64,000 nt of DNA from Desulfosudaceae bacterium (GTDB lineage Bacteria > Desulfobacterota > Desulfobacteria > Desulfobacterales > Desulfosudaceae). Under the pieces are notes generated by a model that was not told where the DNA came from, did not search any database, and saw only the letters and a program-made list of their open reading frames with translations. Within the stretch, counting starts at the first letter, position 1, and every line of letters begins with the position of its first letter. This document shows, one piece after another, positions 1 to 64,000 of the stretch. The DNA lies in assembly GCA_963674745.2 (NCBI GenBank), contig CAXXDV010000001.1, positions 128,001-192,000 of the forward strand, read 5' to 3'. The translations under genes were made by a program, and so were the position numbers.

Positions 1-1
1 C

Positions 2-517
2 CTGATTTTGATTTCCCACGACCATTTCGATCACTGCAGCCCGGAAGACGTTGCCCGGGTGCAGAAAGACAATACGGTTATTGTCACCGATAAAGACTCC
101 GCCAAAAAATTGTCCGGGGATATCAGAATCGTCGCTCCGGGGGACCATGTTTCCGTGGACGCGGTTTCTGTTGATGTTGTGCCGGCGTACAATACAGACA
201 AGGATTTTCATCCCCGGGAAAATGGCTGGCTGGGATTTATTGTGGGTATAGACGGTGTCCGGATTTACCATGCCGGGGACACGGATGTCATACCTGAAAT
301 GAACAAAATTGAAACCGATATCGCCCTGCTGCCGGTCTCCGGTACATATGTCATGACCGCGGAGCAGGCCGCGGAAGCGGCCATGATAATAAAGCCACGG
401 CTGGTCATCCCCATGCATTACGGGGCCATTGTGGGCTCGGAGGAAGATGCGCGAAAGCTGCAAACCGCGCTTGAAGGGAAAATCGATGTTCAGATTCTGC
501 CGCAACAGGATGGATAA
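2..517 (+). CDS. MBL-fold metallo-hydrolase (5'-truncated by window edge)
   Basis: SHDHFDH (HxHxDH) motif, YHAGDT, IPMHY; the frame is open to the window start. Confidence 0.85.
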   Translation: MILISHDHFDHCSPEDVARVQKDNTVIVTDKDSAKKLSGDIRIVAPGDHVSVDAVSVDVVPAYNTDKDFHPRENGWLGFIVGIDGVRIYHAGDTDVIPEMNKIETDIALLPVSGTYVMTAEQAAEAAMIIKPRLVIPMHYGAIVGSEEDARKLQTALEGKIDVQILPQQDG

Positions 518-538
518 AATAATAAGGAATAATGTTTG

Positions 539-1159
539 ATGGGACTGCTCACTTCGACGACATCTATCACCTGTTACCGGGTTGAGGGTAAAATAACCAA
601 ACCGTTAACCGAATACGTTTCCAACGCACTGAAAAAGAATACCATTGCCAATATTGACGGCCAACCCGCTGAAAAAGCCGTGGGCTGGACATCATTTGAA
701 CACCCTTTTTCGCCCAAATTCACAGCTGATTCCTTTTACTTCGGATCAGCCATGATTTTTTCATTACGGGTAGACAAAAAGGCCATACCTGCCAGTGTCA
801 TCAAAAAATACTGCCAGCAGGAATGGGAAAAACAGACCACGGCCAGCGGCCGAAAAGTACTTTCCAAGAACGAAAAAAAAATCATCAAGGAAAAAGTCGT
901 TCAGGAACTGGCCCTGCGTGTTCCCGCCACGCCCAGGGTTTTTGATCTGGTCTGGCAATATGAACAGGAACGGCTCTGGTTTTTCACCAACCAGAAAAAT
1001 GCCAATGAAGAACTGGAGACACTGTTTTTAAAAACGTTTTCCCTGCGCCTGATCAGGCTCTTCCCTTACACTATTGCGACCCTGGAATCCGGATTATCAG
1101 ACGGGGAAAAAGACCTGTTTACAAAACTGACACCGGCCAACTTTATGACATCGGAGTAA
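539..1159 (+). CDS. RdgC-family recombination-associated protein (N-terminal-type half)
   Basis: GWTSFEHP, FSLRVDKKAIPA and LFLKTF motifs resemble deltaproteobacterial RdgC-like proteins; ATG at 539 after AAGGA. Confidence 0.65.
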   Translation: MGLLTSTTSITCYRVEGKITKPLTEYVSNALKKNTIANIDGQPAEKAVGWTSFEHPFSPKFTADSFYFGSAMIFSLRVDKKAIPASVIKKYCQQEWEKQTTASGRKVLSKNEKKIIKEKVVQELALRVPATPRVFDLVWQYEQERLWFFTNQKNANEELETLFLKTFSLRLIRLFPYTIATLESGLSDGEKDLFTKLTPANFMTSE

Positions 1160-1166
1160 ACAAGAT

Positions 1167-1694
1167 ATGCTGGACATCTCAATCGCGTACAATCGCTACA
1201 AATTTATCGGGCATGAATTTTTGACCTGGCTCTGGTTCATCATTGAAAATGACCCGGACAAAATCAAAGACGAAAACAACACGCCGGTATCACTTGATAT
1301 GGGCAGCCGGATCGTACTGGAGAACAGCCGCCGGGAAGCGGTTGAGACCATCACCATCAAAGGCAGTGAATCCGAACTGGAAGAAGGTCGACTGGCACTG
1401 AGCAACGGCGCCGTCGTCACGGAGATGAGCCTTTTCTGCAAAATCAACGACCGCCTGTGGATATTCAATCTCAAAGGCGAGAGCCTGGATCTGTCAGGTT
1501 TGAAGCTTCCGGAAATCGAAGAAGGGGAAACCTCAGATGACCTGGAAGGGACCATTTTACTGAAAATGGATGGTTATGAAACCATCACCGCCTTTATCCA
1601 GCAGATGTACAAACAGTTCCTCAAGACTCGCCTCACCGACCAGTGGAAGAAAAAAACGGTGCCGGCTATTCGCAAATGGGCATCCGCGGTTTAG
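1167..1694 (+). CDS. Conserved hypothetical protein, RdgC-like partner
   Basis: FIGHEFLTWLWF motif; starts 7 bp after the RdgC-like gene. Confidence 0.5.
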   Translation: MLDISIAYNRYKFIGHEFLTWLWFIIENDPDKIKDENNTPVSLDMGSRIVLENSRREAVETITIKGSESELEEGRLALSNGAVVTEMSLFCKINDRLWIFNLKGESLDLSGLKLPEIEEGETSDDLEGTILLKMDGYETITAFIQQMYKQFLKTRLTDQWKKKTVPAIRKWASAV

Positions 1695-2083
1695 GCGCCT
1701 TAGGTGCGATCCTTAGCGGCTGGTATTCAGCATTTCAGGCGGGAAGGGTTTTAGGGTGTTAGAGTTTTAAAGTTTTAGGGCTTTAAGGTTTGGGGCTTGA
1801 GCAGATATGTAGGGGCACGGCGTGCCGTGCCCCAGGATAACAAAAGGAACGTCCAAAAAATAACAAGAGAAGCGGCTCGACGAATAAAAATGAAAGGACT
1901 TATAATACGAGATTAACGCCTAAAACCCATAACCACATAATCACCTAAACACTTAATCACTTAACCACTTAAGCACCCTGAAAGGCTGAAGCCTTTCGCC
2001 ACCTAAAACCATAAAACATTAAAACCCTAAAACCCCTGCGAAGCAGGCAGCCACGCAGAGGAGGGAGCAATCCTTCCTTGGGA

Positions 2084-2207
2084 CCCGGCTTTGTAAAACG
2101 TTCAAGGTCAAGGCGCGCGAATCCCGACGATTGAAGCTGTACAGGTAGTACGCTGATTGAGGAGGGATGAAGCGCAACGCAGAGATTGAGCGTTTTACAA
2201 AGCCGGG
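2084..2207. mobile_element. 124-bp MITE-like element with terminal inverted repeats
   Basis: CCCGGCTTTGTAAAACG(T)TCAA at the left end and TTGA(G)CGTTTTACAAAGCCGGG at the right end (17-bp perfect IR); directly after the mglA stop codon. Confidence 0.6.
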
Positions 2208-2208
2208 C

Positions 2209-2817
2209 TTACCACTGCGAGGCGCGCTTGAGCGACACCAGCGTCATCGCCAGACACTTCTGAAGCGTCTTGGTCACACCGATCCCTTTGACCGCACTGG
2301 CGGTAAAGGTCGGTACCTTGAGTTGCCGGTTCAGATCTTTTTCCATCTGCTCGACCGACATGATGGGCACCCCCTCTTTTTCCAGATCACGTTTATTGAA
2401 CTGGAGCACCATGGGTATCTTAAAAATATTCTGGCCGTAATCCTTCAGGTTCTGCTGAAGATCTTTCAACGACTCCATGTTTTTGGCCCGCCGGATTTCC
2501 ATCGAATCGGCAACGAAAACAATACCGTCCACGCCTTTTAACACGATCTTTCGGGTCTTGGCGTATTTAACCTGGCCCGGAACGGTAAACATCTGCACCC
2601 GGACATTGCAGCCCTTGATCTGCCCCAGATCCATGGGTAAAAAATCGAAAAACAGGGTCCGGTCCCCCTCGGTATCAATGGACGTCATCTCTCCCGTGAC
2701 ATGCTTTTTCTGGGTGGCATAGATCTGTTCCAGGTTGGTGGTTTTACCGCCACGGCCGGGACCGTAGAAGACGATCTTGCATTCGATTTCTTTGGTCTGA
2801 AGATTATAGTTTGCCAT
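2209..2817 (-). CDS. mglA: MglA-family small Ras-like GTPase
   Basis: KIVFYGPGRGGKTTNL, RTLFFDFLP, TVPGQV, NKRD. Confidence 0.9.
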   Translation of the reverse strand: MANYNLQTKEIECKIVFYGPGRGGKTTNLEQIYATQKKHVTGEMTSIDTEGDRTLFFDFLPMDLGQIKGCNVRVQMFTVPGQVKYAKTRKIVLKGVDGIVFVADSMEIRRAKNMESLKDLQQNLKDYGQNIFKIPMVLQFNKRDLEKEGVPIMSVEQMEKDLNRQLKVPTFTASAVKGIGVTKTLQKCLAMTLVSLKRASQW

Positions 2818-2879
2818 AGCCCCCCTCTTTACTTACACAACGTCACTTTTGCTAACCGGCAGATGCCACAGCACGTTGA

Positions 2880-3785
2880 TCAGTGGCCGGACACGGCGGC
2901 GGCTTCCGGTTCATCACCGCCGGCGAAAAAGGCAACCAGATCCGTCAATGCTTCATCAATGGTCTGAATTTTTTTCTGTGCCAGATCGACGGCTGCTTTT
3001 TCACCACTGACCTGGAGTATCCGGGCTTCCGCAATCGTTTTCCTGATCAGGCTGATGGTACTATCCACTTCCTCGACCGGGTCTTCGGCATAAAGCTTCT
3101 GTACCAGATCCAGATAATAATTAATATGGTCAAAGTCCTCGGACACGGGCGCCTCTGTCAGCATTCTGGCCTTTTCAAGATAATACGCTGCCACGAAGGG
3201 GAACACGTCTTCTTTTGAATAGCTGGTCCTGGCCGGTTGTTTCCAGTGGGCTCCGGGCAGAACGACAATACGATCTTTGCCACCGGGCGTAAAATCACCT
3301 TTCCAGATTTCAACCGCGCCCCTGGATTGTTTTACATAATAATTGTCGGCGTTCATCATGCTGCCTAGGAATATCAGCAAAATAATACCACAGACAACAA
3401 CGGCAATGGTCTTGAGCGACTTTGCATCGATCAGCGGGTCGCTCTCAAAAGGCGCCGGATCCTTCAGATCGGGCGGTTCAAACGTATTTATGCAGGGCGG
3501 TGTTTCCCGGGCAGGAGACGGATCTGCCACTTCAGGAAGAGGTGTTGCCTGTGGGGGAGGCGTTGCGTGCTCCGCAGAAGGCGGAACAGCCTTCTCAGGA
3601 GCGGGTTCATCAGACGCTGCCGAAGCGGTTTCAGCCACCGGCGTCTCTACGGGTGCGGATTTCGGCTCCGGAGCCGGTGTTTCGGTCGCTTTTATCTTTT
3701 CAGCATCACTGACCTTTTCAGGTTCCGGCGCTTTTTTTTCTTCTTCCGGAGCGGTCGTTGGTTGAAACAGACTTTTTTTTCCCAT
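2880..3785 (-). CDS. Hypothetical single-pass membrane protein with a Pro/Glu/Ala-rich disordered N-terminus
   Basis: Low-complexity first ~115 aa, hydrophobic segment IAVVVCGIILLIFLG, GGAG RBS. Confidence 0.7.
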   Translation of the reverse strand: MGKKSLFQPTTAPEEEKKAPEPEKVSDAEKIKATETPAPEPKSAPVETPVAETASAASDEPAPEKAVPPSAEHATPPPQATPLPEVADPSPARETPPCINTFEPPDLKDPAPFESDPLIDAKSLKTIAVVVCGIILLIFLGSMMNADNYYVKQSRGAVEIWKGDFTPGGKDRIVVLPGAHWKQPARTSYSKEDVFPFVAAYYLEKARMLTEAPVSEDFDHINYYLDLVQKLYAEDPVEEVDSTISLIRKTIAEARILQVSGEKAAVDLAQKKIQTIDEALTDLVAFFAGGDEPEAAAVSGH

Positions 3786-3904
3786 ACCTGTTAAACTCCT
3801 TTGAAAACAATCTGTTTTTCCTGTAGCATACTTAAAAGATTAACTTATTATAAACTGATTTTCATGTAAAGGATTTTCGCCATAGATCGGTAAAAAACGG
3901 TCGG

Positions 3905-4744
3905 TTGGCAAAATACGGTATTCGTTTGGTACGGTTCAGGCAGAAAAAAGAAAAACTGATAACGGTTTTAAAAAAAACCAACCGCCTGGCCGTAGCGTTC
4001 TCCGGTGGTGTTGACAGCAGTTTTCTAATGTTCACCGCGCGTGATGTTCTGGGTGACGAAGCCATGGCTTTTATGTCGACCGGGCTGCCGCACTCGCAAA
4101 GAGAAACCCGGCAGGCCGTCAGCTTGATGGAAAGTATGGGCGTCCCTTTCCAGGAGGTGCCCACCATCCGTATGCGTCGGGAACCGTTTACGGACAACAC
4201 CAAAGACCGCTGCTACCAATGCAAAAAAATCATGTGGACGGAAATCGCGGCAGCTGCGGCTAAAATGAATATTTTCCGGCTGGCCGACGGCGTCAGTGCG
4301 GATGACCTGGACGAATTCAGGCCCGGCCTGGTTGCAGGCAGAGAAATGGGCGTTACCTCCCCCCTGGCCGAAGCCGGTCTGACCAAAGCGGAAATCCGGG
4401 TGCTGGCCAGAGAAGCCGGTCTTTCAAACTGGGACAAGCCATCAACGCCCTGCCTGGCCACCCGTATTCCCTACGGGACCCGGTTGACCACCGGACGGCT
4501 GGCCATGATTGAAACGGCTGAAAATTTCCTGATCGAACTGGGTTTTCCCCAGTGCCGGGTCAGGTATCATGACGATATGGCCCGGATAGAAATCCCGGAA
4601 GAGGAACTTGACATCATGGCCTCCGGCACCTTTCGGGAAAAAATCAAAAACGAACTTAAACGCATCGGGTTCACTCATGTCACCATGGACCTGGGCGGTT
4701 ATATCAGCGGCAGTATGGATATTCTGCCAAGGAGCAACCAATGA
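3905..4744 (+). CDS. larE: LarE-family ATP-dependent sacrificial sulfur transferase (PP-loop)
   Basis: [33 protein letters not shown]; exact start uncertain. Confidence 0.85.
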
Positions 4745-6423
4745 ACAACCAGTCAACAGACTTTATCAGAAGAATCATCAATGACGACCTTGCTACCGGT
4801 AAATACAGCCGGGGGTTGGTCACCCGCTTCCCGCCGGAACCCAACGGTTACCTTCATATGGGACACGCCAAATCGATATGCCTGAATTTCGGTATTGCCG
4901 GAGAATATGAAAACAGTGTCTGCAACCTGCGGTTTGACGACACCAACCCCGGCAAGGAAGAAGTGGAATACGTGGAGTCCATTAAAGAAGATGTCCGCTG
5001 GCTGGGATTTGATCCCGGCCGGCGGATTTATTTCGCTTCAGACTATTTTGAACAGCTTTATCAGCTTGCCGAACGCCTGATCAGCGACGGTAAAGCATAC
5101 GTCTGCGCCCTTTCCCCGGATGAAATCCGCGAAACCCGGGGAACGTTGACTGAACCGGGTAAAGAAAGTCCTTATCGCGACCGGCCGGTTGAAGAAAGCC
5201 TGGACCTGTTTAAACGCATGCGCGCCGGTGAATTCCCTGAGGGCAAGTACGTCCTGCGTGCCAGAATCGACATGGCCTCGCCCAATCTCTGCCTGCGTGA
5301 CCCGGCCATCTATCGAATCCGAAAGATGCCCCACCACCGCACCGGCGACCAGTGGTGTATCTATCCCATGTATGACTTCGCCCATCCCCTGTCGGACGCG
5401 CTGGAGCATATCACGCACTCCCTGTGCACACTGGAATTCGCCAACAACCGGCCCCTGTACGACTGGTTTGTCAACCAGCTCACGGAAGAGCCCCGGCCGA
5501 AACAGATTGAGTTCGCCCGGCTGAACCTGAGTTATACGGTCCTGAGCAAACGGAAACTCAACCTGCTGGTGTCAGAAAACATTGTTAACGGCTGGGATGA
5601 TCCGCGCATGCCCACCATCGCCGGCATAAGACGTCGAGGCGTACCACCGCGGGCCTTGCGCGATTTCTGCGATAAAATCGGCATCGCCAAAAAAGACAGC
5701 CTGGTGGATGTGGCCCTTCTGGAATACACCATCCGTGATATCCTTAACAAAAAAGCCGTACGGCGAATGGCGGTCCTGCGTCCGCTCAAGGTCGTCATCG
5801 ACAACTATCCGGATGGCCAAAGCGAAGAAATGGAAGCCATCAACAATCCCGAGGATGCGGCTGCCGGTACCCGCCGGGTTCCCTTTTCAAAAACACTTTA
5901 TATCGAGCGGGACGATTTCATGGAAGACCCGCCCAAAAAGTTCTTCAGGCTTGCACCGGGCAGAGAAGTACGCCTGCGTTACGCCTATTTCATTAAATGC
6001 GAATCCGTGGTCAAAGATCCGGCCACCGGTGAAATAACCGAACTGCACTGTACCTATGACCCGGCCACAAAAGGGGGTGACGCGCCGGACGGCAGAAAGG
6101 TGAAGGCCACCCTGCACTGGGTTTCGGCCGATCATGCCGTACCGGCCGAGGTCCGGCTTTATGACCGGCTGTTTAACCGGGAAAACCCCTCCGATGCGTC
6201 GGACGGAAAAAATTTTACCGATCATATCAACCCGGACAGCCTGGAAACGCTTTTCCCCTGCTTTCTTGAACCGGCGTTAAAAAACGCCGCGCCTCTGGAG
6301 AACTGCCAGTTTGAACGCATGGGATACTTCTGCCTGGACAATAAAGACAGCACTGACCAACGGCCGGTTTTCAACCGTACGGTTACCTTGAGAGACACCT
6401 GGGCAAAAATAAAAGGCAAATAA
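4741..6423 (+). CDS. glnS: Glutamine--tRNA ligase
   Basis: [17 protein letters not shown] (HIGH), LSKR (KMSKS), [16 protein letters not shown]. Confidence 0.97.
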
Positions 6424-6435
6424 AACCAACCGCAC

Positions 6436-6906
6436 ATGAACGAAAACCCATTTATGCAACGGGCCATTGAACTGGCCAGGCAGGGGATGGCCGCCGGTGA
6501 CGGCGGGCCTTTCGGCGCCGTTATCGTGCGCGACGGCAACATCGTCGGCGAGGGCTGGAACCGGGTACTGGCCGACGGCGATCCCACGGCCCACGGCGAA
6601 ATCACGGCCATCCGCGACGCCTCCCGAAGACTGGGCACTTACTGCCTGGAAGGCTGCGAGCTGTATACCACCGGCGAACCCTGTCCCATGTGCCTTGGCG
6701 CCGTTTACTGGGCCCGCATCGACCGGGTTTATTTCGGGTTTTCCGTGACCGAAGCCGCCGCCATCGATTTTGACGACGTCGTTATTTACCGGGAAGTTTG
6801 TCTGCCGCCCGAACAGCGTAAGGTCCCATGTGAGGCCCTACCCTCGGATGAGGTAAAAACGCTGATGGAAGAATTTTCGCAGATGCCGGATCGGGCACGG
6901 TACTAA
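6436..6906 (+). CDS. Nucleoside/guanine deaminase (cytidine deaminase fold)
   Basis: GPFGAVI, AHGE, EPCPMC zinc motifs. Confidence 0.85.
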   Translation: MNENPFMQRAIELARQGMAAGDGGPFGAVIVRDGNIVGEGWNRVLADGDPTAHGEITAIRDASRRLGTYCLEGCELYTTGEPCPMCLGAVYWARIDRVYFGFSVTEAAAIDFDDVVIYREVCLPPEQRKVPCEALPSDEVKTLMEEFSQMPDRARY

Positions 6907-6976
6907 AAGGTTTTAAGGTTTTAGGGTCGGAGGGTCGAGGGTTCGGGGTTTGAGGTTCGGGGTTCGCGATGACGAT

Positions 6977-7135
6977 GTAGGGGCACGGCGTGCCGTGCCC
7001 GATTGGGGGTTCAAGGCTCGGGGCCCAGGAAGGCGTTCGCTCTTTACGGCCTGTAGGGGCACGGCGTGCCGTGCCCGATTCGGGGGTTCAAGGTTCGGAG
7101 TTCGAGATGACGATGTAGGGGCACGGCGGGCCGCC
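6977..7135. repeat. GTAG-type REP palindromes (3 copies)
   Basis: GTAGGGGCACGGCGTGCCGTGCCC at 6977 and 7053, plus a variant at about 7116; between convergent genes. Confidence 0.8.
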
Positions 7136-7218
7136 TTATTTCTCAAACCACATAACCACTTAATCACTTAACCACCTGAACCATAAAACTTTAAAACTCT
7201 AAAACCTTACGCCCGATT

Positions 7219-8442
7219 TCAAATCAAATCTAAAATCCGACTCAAAATAACATGGGCCAGCTTTTCCTTGTCCTGGCGGGGCAGCCGTTCCTGGCGGCCG
7301 TCCTTGTAGAGCAGGCAGACTTCATTGGTTTCCGAGCCGAAAGCAGAGTCTTTGCCGGCGACCATGTTGGCCACGATCATATCGGCGTTTTTTTCCGCCA
7401 GCTTCTTTTTGGCATTTTTGACCAGGGCCTGGGTTTCAGCGGCAAAGCCGACCAGGACCTGCTTTTTCTTTTTTTTGCCGACTTCTTTTAAAATGTCCTG
7501 GTTTTCTTTCAAGTTCAGCACCAGTCCGGGTTTGCCGCCTTTCTTGATCTTTTGTGATGCGACTTTTTCCGCCCGGTAGTCCCCGACAGCCGCCACCTTG
7601 ATGATAATATGGCTGTCACCCATCCGGGCCAGTGTTTCTTCAGCCATCTCTTCGGCGGTCTGCACCGGAACGACATCAACAGCCACCGGCGGTGCCAGGT
7701 TGACCGGACCGGTAACCAGGGTTACCTCCGCGCCCCGGTATTCGGCGGCCCTGGCCATGGCGTAGCCCATTCGTCCGGATGAATGATTGCTGATATACCG
7801 GACCGGATCAATCGATTCCCGGGTGGGACCGGCCGTCACCAGTACCTTTTTGCCGGTCATATCTTTTTCCACCAGCAGGCGGCATACCCGATCGGCAATA
7901 ATATCCGGTTCCGGCATACGCCCGGGACCGGTAGTGCCGCAGGCCAGTTCGCCGGTGCCGGGCTCAAGCACCACATAACCGTCCTTTCTCAACAGGGCCA
8001 GATTTCGTTGTACCGCACGGTTCTTATACATATGGGTATTCATGGCGGGGCAGACCATCACCGGCGCGGTAACCGCCAGCAGAAAAGTGGTCAGTGCGTC
8101 ATCGGCCATCCCGGCCGCCATCTTGCCGATAATATTGGCGGTGGCCGGGGCAATCACCACGGCTTCGGCCTGACCGGCCCATTCGATATGCCTGATGGCC
8201 GCATCCTCGGCCCCATCGAAAAGATCGAAGCAGACCGGGTGGCCGGACAGGGCCTCAAACGTCAGCGGCCCGACAAAGTGACAGGCGTTTTCCGTCATCA
8301 TCACCCGCACGTCAGCCCCTTTTTTGACCAGGGCCCTGACCAGCTCCGCGCTCTTGTAAGCAGCGATGCCGCCGGACACACCCACTACTATATTGCGACC
8401 TTCAATCGTCTTTACTTGATCCTGTTTCATTTTTTTCGGCAT
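7219..8442 (-). CDS. coaBC: Phosphopantothenoylcysteine decarboxylase/synthetase
   Basis: GVSGGIAAYK, APATAN, PAMN, LACG, TAGPTRESIDPVRYISNHSSG. Confidence 0.96.
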   Translation of the reverse strand: MPKKMKQDQVKTIEGRNIVVGVSGGIAAYKSAELVRALVKKGADVRVMMTENACHFVGPLTFEALSGHPVCFDLFDGAEDAAIRHIEWAGQAEAVVIAPATANIIGKMAAGMADDALTTFLLAVTAPVMVCPAMNTHMYKNRAVQRNLALLRKDGYVVLEPGTGELACGTTGPGRMPEPDIIADRVCRLLVEKDMTGKKVLVTAGPTRESIDPVRYISNHSSGRMGYAMARAAEYRGAEVTLVTGPVNLAPPVAVDVVPVQTAEEMAEETLARMGDSHIIIKVAAVGDYRAEKVASQKIKKGGKPGLVLNLKENQDILKEVGKKKKKQVLVGFAAETQALVKNAKKKLAEKNADMIVANMVAGKDSAFGSETNEVCLLYKDGRQERLPRQDKEKLAHVILSRILDLI

Positions 8443-8537
8443 TATTATCCCCCCGAGGGTTTATCCATTCATATAGCATGTGTTTGATATCATATATCAT
8501 TCTCAATTATTAGCCAATTAAAAAACAAGATGGTACA

Positions 8538-8823
8538 GGGGCAGGCACGGGGGCCTGTCCCTACAACATTCACGAACGCCCACCACGGACCCGTAGGGGC
8601 AACCCCCTGTGGTTGCCCTTCACCGGGCAGGCACGGGGGCCTGTCCCTACAACATTCACGAACGCCCACCACGGACCCGTAGGGGCAACCCCCTGTGGTT
8701 GCCCTTCACCGGGCAGGCACGGGGGCCTGCCCCTACAACATTCACGAACGCCCACCACGGACCCGTAGGGGCAACCCCCTGTGGTTGCCCTTCATCAGGG
8801 CAGGCACGGGGGCCTGCCCCTAC
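8538..8823. repeat. Tandem REP doublets (BIME/REPIN-like), 86-bp period
   Basis: GTAGGGGCAACCCCCTGTGGTTGCCC...GGGCAGGCACGGGGGCCTG(T/C)CCCTAC units at 8593, 8679 and 8765. Confidence 0.9.
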
Positions 8824-8957
8824 AATGCCCGGGCCAGGAGCCCGAACCTCGGACCCCGAACCCTGAACCTCTTTCCCTTTCAGAGTTGATTCCGACCCGA
8901 AATAATTGGTATATATATTAAATGAATGTTAATAAATAACGATCTAACGGGGAAATC

Positions 8958-9686
8958 ATGAAACGGATCAAAGAAATCGCCTATGCCCTCTACCGCCCGA
9001 TCTTCTTTCTGATCGTTATTCTTGACACCACGGTACTGGGTATTCTAACCATCGTCTCCTCAAATTTTGACCCTACCGGCAATCATGTCCACTATATCGG
9101 CAAATTCTGGGCCAGGTTCAACATATTCATATCGGGCGTGCGTGTCCGCATGATCAACCCCCATGCCATTGACACCAAACAGCCTTATATTGTCATGAGC
9201 AACCATCAGAGCCACTACGATGTCTGGGCCCTGATCGGCTATATGCCGTTGCAGCTTCGCTGGGTTATCAAAATAGAATTGCGAAGAATCCCGATTTTCG
9301 GCCTGGGGTGTGAACGGATGGGGCAGATCTTCATTGACCGGGCAAACCCCGAACGGGCCTACAAAAGCCTGGAAGTTGCAGGCCGGAAAATCCGCAACGG
9401 TGCTTCGGTTGTTTTTTTTCCGGAAGGTACCCGCAGCCCGGACGGGAAACTACTGCCCTTTAAAAAAGGCGGCTTCAAAATCGCTTTTGCGGCCGGTGTT
9501 CCCATCCTGCCCGTTACGGTCCGGGGAAGCCGCGCCATTCTCCCCAAAGGAACCGCCCGGGTAAAACCGGGTACCATTGAACTGGTGATACACGACCCCG
9601 TTCCGCTGGATGGATATTCCGATGAAAACCGGGAAGAACTCATGGCCCGCATCAAGGCCACCATCGCCTCCGGGCAAAAGGGTTGA
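8958..9686 (+). CDS. plsC: 1-acyl-sn-glycerol-3-phosphate acyltransferase
   Basis: NHQSHYD (HxxxxD), FIDR, FPEGTRS. Confidence 0.88.
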   Translation: MKRIKEIAYALYRPIFFLIVILDTTVLGILTIVSSNFDPTGNHVHYIGKFWARFNIFISGVRVRMINPHAIDTKQPYIVMSNHQSHYDVWALIGYMPLQLRWVIKIELRRIPIFGLGCERMGQIFIDRANPERAYKSLEVAGRKIRNGASVVFFPEGTRSPDGKLLPFKKGGFKIAFAAGVPILPVTVRGSRAILPKGTARVKPGTIELVIHDPVPLDGYSDENREELMARIKATIASGQKG

Positions 9687-9696
9687 GGTTCAGGGT

Positions 9697-10689
9697 TCAA
9701 GATGGGCTCAAAAACCCGTTATCGCAATACCAGTCGTAAGCGTCATCCAGCATCTTTTGCAGCGGTGGCACCACATAATCCAGTTCCCGAACAGCTTTGG
9801 CAGAATCAAAAAAGGCGTTGACCGACATGTACCTGGCCATGCCCGGATCAATCTCCGGCGGCCTGTTGGTTAAATACGAAACCGTCTGCATGAGGTAGCC
9901 GTAAGCAACCAGGGCCTTGCGGGGTATAGTCAGGCGGGGGGCTTTTTTCCCGAAGTATGCGGCAATGGCGCCAAAAAGCGCCCGGTATGTCAGGTTCAAG
10001 CCGGCGCACACGTACCCCTCACCGGCCCGCCCTTTTACTGCCGCTGCCATCTGGGCCCGGGCCACCTCGGTTACATGCCCGAAGCTGACGCCGCCGGCCG
10101 GACAGCCCGGCACTTTACCGTCCCTGAGGTCAAAGAAAAGCCTTCCGTACTGGAGGGTAAAATCATACGGGCCGATCATGCTTCCGGGATAGATAATGAC
10201 GGCTTCCAGCCCCCGATCCATGTACTCGCGAAGCCGTAACTCACCTTCCCGCTTGGTGTCGGCATAATTATATCCGGTGCCGCCGTAGTTATAAGGCCGC
10301 CAGGTTTCATCCGCCAGGCCATCGGGGTTATATCCCAGAATGTCAATGGTGCTGGTATGAACCAGCCGTTTGACGTCATGTCGTAAACAGGCCTCGGCCA
10401 CGTTTACCGTTCCGTCCACGTTAACGGCACGCTGTCCGGCAAATCGTTTTTTCCACCAGGACGTATCTCCGGCCACATGGAACACCACCTCACAACCCTC
10501 AACAGCGGCACTGATGTCATCGGCAACGGTGATATCACCGGATACGATATCAATGGATAAATCTTTGATATAGTCAATGTTGGAGCCCGGCAGGCCGAAG
10601 GCCCGGACATGCCAGCCGGCCCCGGCCAGTTCATGGACCAGGTTGGCGCCGAGAAACCCTGTCGCGCCGGTGACCAGGCAGTTTTTCAT
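9697..10689 (-). CDS. NAD-dependent epimerase/dehydratase (extended SDR, dihydroflavonol-reductase-like)
   Basis: TGATGFLG, YADTK (YxxxK). Confidence 0.85.
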   Translation of the reverse strand: MKNCLVTGATGFLGANLVHELAGAGWHVRAFGLPGSNIDYIKDLSIDIVSGDITVADDISAAVEGCEVVFHVAGDTSWWKKRFAGQRAVNVDGTVNVAEACLRHDVKRLVHTSTIDILGYNPDGLADETWRPYNYGGTGYNYADTKREGELRLREYMDRGLEAVIIYPGSMIGPYDFTLQYGRLFFDLRDGKVPGCPAGGVSFGHVTEVARAQMAAAVKGRAGEGYVCAGLNLTYRALFGAIAAYFGKKAPRLTIPRKALVAYGYLMQTVSYLTNRPPEIDPGMARYMSVNAFFDSAKAVRELDYVVPPLQKMLDDAYDWYCDNGFLSPS

Positions 10690-11390
10690 GGGGCCACCCC
10701 GTTATCCGCCAGGCCGGCAATGGCAGCTGCCAGGGCCAGATCATCCGGGGTCGTAATCTTGATGTTTCCGGGTGAACCGGGAATGACCCGCACGACCCGG
10801 CCCAATCGTTCCAGCAGAGCGGCATCATCCGTCACTTCCCAGCCCTGTTCGATCGCTGTTTGATGGGCTTTGAGCAGCATGTCACAGCGGAAAGCCTGGG
10901 GCGTCTGGGCCAGCCAGGCAAAAGCGCGGTCAATCGTACCGGTAATCCGTGCCTGCGGGTCAACCGTTTTGAGGGTGTCGTTGACCGGCACAGCCGCGAT
11001 ACAACCGTCCGCATCTTCGACACCGCTGAGACAGTCCCGAATCATTCCGGGGGTAACAAAAGGGCGGACCCCGTCATGAATGACAACGATTGAACCCTGA
11101 CACTGGTTTATCGCCCGCAGCCCGTTGAATACCGAATCCTGGCGCCTCTCTCCGCCGGCCGCCAGGCAGACGGCCTTTTCGCTTGCCACTTGCGGCAGAA
11201 TCGTTTTCCGGCAATAATCGAAATCGCTTTCCGGGATGACCAGGACAAGTTCATCAATTGCGTCGCAGGCGGCAAAAACATTCAGGGTGCGGCATAATAC
11301 CGGTTGACCGGCCAGGGGAAGATATTGTTTGGCCAGCTTGCCGGGCAGGCGTTCGCCTTTGCCGGCGGCCACGATCAAACCTGCTGCCAT
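10686..11390 (-). CDS. ispD: 2-C-methyl-D-erythritol 4-phosphate cytidylyltransferase
   Basis: AAGKGER, KQY, GGERRQDSV, HDGVRP, QTPQAF, TDDA, NIKITTPDD. Confidence 0.95.
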   Translation of the reverse strand: MAAGLIVAAGKGERLPGKLAKQYLPLAGQPVLCRTLNVFAACDAIDELVLVIPESDFDYCRKTILPQVASEKAVCLAAGGERRQDSVFNGLRAINQCQGSIVVIHDGVRPFVTPGMIRDCLSGVEDADGCIAAVPVNDTLKTVDPQARITGTIDRAFAWLAQTPQAFRCDMLLKAHQTAIEQGWEVTDDAALLERLGRVVRVIPGSPGNIKITTPDDLALAAAIAGLADNGVAP

Positions 11391-11411
11391 ATGATACCTC
11401 GTGTCAGTTGG

Positions 11412-12728
11412 CTATTTGAGGTAATCCAGCTCTTTGGGCAGGGGAATACCTTTACCCATGGTATCCTCTCCATAATTGACACCGGCCAGGACTTCAATAT
11501 CCTTGAGCGCGCGGGCATCACCTTCAAACACAACCGTTCTGGCTTTTTCCCGGCTGATCTTGCCGCCGGCCCATTGGATATCCAGAACACTGCTGGCGTC
11601 AAAAACATCGTCCCCCACATGGAGATTGACTTCCCCCCCGTAATACTGGACGATCTTGGCGACCAGCAGGCTGGGACGGCTGTGAAATCCCAGTTCAACC
11701 GGGATACCGACTTCAATCCGGTCACGTTCGATGTTTTCATTGAGGATGATCAGCGCCAGACGCTTACCGTCGGAGAGAAACTGGAACGCATAATAAAGGC
11801 CGTAATTAACAATTATGTCCAGCAGCGCTGAAACGTCAATCAGGGAAAAAAGCATATTCTGAACGTTTTTATAAACACTTTTTTCACCTTCACGCGGCAC
11901 AAAAAAATGGCGCTCATAAAAATGAAGCAACTTACCGATCAGATCGAACAGATGATAAACCACCGAAAAATAGCTCCGCAGTTCCTTGAGCCGCCGGTCA
12001 CCATATCTCAAGCCGCCGTAAATAATATACGTATCAAAAGAAGACTGCAGATTATGAACCAGCATTTCAAAACGCCGGGTGACCACCTCGTTGATCTTCT
12101 CCGGCACCATGGCCTGCATCTCGTCAAGATCGCACTTTTCATAAATGCCGTACTCTTCAAACCCCTTGGCAATATTCAAAAAGTCGCTGGTCACCTTGAC
12201 GATATTTTTCTGTTGCTGCTGGCGCCGGGGGCGTTCATCATCGACATCAAACTCCAGCATCTCGGTTGTTACCGCACTGGGAAAATCCTCGGATGAAAAA
12301 AAGGCTTTCGGCATGGAGATGCCCAGTCGCTCCGCTTCGGACAGGATGGCCGGAGCCAGCGATATCAATGTCCGGCTCAGAAAATGACGGGTCTCCTCAC
12401 CCTCTTTTTCAAAAGTCACTTTTTTCGAAAGCTCATAGAACACCAGGCGATTGGAAATATGCTCCTGGATATAACCGGCCATACTCAAATGCCTGACAGC
12501 GGCCGACAACTCCCGGAACAGATACCAGTTTTTATTGTTCTTAGCGCCGTGGAAATCAAGAAAATCCTCAACCAGATGGGACGAGGCAACCAGCTTGGAA
12601 TACAATTTCTTGGTAAACAACAGCTCCGGTGAGTCGCAAGCCGCGAGAAACCGGCAACACTGTAAATAATCATCCGAATATAGTCTCAACTTTTCAAAAA
12701 AGCTGATATCGCAATACTGAGCCGTCAC
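11412..12728 (-). CDS. Protein with a C-terminal HPr phosphocarrier domain and a large helical N-terminal region
   Basis: GFHSRPS (His15-like) and DASSVL (Ser46-like) within the last ~100 aa. Confidence 0.75.
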   Translation of the reverse strand: MTAQYCDISFFEKLRLYSDDYLQCCRFLAACDSPELLFTKKLYSKLVASSHLVEDFLDFHGAKNNKNWYLFRELSAAVRHLSMAGYIQEHISNRLVFYELSKKVTFEKEGEETRHFLSRTLISLAPAILSEAERLGISMPKAFFSSEDFPSAVTTEMLEFDVDDERPRRQQQQKNIVKVTSDFLNIAKGFEEYGIYEKCDLDEMQAMVPEKINEVVTRRFEMLVHNLQSSFDTYIIYGGLRYGDRRLKELRSYFSVVYHLFDLIGKLLHFYERHFFVPREGEKSVYKNVQNMLFSLIDVSALLDIIVNYGLYYAFQFLSDGKRLALIILNENIERDRIEVGIPVELGFHSRPSLLVAKIVQYYGGEVNLHVGDDVFDASSVLDIQWAGGKISREKARTVVFEGDARALKDIEVLAGVNYGEDTMGKGIPLPKELDYLK

Positions 12729-13032
12729 CGGAAATCCCTATTTCTGGAAGGCTAAAGCCTTCGTTATTTGATGGAAGGCTGAAGCCTTCCGCTGCAGATA
12801 TCACAACCTGTGGCTTGCCCGGGTCTGCCCCCCGCAAAGCGGGCCGCCCCATTCCTCAAACCCCGGCCACCTAACCACTTAACCACTTAATCACATAACC
12901 ACTTAATCACTTAAACACCTGAACGCTGAATGGACGTGATTCACAATCGGGCACGGCACGCCGCATCGGGCACGGCACGCCGTGCCCCTACAGTCATCCC
13001 AAGCCCCGAACCTAAAACCTTAAAATAAAAAA

Positions 13033-13432
13033 CGGTCGGAGTGACCCGTAAGCCGAATTCTGTTCTCCGTTCGGGTTGCCCCGGACAGAGCGGCGATCAT
13101 TCATCTGGGGCCGCCGGTCACCCGGCGCCTCATGCGACCTACCCGGAAGCTCGGGCGGGGCCACCCTCAAACGCCTCCCTATTTGGCCTTGCACCGGATG
13201 GGGTTTACCAAGCATTCCCGGTCACCCGGGAATCTGGTGCGCTCTTACCGCACCTTTTCACCCTTACCCGGAACCTGCAGCCCTAAAGGCCGCCGGGACC
13301 GGGCGGTATATTTTCTGTGGCACTTTCCTTCACGTCACCGTGACTTCACGTTATGAAGCATCCCGCCCTGTGGTGTTCGGACTTTCCTCCACAGCCAATA
13401 TGCTGCAGCGATCGCCTGGATCGCTCCGACCG
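13033..13432 (-). ncRNA. rnpB: RNase P RNA (type A)
   Basis: The minus strand carries GAGGAAAGTCCG, GGAAAGTGCCACAGAAA and ACAGAATTCGGCTTA; complementary ends CGGTCGGAG / CTCCGACCG form P1. Confidence 0.95.
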
Positions 13433-14167
13433 TTATTGTTCCTTATGATTACCGTTTACAAAAACAATCCTGTTACAAAACGGACAAAATCTCAATATAT
13501 TTGTCGTATGCAGTTCATTATACATCTGGGCGGGAATATTCATAAAACATCCCTGGCAGACGTAATCCCTGACCTCGGCAACCGCCTTGCCGCCGGCGAT
13601 GTTGCCCCGCACCTCCATAAACTGATCCAGCACCGCTTTTGGGGCCTCTTCGGCAATCTTGCGCCATTCGTCGTCCAGTGCCGTCAGCCGTTCTTCCTCC
13701 TGTTGGCGCTGTTCTTCCAGGTCCTGTTTTTCCTCCTCAAGCCTGGATTTTTCTTCTTCCCACTCACGCCTGTCATCGGCCAGGTGTTTTTCCGCCTCGT
13801 CCAGATCATCCAGGAGCTTGATCATATTATCTTCCAGCTTGCCGATCTGACGTTTTAAGTCCTCTATCTCCGTTAAAACCGCCTGGTATTCTTTGTTGCT
13901 TTTAATCGACATCAGCTTCAGGTCGCTCTTTTTGATACTCTCCTGCCGCTGCTTGATTTCAGCTTCACAATCCCGGTATTGCTTCTTCTGATTTTCCGAC
14001 AAAGTCTCCCGGTCGCGCATTTTCTGCTCTTCTTCAGCCAGCTGCTTGTCAAGCACTGCCATCTGTTCCGGTATCTTATTCAATGAAGATTTGATTTTAT
14101 TCCTGGCATCTTCATTGGCCTGCAAACGAATCAACACGTCCATTTCATCTTTGGTTACTTCCAGCAT
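13433..14167 (-). CDS. Coiled-coil protein with a C-terminal C4 zinc ribbon (DUF164/CT398-like)
   Basis: Long heptad region, CQGC...CPFCNRI; typical position after Nif3. Confidence 0.88.
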   Translation of the reverse strand: MLEVTKDEMDVLIRLQANEDARNKIKSSLNKIPEQMAVLDKQLAEEEQKMRDRETLSENQKKQYRDCEAEIKQRQESIKKSDLKLMSIKSNKEYQAVLTEIEDLKRQIGKLEDNMIKLLDDLDEAEKHLADDRREWEEEKSRLEEEKQDLEEQRQQEEERLTALDDEWRKIAEEAPKAVLDQFMEVRGNIAGGKAVAEVRDYVCQGCFMNIPAQMYNELHTTNILRFCPFCNRIVFVNGNHKEQ

Positions 14168-14192
14168 AAATCAATCTCCAAATTTTTTTATT

Positions 14193-15314
14193 TTATACCA
14201 GTCTAAAAGGGTTTTCTTCTCCCTGGCATCCTTTAATATCCGCCGCCAGGCCCGCTTCGGCGGCAAGGGCCCGAAGCCGTTCCACCAGCAGGTCCACCAC
14301 CAGATGTTCAGTTTCAAAATGCCCGGCGTCAATCAATCCCCGGCCCGATTCCACAGCGGCCAGGCCGTTGTGATGTTTCAACTCACCGCTTACAAAAACA
14401 TCGGCCGAAGACGCAAAAAAGCGATCCATCAGGCCGGCACCGCTGCCGGAGCATACGGCCACACTGGAAACAGACAGTTCGGGATCACCGGCAACCTTGA
14501 CATGATCGATTCCGAACCGCTGTTTGACCAGCCCGGCCAGATCGGCCAGGCGCATGGGTTTTTCCAGTCCGCCGACCCGCCCCAGTCCCTGCGCGGTTCC
14601 GACCGATCCGGCCAGAGGGAAAACATCATAGGCCATTGTTTCATATGGATGAACGGATTTTATCCGTTCAATCACACCACGCAAATCACAAGCAGCCACG
14701 ATCGTTTCGATCCGTACTTCATCGGCTTCGGCGATTTCTCCGGCTTTACCGATAAACGGTGAGGCCTCGGCCGAGGGTTTAAAACGGCCTTTTCCGTTAA
14801 CCGCAAAAGAGCAGCTTGAATACGCTCCGTAGTTCCCGGCCGGGCTGTCCTCCAGCACCCGTAAAACGTCCCCCTCGTGTGTCAGGGGGACAAACACCGC
14901 CAGTTTGCGGTACTCCGGCATGCGGGGTGAGTCCAGCACCCGGATGTCTTTCAGCCCCAGCTTATCGGCACAGACATCATTCAACCCGCCGGCGGCACTG
15001 TCCAGGTTTGTATGGGCGCTGAATATGGACAACCGGTTTTCAACCGCCATTTTCAGGGCATTCCCGGGCATGCGCTCAAAATCAACGGTTTTTAACCCGG
15101 AAAACAGCAGTGGATGATGCGTGATCAGCAGATCCGCCCCATCTTCACAGACGTCGGCGATCACCCGGTATGAAGGGTCCAGCGCAACCCGGATACGATC
15201 GGCCGGCCAACGCGGGCTGCCCGCCTGAAGACCGCAATTGTCCCAGGGTTCCGCCAGATCAGGCGGGGCCAGCCGATTCATAAGCCCGGCAATATCAGCC
15301 ACGGTCACCGTCAT
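14193..15314 (-). CDS. Nif3-like dinuclear metal-centre hexameric protein
   Basis: WDNCGL, THHPL, HTNLD, HPYE, GHFETE. Confidence 0.92.
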   Translation of the reverse strand: MTVTVADIAGLMNRLAPPDLAEPWDNCGLQAGSPRWPADRIRVALDPSYRVIADVCEDGADLLITHHPLLFSGLKTVDFERMPGNALKMAVENRLSIFSAHTNLDSAAGGLNDVCADKLGLKDIRVLDSPRMPEYRKLAVFVPLTHEGDVLRVLEDSPAGNYGAYSSCSFAVNGKGRFKPSAEASPFIGKAGEIAEADEVRIETIVAACDLRGVIERIKSVHPYETMAYDVFPLAGSVGTAQGLGRVGGLEKPMRLADLAGLVKQRFGIDHVKVAGDPELSVSSVAVCSGSGAGLMDRFFASSADVFVSGELKHHNGLAAVESGRGLIDAGHFETEHLVVDLLVERLRALAAEAGLAADIKGCQGEENPFRLV

Positions 15315-15401
15315 ATCGCTCTCCCTTGCACCAAAATTTTCACGAGTCGGCCTGAGCGCCGACCCCTGATTCCTTCTTCAAGGCACAACACACCAACTCA
15401 C

Positions 15402-15751
15402 GTAGGGGCCACGGCCTGTAGGGGCAACCCCCTGTGGTTGCCCTTACCGGGCAGGCACGGGGGCCTGCCCCTACAATATTCATAAACAACCGCCACGGCC
15501 TGTAGGGGCAACCCCCTGTGGTTGCCCTTCACCGGGCAGGCACGGGGGCCTGCCCCTACATTATTCATGAACGCCCACCACGGAATCATGAACATTCTCC
15601 GCGGCCTGTAGGGGCAACCCCCTGTGGTTGCCCTTCACCGGGCAGGCACGGGGGCCTGCCCCTACAATATTCATAAACAACCGCCACGGCCTGTAGGGGC
15701 AACCCCCTGTGGTTGCCCTTTTACCGGGCAGGCACGGGGGCCTGCCCCTAC
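15402..15751. repeat. Tandem GTAG REP doublets (4 units)
   Basis: Same doublet as 8538-8823, with two alternating spacer types. Confidence 0.9.
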
Positions 15752-16008
15752 AACGTTAGCGAGCGGCCTGCATCACAGCAGAAATACCCGAATTGACCCG
15801 CCTGAGGGGTGAATTCTTTAACATAAAAATTCATGGGAAAAAATAAAAAGGGCATGGTGTCAAAGACACCACGCCCTTTAAAATCAGCCTTCCATCCGAA
15901 TGGCCGGATGGGTTTATTGCTCCTTTGCCTCATCGCTTCTCAAATCGGTTATTACCGTCATATGCCGTTCTCTATGTTCCGGCCCGAACATTTTTCGGGC
16001 TTAAAAAG

Positions 16009-16082
16009 TGGGCCCACCTGGGATCGAACCAGGGACCTACCGGTTATGAGCCGGTGGCTCTGCCTAGCTGAGCTATGGGCCC
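16009..16082 (-). tRNA. tRNA with CAT anticodon, most likely tRNA-Ile2 (lysidine type); CCA not encoded
   Basis: GGGCCCATAGCTCAG...CCGGCT-CAT-AACCGG...GGTTCGATCCC...GGGCCCA; G1-C72 pair argues against an initiator; lies downstream of rpoD. Confidence 0.9.
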
Positions 16083-16170
16083 TTAACGTATTGCCAGTTG
16101 TAAAGGATTCTGGTTTATTACGTCCTGTTTGTCAATCTTATAGACCAGAATCCTGAAAAAATCTCTTTTT

Positions 16171-16330
16171 TAGGGGCAGGCACGGGGGCCTGCCCCTACA
16201 TTATTCATGAACGCCCACCACGGAATCATGAACATTCTCCGCGGCCTGTAGGGGCAACCCCCTGTGGTTGCCCTTCACCGGGCAGGCACGGGGGCCTGCC
16301 CCTACATTATTCATGAACGCCTGCCCCTAC
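16171..16330. repeat. GTAG REP cluster downstream of rpoD
   Basis: Largely identical to part of the 15402-15751 cluster. Confidence 0.85.
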
Positions 16331-16340
16331 AGCATTCAGG

Positions 16341-18473
16341 TTAGCTTTCCTCCATAAAGTGTTTCAGCTTCTTGCTCCGGGTCGGATGCCGCAACTTCCG
16401 CAAGGCCTTGGCCTCTATCTGCCGGATGCGTTCCCGGGTAACCGCGAAGTCCCGGCCGACCTCCTCCAGGGTATGGTCCGCTTTTTCACCGATACCGAAA
16501 CGCATGCGAAGCACTTTCTCTTCACGCGGTGTCAACGTGGCCAGCACTTTTCTGGTCTGTTGCGACAAGTTCAGATTCACCGCGGCATCCGAAGGGATCA
16601 TAAACTTTTTATCCTCGATAAAATCACCCAGATGACTGTCTTCTTCCTCACCAATAGGCGTTTCCAGGGAAATCGGTTCCCTGGCGATCTTGAGCACCCG
16701 CCGGACTTTGTCCAGAGACACTTCCATTTTTTCCGCGATTTCTTCGGGTGAGGGTTCGTATCCCCGTTCCTGAACAAGGTAACGGGAGGTCCGGATAAGC
16801 TTGTTGATGGTTTCAATCATGTGAACCGGGATCCTGATGGTCCGGGCCTGGTCCGCGATGGCCCGGGTGATGGCCTGCCGGATCCACCAGGTGGCGTACG
16901 TGCTGAACTTGTATCCCCGCCTATACTCGAACTTATCCACGGCTTTCATCAGGCCGATATTGCCCTCCTGGATCAGATCCAGGAACTGAAGTCCACGATT
17001 GGTGTATTTCTTGGCAATACTGACTACCAGGCGCAGGTTTGCCTGCACCAGTTCGCCCTTGGCGTCTCTGGCCCGGGCATAGCCATCTGCCACTTTTGAC
17101 ATCACCCGTTTTAAGGCACGGCTGTCGGCCATCAATGATGTTTCACGAAGAGAAATCTGTTCGTCAAGCTCTTTAAGCCTGTTGAACACTTCCCCCAGTT
17201 CTTTTTTGGTCGACTTGGAACGCCCGTCGGCCCAGGACATGAATCCGGTTCTGGTTTTCAGATTGGCCCGCAAGGTAGTGGCGGAGATATTGATGCCGAC
17301 GGTACCGGCGCACGCTTCCATGAGATTGAACTGCTGGTCGAACCAGTATAGCTGCTCGCGAATGCGGCCTTCGATATTCACCATCACCTCATTTTCAATC
17401 CGCCAGTTCATCAGGTGTTCAAATATTTTATTGTTGCGGCGTGTCAGGGCATCCCTGGTGCGTTTTCGTTCCGCTTCGGATACCTGAGAAGACATGAGCT
17501 GCTCGCGTTGACTGATGTTCTCCGCATCCAACTGTTTGATAACGCGGATCGTCTCCAGGAATCCCTCCACCCGTTTTTCCTCGTCTTCGCTGACATCTCC
17601 TTCATCCACGTCTTTTAAAACAAACTTCGGCCGCAAGTTGCCGGACTCAATATTATCGCCCAGGGCAATGATACTCTCGACCCCGATGGCCGTCTCCAGC
17701 ATACTTTTCAATGCCTCCTGCTCGCCGGCTTCAATTTTTTTGGCAATTACGACCTCGCCTTCCCGGCTTAACAGGGTCACCAGTCCCATTTCACGGAGAT
17801 ACATCTTGACCGTATCGCCGACACCGCCAAAAGCAGAAGCGGGTTTTTTTTCAGGGCTTTTTTTGGCGGCAGCCTTTTTCTTTTTTTTCTGGTCCGCTTC
17901 TTTAACGACAAGAACCTTTGCCTTCTCCAGACAGACCATGGCCTCGTCCATCTGCTCAGCGGCAATATTCAACTCTGTCATCGATTGTTCAAGCTCCTCA
18001 TAAGTTAGTGTTCCCTGCTTTTTGCCCTTGGCAATCACGTCTTTTAATATTTTCTTGAGCGGCGACTTCTTTTTGGGCGCGGTTTTCTTGCGGGAAGCTT
18101 TCCCGGCCGCCGTTTTAGTCTTAACAACTTTGTTCACAACTTTTCCTTTCCTGGCAGCCGTTTTTTGAGGTGCCGTTTTCTTGGCAACCTTTTTCTTGAC
18201 CGCCGTTTTTTGAGGTGCCGTTTTCTTGGCAACCTTTTTCTTGGCCGCCGTTTTTTGAGGTGCCGTTTTCCTGGCAGCCGTCTTTTTCGTTACGGTCTTG
18301 CCCTTGGGAGCGGCTTTCCCGGTGGCCTTGCTGCCGGCATTGGTTGCTTTTCCGGCGGCTTTGGCCGGCGCGGTTTTCCGCCTGGTTGCGGTTTTTTCGG
18401 CAGTTGCAGCTTTCGCGGCAACTTTCTTCTTTTTTGCAGATGAATTCTTTTTACCAGAAGATGTACGCGCCAT
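16341..18473 (-). CDS. rpoD: Primary sigma factor sigma70 with a Lys/Ala-rich N-terminal extension
   Basis: [51 protein letters not shown]. Confidence 0.97.
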
Positions 18474-18487
18474 TGAGCTTCCCCCCT

Positions 18488-20323
18488 TTATCTTTCCGTA
18501 GTATGGGCCTCGTTTTTGATCCGTCTTAACCTGTCTCTTTTGGTTTCCAGCAGTTGCTCCAGCAAGTTATCGTCATGGCTGTTTTCAGCCGCTTTTATCC
18601 GAGCACTTAAGTCATCTTCCCCGGCATGGCAACTGGCCACAAACTGCTGCACCAGTTTGTGGCAGTCGGACGCGTTCCATTCTTTGGGACTCAGCTCATC
18701 GCCTACCAGCAGGGAAGTCATCATCCGTTTCTGCTCATCATTATCAACCAGTTCAACCAATGCCATCATATCGGCTTTCGGCTCCGTGATTATCCGGCGA
18801 TGGTTTAATATAATTCTACCGATGGCCGCCAGATCATTATTATCGAAATTCTTTAGTATACCTGTCCGGTCTATTTCCGGCAACATAAAAGGTGCGTGCA
18901 GCATCATTTCAACCAGCTGTCTTTCTATCCGATATTTTCCGGAGCCAAAATCCGCGGGCTGCTTTCCGGGCAGCGGGATGTCACCGGCATTGCCGTGCCG
19001 GGCGGTAGCCCCGGATTTGATTTCAGCAACCGCTTTGTTTACCCGGTCCAGGACCGCGCGTTCTTCAATTTTGAGGCGTTCCGCCAGCTCCTTGACATAA
19101 AGCAACCGGGCCAGTTCATCATCAACAGCAGCCACCACGGTTTCCATTTCTGAAATCACCCTGAGTTTACCATCTACAGAAAGACCGTGTTTCTTGACCG
19201 CCTCATCTATCAAGAACAGCATGGCTTCCCGGGCATTGGCGGCCAGGTGTTGAAACTTCCCGGCGCCGTATTGCATCAGATAGGAATCCGGGTCATATCC
19301 TTCCGGCAGCGAAAGAATAAACGGTTTAATGCCTTTCTCCCCGGAAAACAGCTCTATCCCCCGCCGGGCGGCCTTGATGCCGGCTTCGTCCGAATCAAAC
19401 ACCATCACGGCCCGGGTGACATATCCTTTTAACAAATGGACGTGCTCAACCGTCATCGATGTGCCCAGGGTGGCCACGACATTCTGGATGCCATGCCGGT
19501 ATACCGCCAGAAAATCCATATATCCTTCAGTAATATATACGGTCTCCGTTTCCCGGCACTTCTGTTTGGCCGATTCCAGCCCGTAAAGCGTTCGCCGCTT
19601 GTTATAAAGCGGGGTTTCGGGGGAATTCAGGTACTTGGGCAAAGAATCATCAAAAACCCGGCCACCGAAAGCAATAATCCGGCCGGCCACATCGGTTATG
19701 GGGAACATGAGCCGGTTCCGGAATCGATCGTAGTATCCGCCGGATTGTTTTTTGACAACCAGACCGGCCTGTTCCAGAACCCGCGGCGGGAAACCCTTGT
19801 TGCTCAAATAACTCAACAGGTTGTCCCAACCTGCCGGTGCAACGCCCAGCTTGAAGTGATCGACGATATCCTTTGTCAGCCCACGTTTGGCGACATAGGA
19901 CCGGGCCGGTGCGCTCTGAGGGTCGTCTATTAATTTTTGATGAAAATAGTCGGCCGCCATGGCATTTGCTTTAAGCAGCCGCTGTCTTTCGGATTCGGCC
20001 TTCTTCTGTTCCGGTGTTCTTTGCTCCTGGGGCAGGGAAATTCCGTATCGCCGGGCAAGCATCCGGACGGCTTCCGGGAACGAAATCCCCTGATGTTTCA
20101 TCAGAAAACTAAACACATTGCCGCCTTCATGACAGCCGAAGCAATGAAATATCTGTTTATCGGGACTAACCGTGAAGGAAGGGGTTTTTTCCTGGTGAAA
20201 GGGACAAAGTCCAAGAAAATTTTTTCCGGACTTTTTCAGAATAACGGCTTCTGACACGATATCCACAATATTCGCGGTATTTCGAATTTCCGAGATTTTG
20301 TCTTCAGGAATATAGCCGGACAA
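18488..20323 (-). CDS. dnaG: DNA primase
   Basis: CPFH...CFGC zinc finger, [23 protein letters not shown] Toprim motif. Confidence 0.97.
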
Positions 20324-20340
20324 CGCCCTCTCCCTTGACG

Positions 20341-21075
20341 CTACACCATTTTCCCGGCAGCGGCGGCAATCGCCTCGGGGAGATTCACATCTCCCTCATA
20401 CAGGGCCCTTCCGATAATCACGCCGATCACGCCCGGGTCTTTCATGTTTGCCAGCGCGCGGATATCGTCCACGACTGAGACACCTCCGGAAGCGACCACG
20501 GCGATATCAACTTCCGCCGCGAACTTTTCTGTAGCGGATATGTTCGGTCCGGTCCGCATGCCGTCCCGTGATATATCCGTAAAATTGATCGCCGACAGCC
20601 CGATCCCTTCAAATTGTCTGGCCAGGTCCACCGCGGAAACATCCGTCATTTCAACCCAGCCTTCGATGGCAACCCGACCGTCTCTGGCATCAATGCCCAG
20701 CACGATCTGATCCGGAAACGCCCGGCAGGCCGCGGTCACCATTTCCGGGTTGTTGACCGCCCCGGAACCGATAACGACTTTGGCCACACCCAGGTCAAGA
20801 TACATCTTCACGGTATCCACATCACGGATACCGCCGCCGACCTGTATCGGCACCGAAACACCTTTGATAATCCGCTCGATAGCCGCCAGGTTCTGAGGCC
20901 GCTTGTTGACGGCACCGTCCAGGTCGACCACATGAATCAACTCAGCCCCCAGATCCGCCCATTTTCTGGCCATCTCCGAAGGATCGTCTGAAAAAACGGT
21001 CTCGGCATCCATTCTGCCCTGAAGCAGACGGACACACCTGCCGTCTTTTATATCAACCGCCGGTATAATGATCAT
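20341..21075 (-). CDS. hisA: Phosphoribosylformimino-5-aminoimidazole carboxamide ribotide isomerase
   Basis: IPAVD, HVVDLDGA, QVGGGIR, TDISRDG, ASGG, GRALY. Confidence 0.95.
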   Translation of the reverse strand: MIIIPAVDIKDGRCVRLLQGRMDAETVFSDDPSEMARKWADLGAELIHVVDLDGAVNKRPQNLAAIERIIKGVSVPIQVGGGIRDVDTVKMYLDLGVAKVVIGSGAVNNPEMVTAACRAFPDQIVLGIDARDGRVAIEGWVEMTDVSAVDLARQFEGIGLSAINFTDISRDGMRTGPNISATEKFAAEVDIAVVASGGVSVVDDIRALANMKDPGVIGVIIGRALYEGDVNLPEAIAAAAGKMV

Positions 21076-21095
21076 GAAACGTCAGTGCGCCTTTC

Positions 21096-21683
21096 TCAGA
21101 TACAGCCTTTGGTAGACATCGGCCCCGATATCCGTTCATCCCGGCGGGTGGCCTCGTCCAGCGCCCGGCCCGTCGCCTTGAACATGGATTCAATGACATG
21201 ATGTTCGTTGTCACCGTAAAGCATATTAATATGAAGCGTCATGCCGGCGTTTGTCGAAAAGGCCCTGAAGAACTCTTTTGCCAGGGAAAGGCCGAAACCG
21301 GTTTCCGAAAAAGCGGGTACAGGCGCGTTGAACACCAGAAAAGGCCGGTTGGAAAGATCGATGGCGACCGACGCCAGACACTCGTCCATGGGCGTAACAG
21401 CATAGCCGTATCGCTTGATGCCGTTTCTGTCACCCAGCGCTTTTTTGACGGCTTCACCCAACATCAGGCCGACATCCTCGACCGTGTGGTGAAAGTCAAC
21501 CTCGATATCGCCTTTGGCTTTCAGGGTGAGATCAAAAAATCCGTGGGCGGAAAAAAGGGTCAGCATGTGGTCAAAAAAAGGAATGCCGGTAGAGATATCC
21601 CGCTTGCCGGTGCCGTCCAGAACAATACTGATGTCAACCTGCGTTTCTTCTGTTTTTCGTGACGCAGTTCCAGATCGTTCCAT
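21096..21683 (-). CDS. hisB: Imidazoleglycerol-phosphate dehydratase
   Basis: FFDHML, DFHHTVED, PMDE, NEHHVIE, STKG; start approximate. Confidence 0.95.
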   Translation of the reverse strand: MERSGTASRKTEETQVDISIVLDGTGKRDISTGIPFFDHMLTLFSAHGFFDLTLKAKGDIEVDFHHTVEDVGLMLGEAVKKALGDRNGIKRYGYAVTPMDECLASVAIDLSNRPFLVFNAPVPAFSETGFGLSLAKEFFRAFSTNAGMTLHINMLYGDNEHHVIESMFKATGRALDEATRRDERISGPMSTKGCI

Positions 21684-21779
21684 CACCATCACCTGTAAAA
21701 AATATCTGTTCGATCAATGCAGGCAGACAGCCGGAAATCGTTACTTAAAAACATGATCCACCGGTCATGCCTGTTATTA

Positions 21780-21855
21780 TGGTGGAGATGAGGGGGCTCG
21801 AACCCCTGACCTCGGCATTGCGAACGCCGCGCTCTCCCAGCTGAGCTACATCCCC
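21780..21855 (-). tRNA. tRNA-Ala (CGC)
   Basis: GGGGATGTAGCTCAGCTGGGAGAGC...TT-CGC-AA...GGTTCGAGCCCC...CTCCACCA; G3-U70 pair. Confidence 0.95.
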
Positions 21856-22127
21856 AGTGTAAAACTTGATTTAATTATCAGCAGTAAATCAATATGTCAA
21901 GAAGCAATCAGCCACCGGTAAAAATAAAAAAGCTTTTAAACTCAGACCATTATAGTTGAAACAAATCCCCCCGGGCTATCCTGATAAAAATATAAAGAAA
22001 TTACGGATAGTTAGCCATAAAAAACCGCCCCAGAAAAAACTTGCCAGAACGATACATTCTATATATAATTCTTTAAAATTGTATGTCAAGAAAAATCAGG
22101 CACTATATATAGATATAAAAATAAGCC

Positions 22128-23225
22128 ATGTTTAAACTGGTTCCAACCGAAGACTACCGTCAAGCCGTAAGAATCCGCCGTTTTTTTCTGGCTGTTTACG
22201 GTTATATGGTATGGATGCTGACAATCCTGGCCGGCCAGATGGTGGGGTTATCCCACTGGTCATATCCGACTATTGCCGCCTGCTGGGCGATGATGTTTTT
22301 GGGCATGGGCGTTGTCTACCTCCTGCTGCGGACCGGATTCAATAAACGCTTTAAAGACCCCAGCCTGACCGTTCTGCAAATGGTGCTGGCCTGCGTCTGG
22401 GCGGGCGTAGCCACCTACTACACGCTCAGCCCCATCCGGGGCAGCATCATCGCCCTTTATGTGATTATTTTTGTCTTCGGCATCTTCCGCCTGTCCTTAA
22501 AAGATTTTTTCGCCATGGTGGCGGTGGCTATCATTACCTATGCCGGTGCGGTTGCCCTGCTTTACCACCATCATCCGGAAATGGTCGACCGTTCTCTGGA
22601 AACCGTCCGGACCACCCTGCTGGTGGTGGCGCTGTTGTGGTCTTCTTTGATCGGATCGTATATCAAGAAGCTGAGAGAAAAAATGGTCAGGACCAACACG
22701 GAATTGCAGAGCGCCCTGAAACGAATCGAGCAACTGGCCATTCACGATGAATTGACCGGTGTTTACAACCGGCGGCACCTGATCGACATCCTGGAGCGGG
22801 AAAAAGCCCTGGCCGACCGTACCGGCGTTAATTTTGCGGTGTGCCTGCTCGACCTTGACGATTTCAAGCAGATCAATGACACCTATGGTCACCTGGCCGG
22901 AGATACGGTGCTCAGGAATTTTTCCCAGGCCATCAAAGAGGATATTCGCCGGGAAGATTATGTTGCCCGGTATGGCGGCGAAGAATTCATTATCCTTTTT
23001 ACCGGTGCCCGGTGCGTGGACAACGGTACCGACTGTGCTATGAGACTTCAGGCCGTCACCCGGCGGCTGACATTTGAAGATGTCCACCCGTCAATCCGCG
23101 TGACGGTCTCCATCGGCATGACGATTTACCGTTTTGATGAATCCATAGATGATCTTCTGTCCAGAGCGGACACGGCCATGTACCGGGCCAAAAACGCTGG
23201 CAAGGACAGGGTGGAATATCTCTGA
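22128..23225 (+). CDS. Membrane-bound diguanylate cyclase (GGDEF)
   Basis: About 6 TM segments, DELTGVYNRR, DLDDFKQIND, RREDYVARYGGEEF (RxxD I-site plus GGEEF). Confidence 0.93.
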   Translation: MFKLVPTEDYRQAVRIRRFFLAVYGYMVWMLTILAGQMVGLSHWSYPTIAACWAMMFLGMGVVYLLLRTGFNKRFKDPSLTVLQMVLACVWAGVATYYTLSPIRGSIIALYVIIFVFGIFRLSLKDFFAMVAVAIITYAGAVALLYHHHPEMVDRSLETVRTTLLVVALLWSSLIGSYIKKLREKMVRTNTELQSALKRIEQLAIHDELTGVYNRRHLIDILEREKALADRTGVNFAVCLLDLDDFKQINDTYGHLAGDTVLRNFSQAIKEDIRREDYVARYGGEEFIILFTGARCVDNGTDCAMRLQAVTRRLTFEDVHPSIRVTVSIGMTIYRFDESIDDLLSRADTAMYRAKNAGKDRVEYL

Positions 23226-23480
23226 GGGTTCAAGGATTCGAGGGTTCAAGGGGTCAAGGGGTTTAAAGAGGCAGGGGCCTGCGGATACCGGGGGTTCCAG
23301 CTTAAAGTTTTAGGGTTTTAAGGTTTTAAGGTTTTAGAGTTTTAGAGTTTTAGGTTTCAAGGGATTTTCTGGGCTTCGAGTTTAAGTGGTTAAGTGTTTA
23401 TGTGATTAAGTGGTTAGGTGGTCGGGGTGTGAGAAGTGGGGACGGCCCGCTTTGCGGGAGTAAAGTCGGGGTTGGAGGTT

Positions 23481-23943
23481 GTAGGGGCACGGCGTGCCGT
23501 GCCCTTTTATCGGGCGGCACGGGGGCCTGGCCCTACATCGTTCATGAACATTTCCCACGACCTGTAGGGGCAACCCCCTGTGGTTGCCCTTCACCGGGCA
23601 GGCACGGGGGCCTGCCCCTACAATTGTTCATGAACATTTCCCACGGAATCATGAACATTTTCCGCGGCCTGTAGGGGCACGGCGTGCCGTGCCCTTTTAT
23701 CGGGCGGCCACGGGGGCCTGGCCCTACATCGTTCATGAACATTTCCCACGACCTGTAGGGGCAACCCCCTGTGGTTGCCCTTCACCGGGCAGGCACGGGG
23801 GCCTGCCCCTACAATTGTTCATGAACATTTCCCACGGAATCATGAACATTTTCCGCGGCCTGTAGGGGCACGGCGTGCCGTGCCCTTTTATCGGGCAGGC
23901 ACGGGGGCCTGCCCCTACATTTTTCATGAACAACCGCCCCTAC
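23481..23943. repeat. Higher-order REP array (about 190-bp unit, about 2.4 copies)
   Basis: Two different GTAG REP doublets alternate; lies between convergent genes. Confidence 0.88.
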
Positions 23944-23992
23944 GGTGACATACCCGGGCTATGACAACGATTTTAAAATACGCTGCAGCTTT

Positions 23993-26173
23993 TTATCTTC
24001 CGGAAAATATTCCAGGGCCTGCATGATGACGTCCCGGGCTTTGGCCTCTTCTTTCTGACTTTTGTAAAACCGGTAAACCCGCACAAAAAAAATCTTTTTG
24101 GACCACTTCTTCCCGGTCGACATAGGCCAGGGCTTGCTGGTAGGCCGTCCCGGCGGCCTGATAACGGCCTAAAGAGGCCAGGTAATCGCCAAAGGCCATG
24201 TATGACCCCACCCGCTCCGGCAACGCCTGTTTCATCTCGTTGTCCGTCACTCCGACCCAGGCCATCAATGCCAGGCAGGCGTCCGTATTTCCCGGATCAT
24301 CCATCATGGCCTCTGTTAAGGTCGTCATGGCCTCTTCCGGCCGGTTGTTTTCAAACAACGCGGCAGCGTAATTCAGATAGGCGCTGATGTGATTATGGCT
24401 GACCTCCATGGCCGCTTGCAGCAAGGGCCCGGCCACATCCATATTCCCCTGCCGGGCAAAAAACCGGCCCGCGTCCTGGAGCGCCTGAACGTTCAGGGGA
24501 TCAAGCCGAACGGCCCGCTGAAAATGATTACGGGCGCTTTCGCTATCATCTTGCATGACAGAAGCGTTGGCGGCTGCCAGATGATATGTCGCGTTCAGGG
24601 GATCCGCGGCAGCGGCCCGTTCATAGGCCCGCCGGACCGTATTCACTTCCTGTTCAGGCATATCCGTCAGGGAGGCGTCCGAAAAATCATAAACATGATG
24701 ATTGGCCTTCAACACCCCGCCGTGAACCATAAACATGGCCATAAAAAAAACGGCGGCGATCAACCGGACCAGCCCCGGCTTGACGGTTGTTTCGGGTAAA
24801 TAGGTGACCCGGGAGCTTCCGCCGAACCGGGTATGGGCACCCGAAACCATGACCGCCAGCACCAGAAAGAAATAAAGTCCGTTGGCGCCGACCTGGAGGT
24901 TAAAATCCACAAACGAATGCAGCAGGATAGACATAACAGCCGCCATTGACCCGGCAAACAGGTAAATGGCCATTCGGCGTCGGCGTTTTTGATAATGACG
25001 GAAACAATAGAGAATGATTTGAAACAGGGCCAGCGCCATCAGGCCGGCCAGAACGATACCCCCGGTGGCTAGAAATTCGATGTAATCGCTGTGGGCGTGC
25101 TCCAGCCGGGCATCACCGGGAAAAGTCCGGAAGCGGGGATAAACCGCCTGCCACGTGCCCACGCCGCTTCCTGTAACCGGAAAATGCCGGATGATGGTCA
25201 GCCCGTCCTGCCAGTAGTGCGGGCGCCCGGTGTTCAATTCCCCGGCTTCATTATATACATCGCCGAACCGCTCAAAAATCCGGTCCCAGCCATTGGAGCC
25301 GGTCAATATCATGATGCACACAAAAAGCACAATGGTAACCAGACCGGCTTTTTTGTTTTTCGTTCTTTTCATCAGCCAAAGGGCCAGGGCGCCCATGGAC
25401 AGGGTCAATGACATGATGCCGCCCCGGGAAAGCGACACAAAAACAGAGGTGCCGATCAGAAGCGCGCTGAGGCCATATAAGAAATGGTAATTGACACGGG
25501 GGTGTAGCAGAAAATCTCTCAGCCGTTGTTTCCATGCTCTGCCCTTTGGTCCTGAACCCGGGCGGTAAACCAGAAACAGGCAGACTATCAGGGGAAAAAT
25601 CATCTCCATCAGGCCGGCATAATGGTTGCGGTTCACATACGGCCCGATGGATCCATCGGCATGGACGGACGGCCTGAGCCAGAAGATCTTGTCCAGAGGC
25701 AGGTCGGGATTCAACTGCCGGGTAATAAACTGAATGATGACCAGAAAAGACAGCACACCCGCAAAAACCGCAATGACGGCCAGGGTTTGTTTCAACCGTT
25801 TGTAATCGGAGAACAACTGGACGGCAATGAAATAAAAAACCAGGTAGGATAAAAACCGGGTGAACTCGAAAAACGTGGCCCGGGGATAAACAGAAAGCGG
25901 CATCCATGCCGAATCGTCCAGGGCACCGGCAGACTGGTGATAGATGGCGTATGATTCCGGGGAAAGCAGCCGCACCAGAAAGGGCGGCAGGGGGATCACC
26001 TGCAGCAGCAGGTAAGCGGCGATGAGCAGCAGGGGAACCAGGCCGGGCAGGTGATAGATTTTTTTATGCCGGGCGGAAAGGCAGAACAACAGGGCGGAAA
26101 ACCCGATCAGGATTTCCATGACGGCATAGGACCATGCCTCCACCGTGCCGAAAGCCAGTGGCGAAAAGATCAA
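23993..26173 (-). CDS. O-antigen ligase/Wzy_C-family membrane protein with C-terminal TPRs (probable late frameshift)
   Basis: GPYVNRNHYAG, SLSRGG, GSGVGT, HAHSDY, HSFVDFNL; TPR-like helices; see findings for start and end anomalies. Confidence 0.85.
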   Translation of the reverse strand: MIFSPLAFGTVEAWSYAVMEILIGFSALLFCLSARHKKIYHLPGLVPLLLIAAYLLLQVIPLPPFLVRLLSPESYAIYHQSAGALDDSAWMPLSVYPRATFFEFTRFLSYLVFYFIAVQLFSDYKRLKQTLAVIAVFAGVLSFLVIIQFITRQLNPDLPLDKIFWLRPSVHADGSIGPYVNRNHYAGLMEMIFPLIVCLFLVYRPGSGPKGRAWKQRLRDFLLHPRVNYHFLYGLSALLIGTSVFVSLSRGGIMSLTLSMGALALWLMKRTKNKKAGLVTIVLFVCIMILTGSNGWDRIFERFGDVYNEAGELNTGRPHYWQDGLTIIRHFPVTGSGVGTWQAVYPRFRTFPGDARLEHAHSDYIEFLATGGIVLAGLMALALFQIILYCFRHYQKRRRRMAIYLFAGSMAAVMSILLHSFVDFNLQVGANGLYFFLVLAVMVSGAHTRFGGSSRVTYLPETTVKPGLVRLIAAVFFMAMFMVHGGVLKANHHVYDFSDASLTDMPEQEVNTVRRAYERAAAADPLNATYHLAAANASVMQDDSESARNHFQRAVRLDPLNVQALQDAGRFFARQGNMDVAGPLLQAAMEVSHNHISAYLNYAAALFENNRPEEAMTTLTEAMMDDPGNTDACLALMAWVGVTDNEMKQALPERVGSYMAFGDYLASLGRYQAAGTAYQQALAYVDREEVVQKDFFCAGLPVLQKSERRGQSPGRHHAGPGIFSGR

Positions 26174-26239
26174 TACCGCCAGAAAGCAGAGATATGATAA
26201 TGTCCCGGCCAGTTATTCCCCCCCCTATTATGGATTTCT

Positions 26240-26383
26240 GTAGGGGCAACCCCCTGTGGTTGCCCTTCACCGGGCAGGCACGGGGGCCTGCCCCTACATT
26301 ATTCATGGACGCCCACCACGGCCCGTAGGGGCAACCCCCTGTGGTTGCCCTTCACCTGGGCAGGCACGGGGGCCTGCCCCTAC
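26240..26383. repeat. GTAG REP doublets (2 units)
   Basis: Same doublet family as 8538-8823. Confidence 0.85.
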
Positions 26384-26469
26384 ATTATTACCCGAACCTA
26401 AAACATTTAACTTCATTCCGGGGCACAACACTCTACTAATTAAAAGACCGGACCCGGAGGCGGTCCATA

Positions 26470-28701
26470 TCAAACCTTTTCCTTTTCCTCGTCCGTATAA
26501 TACCGCCCGTAATACCGCCCGTAGGTCCGGTAATAATAATCATAACGGGCACGTTCCTGGTCCAGGGCATTGACGACATAACCCAATCCCTTGGCATTGA
26601 CACCGGACAGGATCTTTTCCCCCCGCAGCATGGAGTCATAGGTGGACACACCGGAACGGATGATCAGCAGGGTCTGGTCCACCGCCTTGCTGATCAGGAT
26701 GGCATCGGTGACCGTCAGCATGGGCGGCGAATCAATAATCACACAATCATAGCTTTCTCGCAGCCTGTTGAGGACCGTTTCCAGCCGGTGCGAACTGAGC
26801 AGCTCCGAAGGATTGGGTGGTATGGGCCCGGCCGGTACAAAACGCAAGAAGGGCAGATCCTCTTTTTTCCGGATGGGGATATCGGATTGACCGGCCAGGC
26901 AGGTACTCAGCCCGGTCTCGTTATCCAGGTCAAATACCCTGTGAATCCGGGGGCGCCGCATGTCCGCGTCAATCAGGATCACTTTAAGCTCGGACTGGGC
27001 AAAGGCCAGGGCCAGATTGGTTGCGGTAACGGTTTTACCTGTCTTGGGGTTCATGCTGGAGATCAGCACACTTTTGGGCGCGCCGTCCGAAGAGGACAAC
27101 AAGACAGCCGTTCGAATGGCCTTGTAATGTTCGGAAACAACCGACAGGGGCGCATCCTGGACAATTGTTTCGATTTTTCCGGTATGATCTTTTAAAAGCG
27201 GTACCGCCCCCATCAGCGGCAGGTTCAGCCGGGACTCAGCATCATCCACGGTTTTAACGGTGTTGTCCAGGTATTCCAGAAAAAAGGCCAGCCCCACGCC
27301 GAGCATCAGGCTCACCACAATGCCCGTCATCACCGAGCGTTTCATTTGTTTATTAAACGGGAATACAGGCACAGCAGCATCTTCCACCACCCAGACGTTA
27401 ATCGACGAACTGGTGTCGGTGGCGTCATATTCCTTGATCCGCTGCAGCATACGGTCGTATAGAAGGTTGTTGACGTTGACATCGCGCTTTAAAATTTCAT
27501 ACTGAATCAGTTTGTCATTCATCAAGGCGGCGCTCTGCTTGGTCTCATTGAGCAGGGTTTCCAGGTTGGCGGCCTGCTCCTGGGCCAGTTCATACTTGTT
27601 TTTAATCGACTGGATGACCCCCCGGATCTCCTGGTTCAGTTTTTCCTGTATGGACTGCAGGTCCTCCCTGGATCGAACCATGCGTGGGTGTTTTTCACCG
27701 ATGGATTTGGACAGGGTAACGATCTCCTGCTCCTGGTCGATCATGGTTTTGCGCAGGCTGGAAACAGTCGGGCTTTGCAATACCTCTGGCAGGTTCAGGG
27801 CTTCGGCCAGGGACATGCGGCTGATTTCCCGGTAAAGAGAAGACATTTCTTCCATTTCCGCCTGGACCTGGGTCAACCGGTCGCTCAGGGTGGAAATTTT
27901 CTGGGGAAAGGTTACCTCCCGATCGCCCACCGTGTAGATGTTCTGTTCTTTTTTATAAACCTGCAAGCGATATTCACTGGCTTCGAGCTTCTGCCGTTGC
28001 TGGGCGGCTTTTTCTTCCAGCCATTGCAGGGTTTCGGAAGTGGCCTGGGTGCGCATTTCCAGCAGAAACGCCTTGTACGCCGCCGACACGGTGTTTACGA
28101 TATCGGCCGCCAGCATGGGGTTGGTGGATACAAAAGAGACATCAACTACACTTCCGCCCTGTTCCTCATTGCGCATTACCATAATGCCGCCGCTGATCAT
28201 CCGGGCCAGGGACTGCTTCAATGTTTCTTCTTTTTCCGCCTCGGTCAGGGACGGCTTTTGCCCGTCCATTTTCTTTTGACGGCCCATGCTGGTCAGCCTG
28301 ATGCCGACATGAATCAAATTTTTAAACCATCGGCTGACTTTGTATAAAATCGACCCCCCGGAATTCATATTGGAAAAATACCGGCTGTAGGTTTCATCCA
28401 GCTTTAATTGTTCCACCACCTGGCGACCGACCTTATTGCTTTTGATAATCTGGGTCTGGGTGGCTAAGAAACCCGGGTCATAGCCGAACCGGTTGTTGCT
28501 CAACAGCATGGGGGCATTGTCTTTTTCGATCAGCAGTTTGGCAGACGCCCTGTACAGCGGGGTTTCGGAAAAGGCATTGATCAGGATCAGGGGCAGGCTG
28601 ACCGCGAAAACCAACAGGATAATATATTTTCGCCGTATCAGGATCCAGAGGTATTTCCTTAGATTGATTTCCTCTTCTTTAAAATCCAGCTCATCGGTCA
28701 T
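26470..28701 (-). CDS. wzc: Polysaccharide co-polymerase / BY-kinase (Wzc/GumC family)
   Basis: Two TM segments, coiled coils, PKTGKT Walker A, IDADMRRP, IIDSPP, Tyr-rich tail; start set at MTDELDF because the longer ORF runs into a REP. Confidence 0.92.
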   Translation of the reverse strand: MTDELDFKEEEINLRKYLWILIRRKYIILLVFAVSLPLILINAFSETPLYRASAKLLIEKDNAPMLLSNNRFGYDPGFLATQTQIIKSNKVGRQVVEQLKLDETYSRYFSNMNSGGSILYKVSRWFKNLIHVGIRLTSMGRQKKMDGQKPSLTEAEKEETLKQSLARMISGGIMVMRNEEQGGSVVDVSFVSTNPMLAADIVNTVSAAYKAFLLEMRTQATSETLQWLEEKAAQQRQKLEASEYRLQVYKKEQNIYTVGDREVTFPQKISTLSDRLTQVQAEMEEMSSLYREISRMSLAEALNLPEVLQSPTVSSLRKTMIDQEQEIVTLSKSIGEKHPRMVRSREDLQSIQEKLNQEIRGVIQSIKNKYELAQEQAANLETLLNETKQSAALMNDKLIQYEILKRDVNVNNLLYDRMLQRIKEYDATDTSSSINVWVVEDAAVPVFPFNKQMKRSVMTGIVVSLMLGVGLAFFLEYLDNTVKTVDDAESRLNLPLMGAVPLLKDHTGKIETIVQDAPLSVVSEHYKAIRTAVLLSSSDGAPKSVLISSMNPKTGKTVTATNLALAFAQSELKVILIDADMRRPRIHRVFDLDNETGLSTCLAGQSDIPIRKKEDLPFLRFVPAGPIPPNPSELLSSHRLETVLNRLRESYDCVIIDSPPMLTVTDAILISKAVDQTLLIIRSGVSTYDSMLRGEKILSGVNAKGLGYVVNALDQERARYDYYYRTYGRYYGRYYTDEEKEKV

Positions 28702-28775
28702 TTTATCTTTTTCCTGGTTATTTTTATTCCTGGTGCTGATTTTTCTGAGAATTAACCCCTTAACCCGCGAATGTC

Positions 28776-28834
28776 GTAGGGGCGGCCCCCTGTGGCCGCC
28801 CAATGACAGGGCACCCACAGGGGGGTGCCCCTAC
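28776..28834. repeat. Variant GTAG REP doublet
   Basis: GTAGGGGCGGCCCCCTGTGGCCGCCC...GGGCACCCACAGGGGGGTGCCCCTAC. Confidence 0.75.
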
Positions 28835-29099
28835 AAGGGCAGAAACACCTCAGGCCGATAACCACCTGAAACCCTAACGCCCTGAAACGTTAAAACCCCT
28901 TGCGAAGCAGGCACCTGAAACCTTAAAACCCCGACCCCATAATCACATAATCACATAATCACTTAATCACTTAATCACCCGAAACCCAATCGGGCACGGC
29001 ACGCCGTGCCCCTACATAGTCACCCTAAAACTTTAACACCTTAAAACTTTAAAACTGTTACTTACGCGTTTGGTTCCGGGTCGAGCATGGTCCGCACCC

Positions 29100-29927
29100 T
29101 TAGAAATAACTTTCCGGCACCATAATCACATCATCCGGCAAAATCCGCATATCCATGCGCACCCCTTTGATCAGGTGCTCAACCCCTTCTTTGGTACGGA
29201 TAATCCGGGTCCGGTCGGTAGAGGCCTTGTCGGTAGGGCCGCCGGCCATGGTCAGGGCCTTGATCACCGTCAAATCCTTTTCAAAATTATATACACCGGG
29301 TTTTTTCACCTGGCCGCTGATATAAAACACCTCTTTTTTCGGGATAAAAACATGGTCCCCGTCGATTATATTAATGTTCTCCGATGACTGCCCTTCCTTC
29401 ATCAGGCGGCCCAGGTCGACCACGGTAACCGGGGCCGCCGGTTTATCATCCCCCCTGTGCTGGATAATGGCCTGGTAGGCCGCGTTTTCGGTCAAACCGT
29501 TGGCTTTTGAAACCAGCTCCAGGATCGATGTCTCACCCTGGATTTCATAAACACCCGGGGATTCCACCTCGCCCAGGATAGTCACCTTCCGGCCCCGGAA
29601 CTCTTCCACAAAGACATGGACCTGGGGATCGACAATAAAGCCGTCGGCCAGAAGGCGCTTGATTTTGTCCTCCAGTTGTTTGACACTGAGGTTTTCCGCG
29701 GAAATCTGGCCCAGTAAAGGCAGCGAAATCATGCCGTCACCGCTGATCCGGACCGTGGTCTGCATGTCCGGCTGCTCATAAACGGAGATTTTGACCACAT
29801 CCCCTGCGCCCAGAAGGTAATCCTGGGCCGGCGCAGGATGAGAAAATTGCAGGGTAATAATGATAAAAAAAATTAAACCAACAACCCGGTTCACAGAAAT
29901 ATGTCTGAACGATCTTCTACACGTCAT
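29100..29927 (-). CDS. wza: Polysaccharide export protein (Wza/OPX family, SLBB domains)
   Basis: YLLGAGDVVKISV, DGMISLPLLG, two GEV/GQV..PGVY SLBB repeats. Confidence 0.88.
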   Translation of the reverse strand: MTCRRSFRHISVNRVVGLIFFIIITLQFSHPAPAQDYLLGAGDVVKISVYEQPDMQTTVRISGDGMISLPLLGQISAENLSVKQLEDKIKRLLADGFIVDPQVHVFVEEFRGRKVTILGEVESPGVYEIQGETSILELVSKANGLTENAAYQAIIQHRGDDKPAAPVTVVDLGRLMKEGQSSENINIIDGDHVFIPKKEVFYISGQVKKPGVYNFEKDLTVIKALTMAGGPTDKASTDRTRIIRTKEGVEHLIKGVRMDMRILPDDVIMVPESYF

Positions 29928-30023
29928 GCTTTAAAATATCACCTTTTTGATCTAAGCCGTCAGCTCCAGGGCCCTGACGCCGGGCAGACGATTGAATCCC
30001 GCATAAGAAAATAACTTTGAAAA

Positions 30024-33000
30024 CTACCGGTAAATGCTGCCACGCAAAAAGACCGTATGATCATCGTAATCAGCGTCATTGTAATTGGAATCCAAATGGG
30101 TATAGGTGTAGGCCAGATCAAACGTCAGCCATCTTAAAAAATCAAATTTAATGGTCGGCGACAGGGCATACTCCCGGTCCCGCCGTCTTTTATCTTCCCA
30201 TAGGTCATCTTCATATTCATAGGCATATTCGTCATAGAACAATGTACCGTGTAAATTCAACCGCAGCTTGCTGGTTAACTTATAGGTCACCGACAGCCCG
30301 ACCATGTGCGTCAGCATATTGGTCGACACCTGGCCGAAATAGTCATCCCAGTGAAGGCCGATACTCATGGCTTCCTCGTACCGGCGATAGGCATTGGCCA
30401 CGATCCGGGTCCGTTCGGTCATGTCATAATCCACAATAAGTTCCGCCATAACCGTACCGGTATCGGACAATTCATCGGCATCAAAGGCCCGTTTTCCATA
30501 ACCGCCCTTGAGGTGTCCGCTCGTTTTCTCGGTAATTTCCCAGCGCACCCCGCCAAAAACCCGCTTTTCAACACAATCCCGGGGTGAACGCTTATAATCC
30601 AGGTCCGCATATTCATATTCGGCAAACAGCCAGGTCTTGTCCGTCAAATGAAAATAACCGTAAAAGGCCCAGGAATTATCGACCCGGTCATTGATATTGT
30701 TTTCCCTGTCGTCATAGCTTAACCAGTAATTGGAAAAATCCAGCCGAAACTCGAATTTTTCCGTCAGGTTGACCGTAGACACCGCGCTGAACAGGTTCGT
30801 CTTGTACTTATCTTCAATGGTATAGGCCCGGGAAGAGATGGAATCATGGGCCCGTTTGAACTGGTCGATCAGCTGCAGGGTGAATTTGTTCCGGCTGTTG
30901 TAGTGAAAATAGCTGTCCAGCCGGTGGGTGACCATGTTGTTATCACTTTCATTATGATAAAACTCCCACTGCGGGCTGTAGAGCAGATAGGCCTGGTAAC
31001 GCCGGTCGTTTTTGGGATAAAAGGGGCTGACCGTCAGGCCCCCGGGGGTGGCACTGGTGGTGGAAATCTCGACCAGCCGTTCATGACTGGCCGGCAATGC
31101 CATCCACAGGCCGGGCGTAATATAAGTGGCCCAGACACCCTTGGGGTTTTTATAAGCTTCGTACAGGTTGGATTTATAAATGAGGTTCACCCCGAGAAAA
31201 CCGTGAATTTTCTCCGGCTTCTCATACACGTCTGCGATACAGTCGTCCGGAAGGATAAAACCAGGGGCCGTTTCTTCCTGTTCATGGCAGGCTTCCCCGG
31301 CACAACCGGAAAATACGCGGATCCTGTTGGCCGTGCTCACCAGCAGCTCGGCAATATCCTTATCCGAATCCGGCCGGAGCATGGCAACGACCGTCACTTT
31401 GCGGGTTTGTGATGGCGGCAGATCACCCACTTTCCACAGCAGGGTGGTCTCCCCGGTCACCGGTTTATCTTTTTTTATTTCCAGCGCGGCTGTCTTATCA
31501 TCGTCCTTACCCTCAAAAACCAGGTTGTCCTGGAGAATATCTTCGATGATCACGTCAAAAGCCGTTGTATTGCCGCGGTTGGTGACGTAAATCTGCCATG
31601 GCATGGACTGGCCCGGCTCCAGCCGGCAGGATTCCGGTGTCACCCGTATGGCCAGGTCCGCGGATTGGCTTAATAACGGATTGGTATAAGCGGATACTTC
31701 CCGTTTGCGCACACCCGGTTTTTCACAGCCGGCGGTTGTGCTCCGGGGCGTAACCATATCCAGGGGATGAACAAAATAGGCCGTTACTTTTAATCCGGAA
31801 GGGCGCAGGCATTTTTTCATCACTTTAAACCGCAGACTGCCGCCCTTTGTCAATGACCGGGGACGGCCCGAAGCATTGTCAAACGAAAAAACAACGACAC
31901 CGGGCCGGCTGGTATGCACCCGGGGCATCCGGCCGTCAAATCCGATCGCCTTCAGCTCATCCAGATAAGCATAATTTTCAGTATCAAGAACGATCTCCAG
32001 ATCATACAGTTGTCTTTTGGTTGTTTTTTTAATATCGATAACCGCTTCCAGTATCTCGCACTCTTTAACCACTTCGGGCAGGTCCACGGACACTTCGAGC
32101 CCGAGGTTGACGTCCCCGCCGGCAACAGCGTCCCTTCTTTCTCCGGAGGGGCCTAACATGACAGCCGTTTCCGGTGCTAGAAGGCGAAGACCGCAATTGT
32201 CGGCATATACCGGCCGAAACAGAATCATTTCTTCCGGCAACGGATCGCCCGGATTGCGGTTTGCCTGGAGCTCAAAATCCAGAGACAGGGAACCGCCCGG
32301 TTCAAGGGGGTCGGAGATGACAAATGTCCCTGATCCGGCATCATAAACAAAACCCGGAGACATTTCACTGACAGTGACAAAAAAACGGGTCAGGTTGGTT
32401 TCAAGGGCAAGGCCCGACGCCCTGCCGTCACCGGTGTTGCTGATGGAAATGCTTACCGGCTGTTTGTGTCCGGAAACAAATGATTCGGGAGAGATATCGA
32501 CCGTATAACGAATTTCCGGGGTGGTGATCACGGGGGCCAGGTAATAAATTTTTTCCGACTGGCAGGAATACAACTCATCGGTAAACACATAAACGGACAG
32601 ATCTTTGCAGGAAGCGACTTCCAGGTCAAAGGTATACCAGCAGGTTGAATCAGACAGCCGCTCACCGACAACGAGTGATTTCCGGGGCATGCCGATGATC
32701 TCCGGGATATCGACATCGATTTTCTGGGCCTGTTCGTCATAGCGGCATTGGACACGATTGGTCGACAGGCTGCCCCGGTAAACAAAGCCTTCCCCCCAGG
32801 ACGCGCTGCACTGCAATAAACGCAAAATACCGGAATAGGAATTATGAATCCGGACCCGAAAGGTAATCACATCCCCCAGGTCCGCTTCCGGATAGGCCGT
32901 GGGGGATATTGCCTGACCGTTTATTTTGACCGCCTCCAGGTAGGACTCGACACTGTCCTGGACCCTGGGCGCATCGATCACGACCGGATCCGCCTCGTTA

Positions 33001-33101
33001 ACGGCGGCCGTGACGCCGGCTGAAAAAAAGATCAAACAGATTAACAACAAAGGCAAAACACGTAAAAACGATAAATTAACCCTCACATTAATCCTTGACA
33101 T
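30024..33101 (-). CDS. Secreted protein: DUF11/Ig-like repeats fused to a C-terminal outer-membrane beta-barrel (EpsL/BBP2-like)
   Basis: Signal peptide; VTNRGNTTAFDVIIED and WKVGDLPP DUF11-like motifs; last ~390 aa show alternating aromatic amphipathic strands. Confidence 0.7.
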   Translation of the reverse strand: MSRINVRVNLSFLRVLPLLLICLIFFSAGVTAAVNEADPVVIDAPRVQDSVESYLEAVKINGQAISPTAYPEADLGDVITFRVRIHNSYSGILRLLQCSASWGEGFVYRGSLSTNRVQCRYDEQAQKIDVDIPEIIGMPRKSLVVGERLSDSTCWYTFDLEVASCKDLSVYVFTDELYSCQSEKIYYLAPVITTPEIRYTVDISPESFVSGHKQPVSISISNTGDGRASGLALETNLTRFFVTVSEMSPGFVYDAGSGTFVISDPLEPGGSLSLDFELQANRNPGDPLPEEMILFRPVYADNCGLRLLAPETAVMLGPSGERRDAVAGGDVNLGLEVSVDLPEVVKECEILEAVIDIKKTTKRQLYDLEIVLDTENYAYLDELKAIGFDGRMPRVHTSRPGVVVFSFDNASGRPRSLTKGGSLRFKVMKKCLRPSGLKVTAYFVHPLDMVTPRSTTAGCEKPGVRKREVSAYTNPLLSQSADLAIRVTPESCRLEPGQSMPWQIYVTNRGNTTAFDVIIEDILQDNLVFEGKDDDKTAALEIKKDKPVTGETTLLWKVGDLPPSQTRKVTVVAMLRPDSDKDIAELLVSTANRIRVFSGCAGEACHEQEETAPGFILPDDCIADVYEKPEKIHGFLGVNLIYKSNLYEAYKNPKGVWATYITPGLWMALPASHERLVEISTTSATPGGLTVSPFYPKNDRRYQAYLLYSPQWEFYHNESDNNMVTHRLDSYFHYNSRNKFTLQLIDQFKRAHDSISSRAYTIEDKYKTNLFSAVSTVNLTEKFEFRLDFSNYWLSYDDRENNINDRVDNSWAFYGYFHLTDKTWLFAEYEYADLDYKRSPRDCVEKRVFGGVRWEITEKTSGHLKGGYGKRAFDADELSDTGTVMAELIVDYDMTERTRIVANAYRRYEEAMSIGLHWDDYFGQVSTNMLTHMVGLSVTYKLTSKLRLNLHGTLFYDEYAYEYEDDLWEDKRRRDREYALSPTIKFDFLRWLTFDLAYTYTHLDSNYNDADYDDHTVFLRGSIYR

Positions 33102-33125
33102 GACGTTCCTTTTAAAAATTACCCC

Positions 33126-33806
33126 TTATGGTACCATCGGGCTGATCACCGGGCGCCTGCCCTCGCCTTCGATGGTGATCCGTGACACGCCGATCGCCAG
33201 TAAAGCCGGTTGCGGCAGGGAATGGCGGTTGAACACATGACCGAAAAAATCCAGAAACGAATGGTAAACGGCGATTACGGTTGCCGGCGGGATATTAAAC
33301 CACCGGACGACCTGCACCACCAACTCCCGTTCGGCTTCGTTTTCCGCCAGGGCCCGCAATAAATCGGCTTTGGTGCGATCATGCCTGAGCATGAAATCAC
33401 AGGTCTCATAAAGACCGCCGAGACCGGTTTCCCATTGAATCAACCAGGTCAACACCTGTTCCGGAGGCGTGCCCCGCTCGTTCAAAACCCCGAGAGCACT
33501 TTCAAAATCCAGGTCCCCCTGAAGGCAGAACAGGATGATCTTTTCCGGTTCAATACCCGCCGCCAGCAGCGCCTCGACCAGCGCCGACGGGGATACCCCG
33601 CTGTTTTTAGCGGCTTTGATAATAAGCGCAATAGGAACATTCGCGTTCAACAGCATCTTCACGGCCGCTGAAACATCGCCTTTTTCAAACGCGGATTGGG
33701 GCAGGGTTTCGCTGTAGGTTGATGCCGGCACATTAATCGCGCCCGCGAACAGCGGCAGGCCGAACACAAAGCACACGACCACACCCAAAACTGTAAATTT
33801 CTTCAT
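33126..33806 (-). CDS. Hypothetical secreted helical-repeat protein
   Basis: Signal peptide MKKFTVLG...AGA; repeated A/G-x-x-P helical units; ends ISPMVP. Confidence 0.65.
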   Translation of the reverse strand: MKKFTVLGVVVCFVFGLPLFAGAINVPASTYSETLPQSAFEKGDVSAAVKMLLNANVPIALIIKAAKNSGVSPSALVEALLAAGIEPEKIILFCLQGDLDFESALGVLNERGTPPEQVLTWLIQWETGLGGLYETCDFMLRHDRTKADLLRALAENEAERELVVQVVRWFNIPPATVIAVYHSFLDFFGHVFNRHSLPQPALLAIGVSRITIEGEGRRPVISPMVP

Positions 33807-34047
33807 GGTTCCCCCCAGTTTTTACCGGTATTAAAAAAAACCGGCAAATGGAAAGTAAGTACCCAAAAAAACTACATCAATTAAAAAATGAAGATTATCA
33901 CGAAATGAACAGCCCGTCAATTAAAAACTGAAAAAATATCATACACCTGACACTTTCCTCGCCGGAATCTAACAGACTCTCCGGAGACACCCCCAACTTG
34001 CGACATAATCACCTGAGCCCTGGACCTCGAACCCCAAACCTCGAACC

Positions 34048-35883
34048 TCAAACCCCGAACCCCGAACCCCGAACCCCCAGCCTCTTAACCTGCTTTTCAT
34101 ACAACTCCGCATAATACCCCTTATTCCGCATCAGCACTTCATGCTCCCCCTGCTCCACAATGCGCCCCTCCCGTAATACCAAAATCCGGTCGGCCAGACG
34201 AACCGTGGAAAACCGGTGACTGATCAACAGGGCACTTTTATTCTCCAGAAGTTCCCGGAACCGGGTAAACACCTCGTATTCGGCCTTGGGGTCCAGGCTG
34301 CTGGTCGGCTCATCCAGCACGATCAGCCGGGCGTCCCGCAAAAAAGCCCGGGCCAGGGCGATCATCTGCCACTGGCCGATGCTCAGTTCCACCCCGTCCT
34401 TGAATATTTTGCCCAGAATGGTCTGGTATTCTTTCGGCAGGGCCGCAATTACCCGGTGGGCCCCGGCCCGTTCGGCTGCCCCTCGAACCGTCGCCATTTC
34501 GGCTTCCGGCAGATCAATGTTGCCGAACCGGATATTGTCGGCCGCAGACAGATTGTATTTGACAAAATCCTGAAAAATAACACTGATCTCTTGCCGAAGA
34601 TCGGCAATACCGTACCTGTCCAGGGGAATACCCTCCAGGGTAATCCGGCCCTGTGGGGGGTCATAAAGCCGGCACAAAAGTTTGGCAATGGTGGTTTTGC
34701 CGGATCCGTTTTCACCGACCAGGGCCACCACTTCCCCGGGTTTGATGCAAAAAGACGTGTCTTTGAGCACCATGGCCGGGGTGTTGGGATAGCCGAACCA
34801 GACATTTTCAAAGCAAAACCCGTCGCGCTCATTCCCGGGTATCGGCAGGGGTTTGTCCGGATCTTTAACAACCGGCTCAACATCCAGAAACTGAAACAGA
34901 TAGGCCAGAAACAGGTTGCACTCGTACAGATCCGCCATCCCGGCCAGCACATTTTTCAAGGCCCCCAGCCCCCGCTGAAAGGCCTGGTAAAACATGACCA
35001 TATCACCCGGCGTAATGGCGCCGGTCACCGCCCGCCAGGCCATGACCCCGAACATGCCGAACACGGCCGCGAAACTGCCCATCTGGGCCAGTAAATCCGC
35101 AATTGCCCGCCGCCGTGAAATGGACAGCTTTTCTTTCCGTAATGACCGCCGCACCCGGTTAAAGCGATGGCTGATCTCCGTTCCAATGCCGAACAGCCGC
35201 ACTTCCTTGGCATGGACGTTGCCGGTTAAAATCCAGTTATAATAAGCGGCCATGCGCTCATCCGGGGTTTTTTGGGCCTGCCAGTTGAACATGACCCGGG
35301 AAAACTTGATCCGGACCAGGATACCCGGCACCGCCGCCAGCACCAGGATGACGGCCACGGCCCAGTGAAATGTCAACAGCAAGCCGGCCATGGCCAGCAA
35401 AGAGATACTGCTCTGCCCCAGTTGAATGAGGGTATTGACGATCTGTGTCGGCCGGAACGGCCCCTCCCGCTGGGCCCGGTGCAGGGTGTCAAAATACTGG
35501 GGGTTTTCATAAAAATCCAGATCCGCCTCAATGGATTTGGCATGCAGCACATCATACATCCGGTCCCCCACCTTGAGGCTCAAGGCCTCGCGCATCAATC
35601 CGGATATGGACTGCAAACCCGCTTGCCCCAGGGCCAGTCCCCCGGCACCGACCACCAGCATCATCACCCGCCCAAAAGCCGCCTGCGGATCCGGTGACCC
35701 CATGGCCCCAATCACCGTATCCACGATCAGCTTCATCAAATACAACGATGCCAGGGGCAAAATCCCCTGCAGGGCCATGATCACGGCCGACCCGACCACC
35801 CGGCCCGGAGCGGCCCGCCACACAAACCCCACCGCCCGGTCCAACCGCACGGCATGACGTATTTTTTGACGCAACGGTTTCAT
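34048..35883 (-). CDS. ABC exporter, fused permease/ATPase
   Basis: TM domain, GENGSGKTT, LSIGQWQ signature, LDEPTS, ISHR. Confidence 0.93.
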   Translation of the reverse strand: MKPLRQKIRHAVRLDRAVGFVWRAAPGRVVGSAVIMALQGILPLASLYLMKLIVDTVIGAMGSPDPQAAFGRVMMLVVGAGGLALGQAGLQSISGLMREALSLKVGDRMYDVLHAKSIEADLDFYENPQYFDTLHRAQREGPFRPTQIVNTLIQLGQSSISLLAMAGLLLTFHWAVAVILVLAAVPGILVRIKFSRVMFNWQAQKTPDERMAAYYNWILTGNVHAKEVRLFGIGTEISHRFNRVRRSLRKEKLSISRRRAIADLLAQMGSFAAVFGMFGVMAWRAVTGAITPGDMVMFYQAFQRGLGALKNVLAGMADLYECNLFLAYLFQFLDVEPVVKDPDKPLPIPGNERDGFCFENVWFGYPNTPAMVLKDTSFCIKPGEVVALVGENGSGKTTIAKLLCRLYDPPQGRITLEGIPLDRYGIADLRQEISVIFQDFVKYNLSAADNIRFGNIDLPEAEMATVRGAAERAGAHRVIAALPKEYQTILGKIFKDGVELSIGQWQMIALARAFLRDARLIVLDEPTSSLDPKAEYEVFTRFRELLENKSALLISHRFSTVRLADRILVLREGRIVEQGEHEVLMRNKGYYAELYEKQVKRLGVRGSGFGV

Positions 35884-35923
35884 TTTTTATTCATTAAATT
35901 TTATTCGGACGGTTATGAAGGTT

Positions 35924-36068
35924 TTAAGTGGTTATGTGGTTATGTGGTTATGTGGTTAGGTGGTTAGGTGGTTAGGTGGTTATGTGGTTATGTGGTTAGG
36001 TGGTTAAGTGATTAAGTGGTTAGGTGGTTAGGTGGTTATGTGGTTAGGTGGTTAAGTGATTAAGTGGT
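35924..36068. repeat. Imperfect 8-mer tandem array TTA(A/T/G)GTG(G/A), about 18 units
   Basis: Read directly; an inverted-orientation array lies at 36501-36593 and many shorter ones occur across the window. Confidence 0.9.
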
Positions 36069-36660
36069 CGGGTTCCTGCCTCGTCATTCCGGGCAGTGGA
36101 GCGAAGCGGAACGTGACCCGGAATCTAGAAAAGGATTTAGGTTTTAGCGTTTTAAGGTTTAACCGTCCGTCCGTACTATGTGTCTCGGGTGTAGGGGCGA
36201 CCGGCTGGTCGCCCTTCCATAATGATATTCGACAGAACTGGATTCCGGATCTTGCCCCGCCTTCGGCGGGTCTTGTCCGGAATGACGATGCCAAGGATTG
36301 CGACACACTCTCTTGACCCGGAATCCAGATCGACCATGGCAACCCCGGGCTGAACAAAAACAAAACAGAACAACACACCGACACCCCAATCCGTGTAATC
36401 CGTGTCAAAAAAAAGCGGAACACCTCGCACAGGCCACCCCCACCGCTCAAACCCCGCCACCGCCACCGCAATGCGGCCCCGCCACACCTCAAACCCTGCC
36501 CACATAACCACTTAAACACATAACCACTTAAACACATAATCACATAACCACTTAACCACTTAATCACTTAATCACTTAACCACATAACCACCTAAAACTT
36601 ATTGAAGTAAAACAGGACAAACAGGGCATGATATGCCCAGAATGGATTACGACGATACGA

Positions 36661-37248
36661 CTATACTTTTTCGACCGGCCCGATGACCAAATCCCACGGC
36701 TTTCGGCACTCAAAAGCACCCGTGTCCGGCCGGAAGCGGGCCACAACCCGTTTATTGCAGATATATTGAATATGTGTCCCTTTAGCGGAGTTGATCATGA
36801 GCCGGGTGATGCGGGGCCGCCAGAACCAACTGACGATTCCGGATGTCCTGAGTCTGTCATAAAGGGGAAAAATGATTCGAACCCCTTGCCGGCGTACTTT
36901 CCAGTAGCAATGAAGCCCCCAGCCACGGCAACGTCCAAGCCATCCGCCATGAACAATTAAAATACGGCCATTGCGTTCTTTATAACATACCCGGCCCACA
37001 AAATTACTTTCAGTCACCACCCCTTTGTCCTCGTGCGCTAAAGCATCCCCACGAGTTACCAGCCCCCCGCTGATGCGTCGCACCACCCGGTGGACGATCT
37101 CATCTTGCTCTTCCCCGCGCTGCCTGAAAAACACCACCACATCCCCGGGCCTTACCCGCGACAGCGACACAGGCTCAACCGTCAACACATCCCCCGGTTG
37201 AAAGGCGCCTTTCATGCTTAAGCCAAGATATACTCGTTGTGTATGCAT
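36661..37248 (-). CDS. S24/S26 (signal-peptidase-I-like) peptidase
   Basis: GLSM..AFQPGD (catalytic Ser), GDVVVF, IVHRVV, TRGD; start set at MHTQR just after the precursor stop. Confidence 0.8.
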   Translation of the reverse strand: MHTQRVYLGLSMKGAFQPGDVLTVEPVSLSRVRPGDVVVFFRQRGEEQDEIVHRVVRRISGGLVTRGDALAHEDKGVVTESNFVGRVCYKERNGRILIVHGGWLGRCRGWGLHCYWKVRRQGVRIIFPLYDRLRTSGIVSWFWRPRITRLMINSAKGTHIQYICNKRVVARFRPDTGAFECRKPWDLVIGPVEKV

Positions 37249-37261
37249 TCTCAGACCTGCG

Positions 37262-37528
37262 CTACCAGCCGGGCGAATCGCCCGTGTGACAACTCTCACC
37301 CGCAGTCCCACCATGCGTATAACAATTTGAAGTTGCTACATTGCCAGTTGGGCAATATGGTGTGTATGCAGGATCATTGCCCCATCCGCAGGTCAAACCA
37401 GCATTCGATCCACCTCTACATTGATCTCCTGCACTGGTTCCATCGCTACACGATTCCCCCAAGACTGAAGCGATTTTCCCCACAGCCATGCTCTTCGGTT
37501 TTTCATATTTAATTTTTTTGTTTGGCAT
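37262..37528 (-). CDS. Putative RiPP precursor, Cys/Gly-rich with a YEKP leader
   Basis: 88 aa; KYEKPK leader; six Cys in CxxGxx(A/P)-type repeats; co-oriented within the rSAM/PqqD operon. Confidence 0.8.
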   Translation of the reverse strand: MPNKKIKYEKPKSMAVGKIASVLGESCSDGTSAGDQCRGGSNAGLTCGWGNDPAYTPYCPTGNVATSNCYTHGGTAGESCHTGDSPGW

Positions 37529-37545
37529 AACGCACCCCTGTCAGG

Positions 37546-38115
37546 TTAATTGTCAGAAATTTTAATTATAGTTTCATCTAATCTTTTTTGCAACAAAGAG
37601 ACAACCGACTGCTTTTCAAGCGAGAATTGCAACTGCCATCCCGGATATTGCCTGGCCATCAAAACCGCGAACTGAAACCATCTTTGTGCCAGATCCGGGC
37701 GGGTCTTTTTTCGCTGGATATCAATCTCAAAAACCGCGTCCATAAGATATTCACAGGTTTTAATCGAAGACAGTGGCTTTAGGTCAGTATGTTGAGCTGC
37801 GAAAATACGAACAATGGCATGCAGCGGATACCACCTATCCTCTTCCTGCAATATCTCCTTATACGTACTGTCGTTTTCATATACCATAGATTTAATTTGG
37901 CGGCCGCTCATTACCCCCCAAATCCCGTTGTTCAATGATCTGGCAAACACCAGATCATCCGCGATCAAATAAAAATGGTCAGAAAGCAATGAGCTTAGCG
38001 TCGTTTTGCCGGAGCAGGAATGCCCCATCAACAAAATAGCGCCATAGGGGCCATCAACAGCCGCCGCATGCAAAAACAGACCGAATTTGCTATGAGAGAC
38101 AATTGGTTCCGGCAT
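37546..38115 (-). CDS. HPr-kinase-like P-loop protein (ScmC-like)
   Basis: LFLHAAAV, GHSCSGKTT Walker A, IADD; GAGG RBS before ATG 38115. Confidence 0.7.
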   Translation of the reverse strand: MPEPIVSHSKFGLFLHAAAVDGPYGAILLMGHSCSGKTTLSSLLSDHFYLIADDLVFARSLNNGIWGVMSGRQIKSMVYENDSTYKEILQEEDRWYPLHAIVRIFAAQHTDLKPLSSIKTCEYLMDAVFEIDIQRKKTRPDLAQRWFQFAVLMARQYPGWQLQFSLEKQSVVSLLQKRLDETIIKISDN

Positions 38116-39304
38116 GTTTAACCTCATCGCCTGGTTCATTTGGTGTGTGGCTGTTTTCGATATATGTACGACGGCGTGAATCCGGAAACAACCCGCGTGC
38201 TGCCGCTTCCTGGCACATGGGATCGGGCGATATTAATTTCCCATTTACCACATAATTCTGGGCCACACAATGCATCAGGCATCTGGAAGAGTGAATACAG
38301 TCACCGCAGATACCGGGGTATTGACCGGCAAGGCCGCTTCGCAATTCGTTCAGCAGTGGATGATGGATCCAGACATCTTTTAAATCATCCGTACCCAGAC
38401 TGCCGAAACAAAGCTCCGGAATGGTGCGCCCAATACCGCACAGCGCCATTTCTCCACTCCCCAGGATCCCCAGAACATTTAACACATTACAGGTTCCACA
38501 CGATTTCCCGACGCGGAGGATCTCGGATATGGCGAGCAGGGCCGGAGGCATCATGATGGTCAATGGGATGGAAACGCGCTGCTGAAGCTCCTGATTTATA
38601 TAATGCACCAGTTTGAGCGTCTCATCAAACACGAGGGTATCCCCTTTTTTGTGCAGCCCATCCCCCCGGCCGACACTATTGACCGGGTTGAATTTAACGG
38701 ACCCGACCCCAAGATCAACCGCTAATTGAACCAGGTCGTCTATTTCATGAAGATTGCCACGATGCGGACACATGATGATCTGCGGCCGGAACCCGGCTGC
38801 AACCAGATTTTTAACCCCCTGAACCGCCTTATCAAAAGCGCCTTCAACGCCCCGGAACCAATCGTGATAAGACGGTCTTGGGCTGTCAATGCTGACCGAT
38901 ATGTGCCACAGGCTTGTATTTTCTTTTAAATGAACTGCCAGATCTTTGTCGATCAGCGTACCATTGGTTTCCATGGTCAACGGGATTTTCTGTTCCGTAA
39001 AAAAATCGACGATTTCGACAAACTGGGGGTGTAAAACCGGCTCCCCGCCGGTCAGCTTGGCATTTGTCAATCCGAGGGGCCTGGCAGCTGCCACGGCATT
39101 CTTAAGCTGTTCCAGATCGATATATTCACCCGGTGTCGGCTTGCCATCCACATATGTCGGCGCGATCCAGCAATGTCGGCAGCGCAGGTTGCACCCATTG
39201 GTCAGGTAGAGATAAAAAGAATGTAAAGGGGGTACCCCCTCCGGAAGGTCCAATTGTTCTTGTATAGATTCGGCTTGTTCGGGCGGTTGCATATCACAGC
39301 TCAT
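38090..39304 (-). CDS. Radical SAM/SPASM peptide maturase (ScmF-like)
   Basis: CNLRCRHC, TGGEP, ETNG; SPASM Cys C...C...CxxCx5CxxxC...C. Confidence 0.9.
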   Translation of the reverse strand: MSCDMQPPEQAESIQEQLDLPEGVPPLHSFYLYLTNGCNLRCRHCWIAPTYVDGKPTPGEYIDLEQLKNAVAAARPLGLTNAKLTGGEPVLHPQFVEIVDFFTEQKIPLTMETNGTLIDKDLAVHLKENTSLWHISVSIDSPRPSYHDWFRGVEGAFDKAVQGVKNLVAAGFRPQIIMCPHRGNLHEIDDLVQLAVDLGVGSVKFNPVNSVGRGDGLHKKGDTLVFDETLKLVHYINQELQQRVSIPLTIMMPPALLAISEILRVGKSCGTCNVLNVLGILGSGEMALCGIGRTIPELCFGSLGTDDLKDVWIHHPLLNELRSGLAGQYPGICGDCIHSSRCLMHCVAQNYVVNGKLISPDPMCQEAAARGLFPDSRRRTYIENSHTPNEPGDEVKHAGTNCLS

Positions 39305-39903
39305 TCGATGACCTCTCCGATAAAACCGGCTGATTTGAGTTGTTCAATGAAGGCCTCCACATCATTCACAACCTGGTCCTCAGGCACGTCTTCACAGACA
39401 TCCAGCAGATACTCGACAATCTCCTGTTTTGTCCGTGGGTATTCCAGAGACTCCCAAATAGCCAGTCCTGTGGGATTGATGGCCTGAACCGCGTCGGTTT
39501 CCGGGTTGAACAAAATCGCGCCTTCAGGCTCTTCAACACGACAGGAGATGTCGCGATTCATGCTGTATTTTGTATTTTCCATATTTTTAAAATCCTTAAT
39601 GCCTGAAAGTCGGCCCACCTCTTTTATAACAGACTGATTATTCAAATCAATTAAAATGGCCATAACGTCCTGTGCCAACAAATCAGTGGATGTTTCATAG
39701 GTGACATTCAAGACATTAACGATATCATCTACCGTTTGTTTACCATCCAGAAGATTGAGGACATCCCGCGCAACCGCGTTGATTTTCACCAGCCGGCGTT
39801 CCTCGGGCAAAAAAATCAAGGATTCGTCACCAAAATCTTCAATGGCCACATTCTGCCGGACAACATAACGATTATTTAACTCCTGGTCATCGTATTCAAC
39901 CAT
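39301..39903 (-). CDS. Tandem PqqD/RRE-domain protein (ScmD-like)
   Basis: Two repeats of the pattern LF.P.....IN..(A/G)......L......I...L......DV; start approximate. Confidence 0.85.
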   Translation of the reverse strand: MVEYDDQELNNRYVVRQNVAIEDFGDESLIFLPEERRLVKINAVARDVLNLLDGKQTVDDIVNVLNVTYETSTDLLAQDVMAILIDLNNQSVIKEVGRLSGIKDFKNMENTKYSMNRDISCRVEEPEGAILFNPETDAVQAINPTGLAIWESLEYPRTKQEIVEYLLDVCEDVPEDQVVNDVEAFIEQLKSAGFIGEVIE

Positions 39904-39907
39904 TGTT

Positions 39908-40021
39908 GGTCTCGCAAAAATAGTCATTCCGAGCAAGTCCTGCCGAAGGCGGGCCCGCTGGATCCCGGCTCACATTTCGCTTCGCTCCATTGGCCGGGAT
40001 GACGAGTTGTGAGACAGTCTC
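39908..40021. repeat. Short MITE/REP-like palindromic insert
   Basis: GTCTCGCAA...TTGTGAGAC ends enclosing GTCATTCCG...CGGGATGAC and a CCTGCCGAAGGCGGG hairpin. Confidence 0.55.
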
Positions 40022-40061
40022 CAAGCCCGGAATTACGATGGCAACACTTTTTATAAAGCCA

Positions 40062-41504
40062 TCAGCCATGGGACAATTCATCAATAAACGGTTTATCAAA
40101 AGCCATTACCTGATTTTTGAATCGCCGATAACAGTCATGGGGATTGGCCCGGTTAATCTCCCCGGTCATTTCATGGGCCAGGCCCGGGCAACTGCCGTTA
40201 CAATACGGCGCCCATTCACAATCTTCGCAACCCGGCACCTGGGTCATGAGGATTTTTCGCCGGTCTTTGAGGGCCTGTAAGGATGAGTGATGCTTCCAGA
40301 TATCGGTTAATCGGCCCTGGTTAACCTGACCCAGCACCACTTTGGCCAGCATGTTACATGGCGTGATAACCCCGTCCGGGTGGACAGAAAGTTTGTTGTA
40401 CATACAGCCACAGGCCGTCAGATAGCCCATTTTCCATCGAGCAGTCATTTCCCCGGTGGCTTTGGCGTGCTCCATTTCCCGGTATGAATACCACTTGGCC
40501 AGGGGACCGGCCGTAGCGGTAACCCGGCCGTTGTATTGTTTTTCCAGCCGGGCCAGGGATTTCATGGCTAGTACCTGCTGCTGCGGTGTCAGTGTAATGG
40601 TTTTTTGATTATTACACCCGGAACCCATGGGCATGGCATCATTGGTTCCGAAACTGTTTATGCCCACATCCTTCAGCAGCAGCCGGGCGATATTATCAAG
40701 GTCGTCTACATTGTGGCGATTGACCGTTACCCGGACGGTTACCGGAAAACCGGTTTCTTTGAGCAGACGCAAAGCCCGGTACGCTTTCTCAAAACTCCCT
40801 TTACCACGGCTTTTGTCATGGACCTCGGCGCAGGAACCGTCAATAGACACCTGGATGCTGTTTAGCCGTTGGCGTCGGTTGTGTTTTTCAAATTCGGACA
40901 AAACCGTTTCCGTAATCAGTGTGCCGTTGCTTAGGATGCTGTAACGCATGCGGCTGTCAATAAGCGCGTCAATCAACGCCCATAAATCCGGCCGGACAAA
41001 GACCTCTCCTCCGCTCAGGGTGGCGCTCCGGACTCCGAATCGTTTTAACTCATCAAAAAAGGTCAGCCATTCCGGAAGCGGCAGGTCCGGACGAGAAGCC
41101 ATTTCATCCGCGTAAAAGCAGTAGGCGCAATGAAGGTTGCATTTTCCGGTCAGGGACAGATCAAAATCTCGAGGGGCATCGGCAATATTTGAATACGCTT
41201 CTGTCGGCATCGGTTTTTCGACCGGGGTTTCCGAGGCAACAGCAAACCCTTCGTTCAGTAATTCACCCGAAAATTCGGTGACGTCGGACAGAATTTCATC
41301 GTTGACGGAGATGTCGCAACGGGCGGCAAGGGTTTGGGCAAGGGCATCGGTGTGCGCCGTGCCGTCCATGGCCTGCCATACGATCAGGCCGGTGAGGTTG
41401 ATGACTTTTTCCCGGCCGGTGTCCGGGTCAAACAAGATGGCATTGTCCCCTTCAAGGCAGACGGAGATTTGGGGTTGGCGGGACCAGTATATTTTATTTT
41501 TCAT
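40062..41504 (-). CDS. Radical SAM/SPASM peptide maturase with an N-terminal PqqD/RRE domain (ScmE-like)
   Basis: N-terminal AILFDPDTG..INLTGLIVW; CNLHCAYC, SGGE; SPASM CGC...PC...CEDC..YCNGSC...DC. Confidence 0.9.
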   Translation of the reverse strand: MKNKIYWSRQPQISVCLEGDNAILFDPDTGREKVINLTGLIVWQAMDGTAHTDALAQTLAARCDISVNDEILSDVTEFSGELLNEGFAVASETPVEKPMPTEAYSNIADAPRDFDLSLTGKCNLHCAYCFYADEMASRPDLPLPEWLTFFDELKRFGVRSATLSGGEVFVRPDLWALIDALIDSRMRYSILSNGTLITETVLSEFEKHNRRQRLNSIQVSIDGSCAEVHDKSRGKGSFEKAYRALRLLKETGFPVTVRVTVNRHNVDDLDNIARLLLKDVGINSFGTNDAMPMGSGCNNQKTITLTPQQQVLAMKSLARLEKQYNGRVTATAGPLAKWYSYREMEHAKATGEMTARWKMGYLTACGCMYNKLSVHPDGVITPCNMLAKVVLGQVNQGRLTDIWKHHSSLQALKDRRKILMTQVPGCEDCEWAPYCNGSCPGLAHEMTGEINRANPHDCYRRFKNQVMAFDKPFIDELSHG

Positions 41505-42100
41505 TTTTATTTATTTTTAATGTATGAGTCCATTTTTATTCTGGATTCCGGGTCAAGCCCGGAATGACGAAGCGAAAGACCCGTCATTACGAAACGAAAG
41601 GCATTCGGCATGCCGCCGGCGAAAGGCCCGTCATGACCAAGCGCAAGTCCGTCGTCATTCCGCCAACGCAAGGCCTTCATTACTCGTCATTCCGGACAAG
41701 CGCAACGAAGCGGAGGCCGTCATTACTCGTCATTCCGGACAAGCGCAACGAAGCGGAGGCCGTCATTACTCGTCATTCCGGACAGCGCAGCGCAGCGGAG
41801 CGTGATCCGGAATCCAGTTCTGACGAGCATTATTATACGACTTTACGTTTATTAGCAATACAGCCGGTTGTTTCTGTCTTTCCATTCCCTTTTCTTGTAC
41901 GGCCTTGGTTTGCCATGGCCGATCTGGATTCCGGGTCAAGCCCGGAATGACGAAGCGAAAGGCCCGTCATTACCAAACGAAAGGCATTCGTCATTCCGCC
42001 AACGCAAGGCCGTCATTACTCGTCATTCCGGACAGCGCAGCGCAGCGGAGCGTGATCCGGAATCCAGTTCTGACGAGCATCTTAGCACGACTGAACATAT

Positions 42101-42406
42101 TCACCCGGACTGTTTAATCGAATCATACAAATCTTTCCAGTGCGGGTTTGTTTTTTCAATAAGTTCAATCTTCCACTGACGCTTCCAGTTTTTTAGCTGC
42201 TTTTCCCGGGTAATGGCGGATTCCATCGTGGCATGCAGTTCATACCAGACCAGTCGATGCACATGATATTGTTCGGTAAACCCTTTTATCTGATTGTTCT
42301 TGTGTTGCCATATGCGTTTGACGATATTTGATGTCACGCCGACATAAATCGTGCCATTTTGCCTGCTGGCCAGAATATACACGGCCGGTTGTTTCTGTCT
42401 TTCCAT
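42101..42406 (-). CDS. Stand-alone GIY-YIG endonuclease (copy 1)
   Basis: AVYIL...TIYVGVT, KRIWQH, AITREKQLK. Confidence 0.9.
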   Translation of the reverse strand: MERQKQPAVYILASRQNGTIYVGVTSNIVKRIWQHKNNQIKGFTEQYHVHRLVWYELHATMESAITREKQLKNWKRQWKIELIEKTNPHWKDLYDSIKQSG

Positions 42407-43007
42407 TCCCTTTTCTTGTACAGCCTTGGTCTGACTCCTGCCGATCTGGATTCCGGGTCAAGCCCGGAATGACGAAAGCGAAAGGCCCGTCATTACGAAA
42501 CGAAAGGCATTCGTCATTCCGCCAACGCAAGGCCGTCATTACTCGTCATTCCGGACAGCGCAGCGCAGCGGAGCGTGATCCGGAATCCAGTTCTGACGAG
42601 CATTATTATACGACTTTACGTTTATTAGCAATACAGCCGGTTGTTTCTGGCTTTTCATTCCCTTTTCTTGTACAGCCTTGGTCTGACTCCTGCCGATCTG
42701 GATTCCGGGTCAAGCCCGGAATGACGAAAGCGAAAGGCCCGTCATTACGAAACGAAAGGCATTCGGCATGCCGCCGGCGAAAGGCCGTCATGACCAAGCG
42801 CAAGTCCGTCGTCATTCCGCCAACGCAAGGCCGTCATTACTCGTCATTCCGGACAAGCGCAACGAAGCGGAGGCCGTCATTACTCGTCATTCCGGACAAG
42901 CGCAACGAAGCGGAAGCCGTCTTTCCTCGTCATTCCGGACAGCGCAGCGCAGCGGAGCGTGATCCGGAATCCAGTTCTGACGAGCATCTTAGCACGACTG
43001 AACATAT

Positions 43008-43313
43008 TCACCCGGACTGTTTAATCGAATCATACAAATCTTTCCAGTGCGGGTTTGTTTTTTCAATAAGTTCAATCTTCCACTGACGCTTCCAGTTTTT
43101 TAACTGCTTTTCCCGGGTAATGGCGGATTCCATCGTGGCATGCAGTTCATACCAGACCAGTCGATGCACATGATATTGTTCGGTAAACCCTTTTATCTGA
43201 TTGTTCTTGTGTTGCCATATGCGTTTGACGATATTTGATGTCACGCCGACATAAATCGTGCCATTTTGCCTGCTGGTCAGAATATACACGGCCGGTTGTT
43301 TCTGTCTTTCCAT
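43008..43313 (-). CDS. Stand-alone GIY-YIG endonuclease (copy 2)
   Basis: Protein identical to copy 1 except A13T. Confidence 0.9.
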   Translation of the reverse strand: MERQKQPAVYILTSRQNGTIYVGVTSNIVKRIWQHKNNQIKGFTEQYHVHRLVWYELHATMESAITREKQLKNWKRQWKIELIEKTNPHWKDLYDSIKQSG

Positions 43314-43611
43314 TCCCTTTTCTTGTACAGCCTTGGTCTGACTCCTGCCGATCTGGATTCCGGGTCAAGCCCGGAATGACGAAGCGAAAGGCCCGTCATT
43401 ACGAAACGAAAGGCATTCGGCATGCCGCCGGCGAAAGGCCGTCATTCCTCGTCATTCCGGACAAGCGCAGCGCAGCGGAGGCCGTCATTACTCGTCATTC
43501 CGGACAGCGCAGCGCAGCGGAGGCCGTCATTACTCGTCATTCCGGACAGCGCAGCGCAGCGGAGCGTGATCCGGAATCCAGGCCAAGCGAACCCCGGAAT
43601 GACGACACCAA

Positions 43612-44811
43612 TTAATGCCTAAATGTCTTTACCAGTTCAACCAATAACCCAAAGGGACGAAAAAGAAAATAAAACCCGGAAAACCGTGAATCCCTGGAAT
43701 GCTTTTCCCAATCTTTCTGGGTGGGGATAAAAATCCGGCGCAGAAGATAATGAAACTTGTCTCCGGGATGTTCCCGGATTTTCAAATAATAAGGAAGCTC
43801 AGCAATACGACCTTCGATCCCTTTTGTCTGATGGTTGCCATCAAATAAATCCGTATATATTCTTTGAACAATTTTTCTAATAGTTTTGTCTTTTTTAATA
43901 TTATCAACGATTTCCACCGGCAATGTGATGCCAAACACATCCCGGGCCAGAAAAAGGCCCAGCAGCAACCGTCTCCGGCAATGAAGCAATCCGGCCAGCT
44001 TGAGCGTCAATTGCCAGTCAAGCGCCGGATGTTGGCCTATCCATTCGGCAACACATAGGACCTTCTCCAGATGATTCCAGATATCATGGGCACCGTTAAG
44101 GCACAGACACAACAGCATATCTTCCGCTGACAGGCTGAGTATATCCCGGCCATCAAAACTAATTTTTTGCAGCCGTTCTTTGCAGAATTCATAATCAAAA
44201 GCCTGCCGATAAGGCACGCTGACCTGCCAGTGCAGATCGATTTGCAGCTCTTCAGCTGCATCTAAAAAATGGCACTCTCTGGCGTATTTCAGAACCTGCA
44301 CAAAACGTTTGCCGGACAGCCATTTTACAGAAGGAAACAACCGGGATTCCAGAAGCGCGTCCCGGGCCGAAACAACCTGATCTTCCGGCACCAGTACATC
44401 CACATCCTGATAATACCTGAGGGCGCTGTCACCATACAGGCATTGTGACAACAAGGGCCCTTTGTAAAGAACAGCCGGGATACCACGCTGCTCAAACCGA
44501 GCCAGGACAGCCATCAGCTTTTTGCATATCCTGAGGTTGTAGGCGACTATATTTAAATACTGACGGGAAAAGTTACTTTGCACGGCCTCCGGCAACACCG
44601 GCAGCAATCCTGCCTTCTTGATATTGGCATACAAAACCGGCAGAACACGGTGATTTTCTGCCAGCCGCAAAATCCGCTCCCAGTCAACCCCTCCGATTTC
44701 AACCAGCTCGCCTGCCCGCCTGATCCTTTCCGGCGTCAAATCCGCCCGGATCAGGACCAGAAGCAACTCAAAATCAGCCGATTGTTTCTTACTGACAAAT
44801 TCGCTATACAC
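43612..44811 (-). CDS. Nucleotidyltransferase family protein (NTP_transf_5-like)
   Basis: VDW..ILRLA..HRV, YKG, R...DVDVLV, IDLHW. Confidence 0.8.
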   Translation of the reverse strand: MYSEFVSKKQSADFELLLVLIRADLTPERIRRAGELVEIGGVDWERILRLAENHRVLPVLYANIKKAGLLPVLPEAVQSNFSRQYLNIVAYNLRICKKLMAVLARFEQRGIPAVLYKGPLLSQCLYGDSALRYYQDVDVLVPEDQVVSARDALLESRLFPSVKWLSGKRFVQVLKYARECHFLDAAEELQIDLHWQVSVPYRQAFDYEFCKERLQKISFDGRDILSLSAEDMLLCLCLNGAHDIWNHLEKVLCVAEWIGQHPALDWQLTLKLAGLLHCRRRLLLGLFLARDVFGITLPVEIVDNIKKDKTIRKIVQRIYTDLFDGNHQTKGIEGRIAELPYYLKIREHPGDKFHYLLRRIFIPTQKDWEKHSRDSRFSGFYFLFRPFGLLVELVKTFRH

Positions 44812-44911
44812 TCACACCCCGCCTGCCTGAAACGAAAAACCACTGTTTAATCAATCTTTCTTTAATGGGTGCCACATTTGTCCTGTACAACCTCGGCATA
44901 CCACGGCCGCT

Positions 44912-45009
44912 CTGGATTCCGGGTCAAGCCCGGAATGACGAAGCGAAAGGCCGCCATTACTCGTCATTCCGGACAGCGCAGCGACAGCGGAGCGTGATCC
45001 GGAATCCAG
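44912..45009. repeat. Solo CGTC-type palindromic block
   Basis: Same termini as the blocks in 41541-43604. Confidence 0.8.
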
Positions 45010-45123
45010 TAGGGCGGCCCACCCCACTGCTCACACCCCGCCCACATAATCACATAATCACATAAACACCTAATCACCCCGAACCCCGAACCCCGAACCC
45101 CAAACCTGCCCCGCAGGTTTGGG

Positions 45124-47130
45124 TCACCCGCTCCTGGCGCTCTTCACAAAAATATTATACAGCGCCCAGAATCCGTAATACAGGTCCGTCTTGACCGGAT
45201 TTTTCAAATAGGCCCGCAGATATTTTTTTTCGGAAGCACAGATTTCCTCAAAGGTTTCGGGCATATCCACATAAAAGGGCGGAATCAGACCCGGCTTGGT
45301 CTGCTGGCGCAAATTGCGCAACGCTTCGTCATACAGGCTCAAATAATGGGTGCTCAAGGGCCGGACCCCGACCACTTTCAAATCCCCCCTTAACCAGTTG
45401 TACAGCATGGGCAGCTCATCGATCCACAACTTGCGAAACACCTTGCCCCAGCTGGTGACCCGAAAATCATCCTTGATCTTCCCCCCCTCCTTCAGCCCCT
45501 GATGTTCAAATACATAATCCTGCAAGAACTCCGAATAGGGATGCATGGTCCGCAGCTTGAACACATCAATCATCTTTCCCTGGTACCCGCTCCGGCGCAG
45601 GCTCACCATGGGACCGTAAGTGGGGTTTTCATTAAACGACGGTTTTTTCGCTTTCCGGGCAATCACCCACATTCGTCTGTCTATCTCCTGTTCAGCCACA
45701 ATATCAAATCCGCAGAACGACAACCGGCCCAGCACCTCGGCCCGGGAAAGAATCCGGTTTTTGCCCCTGGTAACGACAAAATACAAAGCATTGATCCGGG
45801 GCAGTTTGGGCAGGACCCGGTTAAACAGAAAGTCCAGGCTGTACAAAACATGGGCCAGCAGCCGCGGGAACTTGCGGTAGACCCATTCATAATGGGTTTT
45901 GATGGTATGGGCATAACCGATAAAATACCCTCCGGCCAGCAGCCCCTGGTGGATATTCAAAAAATATTCATTCACCCTTCGCACGTCATTTATTTTATGC
46001 AGGTTGATAAACAACCGGGTGGGGATTTCTTCTTCCAGGTTTCGAAACAACGGATCGCTGCTTTGCTCAATGGCGGTCTCCAGGCACAGGATCTCGTTCA
46101 GCTCCGGGATGTTTTCTTCAATAAAGTCAAAAACCCCGGGCAAGGCAACGGCCAACCGCTTTTCGATTTTGTTTTTTGCCGGGGCCAGCAGTTTTTCACG
46201 GATGGCCTCGATATCCACATTCATGTCCACCGGTGCCTGGTCCAGGATCTGCTGGACCGCTTCCACGGACTCGATATCTTTTTCCGCAGCCCGTTTCTTA
46301 CGCCCCCCCAGCACGACGGACAACAGAACCCCCTCAAGCACCATCAAAAAAACAACCGTGCCAAACCCCTGGAACCGGGAAAAATGAAACAACCGAAAGG
46401 CGAATACCACCACCCCCACGCTGGCCAGCATGATCATCCCGGCCTTTTCCCATTGCCAGAACACATCATAAGCGGTTTGCGACCGGAGGATGACAAACTT
46501 TTTTGTGGCCAGGGCACAAAAAAGCCACAGCACCAGCATCACCAGCAGCAACTTGTCATAGGCCGGCAGCAACCCCCAGTGCCCCCGTTTCATGTAATTG
46601 ACCAGAAAAAACGAAATCAACACCAGGGCCAGGTCCGCGGCCACCAGCCGGTAATGGATTACGAACCGGGCAACATCCCGGGGCATGGTCTCCCCGCCAT
46701 GGTCGGCATCAGCCGTTTGATAGGCAGCAACCGGCTGCCAAATCGACCAGGCCAGCACATTCAACAAAAAAAATAACAGGCCGGTGGCAAACACCTGCAC
46801 CCGAGAATACATGGTCAGACCGAAAAACACGATCAGAAAAGTGATGACATAGGTCAAATAGCAATTGGCCTTGAAAACGACCACCAACCCGTCCCGGTAG
46901 CCATCGTACTCCCCGGGTTGAAACTTTTTGGCCACCAGAGAAGACACCAGCCAGCAGACGACAAACAAAAGCAGCAGAAGGTCATACCTTGGTGGCAGGA
47001 GCAAATCCCCCCGCTTGAAGTAATTGCCCAGAAAAAAAGCAATCACCAGCAAACCAAAATCCACCCAGAACAGCTTGCGCCCGGTCAGCACCATCCCTTT
47101 TGATTCATTTCCACCGTTCTTCAAATCCAT
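45124..47130 (-). CDS. Priming sugar (polyprenyl-phosphate glycosyl-1-phosphate) transferase with an extended N-terminus
   Basis: FKLRTM, DFRVT..G..RKLWIDELP, GD...VGVRP; multiple TM segments; GAGGGG RBS before ATG 47130. Confidence 0.85.
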   Translation of the reverse strand: MDLKNGGNESKGMVLTGRKLFWVDFGLLVIAFFLGNYFKRGDLLLPPRYDLLLLLFVVCWLVSSLVAKKFQPGEYDGYRDGLVVVFKANCYLTYVITFLIVFFGLTMYSRVQVFATGLLFFLLNVLAWSIWQPVAAYQTADADHGGETMPRDVARFVIHYRLVAADLALVLISFFLVNYMKRGHWGLLPAYDKLLLVMLVLWLFCALATKKFVILRSQTAYDVFWQWEKAGMIMLASVGVVVFAFRLFHFSRFQGFGTVVFLMVLEGVLLSVVLGGRKKRAAEKDIESVEAVQQILDQAPVDMNVDIEAIREKLLAPAKNKIEKRLAVALPGVFDFIEENIPELNEILCLETAIEQSSDPLFRNLEEEIPTRLFINLHKINDVRRVNEYFLNIHQGLLAGGYFIGYAHTIKTHYEWVYRKFPRLLAHVLYSLDFLFNRVLPKLPRINALYFVVTRGKNRILSRAEVLGRLSFCGFDIVAEQEIDRRMWVIARKAKKPSFNENPTYGPMVSLRRSGYQGKMIDVFKLRTMHPYSEFLQDYVFEHQGLKEGGKIKDDFRVTSWGKVFRKLWIDELPMLYNWLRGDLKVVGVRPLSTHYLSLYDEALRNLRQQTKPGLIPPFYVDMPETFEEICASEKKYLRAYLKNPVKTDLYYGFWALYNIFVKSARSG

Positions 47131-47209
47131 GCCCCCCCTCTGGCCCCTGAAACCCCATAACAACCTTACAGGTAACTACACTAAAACCTTCCCCCCCTGC
47201 GAACCAGTC

Positions 47210-48076
47210 TTACAAAAATTTCATATTGTTCAAAACATGGCGGAAGTACTCCCTGGACCAGACATCCAGATCTACTGGCCGGGGGACAAAGGGCAGAATA
47301 TCGGCCTTGGCTGCTTCAAAATCCACTGCGTCAATCCGTTGCCCAATCATATCCAGACAACGGGATTTATCCAAAGGCCCCTCCTCCTTATAAACGCCTT
47401 TTTGCCGCAGCCGTTCTTCCAGATGAGATAGCAGCAAGGGAATATTTTTCCGCACCAGGAACGCAAAATCAAACCAGTCCCGGCCTTTCACCCGGTTTTG
47501 CCATCCACGAGACAAAACCGCGTCCATTTTTCCCGCAAAAAGCGCCGGACCGGAATACGCCCGCAAGGAAAACGGAACCGGCTCGTCAATGTAAGCCACC
47601 TCGAAGTCTGCGCCAGATGGCGGGTCAATATCCACTTCCAGCTTTACTTTACAAACCGCATCCCGATGAATCCTGCCGGCAACAGCCTCCGGCACTTTGG
47701 CCTTCATCATATGAATCCGTGTGTTTGCCTTGATAAATGCCGACGCAATCGGCGAATCTTGCTTTTTCCGATGCGCCTGAATATCCACCGTAAAGCCAAA
47801 GGCGCTCATCTCGTCTTTTAATGACGCGAAAAAAGCGGCCAGGCTAAAATCCCCATCAGGTGCCATCAAGGAAAAATCAAGGTCCTCGGAAAATCGGTCC
47901 AGGTGATACAATAGTCGCAGAGCTGTTCCCCCGTAAAACGCGGCATAAGAAAAAAATCCACCGCGCGACAACCCCAGCAAAGCAATCGATTGAACTGTTT
48001 CTGCAAGTGCCCGGTCCACTGCCCCATTATATTTCTCAAGATACGACTCTAATAATTGAACACTTGCCTCACGCAT
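47210..48076 (-). CDS. AbiEii/AbiGii nucleotidyltransferase toxin (type IV TA)
   Basis: FYGGTALR, RFSEDLDF, K..A...R, KGRDWFD. Confidence 0.9.
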   Translation of the reverse strand: MREASVQLLESYLEKYNGAVDRALAETVQSIALLGLSRGGFFSYAAFYGGTALRLLYHLDRFSEDLDFSLMAPDGDFSLAAFFASLKDEMSAFGFTVDIQAHRKKQDSPIASAFIKANTRIHMMKAKVPEAVAGRIHRDAVCKVKLEVDIDPPSGADFEVAYIDEPVPFSLRAYSGPALFAGKMDAVLSRGWQNRVKGRDWFDFAFLVRKNIPLLLSHLEERLRQKGVYKEEGPLDKSRCLDMIGQRIDAVDFEAAKADILPFVPRPVDLDVWSREYFRHVLNNMKFL

Positions 48077-48079
48077 TGC

Positions 48080-48709
48080 TTAGCCAGCCTGTTTCCCGAC
48101 AAATTTCATCAACATCCCCAGCGTCACTGTCCGGTAGTGCTCCGCCAATTGCATTAAATCCCCATAATCCAAACCACTGAATCCTTCCGGGTCTACCCGT
48201 AAATCGCCAAAAAGCAGTTGCTCCAGCCGCTCCAGAGACCGGACCCCCGAAATTCGATACAGCGTGTCACAAAGCGCCTTTTCCGCCGTAGCCATAAGAA
48301 AACGATGCCGCCCTTCTCCTGCCAACATGACACCATGCGAATACGCCCTGGACGGGACATCCTGATACAAAAAAGAGCCCACCGGTGTATCATATCGCTT
48401 GGATCGGCCCTTTTCATAAGTGGCCGAAGTAATGTGAGACACATGCTCCGGAATCAACCCGTGCCACCGCAGGGCATACACAAAAGACACATAAGACGGG
48501 CCATAAATCCGGTTGGCGGCCTGGCCCAGAACATAGGGATTATGCACGGCCTCCGCTTTAACATACAATCCCCTCTTAAGACGATGCAAAATGCCCTGTC
48601 GCACCAGGTATGCGATCTTTGATTTGGGATTGGCGTAATGCGAAAAATGATCCTGCAGCCATAAAGCATCCGGCAAATCCACCGGTATTTCCGAAGTATA
48701 CTTTTGCAT
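48080..48709 (-). CDS. AbiEi-type antitoxin / transcriptional regulator
   Basis: RLKRGLY, PSYVS..AL..HGLIPE, ATAEKALCD; GGAGGAG RBS before ATG 48709. Confidence 0.88.
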   Translation of the reverse strand: MQKYTSEIPVDLPDALWLQDHFSHYANPKSKIAYLVRQGILHRLKRGLYVKAEAVHNPYVLGQAANRIYGPSYVSFVYALRWHGLIPEHVSHITSATYEKGRSKRYDTPVGSFLYQDVPSRAYSHGVMLAGEGRHRFLMATAEKALCDTLYRISGVRSLERLEQLLFGDLRVDPEGFSGLDYGDLMQLAEHYRTVTLGMLMKFVGKQAG

Positions 48710-48721
48710 AACTCCTCCAAC

Positions 48722-48742
48722 AAGTATAAATACGATATACTT
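48722..48742. promoter_or_regulatory. Candidate AbiEi operator (inverted repeat)
   Basis: AAGTATA-N7-TATACTT just upstream of the RBS. Confidence 0.45.
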
Positions 48743-49008
48743 ACTGGCGCAAATATGCAACAAAAAAATCAAGCCGAACCGCATTCGCCAACCGCCCCAA
48801 CAAAGCTTCCTTCGTAATGCCGGGCCCTCTCTCCTCGTAATGCCGGACCCCTCTCCTCGTCATGCCGGACCCCGATCCGGCATCCATCCCTTTCGTCATG
48901 CCGGACCCCTCTCCTCGTCATGCCGGACCCCGATCCGGCATCCACAAGCGCCAAAACCTTCCCCTTAACCACATAATCACTTAACCACTTAATCACATAA
49001 TCACTTAA

Positions 49009-50337
49009 TCATTTAAACCCCTGCGAAGCAGGCCCAACAATCTCCGGGAACAGCGATATCGCATACAAAGGGATGTTGACGACCCGGGTTTCTTTCCTCA
49101 GATTAAGCAATGTCGTTCTTGCCAGCATCGGCGGACTGAACTTCCTGTCAAACGACTGCAGGCTTTTGCTTTTGGGATTTATTCCTGCTTTTACTTCCAG
49201 TGGCAGAATCACGCTACCGTGTTCGCAGACAAAATCGACTTCAGCAACACCGCCGCTTTGCCAGTAATACAGGTTCAGTCCCCTTCCGGCCACCAGTTGA
49301 TTGGCCACAAAATTCTCAACCAGTGCGCCTTCGTAACCCCGAAAAACCTGATCCCCCTGAATCATGGCGGCAGGATCAATCCCGGCCATGGCGGCGAGCA
49401 GGCCAACATCCAGAGCGAAAATTTTGAATATATTCGACTCCCGGTAAGCAGACAATGGATGACGGGCTGTGCTGACGCGGAAAGAGCGAAGGATCAATCC
49501 GGACTTTTCCAGCCACTCCAAAGCGTTTTCAAAATCTCTGATTCGGGCACTTTTTTTAAGCTTTGAAAAAACAAACTTCTTGTTTTCTTTGGCAAGCTGC
49601 CCGGGAATGGCATCCCAGATCATTTGCAGCTTCGGAATATCGGGGGATGAGGCGTACTTTGCAAAATCCAGCGCATAACCCGTAAGAATATCAGACTGAA
49701 TTTTTCGCACACCGGTTAAATCTTTGTTTTTTGTGTAATGTTCGACTACTTCCGGCATGCCACCGGTAAAATAATAGATTCGCAACTTTGAGATCAGCTC
49801 CTGATGCAAGGGATCAGGCAACGGTTGAGGATCAGTCATTTTAGTTAAATATTGACGCAATTGTCCTGCTCCAATAGCGGCTAAAAACTCCATAAACGTC
49901 ATCGGATAAAGATCCAGGAAGTTGACTTTGCCGACAGGAAACGTTCCCGGCCCTGAAAGCGTTATGCCCAGAAGCGATCCTGCACCCGCGACATGAAAGT
50001 CAGGTGCGTTTTCAAAAAAATACTTCAGCGATTTGAGCGCACCGTCCGATGCTTGAATCTCGTCAAACACGATCAGGTCCCGAACGGGACGAATACGACG
50101 GCCCGCATACAGTGACAGGTTTTCAATAATTTCCGCAGGTCGCACTCGCCCTTCGAAAAAGCCTTTTAAATTCGGGTCTTCTTCAAAATTGAAATAAACC
50201 AGCGACTCATATTCCGCCTTACCAAAAGTCTTCAGCAGCCAGGTCTTGCCAGTTTGCCTGGCACCACGCAACAACAATGGTTTTCTTTCCGAAGCGGATT
50301 TCCATTTCTGCAGTTGTGAATATATGTCACGTTTCAT
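49009..50337 (-). CDS. AAA_14 ATPase with DUF4143 and a PD-(D/E)xK-like tail (copy A)
   Basis: GARQTGKT, FDEIQ, AGS, GGMP, EVDF...PLEVK. Confidence 0.88.
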   Translation of the reverse strand: MKRDIYSQLQKWKSASERKPLLLRGARQTGKTWLLKTFGKAEYESLVYFNFEEDPNLKGFFEGRVRPAEIIENLSLYAGRRIRPVRDLIVFDEIQASDGALKSLKYFFENAPDFHVAGAGSLLGITLSGPGTFPVGKVNFLDLYPMTFMEFLAAIGAGQLRQYLTKMTDPQPLPDPLHQELISKLRIYYFTGGMPEVVEHYTKNKDLTGVRKIQSDILTGYALDFAKYASSPDIPKLQMIWDAIPGQLAKENKKFVFSKLKKSARIRDFENALEWLEKSGLILRSFRVSTARHPLSAYRESNIFKIFALDVGLLAAMAGIDPAAMIQGDQVFRGYEGALVENFVANQLVAGRGLNLYYWQSGGVAEVDFVCEHGSVILPLEVKAGINPKSKSLQSFDRKFSPPMLARTTLLNLRKETRVVNIPLYAISLFPEIVGPASQGFK

Positions 50338-50725
50338 AATTATAAATTATCATTTTGTGAGAAAATGTCAATTAAACATTGGAAAAACGTGATAAAATAA
50401 TAAAAATAGCAAAATTACATTGAAAAATCTTCTTCTAAGTAACAACTTTTTGTCTCAACATTGTTTATAGCGGGTTGGCTTCGAACCTGGACCGCCGGAG
50501 CTGCTCGTTTCAAGCGTAAAACGACCGGAACCGAAGCCCTAAAACCCTAAAACTTTAAAACCTAAAACCCTTTAAGCCACAAAACGGCTATTGTTACTTA
50601 TAGGTTTGGTTCCGGGCCATTCCCGGGTGAGTCGCTTAACACCTTAAAACCCTGATATGGTTGATTTGGTTTTCCGATGAGAAGAGATTCGGTGATAAGG
50701 GATATTGTATCACCGTTCAAAGGCA

Positions 50726-51223
50726 TTAAATCTTATGGGCATGCTTAAGGGCAAAATCTATTACCCTCTGGCTTAAATAAATACCATTTGATTGCATTCT
50801 ATGCATTGCTTCGCGCATTGAAAAATCAAGGCCACTGTTTTTTGCCCGGATCAGCACACCTATCGATCCGGTTAAATGAAGACCGTTTAACCGAGCAACG
50901 CGCCTTCCAACCACCTCATCAATGCAAACAGTTTGTATCTTTTTATTTAACGCCAGTTGAATAACCGAAGCCTCCCCCAAATCCAGTGAATTTTTTAAAA
51001 AATTCATAATGGCTATCGGTTCTGTTTGTTTCTGTAAAAAATCACAAGTCATAAATTCTTTTACGCCAAAAGCAGTGGCCCCACCCGTCTCTATTTCCTG
51101 ACATACCTCAAAAGGGACAAGGACGCGTCTGTAAATCTTCTCCAGTATAGACAAATCACCATAACCCGCTGTCAGAGCAAGCAAAGGACCGGTGTTTATT
51201 ACCAGTGATTCTGTTTCAGGCAT
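50726..51223 (-). CDS. PIN-domain protein (DUF3368-like toxin)
   Basis: VINTGPL, VP..V..E, LDLGEA, IDE..GR, GSIGVL; start overlaps the antitoxin stop. Confidence 0.82.
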   Translation of the reverse strand: MPETESLVINTGPLLALTAGYGDLSILEKIYRRVLVPFEVCQEIETGGATAFGVKEFMTCDFLQKQTEPIAIMNFLKNSLDLGEASVIQLALNKKIQTVCIDEVVGRRVARLNGLHLTGSIGVLIRAKNSGLDFSMREAMHRMQSNGIYLSQRVIDFALKHAHKI

Positions 51224-51470
51224 TTTGCATATCCGTCGAGAGTTCTGCCTCATCAAGATCTATCATGGGCACATTGAAACGATGAAGATTAAGCAAAAAT
51301 TTCGTCCGGCTACATCCAGCCAATGACGCTGCCATTCCAGATGAAAGGCGCTTCAACTCAAACAGCTTTACCGCCATCGCCATTCTGGCCTCATCCTCAA
51401 ACGCCTGCTTTGTCATTTGAAGAACATCCGGCAAGTTCTGCGGATATTGGATATTCAATTGATTTGGCAT
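51216..51470 (-). CDS. UPF0175-family antitoxin
   Basis: AVKLFE...LSSGMAASLAG.SR..F. Confidence 0.82.
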   Translation of the reverse strand: MPNQLNIQYPQNLPDVLQMTKQAFEDEARMAMAVKLFELKRLSSGMAASLAGCSRTKFLLNLHRFNVPMIDLDEAELSTDMQNA

Positions 51471-51688
51471 AAATCACCTCAAAATATCTTATTTTCCATT
51501 GTTCTCAAATCTTTGATATTTTCTAATATAATATGAATCCCCAACGAACTCAAGAAAATCAACCCCGACCACATAACCACTTAATCACATAATCACATAA
51601 TCACATAATCACATAATCACTTAATCACGTAATCACATAATCACGTAATCATTTAAACCCCTGCGAAGCAAGTACCTAAAAAATAAAC

Positions 51689-51717
51689 TTGACATTACAT
51701 GTATCTTTGAGTATTTT
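51689..51717 (+). promoter_or_regulatory. Candidate sigma70 promoter
   Basis: TTGACA-N17-TATTTT upstream of ATPase copy B. Confidence 0.55.
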
Positions 51718-51728
51718 TAATCACAACA

Positions 51729-52943
51729 TTGAGCAAATTGTATAAAAATATGAAGCTACCTGAATTCAAAAGATATAACGTCGATATTCTTTTTGATCGA
51801 TTACTGGAATCACAGCCTTTTATCCAGATCGTTACCGGGCCCCGCCAGATCGGCAAAACAACCGCCCTGCTTCAGATCATTGAAAAATGGCCGGGACCCA
51901 CCTTATTCGCTACGGCTGACGCTCCAGCCCCTCCAGGACCGGAATGGATCGAACAAAACTGGCAAACAGCCCGAATCAAAGCTGAAGAACAAAAGCCAAC
52001 GCTTCTGGTTCTAGATGAAATTCAAAAAGTCCGTGGCTGGGATGAAAGCGTCAAATATTTCTGGGACCAATCAAAATACCAGGACAACCCCATCCGGGTA
52101 ATCCTTTGCGGTTCTTCATCGCTACAAATTCAAACCGGATTGACCGAAAGCCTGGCCGGCCGCTTCGAACTCGTCCCCATGACACACTGGTCCTACCTGG
52201 AAATGCGGGACTGCTTCGGCTGGGACCTTAACACTTACTTTTATCATGGGGGTTACCCGGGCGCCGCTTCGCTGATCCACGATTCGCAACGATGGGCGGA
52301 TTATATACAACAATCATTAGTGGAAACAGCCATCGGCAAAGACATTCTGATGTTGCATCGCGTGGAAAAGCCGGCGCTTTTGCGCCAATTGTATGCGCTC
52401 AGTTGTGATTATGCCGGTCAGGTCGTCTCTTACCAGAAACTGGTGGGGCAACTCCACGATGCCGGCAATACCACCACCCTGGCCCATTACCAACGGCTTC
52501 TGGAAGGCGCCTTTCTTATTCAAGGTCTGCCCAAGTGGCATGGGGCAAAATTGCGTTCGCGCGCCTCAAGCCCCAAATGGCAGCCGCGCAACACCGCCCT
52601 GGTAACCTCACAATCCGGTCTGACTTTTGAACAATGGCGCCAGGAACCGATTCGCTGGGGACGACTGGTGGAGATCGCTGTCGGTGCCCATCTGATTAAT
52701 CAGGCTGACGAAAAAGGCTATACCGTTCATTACTGGCGTGAAAGAAACAAGGAGGTGGGTTTCATCATCTCCGGCAAAGGCGGACTGGCCGCCCTGGAAG
52801 TCAAAAGCGGTGTGTTTTCCAAACCTCACTCCGGCCTGCAACTCTTCAAAAAACAATGGCCGGAAGCAAAAACATGGATAATCGGCCCCAACGGTCTGGA
52901 CCTGAAAGATTTCTTTACATTCGACCCGACCGACCTGTTGTAA
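51729..52943 (+). CDS. AAA_14 ATPase with DUF4143 (copy B)
   Basis: GPRQIGKT, LDEIQ, GSS, ESLAGR, GGYP, EVGF...ALEVK. Confidence 0.88.
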   Translation: MSKLYKNMKLPEFKRYNVDILFDRLLESQPFIQIVTGPRQIGKTTALLQIIEKWPGPTLFATADAPAPPGPEWIEQNWQTARIKAEEQKPTLLVLDEIQKVRGWDESVKYFWDQSKYQDNPIRVILCGSSSLQIQTGLTESLAGRFELVPMTHWSYLEMRDCFGWDLNTYFYHGGYPGAASLIHDSQRWADYIQQSLVETAIGKDILMLHRVEKPALLRQLYALSCDYAGQVVSYQKLVGQLHDAGNTTTLAHYQRLLEGAFLIQGLPKWHGAKLRSRASSPKWQPRNTALVTSQSGLTFEQWRQEPIRWGRLVEIAVGAHLINQADEKGYTVHYWRERNKEVGFIISGKGGLAALEVKSGVFSKPHSGLQLFKKQWPEAKTWIIGPNGLDLKDFFTFDPTDLL

Positions 52944-53051
52944 ATACCTAATCACATAACTACTTAATCACATAATCACTTTTACCCCTTGACATCCATA
53001 TTTTTATATAATAGTGTTTGAATAAATTTATTCATTAACAATTATCTAAAA

Positions 53052-54440
53052 TTGAATGTTCTCATGGATATCCGTTTTTCACCGCATAACACTCACCTGG
53101 AATCGCCTGACGAATTTTCCATTAGAGATCCCCACCTGGCCCGCCTGGGCAAGTTACCCCTGACGCATACATCCAGCCTGCTTGACGACCTGCCCTTTGA
53201 AACGCCGGGAATATATACCTTGGGCGGTGGACGCCAGGTCGGCAAAACGACCTTGACCAAACAATGGATATCACATCTGCTGCAAAAAAATATAAAGCCC
53301 CGGTTCATAAGATATCTATCCGGTGAACTGATTGACGATCATCATTCACTCGTGCGTCACCTGACTGACATATTTGACGAAATGCCTGTCGGTAACGACA
53401 TGCGTTATCTTGTCCTGGACGAAGTAACGTACATAAAAGAGTGGGACAAAGGAATCAAGTACATTGCCGATGCAGGCCTGCTTGAACAAACTGCCATTAT
53501 GCTCACCGGATCGGATATTGCTTTCATATCGGAGGCCCGCATGCGGTTCCCCGGTCGACGAGGGCCTGCGGATCAGGTCGATTTTCATCTCTATCCGTTA
53601 AGCTTCAGAGAAACCGTCCATTTAAAAGGCCTGCTTCCCCGAGAGGCACTATCCGATTTAAACCAGCCGGACCTTCAGCCGTCAGAACCCGTCATCACCG
53701 CCCTGTTCGATGCCTTTGATGCCTATCTCATTCACGGCGGCTTTCTTACGGCGATCAACGACATGGCCGCTCATCACCGCGTCCTGCCCGCGACCTTTGC
53801 CATATACAGTGACTGGATTCGCGGCGATATGATCAAAAAAGGCAAAAAAGAACACTACTTGAGAGAACTGCTGGATGCCGTTATCCGGCATACAGGCAGT
53901 CAGATAACATGGAATGTACTGGCGCAAAGCCTTTCAATTGACCATCCACAGACCGTCTCCGACTATGCAGCCCTGCTTGTTTCCATGGATGCGCTTTTCA
54001 TCCAGCAGGCCCTGATCGAAGACAAACTGACGGGAGCGCCGAAAAAAGCCCGCAAGCTCATGTTTACCGACCCGTTTATCCACCACGCGATATACAACTG
54101 GCTGAACCCGACAGCCGATCCATACCAGCGTATCCTCGACACCCTTTCAACCGATGCCTCCCTGCCGGCAACGATCGCGGAAACCGTTGCCGCCTGCCAT
54201 TTCCGGAGGCATTTCCCAACCTATTATATAAAGGCCAAAGGTGAAGTGGATATCGCCTACATCCACCAGAACCGCTTCTGGCCGGTTGAAGTTAAATGGA
54301 CAAACCAGCTCCGTCCCGGGGATCTGAAACAAATCGTAAAATATCCCAACGCCCGTATTCTAACCAGAAACAAACAGCCCGGCACCATTCAAGGCATCCC
54401 CACCACACCACTGCCCCTTGCTCTTTTCCAACTAACCTGA
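53052..54440 (+). CDS. AAA_14 ATPase with DUF4143 (copy C)
   Basis: GGRQVGKT, LDEV, TGS, GGF, EVDI...PVEVKW; start uncertain (ATG 53064 possible). Confidence 0.85.
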   Translation: MNVLMDIRFSPHNTHLESPDEFSIRDPHLARLGKLPLTHTSSLLDDLPFETPGIYTLGGGRQVGKTTLTKQWISHLLQKNIKPRFIRYLSGELIDDHHSLVRHLTDIFDEMPVGNDMRYLVLDEVTYIKEWDKGIKYIADAGLLEQTAIMLTGSDIAFISEARMRFPGRRGPADQVDFHLYPLSFRETVHLKGLLPREALSDLNQPDLQPSEPVITALFDAFDAYLIHGGFLTAINDMAAHHRVLPATFAIYSDWIRGDMIKKGKKEHYLRELLDAVIRHTGSQITWNVLAQSLSIDHPQTVSDYAALLVSMDALFIQQALIEDKLTGAPKKARKLMFTDPFIHHAIYNWLNPTADPYQRILDTLSTDASLPATIAETVAACHFRRHFPTYYIKAKGEVDIAYIHQNRFWPVEVKWTNQLRPGDLKQIVKYPNARILTRNKQPGTIQGIPTTPLPLALFQLT

Positions 54441-54590
54441 ATTCACCTCCACCCCTTCTAAGTAACAAAACCATCTTTTCTTTTAGAGCTGATTCAGAAA
54501 CAGGGCCAACCGGGATGCTAACCACATAACCACTTAATCACTTAACCACTTAATCACATAACCACTTAACCCCCGCGAAGCAGGACTTAA

Positions 54591-54986
54591 TCACCCGACC
54601 TGAATTATCTGATTAAGGCATTGACAAACTTCATTAAAAACTTTATCTGGCAGTTTTTTCAGCGGATGCGTCCTTGCCCGGCGTACGCGCCAATCAAAAG
54701 ATTTTGGCTGATGGCAGAGCACATAACTGTTTTTTCCCGTTCTGTTTGCCCCCTTGGCCCGCCCCGCGGCGACAGCAAAAGGATTATCGGCATTATATTC
54801 CGCTGTGGTCATGGGCAAGCCGATGACCAGAGATGTTTTGTCGTTGAAGTTGCGCGGGGACAGCACCAAAAAAGGGTGCACATCCCGCATCTCCTGTCCA
54901 GCTTGAGGGTTGCAATCGATCCAGATCACATCCTGCCGGTCCGGCACCCATGAACGTTTCCTGGTGGTTTGCCCAGACTTTACCAT
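54591..54986 (-). CDS. mazF: MazF/PemK-family mRNA interferase
   Basis: VP.RQDVIWID.NPQAG.E...HPFLVLSP..FN, PMTT, KSFDW..R. Confidence 0.88.
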   Translation of the reverse strand: MVKSGQTTRKRSWVPDRQDVIWIDCNPQAGQEMRDVHPFLVLSPRNFNDKTSLVIGLPMTTAEYNADNPFAVAAGRAKGANRTGKNSYVLCHQPKSFDWRVRRARTHPLKKLPDKVFNEVCQCLNQIIQVG

Positions 54987-55234
54987 TGTTCCACCCCGAC
55001 CGCTTGAGTCGGCATCACCTCACCCCCGTGCCTCTCCGGGTCAAACCGTTCCAAACGCTGCTCCAGGGTCAATTCCGCGTCCCGAATAGGACGAATTACG
55101 ACGGCCCTGTCTTCCACTGTAACGCGGACTCGCTGATCGATTTGCAACCGTGCTTCACGAGCTACCGCGGCAGGCAGGCGGACCCCCATACTGTTTCCCC
55201 ACTTCTTTAAACTCAGCACGCTTTCGGTCATCAC
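54980..55234 (-). CDS. mazE: AbrB/MazE antitoxin
   Basis: KWGNSMGVRLP, ends VGVE; overlaps the toxin start. Confidence 0.88.
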   Translation of the reverse strand: MMTESVLSLKKWGNSMGVRLPAAVAREARLQIDQRVRVTVEDRAVVIRPIRDAELTLEQRLERFDPERHGGEVMPTQAVGVEQW

Positions 55235-55257
55235 AACCTCCTCTTGGCCATTGTCAA

Positions 55258-55280
55258 ATGTATAAACATAGTTTATACAT
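55258..55280. promoter_or_regulatory. mazEF operator overlapping the -10 box
   Basis: ATGTATAAAC-ATA-GTTTATACAT perfect IR; minus-strand TTGACC-N17-TAAACT. Confidence 0.7.
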
Positions 55281-55349
55281 CCAATGCCCTCCGGTCAAGC
55301 AAAAATCTTCAGCAGATCGAACCCATCCCCCCCTTCTCAAACCCCGCCC

Positions 55350-55520
55350 ACATAATCACTTAACCACTTAATCACTTTCCCCACCTAAAACCTTAACACT
55401 TTAAAACCTCTAAAACCCTTTCCGTAAGGAAAGCCGTCAAATCTTCCTTCTCCCCCACCATCCGCTTTGCCTTATTCCGCCAACCCCCCCGATCTTCAGG
55501 CGCCATTAAAATCTCAACCC
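55350..55520. repeat. Direct repeat of 59119-59289 (3' end of the DUF354 gene plus downstream flank)
   Basis: Near-identical, e.g. GGAAAGCCGTCAAATC..CCTTCTCCCCCACCATCCGCTTTGCCTTATTCCGCCAA..CCCGATCTTCAGGCGCC.TTAAAATCTCAACCCC. Confidence 0.88.
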
Positions 55521-56627
55521 CCTCAAAAAACCATCTCCCCGCCGCACAACAATATCACCGACTTTCCGTTCGTGTTTCAAATGCAACACAACCTGCATCG
55601 CCGGGATCCCATAACGGCAGGAAAAATTCACCAGCGCCCGACCGGGGTTGTCTTGGGCCCGCTTTACTTCGATCAACTGTTCCGGCTGATTATTCTCCAC
55701 CAGACAAAAATCCACCTCAGCGCCGTCCTTGGTGCGAATATAATGCAAGCCGGCCTCCCGACCTTCAACATCAGCCAGACCGCAGACATGCTTCAACAGG
55801 CACAGCGCCACCATATTTTCAAAGCGGGCACCCTCGTCACCATGAACCAGGCCGGTATCATAAAAGTATATTTTGGGTGTCTTCACGATCGATCGGGCGA
55901 TATTTCTGGCGTAGGGCGTTACACGAAAAACAACAAACAAAGATTCCAGTATCTGAATATATTTTTTAATCGTATTGGGTGCTACGCCCACATCCTCGGC
56001 CAGAGACTGATACGAAACCGGCGTACCTGTTCGTGATCGCAGCAGTTCAAAAAGCAGTTGGATTGCCTTGAAGTCATGGATTCTTTCAAAATCCAGAATA
56101 TCGGTCCGAACCAGCCCGTCCACATACTGCATCCGCCAGCGGTCTGCGGCCACACTATCATCGGCCAGAAACGGTTCAGGGTATCCGCCCCGGCTCAAAA
56201 ACCGGGCGATCTCTGCTGTTTCACCCACATGATCCACCTCCGCCGGAGAAAACGGCAGCAGCCGATGCCTGAAAAACCGACCTGCCAGCGAATCCCCACT
56301 CTGGCGAAACGCCTCCAGCCGGGCGCTGCCGGTCACCAGGATCCGCATGCCCTCCGGCCGTGTATCATAAACGCCTTTCAGATAATTCTTCCAGCCACTC
56401 ATTTTATGAAGTTCATCTAAAATGAGCAGTTCCGTATCTTCCAGCCAGGCCTCGTCTTTTATAATGTCGCGGTCGCCCGCGCTGTCGTAATTCAAATACA
56501 CACTGCGGGAGAAAGACCGGGCAATCTCTTTGGCCAGCCAGGTCTTACCCACCTGTCGCGGCCCGGTGATGAACACCATCTTTTTTTCAAGATCTTTGAC
56601 AATAGCTGCTTTCTGCTGACGATCCAT
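55506..56627 (-). CDS. AAA_14 ATPase with DUF4143 (copy D)
   Basis: GPRQVGKT, LDELH, TGS, SLAGR, GGYP, EVDF...LIEVK; start may be 56645. Confidence 0.88.
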   Translation of the reverse strand: MDRQQKAAIVKDLEKKMVFITGPRQVGKTWLAKEIARSFSRSVYLNYDSAGDRDIIKDEAWLEDTELLILDELHKMSGWKNYLKGVYDTRPEGMRILVTGSARLEAFRQSGDSLAGRFFRHRLLPFSPAEVDHVGETAEIARFLSRGGYPEPFLADDSVAADRWRMQYVDGLVRTDILDFERIHDFKAIQLLFELLRSRTGTPVSYQSLAEDVGVAPNTIKKYIQILESLFVVFRVTPYARNIARSIVKTPKIYFYDTGLVHGDEGARFENMVALCLLKHVCGLADVEGREAGLHYIRTKDGAEVDFCLVENNQPEQLIEVKRAQDNPGRALVNFSCRYGIPAMQVVLHLKHERKVGDIVVRRGDGFLRGLRF

Positions 56628-56648
56628 AACATCCCCACACTCCATATC

Positions 56649-56678
56649 GACTATTCTGCACTATTTTGCAGAATAGTC
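56649..56678. promoter_or_regulatory. Inverted repeat over the promoter of ATPase copy D
   Basis: GACTATTCTGCA-N6-TGCAGAATAGTC perfect 12-bp IR, overlapping a minus-strand TTGACT. Confidence 0.6.
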
Positions 56679-56735
56679 AAGACCATCCCGCAAAACAATG
56701 CGGAATAGTCAGGGCATCCGCCCTTCCCTAAAACC

Positions 56736-57524
56736 CTAACTCTTACCCTCTCCCTCTTGTCCCGCCCACATCTCCCGAAAATAAAGAACCCGCTCCCTCT
56801 GATCCGATGTAAACAAAAAGGGCTCCACGTCACGCGCCAGAAATTCCAGGTCCAGCTTTTCCAACCGTTTGGTGAACATGCGGCGAAACTCATCAGCACC
56901 CACCCGTAATGTTTTTTCAATATAGTCATAATCCGGACGGGTCATCCCCAGCAAAAAAGAAACGTCAAAAAAATCCCGCCCCTTCTCCCGCTTCCGGAAC
57001 AACACCGCCATCATTTTTTGGGCCAGAAGGACCCCCGGCGGCGCCCCGAGTATGCGCCTGAAGACGCCGAATTTGTTTATGACAACCACCTGCGATTTAT
57101 AATTTGGCTCCTTGCTTTCACTGTCTACCTGCACTAAAATTTTTCGTCCCTTATCCGGGCTGATTCCGGTTTGATAAAGAATTTCCGGGAACCGGAGATA
57201 GCAATGAAAAGCACCGCGCTCGACCATCCGGTATTCCACCATAAACCCTTTGTATTCCATATCCCGACAAGCCGTTGCCAGCAGCGCTTCAAATTCTGTA
57301 AAGGTCAGCCCGAAACTGTCAAAATCCAAATCTTCGGAAAACCGAACGCTTTGGTGTAAAATACGCACGGCAGTCCCTCCGATAAAGCATAAACGTGCCG
57401 CTGCCCTGTTTTTAAACAACGAATCAAGGAGCTCATACTGCAGATATTCCACCAGCGCCCCTTCCGGGTTGCGCCGGAAAACATCTTCCGGAAAATAAGC
57501 GGCAATCTGGTCTATGGTAAGCAT
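56736..57524 (-). CDS. AbiEii nucleotidyltransferase toxin (second system)
   Basis: FIGGTAVR, RFSEDLDF, QK..A...R, KGRDFFD. Confidence 0.9.
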   Translation of the reverse strand: MLTIDQIAAYFPEDVFRRNPEGALVEYLQYELLDSLFKNRAAARLCFIGGTAVRILHQSVRFSEDLDFDSFGLTFTEFEALLATACRDMEYKGFMVEYRMVERGAFHCYLRFPEILYQTGISPDKGRKILVQVDSESKEPNYKSQVVVINKFGVFRRILGAPPGVLLAQKMMAVLFRKREKGRDFFDVSFLLGMTRPDYDYIEKTLRVGADEFRRMFTKRLEKLDLEFLARDVEPFLFTSDQRERVLYFREMWAGQEGEGKS

Positions 57525-58111
57525 GTCAGCGCCCAACGCTCAAGTTTCTTGCCCCCAAAAGCCGCCAGGTATTTACGAAATCGTTCTTCATCCACAAGTT
57601 CCCGCAATAGATCTTTATTTAATCGGATAGCCGCTATGTCCGCCGGGCTGTTGATTGTCTTCAGGTTCAGATAAAGATAGTCCAGCAAGGCCTTTTCCGG
57701 TTCAGCCAGCAGATACGAGCCATTCCCCGTTACTATTGTTTTATACCCCCAAAAAAGCGTCTTTTTGATATGACGATAAACAAAATGGCCGAAATAGTTA
57801 TCAAACCTCCGGTTAATCTTGGCGGTCACGCAAATCTGCGCATATACCATTTCCGGAATAAAACCATAATGCGCAAGCGCGCTCTCTAAGCTGATGTAGG
57901 ACGGCTGGTACAAAAGGCAAGCGACTTCTTCTTTTGTGATGCGCTCCGCTTCCCCGGCAAAAACATATAGGCCGTTCTTCAGCCTCAACAAATATCCCTT
58001 TTTCATCCAAAGGCTTAGCTGATAATCATAAACCGTTACCCCGCTAAGTAGAAGGTCCTGCCGGGAAAAAACAGGGCCTCGGATATATTTTTTCAGATCA
58101 TTATATTTCAT
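57512..58111 (-). CDS. AbiEi-type antitoxin (second system)
   Basis: RLKNGLY, PSYISLESAL..YGFIPE, AEPEKALLD. Confidence 0.88.
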   Translation of the reverse strand: MKYNDLKKYIRGPVFSRQDLLLSGVTVYDYQLSLWMKKGYLLRLKNGLYVFAGEAERITKEEVACLLYQPSYISLESALAHYGFIPEMVYAQICVTAKINRRFDNYFGHFVYRHIKKTLFWGYKTIVTGNGSYLLAEPEKALLDYLYLNLKTINSPADIAAIRLNKDLLRELVDEERFRKYLAAFGGKKLERWALTCLP

Positions 58112-58147
58112 AAACTTATTATTAATAATAAATTAATGAAATGTCAA
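58107..58147 (-). promoter_or_regulatory. Promoter/operator of the second abiE operon (probably leaderless)
   Basis: 34-bp near-perfect palindrome 58107-58140 that includes the ATG; TTGACA at 58147-58142. Confidence 0.6.
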
Positions 58148-58498
58148 TAACCCATTCCCCGTCATGCCGGACCCATTCCTTCATCACTCCGCCTCATTCC
58201 TCGTCATGCCGGACCTGATCCGGTATCCAGATAAAATTGCCCCGATTCCTCGTCACTCCGGACTCCGATCCGGAGTCCGGAGTGCCACATAAAGCGCGCC
58301 CTAAAACCCTTAAACCCAATACCTGATACCCGAAACCCATAACCACTTAATCACGTAATGATTAAAACCCCTGCGAAGCAGGCCCATAACCCCGAATTAC
58401 TTCCCTGATATCTAAAAAGACCTATTGTTTTTTATTGGATTTGGTTATTATAATTATGTTATTCTAATTGAAAATATTCGTATACCTTACAATTAAGT

Positions 58499-58714
58499 AT
58501 GATGGAGAACAAAATGATAACCTTGAATCCTCAGTATGTTATTGATAACAACAAACGCCCCAAGGCGGTTCTTCTGACGATCAAAGAATGGAATGATATT
58601 GTGGATGCAATTGAAGAGCTTGATGATATACGCGCCTATGACGCTGTAAAATCAGGCCCACAAGAGGCCATTCCATTAGAACAAGCTGTACGGGAAATCC
58701 AGAAAAAATATTAA
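58499..58714 (+). CDS. Putative antitoxin (RelB-like partner)
   Basis: PQYVID...PKAVLL...W, acidic C-terminus; 1 bp before the RelE gene. Confidence 0.7.
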   Translation: MMENKMITLNPQYVIDNNKRPKAVLLTIKEWNDIVDAIEELDDIRAYDAVKSGPQEAIPLEQAVREIQKKY

Positions 58715-58715
58715 A

Positions 58716-58970
58716 ATGGCATATAAGGTTGAGATACTTCGCTCAGCGCAAAAACAGCTCGCAAAAATTGCCCCCCAAGAACAAGACCGCATTATTGACT
58801 CCCTACGCAACTTGTCAGAAAATCCCCGGCCCCACGGTAGTAAAAAACTTGTTGCACGACCCGCCTGGCGCATCCGTGTTGGTTCCTATCGTGTAATCTA
58901 TGAGATTCATGATGATCAATTAACCGTGTGCGTAATTACTATTGGCCACCGCAGCCATATCTATCGATAA
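58716..58970 (+). CDS. relE: RelE/ParE-family toxin
   Basis: YKVEI..SAQKQL, NPRPHGSKKL, WRIRVGSYRVIY, IGHR..IY. Confidence 0.9.
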   Translation: MAYKVEILRSAQKQLAKIAPQEQDRIIDSLRNLSENPRPHGSKKLVARPAWRIRVGSYRVIYEIHDDQLTVCVITIGHRSHIYR

Positions 58971-59160
58971 CCCCGTCCACCTAAAACCTAAAACTTTAAT
59001 ACCTAAAACTTAAAACCCTTTCCGTAAGGAAAGCCGTCAAATCTTCCTTCTCCCCTACCATCCTCGTCATGCCGGACTTGATCCGGCATCCACAAGCGCT
59101 AAAACCTTCCCCTTAATCACATAATCACTTAACCACTTAATCACTTTCCCCACCTAAAAC

Positions 59161-60201
59161 CTAACACCTTAAAACCTCTAAAACCCTTTCCACCAGGAAA
59201 GCCGTCAAATCTCCCTTCTCCCCCACCATCCGCTTTGCCTTATTCCGCCAAACCTCCCGATCTTCAGGCGCCCTTAAAATCTCAACCCCTTTTTGAACCG
59301 ACCGTACCTGGTCTTCCTTAGAAGCAGTAAAATTAAAAACCAGCCCGTACTTTTTATCCTGCACCTCGGTATACCCCCTGCCCCGGTCATCGACAAAAAT
59401 TGCCGGTGTGCCCAGACACGCCGCCTCCGACGCCATGGTAGCACTTTCCCCGTACAATAAGTCCGCAAAAAACAGCACGTCATGAATTTTTTCCGGGGAA
59501 CCTGGCAAAAGATATTCCTTCAGATCGTCCGGCAGTTCATGCTCGGAAGAAATAAATACCTTCACGTATTTTGAGAATTCTTCTACAACTTTTCTTTTTA
59601 TATCCGTCGACAATCCCCGTCCACCGATATCATGAACAGACGTCCTGGAAACAAAACGAACAACTACGAACCGTTCACCGTCCTTTAACCCAAGAAACGC
59701 CAAAACCCCCGGATCAGGGGTGAAGTATTTGGGATGAAGATAGGCCAGCGTGTTGTAGCTATTATATCGGATCTGCTTTTTGCCCAACGTTCTTTTGTAG
59801 CATGTCGGCGTAAAAACTTGTGATGCAAAAGGAAACGTCAGAAAAGCATCATGCGCCACCGGTTCGGTGTCCGTGATCACAATCGCCGGAAAGCCCAGAA
59901 CCTTTCCCACCTGGGGCAGGTAAAAATCTCCCACGCCGATGGACACATCCGGCCTGATTTGCCTGCATAGCCTATACGTCCGCACCCATCTGCTGAAATA
60001 GTCGATTATCTTGTAACTGATCGTCTTCCGATGAGAAGAAATCCGGTGATAAGGGGTATTAAATTGATCCAGCAGAAAACAGACAAACTCTTTCTCTCTG
60101 GCAGCCACAAAAATTTCATGGCCCCGGCCTTTCATCTCATCAATGAAATGCTTAAAAAAATGAACATCCGCCGGATGCCCTATAGCCAGAAGTATCTTCA
60201 C
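59161..60201 (-). CDS. DUF354-family GT-B glycosyltransferase-like protein
   Basis: HPADVHFFK, DTE, LAYLHP..F.PD, GESATMASEAA.LGTPA. Confidence 0.8.
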   Translation of the reverse strand: MKILLAIGHPADVHFFKHFIDEMKGRGHEIFVAAREKEFVCFLLDQFNTPYHRISSHRKTISYKIIDYFSRWVRTYRLCRQIRPDVSIGVGDFYLPQVGKVLGFPAIVITDTEPVAHDAFLTFPFASQVFTPTCYKRTLGKKQIRYNSYNTLAYLHPKYFTPDPGVLAFLGLKDGERFVVVRFVSRTSVHDIGGRGLSTDIKRKVVEEFSKYVKVFISSEHELPDDLKEYLLPGSPEKIHDVLFFADLLYGESATMASEAACLGTPAIFVDDRGRGYTEVQDKKYGLVFNFTASKEDQVRSVQKGVEILRAPEDREVWRNKAKRMVGEKGDLTAFLVERVLEVLRC

Positions 60202-60241
60202 CGCCTCCCTTCTTCACCTAAAACCTTAACACCATAAAACT

Positions 60242-61015
60242 TTAAAACCTTCGAATCTTAATCAACCCCTCTTTAATCACATTCTTTACATTCTGCCCGA
60301 TAAACTCTTTTATCCACCGTGCCCCCAAAGCATTCCATCTCTGGGGATGAACCGTAATCATCATTTGATCCGGCAAAGCGCCCTGCTTGGCCAGGTCCAT
60401 AATGTGGAAGGTGTTTCGAACCCCAATGTCAAACCCGGAATTTACCCTGTCACGTATGCTGGCGCCTATATTATTCCATTTTCGTCCCGTATCCGTTAGG
60501 TAAAACACTTTTGTATAATCAACATCCAGGTATGGCTCACCAATAATACCGAGTTCGCTGTAATCATACTTTTTCCATAAATCAAGATTGTTCATCCGTG
60601 ACAGCGGGCTACCGTGCATGCAGATAGTGGTCACAGGCGTTAGCTCCCGCAGCTTTACCAAGTTGGCCTGAAAATCAGCCCAAGCTCGGTCGAGATCGCC
60701 ATTGCAAACAGACAAATTCTCATAATGATAACCGATTTCGTGGCCCAGGCCAGCGATCTTCTGGATTACGGCCGGATCCCAACTTTCCGTAACGGCTCGG
60801 AAATAATAGGATGCCGGTATGCCCAAGTCATGCTCCAGCCGAGCGATTTTCAAAGCATTGCCAGGCACCCTATCCACGTCATGGCGCAGGATAATGACCT
60901 GATTTGCCGCAGTTCGCATATAATCTGTAAAAGATTGGAATGTAAAACCCTGTGCAATCAGAGTTAAGAGGAGACGATTAAAAGTATTAAGCGTAAAATC
61001 CATCTCATAAATCAT
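60242..61015 (-). CDS. Polysaccharide-deacetylase-like protein
   Basis: [23 protein letters not shown]. Confidence 0.65.
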
Positions 61016-61505
61016 CCCTACTCCCTATAATCTTTGCTGGCACTCCGGCAACAATCGAATATGCACGAACATTTTTTGTAACAACCGCACCAGCCCCAAC
61101 AACCGCACCTTCCGCTATATTAACACCTTTAAGAACAGTTACGTTTGCCCCTATCCATACATCATCACCTATGATAATCTTTTCATATTTGTGTGGTTGC
61201 TCATTTATTTTTTTCCCTACGTCCATACCATGATCTCTACCCCAAAAGACCGTCTGAGGTCCAATCAGCACATTATCACCAATGACAATTTCTCCAAGAA
61301 AATGACAACCAGCGTTCATATAAAAATCATGGCCAATTTCTATTATTGGATGGCCAATCATGCGGCACCGATCCTCAATAGTAGCTCTTCCTTTAAAAGT
61401 AACTCTATTGATATAGCACTGATTACCAATCTTCACATCCTTGGACAAGGCCATGATTCTGTATAACATCATGTAAAATGGCCCGAAAAATGACTTAATG
61501 ATCAT
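61005..61505 (-). CDS. Hexapeptide-repeat O-acyltransferase
   Basis: [33 protein letters not shown]...GVPAK. Confidence 0.88.
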
Positions 61506-62667
61506 ATAATTCTCGTTTTTTCCTACGTTTGTATTTCTTAATAATGTTTATAAAGCTAAATAAAAATGGCAACGGATCTTTGCGATCCCATAAGGCTAGT
61601 ACTGTTTTATCACACTGAAATAAATTTTTTTTAAAAATTCGGAAATACTCTTTTCTGGTTAATAAATTTATTAACTCATAAGTTAAAAATACGTAATGAG
61701 TTTCCGTAGCCTGGTTTTGTTTTAATCGTGGGATTATTCCTTTTGTAGCATCAAGATACTGGATGTAATTCAAAGGAACGTTTGATAACGCCCCCACACG
61801 ATGCCACATCATGGGCCTTAAATTTATTTCCATCAGTTTAAATTGTCCATCGCGATAATCAAACTTATACTCCGGCTCATTGATACCCCACAAATCCATT
61901 CCATTTAACAATCTCCTGCTTTGTTCTATTAAGCGTTTTGGCGCTTGGTTAGAAGCACTGGAGAAAACGCCAAAGTCATCAGGGAACTGGGACAGTTTTT
62001 TACCTATCCATTCGCCTAATATCTCCCCTGTTTTTGCACGGTAACCTGTATAGGCAAAAATATTCGAACCGTCACCAGGGATAACTTCTGATGCAACATA
62101 TGTAATACCTGTGGACATAAAAAATTTTAATTGTTCAAGATGGTCTTCAATATCTTCTTTCTTGTTTAACAATAGCGTCCTAAATACACGACTACTTAAA
62201 TTATCTCTTTTGGTGGGTTTGATTAAAATAGGCAATGTGAGTGAAAAAATCTTCCCTAGATCTTTTTCTTTGTTGACCCCTGTAAAATTCGGACATGGAA
62301 TATTAAGTGCTTTGCAATACTGATACTGATTCAATTTGTCTTGAAATAGAACAGCATTTTGGGGATTAAATGCGGTAAAACAAAAATCCTTAATTAAAGG
62401 ATACAAGTCACATAAATGCTCTACAAAAATATCCTGATTCGGATAGAGTATCAACATCTCGAAACTTCGATAGATTTTTTTTAAAACCCTAAGAATGCTG
62501 TCTTTATCGTTTTCAATGATATAAAATTCATTAATTTTATTGCTATAAGCAGAAATATCCTTTGTTACATCCAGAACATAAATGTCCCTGACGTTATTTT
62601 CATACAATTCTTGTATGATTGAATAGCCATTAACATAGGACCCTAATATTATGTTTGCAATTTTGAT
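61495..62667 (-). CDS. ATP-grasp carboxylate-amine ligase-like protein
   Basis: [30 protein letters not shown]; the frame stays open to 62667 ([18 protein letters not shown]). Confidence 0.78.
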
Positions 62668-62681
62668 AAATAAAAACCTTT

Positions 62682-63842
62682 TTAGGAATGTTTCTTCAGG
62701 GCTTCACGTTCCGATTTTTTATTTAGAAAAAATTTTATTGTTCTTTCGATGCCCCACCGGATCCCATTCTGCCTAGTCAGAAAACAAAAAGCATAAGTAT
62801 ATCTGCAAATATTATTTACAATAATATTAATCTTTGACAACGTAAAATATAGCGGTCTTGGAAGCTTGAAAAAAAGGCTATAAAATTTAACCATCGATAA
62901 AACTAAATCTTTCTTATAGCCAAAAAATTCTTTAACAATTGGATCATTAGGCAGTTGATACATTGGGACATGCTCAACAGTTAAGGCATGTGTATCTATA
63001 ATGACCATCAGGGATAACCTGTTCTTCAAACGCCATTTTTTATAGGTCGGTTTTCCAACAAAGTGATAATCCTTTGTTGTCATTATCTTTCTTGGTACTA
63101 CATGCGGATAAGAAATATGGGTAGGCGGCTCAATATAAAAATTGGGGAAAAGAAAATTTCCAAGGCACATGTATGCCTTTTTTTGATTAAATTCAACTAT
63201 TCCCTGAATACGATGTGCATGCATTCCAACAATACAAAGAACCTTTTTATGAGCAAGTATTTTTTGAGCAAGCATAATCAATTCATAATCAGGCAGGGCT
63301 ACATGTTCTCGCCCCCAATGAAAATGCAGAATGGCTTTAGTGCCATCTGGCAGGCCATCGAGATCACAGATAATCTTTTCAAAGGATAATGGGTTAACAC
63401 CAGGGTTATCGATCGTTGCTGGTTGCACTTTTTTTAAATATGATTTCCCGAACTCACAGTAACCAAGTACACATGTTTTATTATCTATCCAAAAAGGGGT
63501 ACCTGCTTTCGCTGAATTCTCTCCAGCCCCAAAATATTGTATATTGTAATTTTTCAGCGATTGAAAAGTATCAAATATGCCAACATCACACTTATCCTGA
63601 ATATGATTGTTGGATAACGCCACCGTATCCAGTCTGAACAGTTTAGCAAACGCCAGGTTTATCGGAGAAGAAAATAAAGTGTATTTATTTTCCAATCTAC
63701 CGGAATATTCTGTAACAGGTTGTTCTAAATTGGCGATACGCATATCTGCGACATCGAAGGAGTAGGAATCAATAAAGTTGTGGCATTCGGCCCCAACGAT
63801 ATCGCCTCCTAAAAACAAATCTCCCGTAAAGCACACTTTCAT
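62682..63842 (-). CDS. CapA/PGA_cap-family metallophosphoesterase
   Basis: FTGD, NLE, SNNHIQD, HWGRE, GMHAH, LGNF. Confidence 0.82.
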   Translation of the reverse strand: MKVCFTGDLFLGGDIVGAECHNFIDSYSFDVADMRIANLEQPVTEYSGRLENKYTLFSSPINLAFAKLFRLDTVALSNNHIQDKCDVGIFDTFQSLKNYNIQYFGAGENSAKAGTPFWIDNKTCVLGYCEFGKSYLKKVQPATIDNPGVNPLSFEKIICDLDGLPDGTKAILHFHWGREHVALPDYELIMLAQKILAHKKVLCIVGMHAHRIQGIVEFNQKKAYMCLGNFLFPNFYIEPPTHISYPHVVPRKIMTTKDYHFVGKPTYKKWRLKNRLSLMVIIDTHALTVEHVPMYQLPNDPIVKEFFGYKKDLVLSMVKFYSLFFKLPRPLYFTLSKINIIVNNICRYTYAFCFLTRQNGIRWGIERTIKFFLNKKSEREALKKHS

Positions 63843-63855
63843 GAAATCTCGAGAT

Positions 63856-64000
63856 TCATATGTTAACTTTTAAAACTCTTTGATAAACAATATAATAATT
63901 TCTAGCGATTTTATCCCAGTTGTGTTCAGATAAAATCTTTCCATAAGCTCTCTCTGCCTTTTCTTTCATAAGGACATCATTCGCAATCGCCTGTTGTAAT
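63856..64000 (-). CDS. C-terminus of a probable GT4 glycosyltransferase (truncated by window edge)
   Basis: Manual translation ...KAERAYGKILSEHNWDKIARNYYIVYQRVLKVNI* fits the GT4 C-terminal W..ia..Y...Y helix. Confidence 0.6.
   Translation of the reverse strand, partial: LQQAIANDVLMKEKAERAYGKILSEHNWDKIARNYYIVYQRVLKVNI

Follow-up and report, generated by a model that had tools for sequence, protein, structure and literature searches.

An extended SynChlorMet-type cassette with an identifiable substrate gene in a Desulfosudaceae genome

The gene cluster at positions 34048-44811 of the window, the 64,000-nucleotide stretch of DNA analyzed here, represents an extended variant of a widespread, database-named family, SynChlorMet (SCM), and its substrate gene is identifiable. 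The most likely role of the cluster is to modify, trim and export a small peptide in which cysteines recur. The fuller reading, that of an extended SynChlorMet-type RiPP cassette combining cross-linking, tailoring, leader removal by an S26 peptidase and ABC export, is quite probable. An earlier note had placed eight co-oriented genes in this interval, and a check of the ORFs found all eight at the positions given, on the minus strand and with every reading frame intact. Searches of open libraries found no publication on the product of any SCM cassette or on the chemistry of this one.

That note had likened the set to SynChlorMet, and profile searches agree: the top NCBIfam matches of four proteins are ScmE, ScmF, ScmD and, weakly, ScmC. 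The models for ScmE (TIGR04250, 387.2 bits, cut-off 400), ScmF (TIGR04251, 367.4 bits, cut-off 400) and ScmD (TIGR04248, 71.1 bits, cut-off 100) are each the top match of their protein. All five SCM models, including those for ScmC (TIGR04249, 16.6 bits, cut-off 125) and ScmA (TIGR04252, 9.7 bits, cut-off 35), nevertheless score below their curated cut-offs, so that the cluster is filed as a variant and not as a member.

The two candidate maturases are radical SAM/SPASM proteins. The ScmE-like enzyme (40062..41504; 480 aa) matches its model over residues 110-463 and contains three Pfam domains: PqqD (residues 23-87), Radical_SAM (117-276) and SPASM (365-429). The cysteines of its CxxxCxxC motif (C122/C126/C129) and of SPASM do not vary among 20 relatives. 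The ScmF-like enzyme (38090..39304; 404 aa; Radical_SAM at residues 33-194) has a SPASM match of 17.2 bits, below the Pfam cut-off of 21.5, and the CX2CX5CX3C cysteines are readable in its translation. The start of its gene and the stop of the ScmD-like gene share 4 nt, in keeping with the 39301/39304 overlap noted earlier. The ScmD-like protein (39301..39936; TTG start; 211 aa) is a tandem PqqD/RRE protein, matched by PF05402 in two stretches (94.1 bits); its whole length can be aligned with 22 relatives. The PqqD-type RRE domains of the cluster number three: ScmD has two, and the other is fused to ScmE.

The 88-aa ORF at 37262..37528 is, on conservation and synteny, the real precursor, which bears out the claim of an identifiable precursor. 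A G-rich stretch, GGGG, lies 7-10 nt 5' of its ATG. The predicted leader comprises residues 1-24 (37457-37528), and the predicted core, residues 25-88 (37265-37456), carries the six cysteines in six CxxG repeats. It is a member of a large and conserved family of peptides that accompany ScmE/ScmF-type radical SAM genes; at E<=1e-3 the family counts 1655 cluster representatives, and its peptides have a YxxP leader and between four and seven CxxG repeats. Y8, P11, C59, G62, C80 and G83 are invariant, and in the core only cysteines and +3 glycines are so. Across the family, 81% of 281 cysteines have Gly at +3, and 195 of 233 gaps between cysteines span 10-12 residues.

The family largely co-occurs with ScmE. 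Of 79 related ScmE loci, 37 have the peptide. It lies inside the locus in 26 of the 40 that are well covered, and 13 of the remaining 14 have it elsewhere in the genome. A class sample comprised 121 genomes: the seven that bear the peptide all fall among the ten with an ScmE-like gene, and the peptide was found in none of the 111 genomes lacking one. A phylum sample of 401 genomes gave 25 with peptide and ScmE, six with peptide only and seven with ScmE only; an ScmE-like gene is accordingly present in 25 of 31 peptide-bearing genomes, and at E<=1e-5 the peptide was not seen in 7 of 32 ScmE-positive ones. Two of the six peptide-only exceptions are matches within ORFs of 515 and 1071 aa. That the ORF is a chance or unrelated reading frame, with the enzymes acting on another peptide or a small molecule, is hardly credible. 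The curated ScmA model does miss it (E 0.95), and a word-index protein search gave a single relative. Against these stand the size of the family, its conservation and fixed operon place across many phyla, the nested genome-level co-occurrence with ScmE and the invariant leader motif.

The leader, with its invariant Y8-x-x-P11, an RRE-binding motif, would be bound by the PqqD-type domains. A predicted complex of ScmD with the leader scores 0.53 against 0.24 for the best control, which gives weak support to such binding and to the peptide as substrate. Of 157 solved complexes 116 reach the mark used, as do 2 of 215 mismatched pairs; the passes at or below 0.60 comprise only 18 of these 157 complexes together with both mismatches. 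Contact agreement between runs was at least 88%, with a partner pLDDT of at least 51. As RRE-leader complexes have already been solved, a pass may reflect likeness only.

In the proposed pathway, ScmE and ScmF, which both have a radical SAM cluster and the complete set of SPASM cysteines, would cross-link the six CxxG-repeat cysteines, most likely as Cys thioethers of the sacti or ranthi type. SPASM enzymes acting on Cys-repeat substrates typically yield thioethers, and the thioether synthase SkfB is the closest solved relative of ScmE (E 1.4e-17). The repeats have no conserved acceptor residue besides Gly (+3) and Ala/Pro (+6), so the link type is not readable from sequence. A tenable though less probable alternative is that one or both enzymes catalyze a different radical reaction (C-C or C-O cross-links, epimerization, or an oxidation of the Cys-to-formylglycine type), leaving the cysteines for metal binding or disulfides. 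This would fit with PqqE, a C-C cross-linker, being the closest solved relative of ScmF (E 4.3e-15, with SkfB at E 9.5e-13), with the heme and mycofactocin enzymes among the further strong NCBIfam neighbors, and with a core whose conservation between phyla is unusual for an antibiotic-type RiPP. It accords poorly with a core whose sole invariant residues are cysteines and +3 glycines, with the relationship of ScmE to SkfB and with the usual outcome on Cys-repeat substrates.

A second cassette in the same genome, flanked by dnaX and hflKC/groESL, encodes a PqqD protein, a 94-aa six-Cys peptide and an ScmC::S26 fusion, with no radical SAM gene beside it. Such cassettes, with peptide, RRE and ScmC::S26, imply that the Cys repeats need not serve radical SAM chemistry alone. 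They also raise an unlikely reading in which RRE, ScmC-like kinase and S26 peptidase form a self-sufficient maturation core; with the two radical SAM enzymes as optional tailoring, the main modification would then be ATP-dependent and not radical. ScmC is fused to S26 in two loci (L006 and L076), as this reading would favor. The presence of an ScmE-like gene in every peptide-bearing genome of the class sample and in most of those in the phylum sample argues the other way: a radical SAM enzyme acting in trans would explain most radical-SAM-less cassettes, including the one in this genome.

Tailoring would involve two further enzymes. The first, encoded at 37546..38139 (197 aa), is a P-loop protein, an HprK/PEPCK-fold homologue of the ScmC C-terminal domain with its nucleotide-binding residues kept. 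Its start may instead be 38115; the overlap with the ScmF-like gene at 38090, reported earlier as 38090/38115, is real, and only the position of the start is left between 38115 and 38139. NCBIfam and Pfam give weak HprK, ScmC and PEPCK matches; hhalign pairs the protein with a bona fide ScmC, the ScmC portion of the ScmC::S26 fusion in this genome (probability 96.6%, E 5.7e-10); and Foldseek, applied to the AlphaFold2 model (mean pLDDT 86.6), returned only PEP carboxykinase or HprK/P among the matches listed. H24, GxSxxGK(S/T)T, D61-D62 and E138 are invariant. The second is an NTP_transf_5 nucleotidyltransferase (43612..44811; GTG start; 399 aa; PF14907, 169.4 bits, E 1.4e-49), presumably in the same family as PsmN of the lasso peptides. 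Of 78 related ScmE loci, 24 contain a homologue, and the gene directly follows peptide and S26 as a triad in all five Kiritimatiellia/Verrucomicrobiota genomes examined. The ScmC-like kinase may phosphorylate Ser/Thr, and the nucleotidyltransferase may then decorate the phosphorylated site, by nucleotidylation or glycosylation, as a kinase/nucleotidyltransferase pair decorates some lasso peptides; no Ser or Thr is conserved throughout the whole peptide family.

Leader removal is assigned to a soluble S26B serine peptidase (36661..37248), which has the Ser/His/Asp motifs of SEC11/SipW-type S26 enzymes. TIGR02228 matches at 48.6 bits (cut-off 51.85, E 7.9e-13), and the SM, VHR and GD motifs align with SEC11A (E 0.013). 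Comparison with the closest relative places the start probably at ATG 37248 (195 aa) and not at 37314. The enzyme would cut after the near-invariant Gly24 (V-L-G, then E-S-C), and S26 homologues lie 3' of the peptide in many loci. The matured product would be exported by the ABC transporter (34048..35883; 611 aa), a fused permease and ATPase (ABC_membrane 26.1 bits, ABC_tran 110.8 bits) in which Pfam finds no C39 peptidase domain. Its MsbA/HlyB-type NCBIfam matches all fall below their cut-offs, and homologues occur in 32 of 78 related loci.

Repeat insertions occupy three spacers (41505-43611, 39920-40006 and 35892-36604) and could disturb co-transcription. The first, outside the pathway, puts 2.1 kb of repeats (families D2-D10) between the nucleotidyltransferase gene and the remaining ones and includes two minus-strand GIY-YIG genes of 101 aa (43008-43313 and 42101-42406; PF01541, E 1.4e-17 and 3.1e-17) within repeats of about 43 nt, the only two copies in the genome. 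The last, a 0.7-kb element between the S26 and ABC genes, consists of inverted arms of 8-nt tandem units, with direct families D1 and D5 and inverted pairs I1-I14; similar octamer arrays occur at five further genome sites. That this invasion has left the cluster in decay and no longer functional as a unit is improbable: the insertions are confined to spacers, every gene is full-length by comparison with relatives, and the closest relative (L034) likewise has 6.5 kb between its nucleotidyltransferase and ScmE genes.

The reading of a working, extended SCM-type cassette can be set against four known systems. In its proposed logic the cassette resembles QhpC/QhpD/QhpE/QhpF of quinohemoprotein amine dehydrogenase, likened here by description. 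There a small peptide bearing Cys receives thioether cross-links from a radical SAM enzyme in the cytoplasm, loses its leader to a dedicated serine protease and is then exported by an ABC transporter. The Qhp protease is subtilisin-like, as opposed to S26B, and the product there is an enzyme subunit.

The sacti- and ranthipeptide maturases (SkfB, AlbA, PapB, CteB) are likewise RRE-dependent radical SAM/SPASM enzymes with Cys-bearing precursors; besides the sactisynthase SkfB, StsB, AlbA and PapB appear among the NCBIfam neighbors of the enzymes here. However, scores here lie far under those families' cut-offs, the cassette has two maturases, and its repeat unit (CxxGxx[A/P], about 10-12 residues) is without a conserved Asp/Asn/Thr acceptor.

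In lasso peptides, according to PMC8498205, an HPr-kinase homologue phosphorylates a Ser, and the phosphate then receives hexoses from a nucleotidyltransferase. That source and PMC7533575 indicate further common ground: an HprK-fold kinase with a nucleotidyltransferase labelled uncharacterized (paeninodin kinase, PsmK and PsmN), a PqqD-type RRE, a YxxP-type leader, an ABC exporter and a nucleotidyltransferase sometimes fused to the leader protease, where here it adjoins the S26 peptidase. One member of the peptide family weakly matches a lasso-leader model (E 0.12). In contrast, lasso kinases act on a C-terminal Ser and this peptide ends in Trp; NCBIfam and Pfam find no lasso cyclase or B2 transglutaminase-type protease among the cassette proteins.

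With SynChlorMet itself the cluster shares the pair of radical SAM/SPASM enzymes, the PqqD-type chaperone, an HprK-like homologue of ScmC and a precursor with Cys repeats, in which the match to the ScmA model starts at the YxxP motif. Public relatives of ScmE at 57-80% identity carry that name from their sources. This cluster differs in the RRE fused to ScmE, the tandem PqqD of ScmD, an ScmC cut down to its C-terminal domain, a precursor of 88 aa as against a 49-position ScmA model, and the S26B peptidase, NTP_transf_5 enzyme and ABC exporter that recur with the cassette as regular additional members.

On its sequence, the cassette at 34048-44811 appears to be a clean, complete example of a SynChlorMet (SCM)-type peptide pathway with an assigned substrate. 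All sensible long ORFs of the interval lie on the minus strand and encode, in the direction of transcription: a 399-aa NTP_transf_5 nucleotidyltransferase (NTase; 43612-44811; PF14907, 169.4 bits, E 1.4e-49); a 480-aa ScmE-like protein (40062-41504) with PqqD (residues 23-87), Radical_SAM (117-276) and SPASM (365-429) domains; a 211-aa ScmD-like protein (39301-39936) with two PqqD stretches; a 404-aa ScmF-like Radical_SAM protein (38090-39304); a 197-aa P-loop protein with weak matches only (37546-38139); an 88-aa precursor with six cysteines (37262-37528) and no family match at E ≤ 0.01; an S26-like protein (36661-37314); and an ABC exporter of 611 aa that lacks a C39 peptidase domain (34048-35883). 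A single cassette unites two radical SAM/SPASM proteins, PqqD domains, a homologue of ScmC and a Cys-rich precursor, within a genome that is 99.96% complete. The earlier note had described a co-oriented cluster over this interval; its ORFs and domains are present, with the qualification that repeats have invaded three of the spacers. The coupling it reported at 39301/39304 holds, with a 4-nt overlap of the ScmD stop with the start of ScmF. The 3' end of ScmF also overlaps the P-loop ORF, which starts at 38139 or 38115. Synteny bears the grouping out: the order E-D-F-c-peptide-S26 is seen again in related loci.

The largest insertion is a 2.1-kb stretch between the NTase and ScmE genes (41505-43611), which holds ~43-nt repeats and two 101-aa GIY-YIG genes; these are 99% identical and occur nowhere else in the genome. 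This stretch and 39920-40006, a small copy in the ScmE/ScmD spacer, are dense arrays of the ~43-nt repeat; the 12-nt core of this repeat is present 45 times genome-wide. The third insertion, a 0.7-kb element that separates S26 from the ABC gene (35892-36604), has inverted arms of ~114 nt built from 8-nt tandem units (~18 per arm) around a centre of ~420 nt; comparable octamer arrays occur at five further genome sites. The surroundings are an exopolysaccharide-type neighbourhood (30024-33101, 33126-33806 and 45124-47163). A Bac_transf sugar transferase adjoins the NTase gene, as it does in L034, the locus of the closest relative. Downstream of the cassette lies a 1025-aa protein that combines a DUF11 domain with an EpsL-like beta-barrel; the adjoining 226-aa protein has no family match.

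As the earlier note had anticipated, SCM models are the best NCBIfam matches for ScmE, ScmF and ScmD, in each case below the model's cut-off. ScmE scores 387.2 bits against TIGR04250 (E 6.2e-116; cut-off 400), and 387.9 bits, also under the cut-off, in a six-frame genome search with the same model. ScmF scores 367.4 bits against TIGR04251 (E 8.7e-110; cut-off 400), and ScmD 71.1 bits against TIGR04248 (cut-off 100), the best stretch being residues 130-207 of its tandem PqqD. The P-loop protein reaches 16.6 bits (E 0.0037) against the 125-bit cut-off of the ScmC model TIGR04249, and the precursor 9.7 bits (E 0.95) against the 35-bit cut-off of the 49-position ScmA model TIGR04252. This last match pairs precursor residues 8-44 with model positions 1-39 and begins exactly at Y8. 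None of 23 members of the peptide family scanned reaches the ScmA cut-off (top score 24.6). The precursor is accordingly a longer, remote relative of ScmA, missed by automatic annotation. Because all five SCM models remain below cut-off and the architecture differs, the cassette is filed as a new SCM variant.

Both radical SAM proteins carry the CxxxCxxC motif and a seven-cysteine SPASM motif. In ScmE, C122/C126/C129, C367..G378..C383, C426/C429/C435/C439 and C458 are invariant or nearly so across 20 relatives; in ScmF the same cysteine motifs are legible in the translation, but the Pfam SPASM score of 17.2 bits falls short of the 21.5-bit cut-off. The nearest solved relative of ScmE is the sactisynthase SkfB (E 1.4e-17), and those of ScmF are PqqE, then SkfB. 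Public data hold at least 1369 ScmE-like proteins at E ≤ 1e-30, and relatives ~60% identical already carry the ScmE label; SynChlorMet-type cassettes are widespread in anaerobes.

The tandem PqqD domains of ScmD are of the leader-binding type (RRE). A complex predicted between ScmD and peptide residues 1-40 scored 0.53 against 0.24 for the best control, with at least 88% contact agreement between runs and a partner pLDDT of at least 51. Of 157 solved complexes, 116 pass the mark applied, as do 2 of 215 mismatched pairs; passing scores of 0.60 or less comprise 18 of the 157 solved complexes and both mismatches. This prediction lends weak support to leader binding by ScmD, and since similar complexes have been solved, the pass may reflect likeness only.

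The identity of the substrate rests on the distribution of the peptide family. A word-index search with the peptide returned a single relative (77 aa, 61% identity), a misleading result, as profile searches recover many. Loci around ScmE relatives were gathered from public genomes, with 162 of 201 candidate stretches confirmed and the best 80 kept; the set analysed numbers 79. Iterated profile searching of their small ORFs placed the family in 37 of these 79, usually directly 3' of the P-loop gene where the architecture is that of the window, which upholds the proposal of an identifiable precursor. Among the 40 well-covered loci (≥3 kb of sequence upstream of the ScmE start and ≥6.5 kb beyond it), the peptide lies inside the locus in 26, and for 13 of the remaining 14 a whole-genome profile search located it elsewhere in the genome (by batch, 5/5 at E ≤ 4.3e-18, 5/5 at E ≤ 9.7e-17 and 3/4 at E ≤ 2e-9); one 2.6-Mb MAG was without it in that search.

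Displaced copies are well illustrated by Kiritimatiellia/Verrucomicrobiota. A motif filter for Cys-rich ORFs near their cassettes gave nothing credible, and one such locus, L016, lacked the peptide when read through; the copies were found elsewhere by the whole-genome profile search. All five genomes examined in these groups have S26 immediately behind the peptide and NTP_transf_5 next, away from the ScmE-D-F-C block. In loci L086-L090, from the same groups, the two halves of the split cassette often lie ~15 kb apart on the same contig, and the precursors have a long Ser/Pro/Glu-rich C-terminal tail behind the Cys repeats.

Genome-level counts, which are descriptive and drawn from non-independent relatives and many fragmented genomes without a statistical test, show the same linkage. 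In a sample of 121 genomes from the window's class (peptide at E ≤ 1e-5, ScmE-like at E ≤ 1e-60), the peptide occurs in 7 and ScmE-like proteins in 10; all 7 are nested in the 10, and the peptide is absent from each of the 111 genomes without ScmE. In a phylum sample of 401 genomes, 31 have the peptide and 32 ScmE: both in 25, peptide only in 6 and ScmE only in 7. Two of the six peptide-only cases are matches that fall inside longer ORFs (515 and 1071 aa).

When 1.84 billion cluster representatives were searched with the profile, 1655 matched at E ≤ 1e-3, 53 of them at E ≤ 1e-10; the best 150 of the 1655 are mostly full-length matches of 70-120 aa. Three much longer proteins, P0122, P0131 and P0178 (1062, 1843 and 1501 aa), have 9-19 stretches each matching the Cys-repeat core, and may be precursors with several cores in tandem, or else unrelated proteins with Cys/Gly repeats. 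The peptide has no family name in Pfam, and in the ESM Atlas it matches solely 'hypothetical protein' clusters without Pfam families (scores 0.91-0.92).

The precursor has a predicted leader (1-24) and core (25-88). In an alignment of 30 members, Y8, P11, C59, G62, C80 and G83 are invariant, and G24, C27, G30, C47, G50 and C69 nearly so; the pattern is unchanged in a 137-row alignment. Among the 281 cysteines of 48 peptides, Gly follows at +3 in 81% and Ala/Pro at +6 in 55%, and 195 of 233 Cys-to-Cys gaps measure 10-12 residues. Most peptides have six (24) or seven (11) cysteines, with five in 8 and four in 5. Neither the 48 peptides nor the 137-row alignment contains a family-wide conserved acceptor residue or Ser/Thr, and the window peptide ends in Trp, not Ser. 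The leader's Y-x-x-P followed by Gly has the spacing of the motif by which RREs bind lasso leaders; a lasso-leader model is matched weakly (E 0.12) by a single family member. Structure prediction of the precursor alone from the 137-row alignment gave a mean pLDDT of 59.8, a pTM of 0.21 and no secondary structure; as this fold is illegible, no cross-link partners are inferred.

The P-loop protein has weak matches to HprK_rel_A (E 0.0025), HPr(Ser) kinase (E 0.0065) and PEPCK_ATP (E 0.0017), and does not reach the cut-offs of the curated HprK models. Comparison with 22 relatives reveals invariant H24, GxSxxGK(S/T)T, D61-D62 and E138, so that a Walker A motif and an acidic pair accompany an HprK/P-PEPCK fold in the AlphaFold2 model (mean pLDDT 86.6, pTM 0.83). 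A Foldseek search of the PDB gave at least 19 matches at E ≤ 0.001, and among the matches listed every one is an ATP-dependent PEP carboxykinase or an HprK/P, although TM-scores lie at only 0.34-0.53. By hhalign, residues 17-186 align with residues 144-323 of an ScmC::S26 fusion encoded in the same genome (probability 96.6%, E 5.7e-10). This match identifies the P-loop protein as the C-terminal kinase-like domain of ScmC, minus the N-terminal part.

The S26-like protein matches TIGR02228, archaeal-type signal peptidase I, at 48.6 bits (E 7.9e-13; cut-off 51.85), and has no Pfam match at E ≤ 0.01. Its SM, VHR and GD motifs, also present in its relatives, correspond in alignment to the Ser, His and Asp boxes in human SEC11A/C (E 0.013-0.016). 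The closest relative begins at the equivalent of ATG 37248, 13 nt past the peptide stop. As the translation shows no hydrophobic anchor at the N-terminus, the protein is taken to be a soluble leader peptidase. The alternative of a membrane signal peptidase that cleaves a Sec signal was considered and rejected: the anchor is missing, and the leader of the substrate is of the RRE type, not a signal peptide. Two loci, L006 and L076, encode ScmC and S26 as a single fusion protein; in other loci the two genes are neighbours.

Component counts were taken over 78 loci, as L085 has no ORF best-matching ScmE, and many loci end at contig edges. ScmF is found in 65 of the 78 (38 of the 40 well-covered loci) and PqqD in 64 (38), followed by ScmC-type proteins in 45 (32), S26 in 32 (25), the ABC exporter in 32 (22) and the NTase in 24 (14).

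The proposed pathway builds on the observed gene content, precursor family and linkage, folds and conserved catalytic residues, and likely involves: recognition of the leader by the RRE domains; cross-linking of the six cysteines by ScmE and ScmF; tailoring by the kinase-like protein and NTP_transf_5; cleavage of the leader; and export by the ABC transporter. Thioethers are our best guess for the cross-links, with the chances about evenly balanced. Type I signal peptidases follow a small -1 / -3 rule. Cleavage by the putative SEC11/SipW-type peptidase (S26B) is predicted behind the near-invariant Gly24, with Val/Ile at -3, in keeping with this rule. The tailoring step may resemble that of lasso peptides, where an HPr-kinase homologue phosphorylates a precursor Ser and a nucleotidyltransferase then adds hexoses to the phosphate (PMC8498205), the latter enzyme at times being fused to the leader protease (PMC8498205; PMC7533575).

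Counting against this scheme, the family lacks a conserved acceptor residue and a conserved Ser/Thr, the peptide ends in Trp, and repeats interrupt three spacers. Cassettes without radical SAM enzymes also exist, one of them in the window's own genome. A second peptide copy there (E 0.057; 94 aa, six Cys) has the same leader, with YEPP, and lies outside the window in a second cassette (contig G000 C1:283526-285962; L006 7526-9962) consisting of a 105-aa PqqD gene, the peptide gene at ~285.1 kb and a 554-aa ScmC::S26 fusion. The ScmC part of this fusion scores 144.9 bits against TIGR04249, above the cut-off of 125. No radical SAM gene lies beside it; the flanks are dnaX and hflKC/groESL. One reading, which we consider rather unlikely, is that an undescribed RiPP class, with lasso-manner leader recognition and ATP-dependent core maturation, has peptide, RRE, ScmC kinase domain and S26B as its ancestral set, the radical SAM pair and NTase being add-on tailoring. 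If that were true, this genome, with both cassettes, would make two related products, and the strongly conserved six-repeat core would suggest a shared physiological role and not an antibiotic, for example as a signal or as a metal- or redox-active secreted peptide.

The complete gene set, assigned precursor, predicted cleavage site and second cassette make the chemistry of the proposed cross-linking pathway testable. A specialist would find little to be greatly surprised by; the value lies in opening a long-uncharacterised, widespread pathway to experiment, and in linking the HprK-like kinase / NTP_transf_5 pair of lasso peptides to a radical SAM pathway. A lasso peptide cluster as such is rejected, as Pfam and NCBIfam searches of 34048-44811 find no Asn-synthetase-like cyclase and no transglutaminase-type (B2) leader protease. 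No paper on the SynChlorMet product was found in the open literature; a description may exist in author manuscripts and subscription papers, which lay outside that scope. The closest known system is the SCM cassette, itself defined in silico only. In contrast to it, the window cassette has an RRE fused to ScmE, a tandem PqqD protein as ScmD and a mini form of ScmC, to which S26B, the NTase and the ABC exporter are added. From its genes, it would work like an SCM cassette while standing outside the curated definition.

Follow-up and report, generated by a model that had tools for sequence, protein, structure and literature searches.

A divergent relative of the SynChlorMet cassette with a probable Cys-repeat RiPP precursor in a Desulfosudaceae bacterium

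The small reverse-strand gene described here very probably encodes an ScmA-type peptide, ribosomally made as the precursor for a RiPP cassette of the SynChlorMet-like kind; this level of confidence covers the assignment of precursor and cassette, with thioether chemistry lying outside it. Judged by profile matches and gene order, the system in the window (the whole stretch of 64,000 nucleotides analysed) is a divergent relative of the SynChlorMet cassette. Comparison across genomes indicates that the predicted precursor is a conserved small gene, coupled both physically and phyletically to a pair of radical SAM (rSAM) enzymes, to RRE domains and to accessory genes.

The precursor gene and its neighbourhood

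The preliminary description had proposed an 88-residue peptide with a YxxP leader and six periodic cysteines. Translation of the reverse strand of 37262-37528 reproduces this peptide exactly and supplies the strand that the description did not give, while the plus-strand translation of the same interval is interrupted by stops (coordinates of all features are given in Table 1). A Shine-Dalgarno-like AGGGG lies 8 nt 5' of the ATG. A look-up of sequencing runs returned none made from RNA for the organism. Promoter and terminator scans of the cluster gave matches at consensus level only, with 19 promoter-like sites found vs. 11.7 ± 3.1 in shuffles, and an Rfam scan of the cluster gave no match. 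The leader carries the invariant Y8 and P11 (YxxP, here as KYEKP) together with G17 and G24, and we infer, rather than map, a cleavage point near VLG/ES. In the core, the cysteines fall at residues 27, 37, 47, 59, 69, and 80 (spacings of 10, 10, 12, 10, and 11) and open the units CSDGTSA, CRGGSNA, CGWGNDP, CPTGNVA, CYTHGGTA, and CHTGDSP, so that all six CxxGxx(A/P)-type repeats first noticed by eye are confirmed, and the pattern is kept in relatives. Only 2 of 100,000 shuffles of the window core place every spacing in the 10–12 range, so this periodicity is not a product of chance.

Regular 10–11-residue, G/A/S/T/N-rich repeats with one Cys each do bring to mind solenoid repeats, and the peptide could on that basis be a Cys-rich small protein with a structure of its own, either a disulfide-stabilised solenoid or of a metallothionein-like kind, instead of an enzyme substrate. 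We regard this as very improbable: AlphaFold2, run on the precursor alone with a 50-sequence alignment, gives no fold (pLDDT of 56, pTM of 0.20, core below 50, no secondary structure), the peptide has no signal peptide or hydrophobic segment (maximum KD19 of 0.46), and neither the conserved YxxP region nor the presence of RRE, peptidase, and rSAM genes nearby would be explained. Nothing favours the metal-binding product that had been offered as an alternative.

The SynChlorMet-type neighbourhood is contiguous on the minus strand from 37262 to 41504, and its order is repeated in five related loci (L001-L005). The two rSAMs and three RREs of the preliminary description correspond to two Radical_SAM plus SPASM proteins (ScmE-like and ScmF-like) and to PqqD domains occurring once in the ScmE-like protein (residues 23–87, N-terminal, followed by Radical_SAM and SPASM) and twice in the ScmD-like protein; for the cassette's discrete RRE the PqqD match has an E-value of 6e-27. 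The ScmC profile has HPr kinase as its best PDB match (E 1.6e-6), and the ScmC proteins of the window clade are without the N-terminal half of canonical ScmC. The ORF of the S26 peptidase extends to 37314, but the probable start is the ATG at 37248, which lies 14 nt beyond the stop of the precursor; the protein matches TIGR02228 slightly below cut-off (E 7.9e-13, 48.6 bits vs. 51.85), and the Ser/His/Asp motifs GxSM, VHRV, and TRGD are kept in 9/9 S26 peptidases, with no TM segment. The surroundings, a polysaccharide locus, hold Wzy_C, Wzz/GNVR, Poly_export, EpsL-like, and Bac_transf genes. The preliminary description had not noticed the exporter, the S26/SpI-like peptidase, or the proteins of the HprK-like P-loop and PF14907 transferase types, nor did it mention the NCBIfam models TIGR04248-04252 for such cassettes, including a narrow precursor model.

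Table 1. Features of the candidate precursor gene and its cassette in the window.
Feature	Coordinates	Strand	Length, match or basis
Candidate ScmA-type Cys-repeat precursor gene	37262..37528	minus	88 aa + stop; TIGR04252 9.7 bits (cut-off 35)
Leader, residues 1-26 (MPNKKIKYEKPKSMAVGKIASVLGES)	37451..37528	minus	leader logo of family
Core, residues 27-88, six C-x-x(-x)-G-x-x-A/P units, period 10-12, SPGW end	37265..37450	minus	
Promoter-like TTGCAA-17-TATAAT just upstream of precursor gene	37565..37593	minus	weak consensus match only
ScmC-like HprK-type P-loop protein, short form; GHSCSGKTT and ADD motifs	37546..38139	minus	197 aa; TIGR04249 E 3.7e-3, 16.6 bits (cut-off 125)
ScmF-like radical SAM/SPASM enzyme	38090..39304	minus	404 aa; TIGR04251 367.4 bits (cut-off 400)
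ScmD-like protein, two PqqD/RRE domains	39301..39936	minus	211 aa; TIGR04248 71.1 bits (cut-off 100)
ScmE-like radical SAM/SPASM enzyme	40062..41504	minus	480 aa; TIGR04250 387.2 bits (cut-off 400)
Soluble S26/SpI-like (archaeal-type signal peptidase I-like) candidate leader peptidase	36661..37248	minus	
MsbA-like ABC exporter	34048..35883	minus	611 aa; MsbA is best ABC match
PF14907 "uncharacterised nucleotidyltransferase", LppN's Pfam family	43612..44811	minus	399 aa; E 1.4e-49

Conservation of the precursor family and its repeat unit

A profile search recovers 143 representative clusters (defined at 50% identity) at E ≤ 1e-3 and 40 at ≤ 1e-10, every one of them 55–193 aa long, and peptide-positive genomes number 23 among the 401 sampled from one phylum, which makes this a large family. 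Its members are without a name of their own: no Pfam family matches the window peptide or 50 relatives, no Pfam or NCBIfam model matches the window peptide at E ≤ 0.01, the ESM Atlas matches are unnamed "hypothetical protein" clusters only (best score 0.92), and the members named in public records at all are "hypothetical protein". The search for short ORFs near homologous rSAM pairs, proposed earlier as a check, returns a homologous small ORF directly after ScmF/ScmC in 5/5 loci found via the ScmF-like protein, these being MAGs of Desulfobacterales, Clostridia, Aminicenantes, and Victivallales. Between the window gene and that of L002, dN is 0.36 and dS 2.19 (dN/dS of about 0.17), and against L001, over 78 codons, 28 codon differences are synonymous only vs. 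20 that change the amino acid. From these codon comparisons, the precursor gene is under purifying selection.

A chance ORF, or the shadow of the plus-strand ORF at 37237-37512, would account for the 91-aa plus-strand frame that overlaps the precursor and for the missing Pfam and NCBIfam matches noted above. In different phyla, however, the peptide is kept at an unchanged position within the cassette, and together the homologous ORFs, the 143-cluster profile result, and a dN/dS well below 1 effectively refute this reading, to which we assign a negligible probability.

The conserved positions describe both halves of the predicted precursor. A Y..P motif occurs within the first 60 aa of 137/145 family members, and the leader logo reads Y-E-K-P-x-[AS]-[VLI]-D-L-G-x-V-A-P-[VI]-L-G-A-x-C, with Gly at Y+9 (95%) and at Y+16 (96%) and with exactly 19 residues from the Tyr to the first Cys in 97 of 141 members. 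In the cores, 466 of 651 Cys-Cys intervals measure 10 or 11 residues; Gly stands at +3/+4 of 728 of the 738 family cysteines (98.6%, vs. 34% in shuffles), the pattern C-x(2,3)-G-x-x-[AP] fits 570 of the 738 units (vs. 6% in shuffles), and Ala is found at −4 relative to the next Cys in 54% of units. Since close homologues differ by exactly one whole 10–11-residue unit, the repeats behave as units, and the earlier suggestion that each repeat is a unit holds as far as this behaviour goes. The repeat unit is thereby defined and usable for mutagenesis.

Coupling to the enzymes and proposed maturation

Among the 401 sampled genomes, an ScmF-type rSAM is present in 21 of 23 that are peptide-positive vs. 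17 of 378 that are peptide-negative. The two peptide-positive genomes without it are 85% and 88% complete. Both rSAMs stand beside the peptide in 12 of 20 fetched neighbourhoods, and four further ones are short contigs with ScmC, with or without S26; where contigs allow, the rSAM pair is always found together (12/12). A PF14907 gene is present in 10 of 20 related regions, and gene fusions tie the accessory genes to each other: S26 is fused to ScmC at the second locus of the own genome and to PF14907 in L060. This second locus (L008, outside the window) has a precursor at 13120-13404 with a PqqD gene and the ScmC+S26 fusion within about 10 kb and no rSAM, and its ScmC domain scores 144.9 bits against the TIGR04249 cut-off of 125.

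Such precursors bear on a reading in which the product is a linear peptide resembling the linear polyphosphorylated peptides (LPPs), RiPPs of Bacillota described by Popov et al. (Nat Commun 2026; PMC13381572). On this reading, RRE, HprK-like kinase, and SpI peptidase (with or without PF14907) would be essential, the cysteines would stay free, pair as disulfides, or bind metal, and the rSAMs would be dispensable or serve a different substrate. The precursor of the second locus and three other precursors without rSAM neighbours (L063, L067, L068) speak for it, as does the LPP system itself, which works without any rSAM; as far as the available text of PMC13381572 goes, "radical SAM" occurs nowhere in the main text and once as a column heading in the supplementary domain matrix. 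Against it, all four genomes carry ScmF elsewhere, the association of ScmF with the peptide across the phylum is as strong as stated above, the precursor directly adjoins the rSAM pair in 12 of 20 regions and 5 of 5 close loci, and ScmE has an RRE of its own. We therefore consider the LPP-like linear peptide improbable. Because ScmF is present in each of the four genomes, modification in trans is possible for the precursors without rSAM neighbours.

As regards recognition of the leader, YxxP is documented as an RRE-binding motif for lasso and LPP leaders (available text of PMC13381572), which backs the role given to it in the preliminary description. The leader–RRE complex prediction suggested there was also run and was graded as weak support: the ScmD-leader complex scores 0.53 vs. 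0.00 for the best control, passing a mark reached by 116 of 157 solved complexes and 2 of 215 mismatches, in a range (passing scores ≤ 0.60) that holds only 18 of the 157 solved complexes yet both passing mismatches. Agreement between runs covers at least 98% of the contacts, the partner has a pLDDT of 54, and no interface is reported that would assign binding to one of the two ScmD domains. Since RRE-YxxP complexes have already been solved, the pass may reflect likeness to these. Taken with the neighbourhood, the earlier reading of a RiPP precursor with a YxxP leader beside PqqD-type RREs and two rSAM/SPASM enzymes is supported.

By analogy with LPP and lasso systems, at least one of the three RRE domains would bind the KYEKP leader, and the precursor, once bound, would be presented to ScmE and ScmF for modification of its six C-x-x-G-x-x-A/P units. 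Phosphate or nucleotide-derived groups might be attached by the HprK-like protein and by the PF14907 transferase. Removal of the leader near V-L-G-(A), 2–3 residues before the first Cys, may fall to the SpI-like peptidase, which is soluble, carries the Ser/His/Asp motifs, and would be assisted by an RRE. The ABC pump would export the product, whose function may be tied to the exopolysaccharide locus around the cassette.

For ScmE and ScmF, the likeliest chemistry is the formation of a single thioether from the Cys of each unit, of the sacti- or ranthi-type, to which we give a little less than an even chance. The same cassette could perform non-thioether rSAM chemistry, such as cross-linking through C-C or C-O bonds, epimerisation (for instance of the conserved Ala), oxidation of Cys to formylglycine-like groups, or formation of Cys-derived heterocycles, the enzymes possibly carrying out one reaction each. 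The best PDB matches of the window rSAMs are PqqE (C-C) and SkfB (thioether), with E-values of 1e-15 to 1e-17 only, and the next NCBIfam families after ScmE/F are WgkB, NirJ1, AhbD, MftC, GeoRSP, and PqqE; the sactipeptide maturases StsB and AlbA rank no higher, and PapB is weaker. With the nearest characterised rSAMs distant and chemically mixed, enzyme homology does not indicate thioether chemistry or favour thioether formers. In addition, each unit has two conserved positions other than Cys (Gly at +3/+4 and Ala at −4) that could be targets, and the constant pairing of the rSAMs fits two distinct reactions. Against non-thioether chemistry, Cys is the one invariant residue of every unit, and most Cys-rich cores beside SPASM enzymes have proved to belong to the sacti- or ranthipeptides, as with SCIFF, freyrasin, and NxxC. 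We rate non-thioether chemistry as unlikely, if the most serious of the alternatives.

A wider reading of the SynChlorMet-like precursor assignment is offered tentatively, as rather doubtful in its entirety: an unrecognised multi-phylum RiPP class in which an LPP-type chassis (recognition, phosphorylation, SpI cleavage, and export) would be joined to two rSAM/SPASM enzymes, each unit becoming a small cross-linked ring, so that the product would be a ladder of 5–7 rings, phosphorylated or nucleotidylated, with an exopolysaccharide or biofilm role, and precursors at other loci, such as the own genome's second one, would be served in trans.

Comparison with known systems

Sacti- and ranthipeptides (SCIFF/CteB, freyrasin/PapB, NxxC, subtilosin/AlbA) arise from cores that contain Cys and are modified by rSAM/SPASM maturases equipped with RRE domains, and in freyrasin and NxxC each repeated short Cys motif becomes one small thioether ring. 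Unlike these, the window has a unit of 10–11 residues (C-x-x-G-x-x-A) and two maturases with a kinase/transferase/SpI peptidase module, and the maturase models score far below cut-off (PapB 56–80 of 340, AlbA 76–84 of 850, and StsB 81–112 of 625 bits). A count of SPASM Cys ligands by eye, in which both rSAMs seem fully ligated, was rejected as evidence, being unreliable without structures; full ligand sets, seen this way, would not point to a substrate-Cys-ligated auxiliary cluster.

Paeninodin-type lasso systems share with the window a [Y/W]xxP leader with a discrete PqqD-type RRE and tailoring genes for an HprK-like kinase and an NTP-transferase, as described in the available text of PMC13381572. 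The window core is without lasso-type features, and neither an Asn-synthetase-like cyclase nor a B2 transglutaminase-type cysteine protease was found among the 14 ORFs scanned at 30–47 kb.

The likeness to LPPs is broader. According to the available text of PMC13381572, the RRE LppB binds the YxxP leader, the SpI-like LppS (S29/H68/D93) cleaves only with LppB present, the HprK-like LppK polyphosphorylates core Ser3, lppN belongs to PF14907, and the clusters sit in capsule loci. The window shares the YxxP leader, the one to three precursor genes per cluster, the polysaccharide-locus setting, the SpI-like archaeal-type signal peptidase with Ser/His/Asp triad motifs, the discrete RRE, the HprK-like protein, the PF14907 NTP-transferase, and the MsbA-like exporter. 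It differs in adding two rSAM/SPASM enzymes and a Cys-repeat core, whereas LPP clusters, as defined there, have no further core-modifying enzymes and yield a linear product. Of the LPP leader consensus YxxPxVLxHQxIxFETxxS, the window leader shares YxxP only, and the host is a Desulfobacterales-like bacterium, LPPs being described in the same text as restricted to Bacillota. The kinase target of the LppA-Ser3 type is not conserved, because only 33% of modal-register members carry Ser, and 12% Thr, at position Y+18, which aligns with the phosphorylated Ser3 of LppA; Ser26 of the window fits the position, and the LPP cleavage/Ser3 register was dropped for the window leader on account of this variability. 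The connection links a cassette so far described in silico only to the LPP machinery published in 2026, predicts a leader binder and a leader remover, and would extend that machinery beyond Bacillota.

The closest relationship is with the SynChlorMet cassette, on which no publication was found in the literature searched. Each window component has its best NCBIfam match in the corresponding Scm model (ScmA TIGR04252, ScmC TIGR04249, ScmD TIGR04248, ScmE TIGR04250, ScmF TIGR04251), and the gene set of two rSAM/SPASM enzymes, PqqD, HprK-like protein, and small YxxP/Cys-repeat precursor is matched in the window. Canonical cassettes (L050 and L066, with ScmF and ScmC above cut-off) likewise have S26, PF14907, ABC, and a like precursor. 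The divergence is seen in the scores, since all five window proteins miss the curated cut-offs (Table 1), the ScmE-like and ScmF-like proteins just barely and with matches that are the best by far. It is also seen in domain structure: the window ScmE has a fused N-terminal RRE, unlike the SynChlorMet model, its ScmD is a double PqqD compared with a profile of 84 positions, and its ScmC is a short form compared with a profile of 292. The window precursor matches TIGR04252 with an E-value of 0.95 (residues 8–44 on profile positions 1–39 of 49), the model finds 10 of 50 family members at E ≤ 1 (best 9.8e-4), and its cut-off is reached in 0 of 401 genomes of the phylum; sub-cut-off matches there are partly noise, as the control also rang in Caulobacter. 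The curated model misses precursors even of canonical SynChlorMet cassettes, and our profile finds members that it misses there. Profile, repeat unit, and LPP link together open the system to direct tests by heterologous expression. It is a good RiPP lead, and a variant of catalogued kinds as opposed to something categorically new.

The precursor gene and its family

Translation of the minus strand across the precursor region returns exactly the 88-aa peptide of the preliminary description, the plus strand being interrupted by many stops, and its six-cysteine periodicity is borne out, with all five Cys spacings falling within 10-12 in just 2 of 100000 core shuffles. A Shine-Dalgarno-like AGGGG lies 8 nt upstream of the start, and 17 nt separate the preceding gene from the precursor. 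Given an alignment of 50 rows, AlphaFold2 gave the core no predicted fold (pLDDT <50, pTM 0.20), and no hydrophobic segment was found in the precursor, as would be expected of a RiPP substrate. The promoter-like site listed in the table, by consensus match only, could serve the precursor as an internal promoter.

Features of the window around the precursor (positions in the 64,000-nt window)
Feature	Position	Strand	Details
RNase P RNA	13034-13427	minus	class A, 303 bits
tRNA gene	16009-16082	minus	
tRNA gene	21783-21855	minus	
MsbA-like ABC exporter	34048-35883	minus	
Two 8-nt tandem repeat arrays	35892-36611		between exporter and S26 peptidase genes
GGTTAKGT array	35916-36075		~20 copies
Reverse-complement array	36485-36603		~14 copies
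S26 peptidase ORF	36661-37314	minus	TIGR02228 archaeal-type signal peptidase I, E 7.9e-13
Precursor	37262-37528	minus	Cys 27, 37, 47, 59, 69, 80
Promoter-like TTGCAA-17-TATAAT	37565-37593	minus	inside ScmC-like gene 3' end, ~35 nt before precursor ATG
ScmC-like P-loop protein	37546-38139	minus	197 aa; TIGR04249 16.6 bits (cut-off 125)
ScmF-like, Radical_SAM + SPASM	38090-39304	minus	TIGR04251 367.4 bits (cut-off 400)
ScmD-like, two PqqD domains	39301-39936	minus	TIGR04248 71.1 bits (cut-off 100)
ScmE-like, PqqD + Radical_SAM + SPASM	40062-41504	minus	TIGR04250 387.2 bits (cut-off 400)
Repeat mosaic	41535-43565		between ScmE-like and PF14907 genes; includes 43-nt tandem units
GIY-YIG copies	42009-42308, 42916-43215		300 nt, 99% identical; each encodes 101 aa (PF01541, E ~1e-17)
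PF14907 nucleotidyltransferase	43612-44811	minus	E 1.4e-49; upstream, past repeat-rich 2-kb spacer
AbiEii-family nucleotidyltransferase toxin gene and adjoining ORF	47210-48784		PF08843, E 1.9e-29; ORF of 234 aa, no Pfam match

Used alone as the query of a word-indexed search, the peptide returned one relative (77 aa, 61% identical, exactly one repeat fewer). The neighbouring ScmF-like protein, used as a query against genomes, led to five loci, in two Desulfobacterales MAGs and in MAGs of Clostridia, Aminicenantes and Victivallales. At all five, the ScmF and ScmC genes are directly followed by a short ORF whose product shares the precursor's leader and contains 5-7 Cys. An initial profile of seven peptides, searched against 1.84 billion representative proteins, matched 143 at E<=1e-3 (40 at <=1e-10), every one 55-193 aa long; where public sources give family members any name, it is 'hypothetical protein'. 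Among 145 family sequences, 137 have Y..P within the first 60 residues, Cys number 3-9 (mode 5-6), and the Cys-Cys spacing is 10 or 11 in 466 of 651 cases and 9-12 in 591.

The unit statistics are anchored on the 141 sequences having both YxxP and core. Each unit holds one invariant Cys, a near-invariant Gly (+3) and a frequent Ala (-4): Gly stands at +3 or +4 of 728 of the 738 Cys (shuffle mean 34%), Ala at -4 relative to the next Cys in 54%, and C-x(2,3)-G-x-x-[A/P] fits 570 of 738 units, compared with 6% in shuffles. In 97/141 the first Cys lies exactly 19 residues after the Tyr. The modal leader reads KK[ILV]K-Y-E-K-P-x-[AS]-[VLI]-D-L-G-x-V-A-P-[VI]-L-G-A-x-C, and Gly at Y+9 and Y+16 is present in ~95% of members. 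Unit number changes by whole units among homologues. Codon comparison with the precursor of L002, one of the five loci, gives dN 0.36 against dS 2.19, and with that of L001 (78 codons, dS saturated) 28 synonymous-only against 20 amino-acid-changing differences, a codon pattern that shows purifying selection.

Coupling of the precursor to its cassette

The precursor is a real gene coupled to the cassette. Of 401 genomes sampled from the phylum, 23 are matched at E<=1e-5 by a profile built from 49 of the 145 family sequences, chosen for diversity, plus the own-genome paralogue, and 38 are matched by TIGR04251 at E<=1e-60, 14 of which exceed the cut-off. ScmF is found in 21/23 peptide-positive and 17/378 peptide-negative genomes (plain counts, kin genomes being non-independent); the two peptide-positive genomes without it are G033 (85% complete) and G217 (88%).

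Neighbourhoods of up to 20 kb were taken around 20 of the 30 matched places, outside of which stand the own genome's two, four second matches on contigs already covered, and G033, G074, G091 and G384. Both rSAM types lie beside the peptide in 12 of the 20 regions, a ScmC-like gene in 14 (15 with L058, a by-eye call), PqqD in 13, S26 in 11 and PF14907 in 10. In four rSAM-less regions the contig (2.3-20.7 kb) breaks off near the peptide, and ScmC is present, accompanied or not by S26; another has only PqqD and PF14907; three (L063, L067, L068) are orphan precursors, with ScmF elsewhere in all three genomes. At several loci, two or three precursor genes stand in tandem. The own genome's second locus, outside the window (L008 11526-13962; G000:C1 ~283.5-286 kb), encodes a 94-aa ScmA-type precursor with 6 Cys, a PqqD gene and a 554-aa ScmC(HprK-like)+S26 peptidase fusion, with no rSAM within ~10 kb. 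In a related cassette (L060 8196-9743), a 515-aa protein joins an S26 peptidase domain at its N terminus to a PF14907 nucleotidyltransferase domain. These two fusions tie the accessory genes together. Locus L002 also bears, on the same MAG contig, a second, different cassette (6101-9218) with its own PqqD, ScmF-like, ScmC-like and S26 genes, and with a 75-aa precursor in which a WxxP-like leader (MKTLKWEKP...) precedes repeats of the form C-x-x-GGSA.

In the window, the cassette is surrounded by polysaccharide genes (Wzy_C+TPR, Wzz/GNVR/P-loop, Poly_export/SLBB, EpsL-like DUF11/BBP2_2 outer-membrane protein, Bac_transf). Next to this polysaccharide locus, the AbiEii gene and its neighbouring ORF may form a type IV toxin-antitoxin pair. 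The GGTTAKGT arrays form 114-nt inverted arms, 82% complementary, flanking ~450 nt, and the repeat mosaic has the appearance of a small family of mobile or selfish elements.

Proposed leader binding and maturation route

Beyond the gene itself and its coupling to the cassette, which are observed, the steps of maturation are inferred. The leader would be bound by a PqqD-type leader-binding domain (RRE), as the preliminary description had it; in favour of this reading are the invariant Y and P, precedent in lasso peptides and linear polyphosphorylated peptides (LPPs) and, weakly, a complex prediction. ScmD with peptide residues 1-40 scored 0.53, 0.53 and 0.48 (best control 0.00), a pass that may reflect likeness because RRE-leader complexes have already been solved. 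At least 98% of contacts are shared between its runs, with a partner pLDDT of 54. Among solved complexes 116/157 attain the score mark, among mismatches 2/215; a passing score of 0.60 or below was seen in just 18 of those 157 complexes and in both mismatches that passed.

Cys-derived thioethers have precedent in SCIFF, freyrasin and NxxC peptides. The homology of the window's rSAM enzymes is uninformative on chemistry, and on this precedent we tentatively favour one thioether per unit, at slightly under an even chance. The leader would probably be removed near the conserved V-L-G-(A) by a soluble Ser/His/Asp peptidase; the S26 protein probably starts at 37248, has no detected TM segment, and keeps GxSM, VHRV and TRGD in 9/9 orthologues. 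By analogy only, ScmC and PF14907 may perform phosphorylation or nucleotidyl-type tailoring; the best PDB match of a 14-member ScmC profile is HPr kinase (E 1.6e-6, P-loop region only).

Relation to SynChlorMet and LPP systems

NCBIfam already holds a 'SynChlorMet cassette', including the 49-position precursor model TIGR04252, on which the window peptide reaches 9.7 bits (cut-off 35) and which at cut-off matches 0/401 genomes of the phylum. This model misses precursors of cassettes with above-cut-off ScmC and ScmF that our family profile finds. Precursors of canonical SynChlorMet-type cassettes have the same build as the window family, and near-cut-off ScmA matches (L009, L010) likewise have the YxxP leader and 10-11-residue Cys repeats. 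Within openly accessible literature, we found no paper on the cassette, its ScmE/ScmF or the five TIGR models, nor any on a RiPP combining radical SAM, PqqD and HPr kinase or a ranthipeptide with HPr kinase. The window system represents a divergent form of a cassette that is catalogued but chemically uncharacterised, and is a good experimental lead rather than categorically new.

The accessory module matches the newly characterised machinery of the LPP RiPPs, which the source describes as Bacillota-restricted (Popov et al., Nat Commun 2026; PMC13381572). LPP clusters are situated within capsule loci and encode LppS, an SpI-like archaeal-type signal peptidase (S29/H68/D93), the discrete RRE LppB, the HprK-like kinase LppK, an MsbA-like pump and the NTP-transferase LppN (PF14907). 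Precursors there bear YxxPxVLxHQxIxFETxxS, the YxxP leader is bound by LppB, which LppS cleavage requires, and core Ser3 receives several phosphates from LppK (PMC13381572). Radical SAM is not mentioned in the main text, 'Radical_SAM' appearing only as one column heading of the all-neighbourhood domain matrix (PMC13381572). Compared with the LPP system as described there, the window family does not conserve the Ser at the position matching LppA Ser3 (33% Ser), and the window has the entire LPP accessory set, to which it adds two rSAM/SPASM enzymes and a Cys-repeat core.
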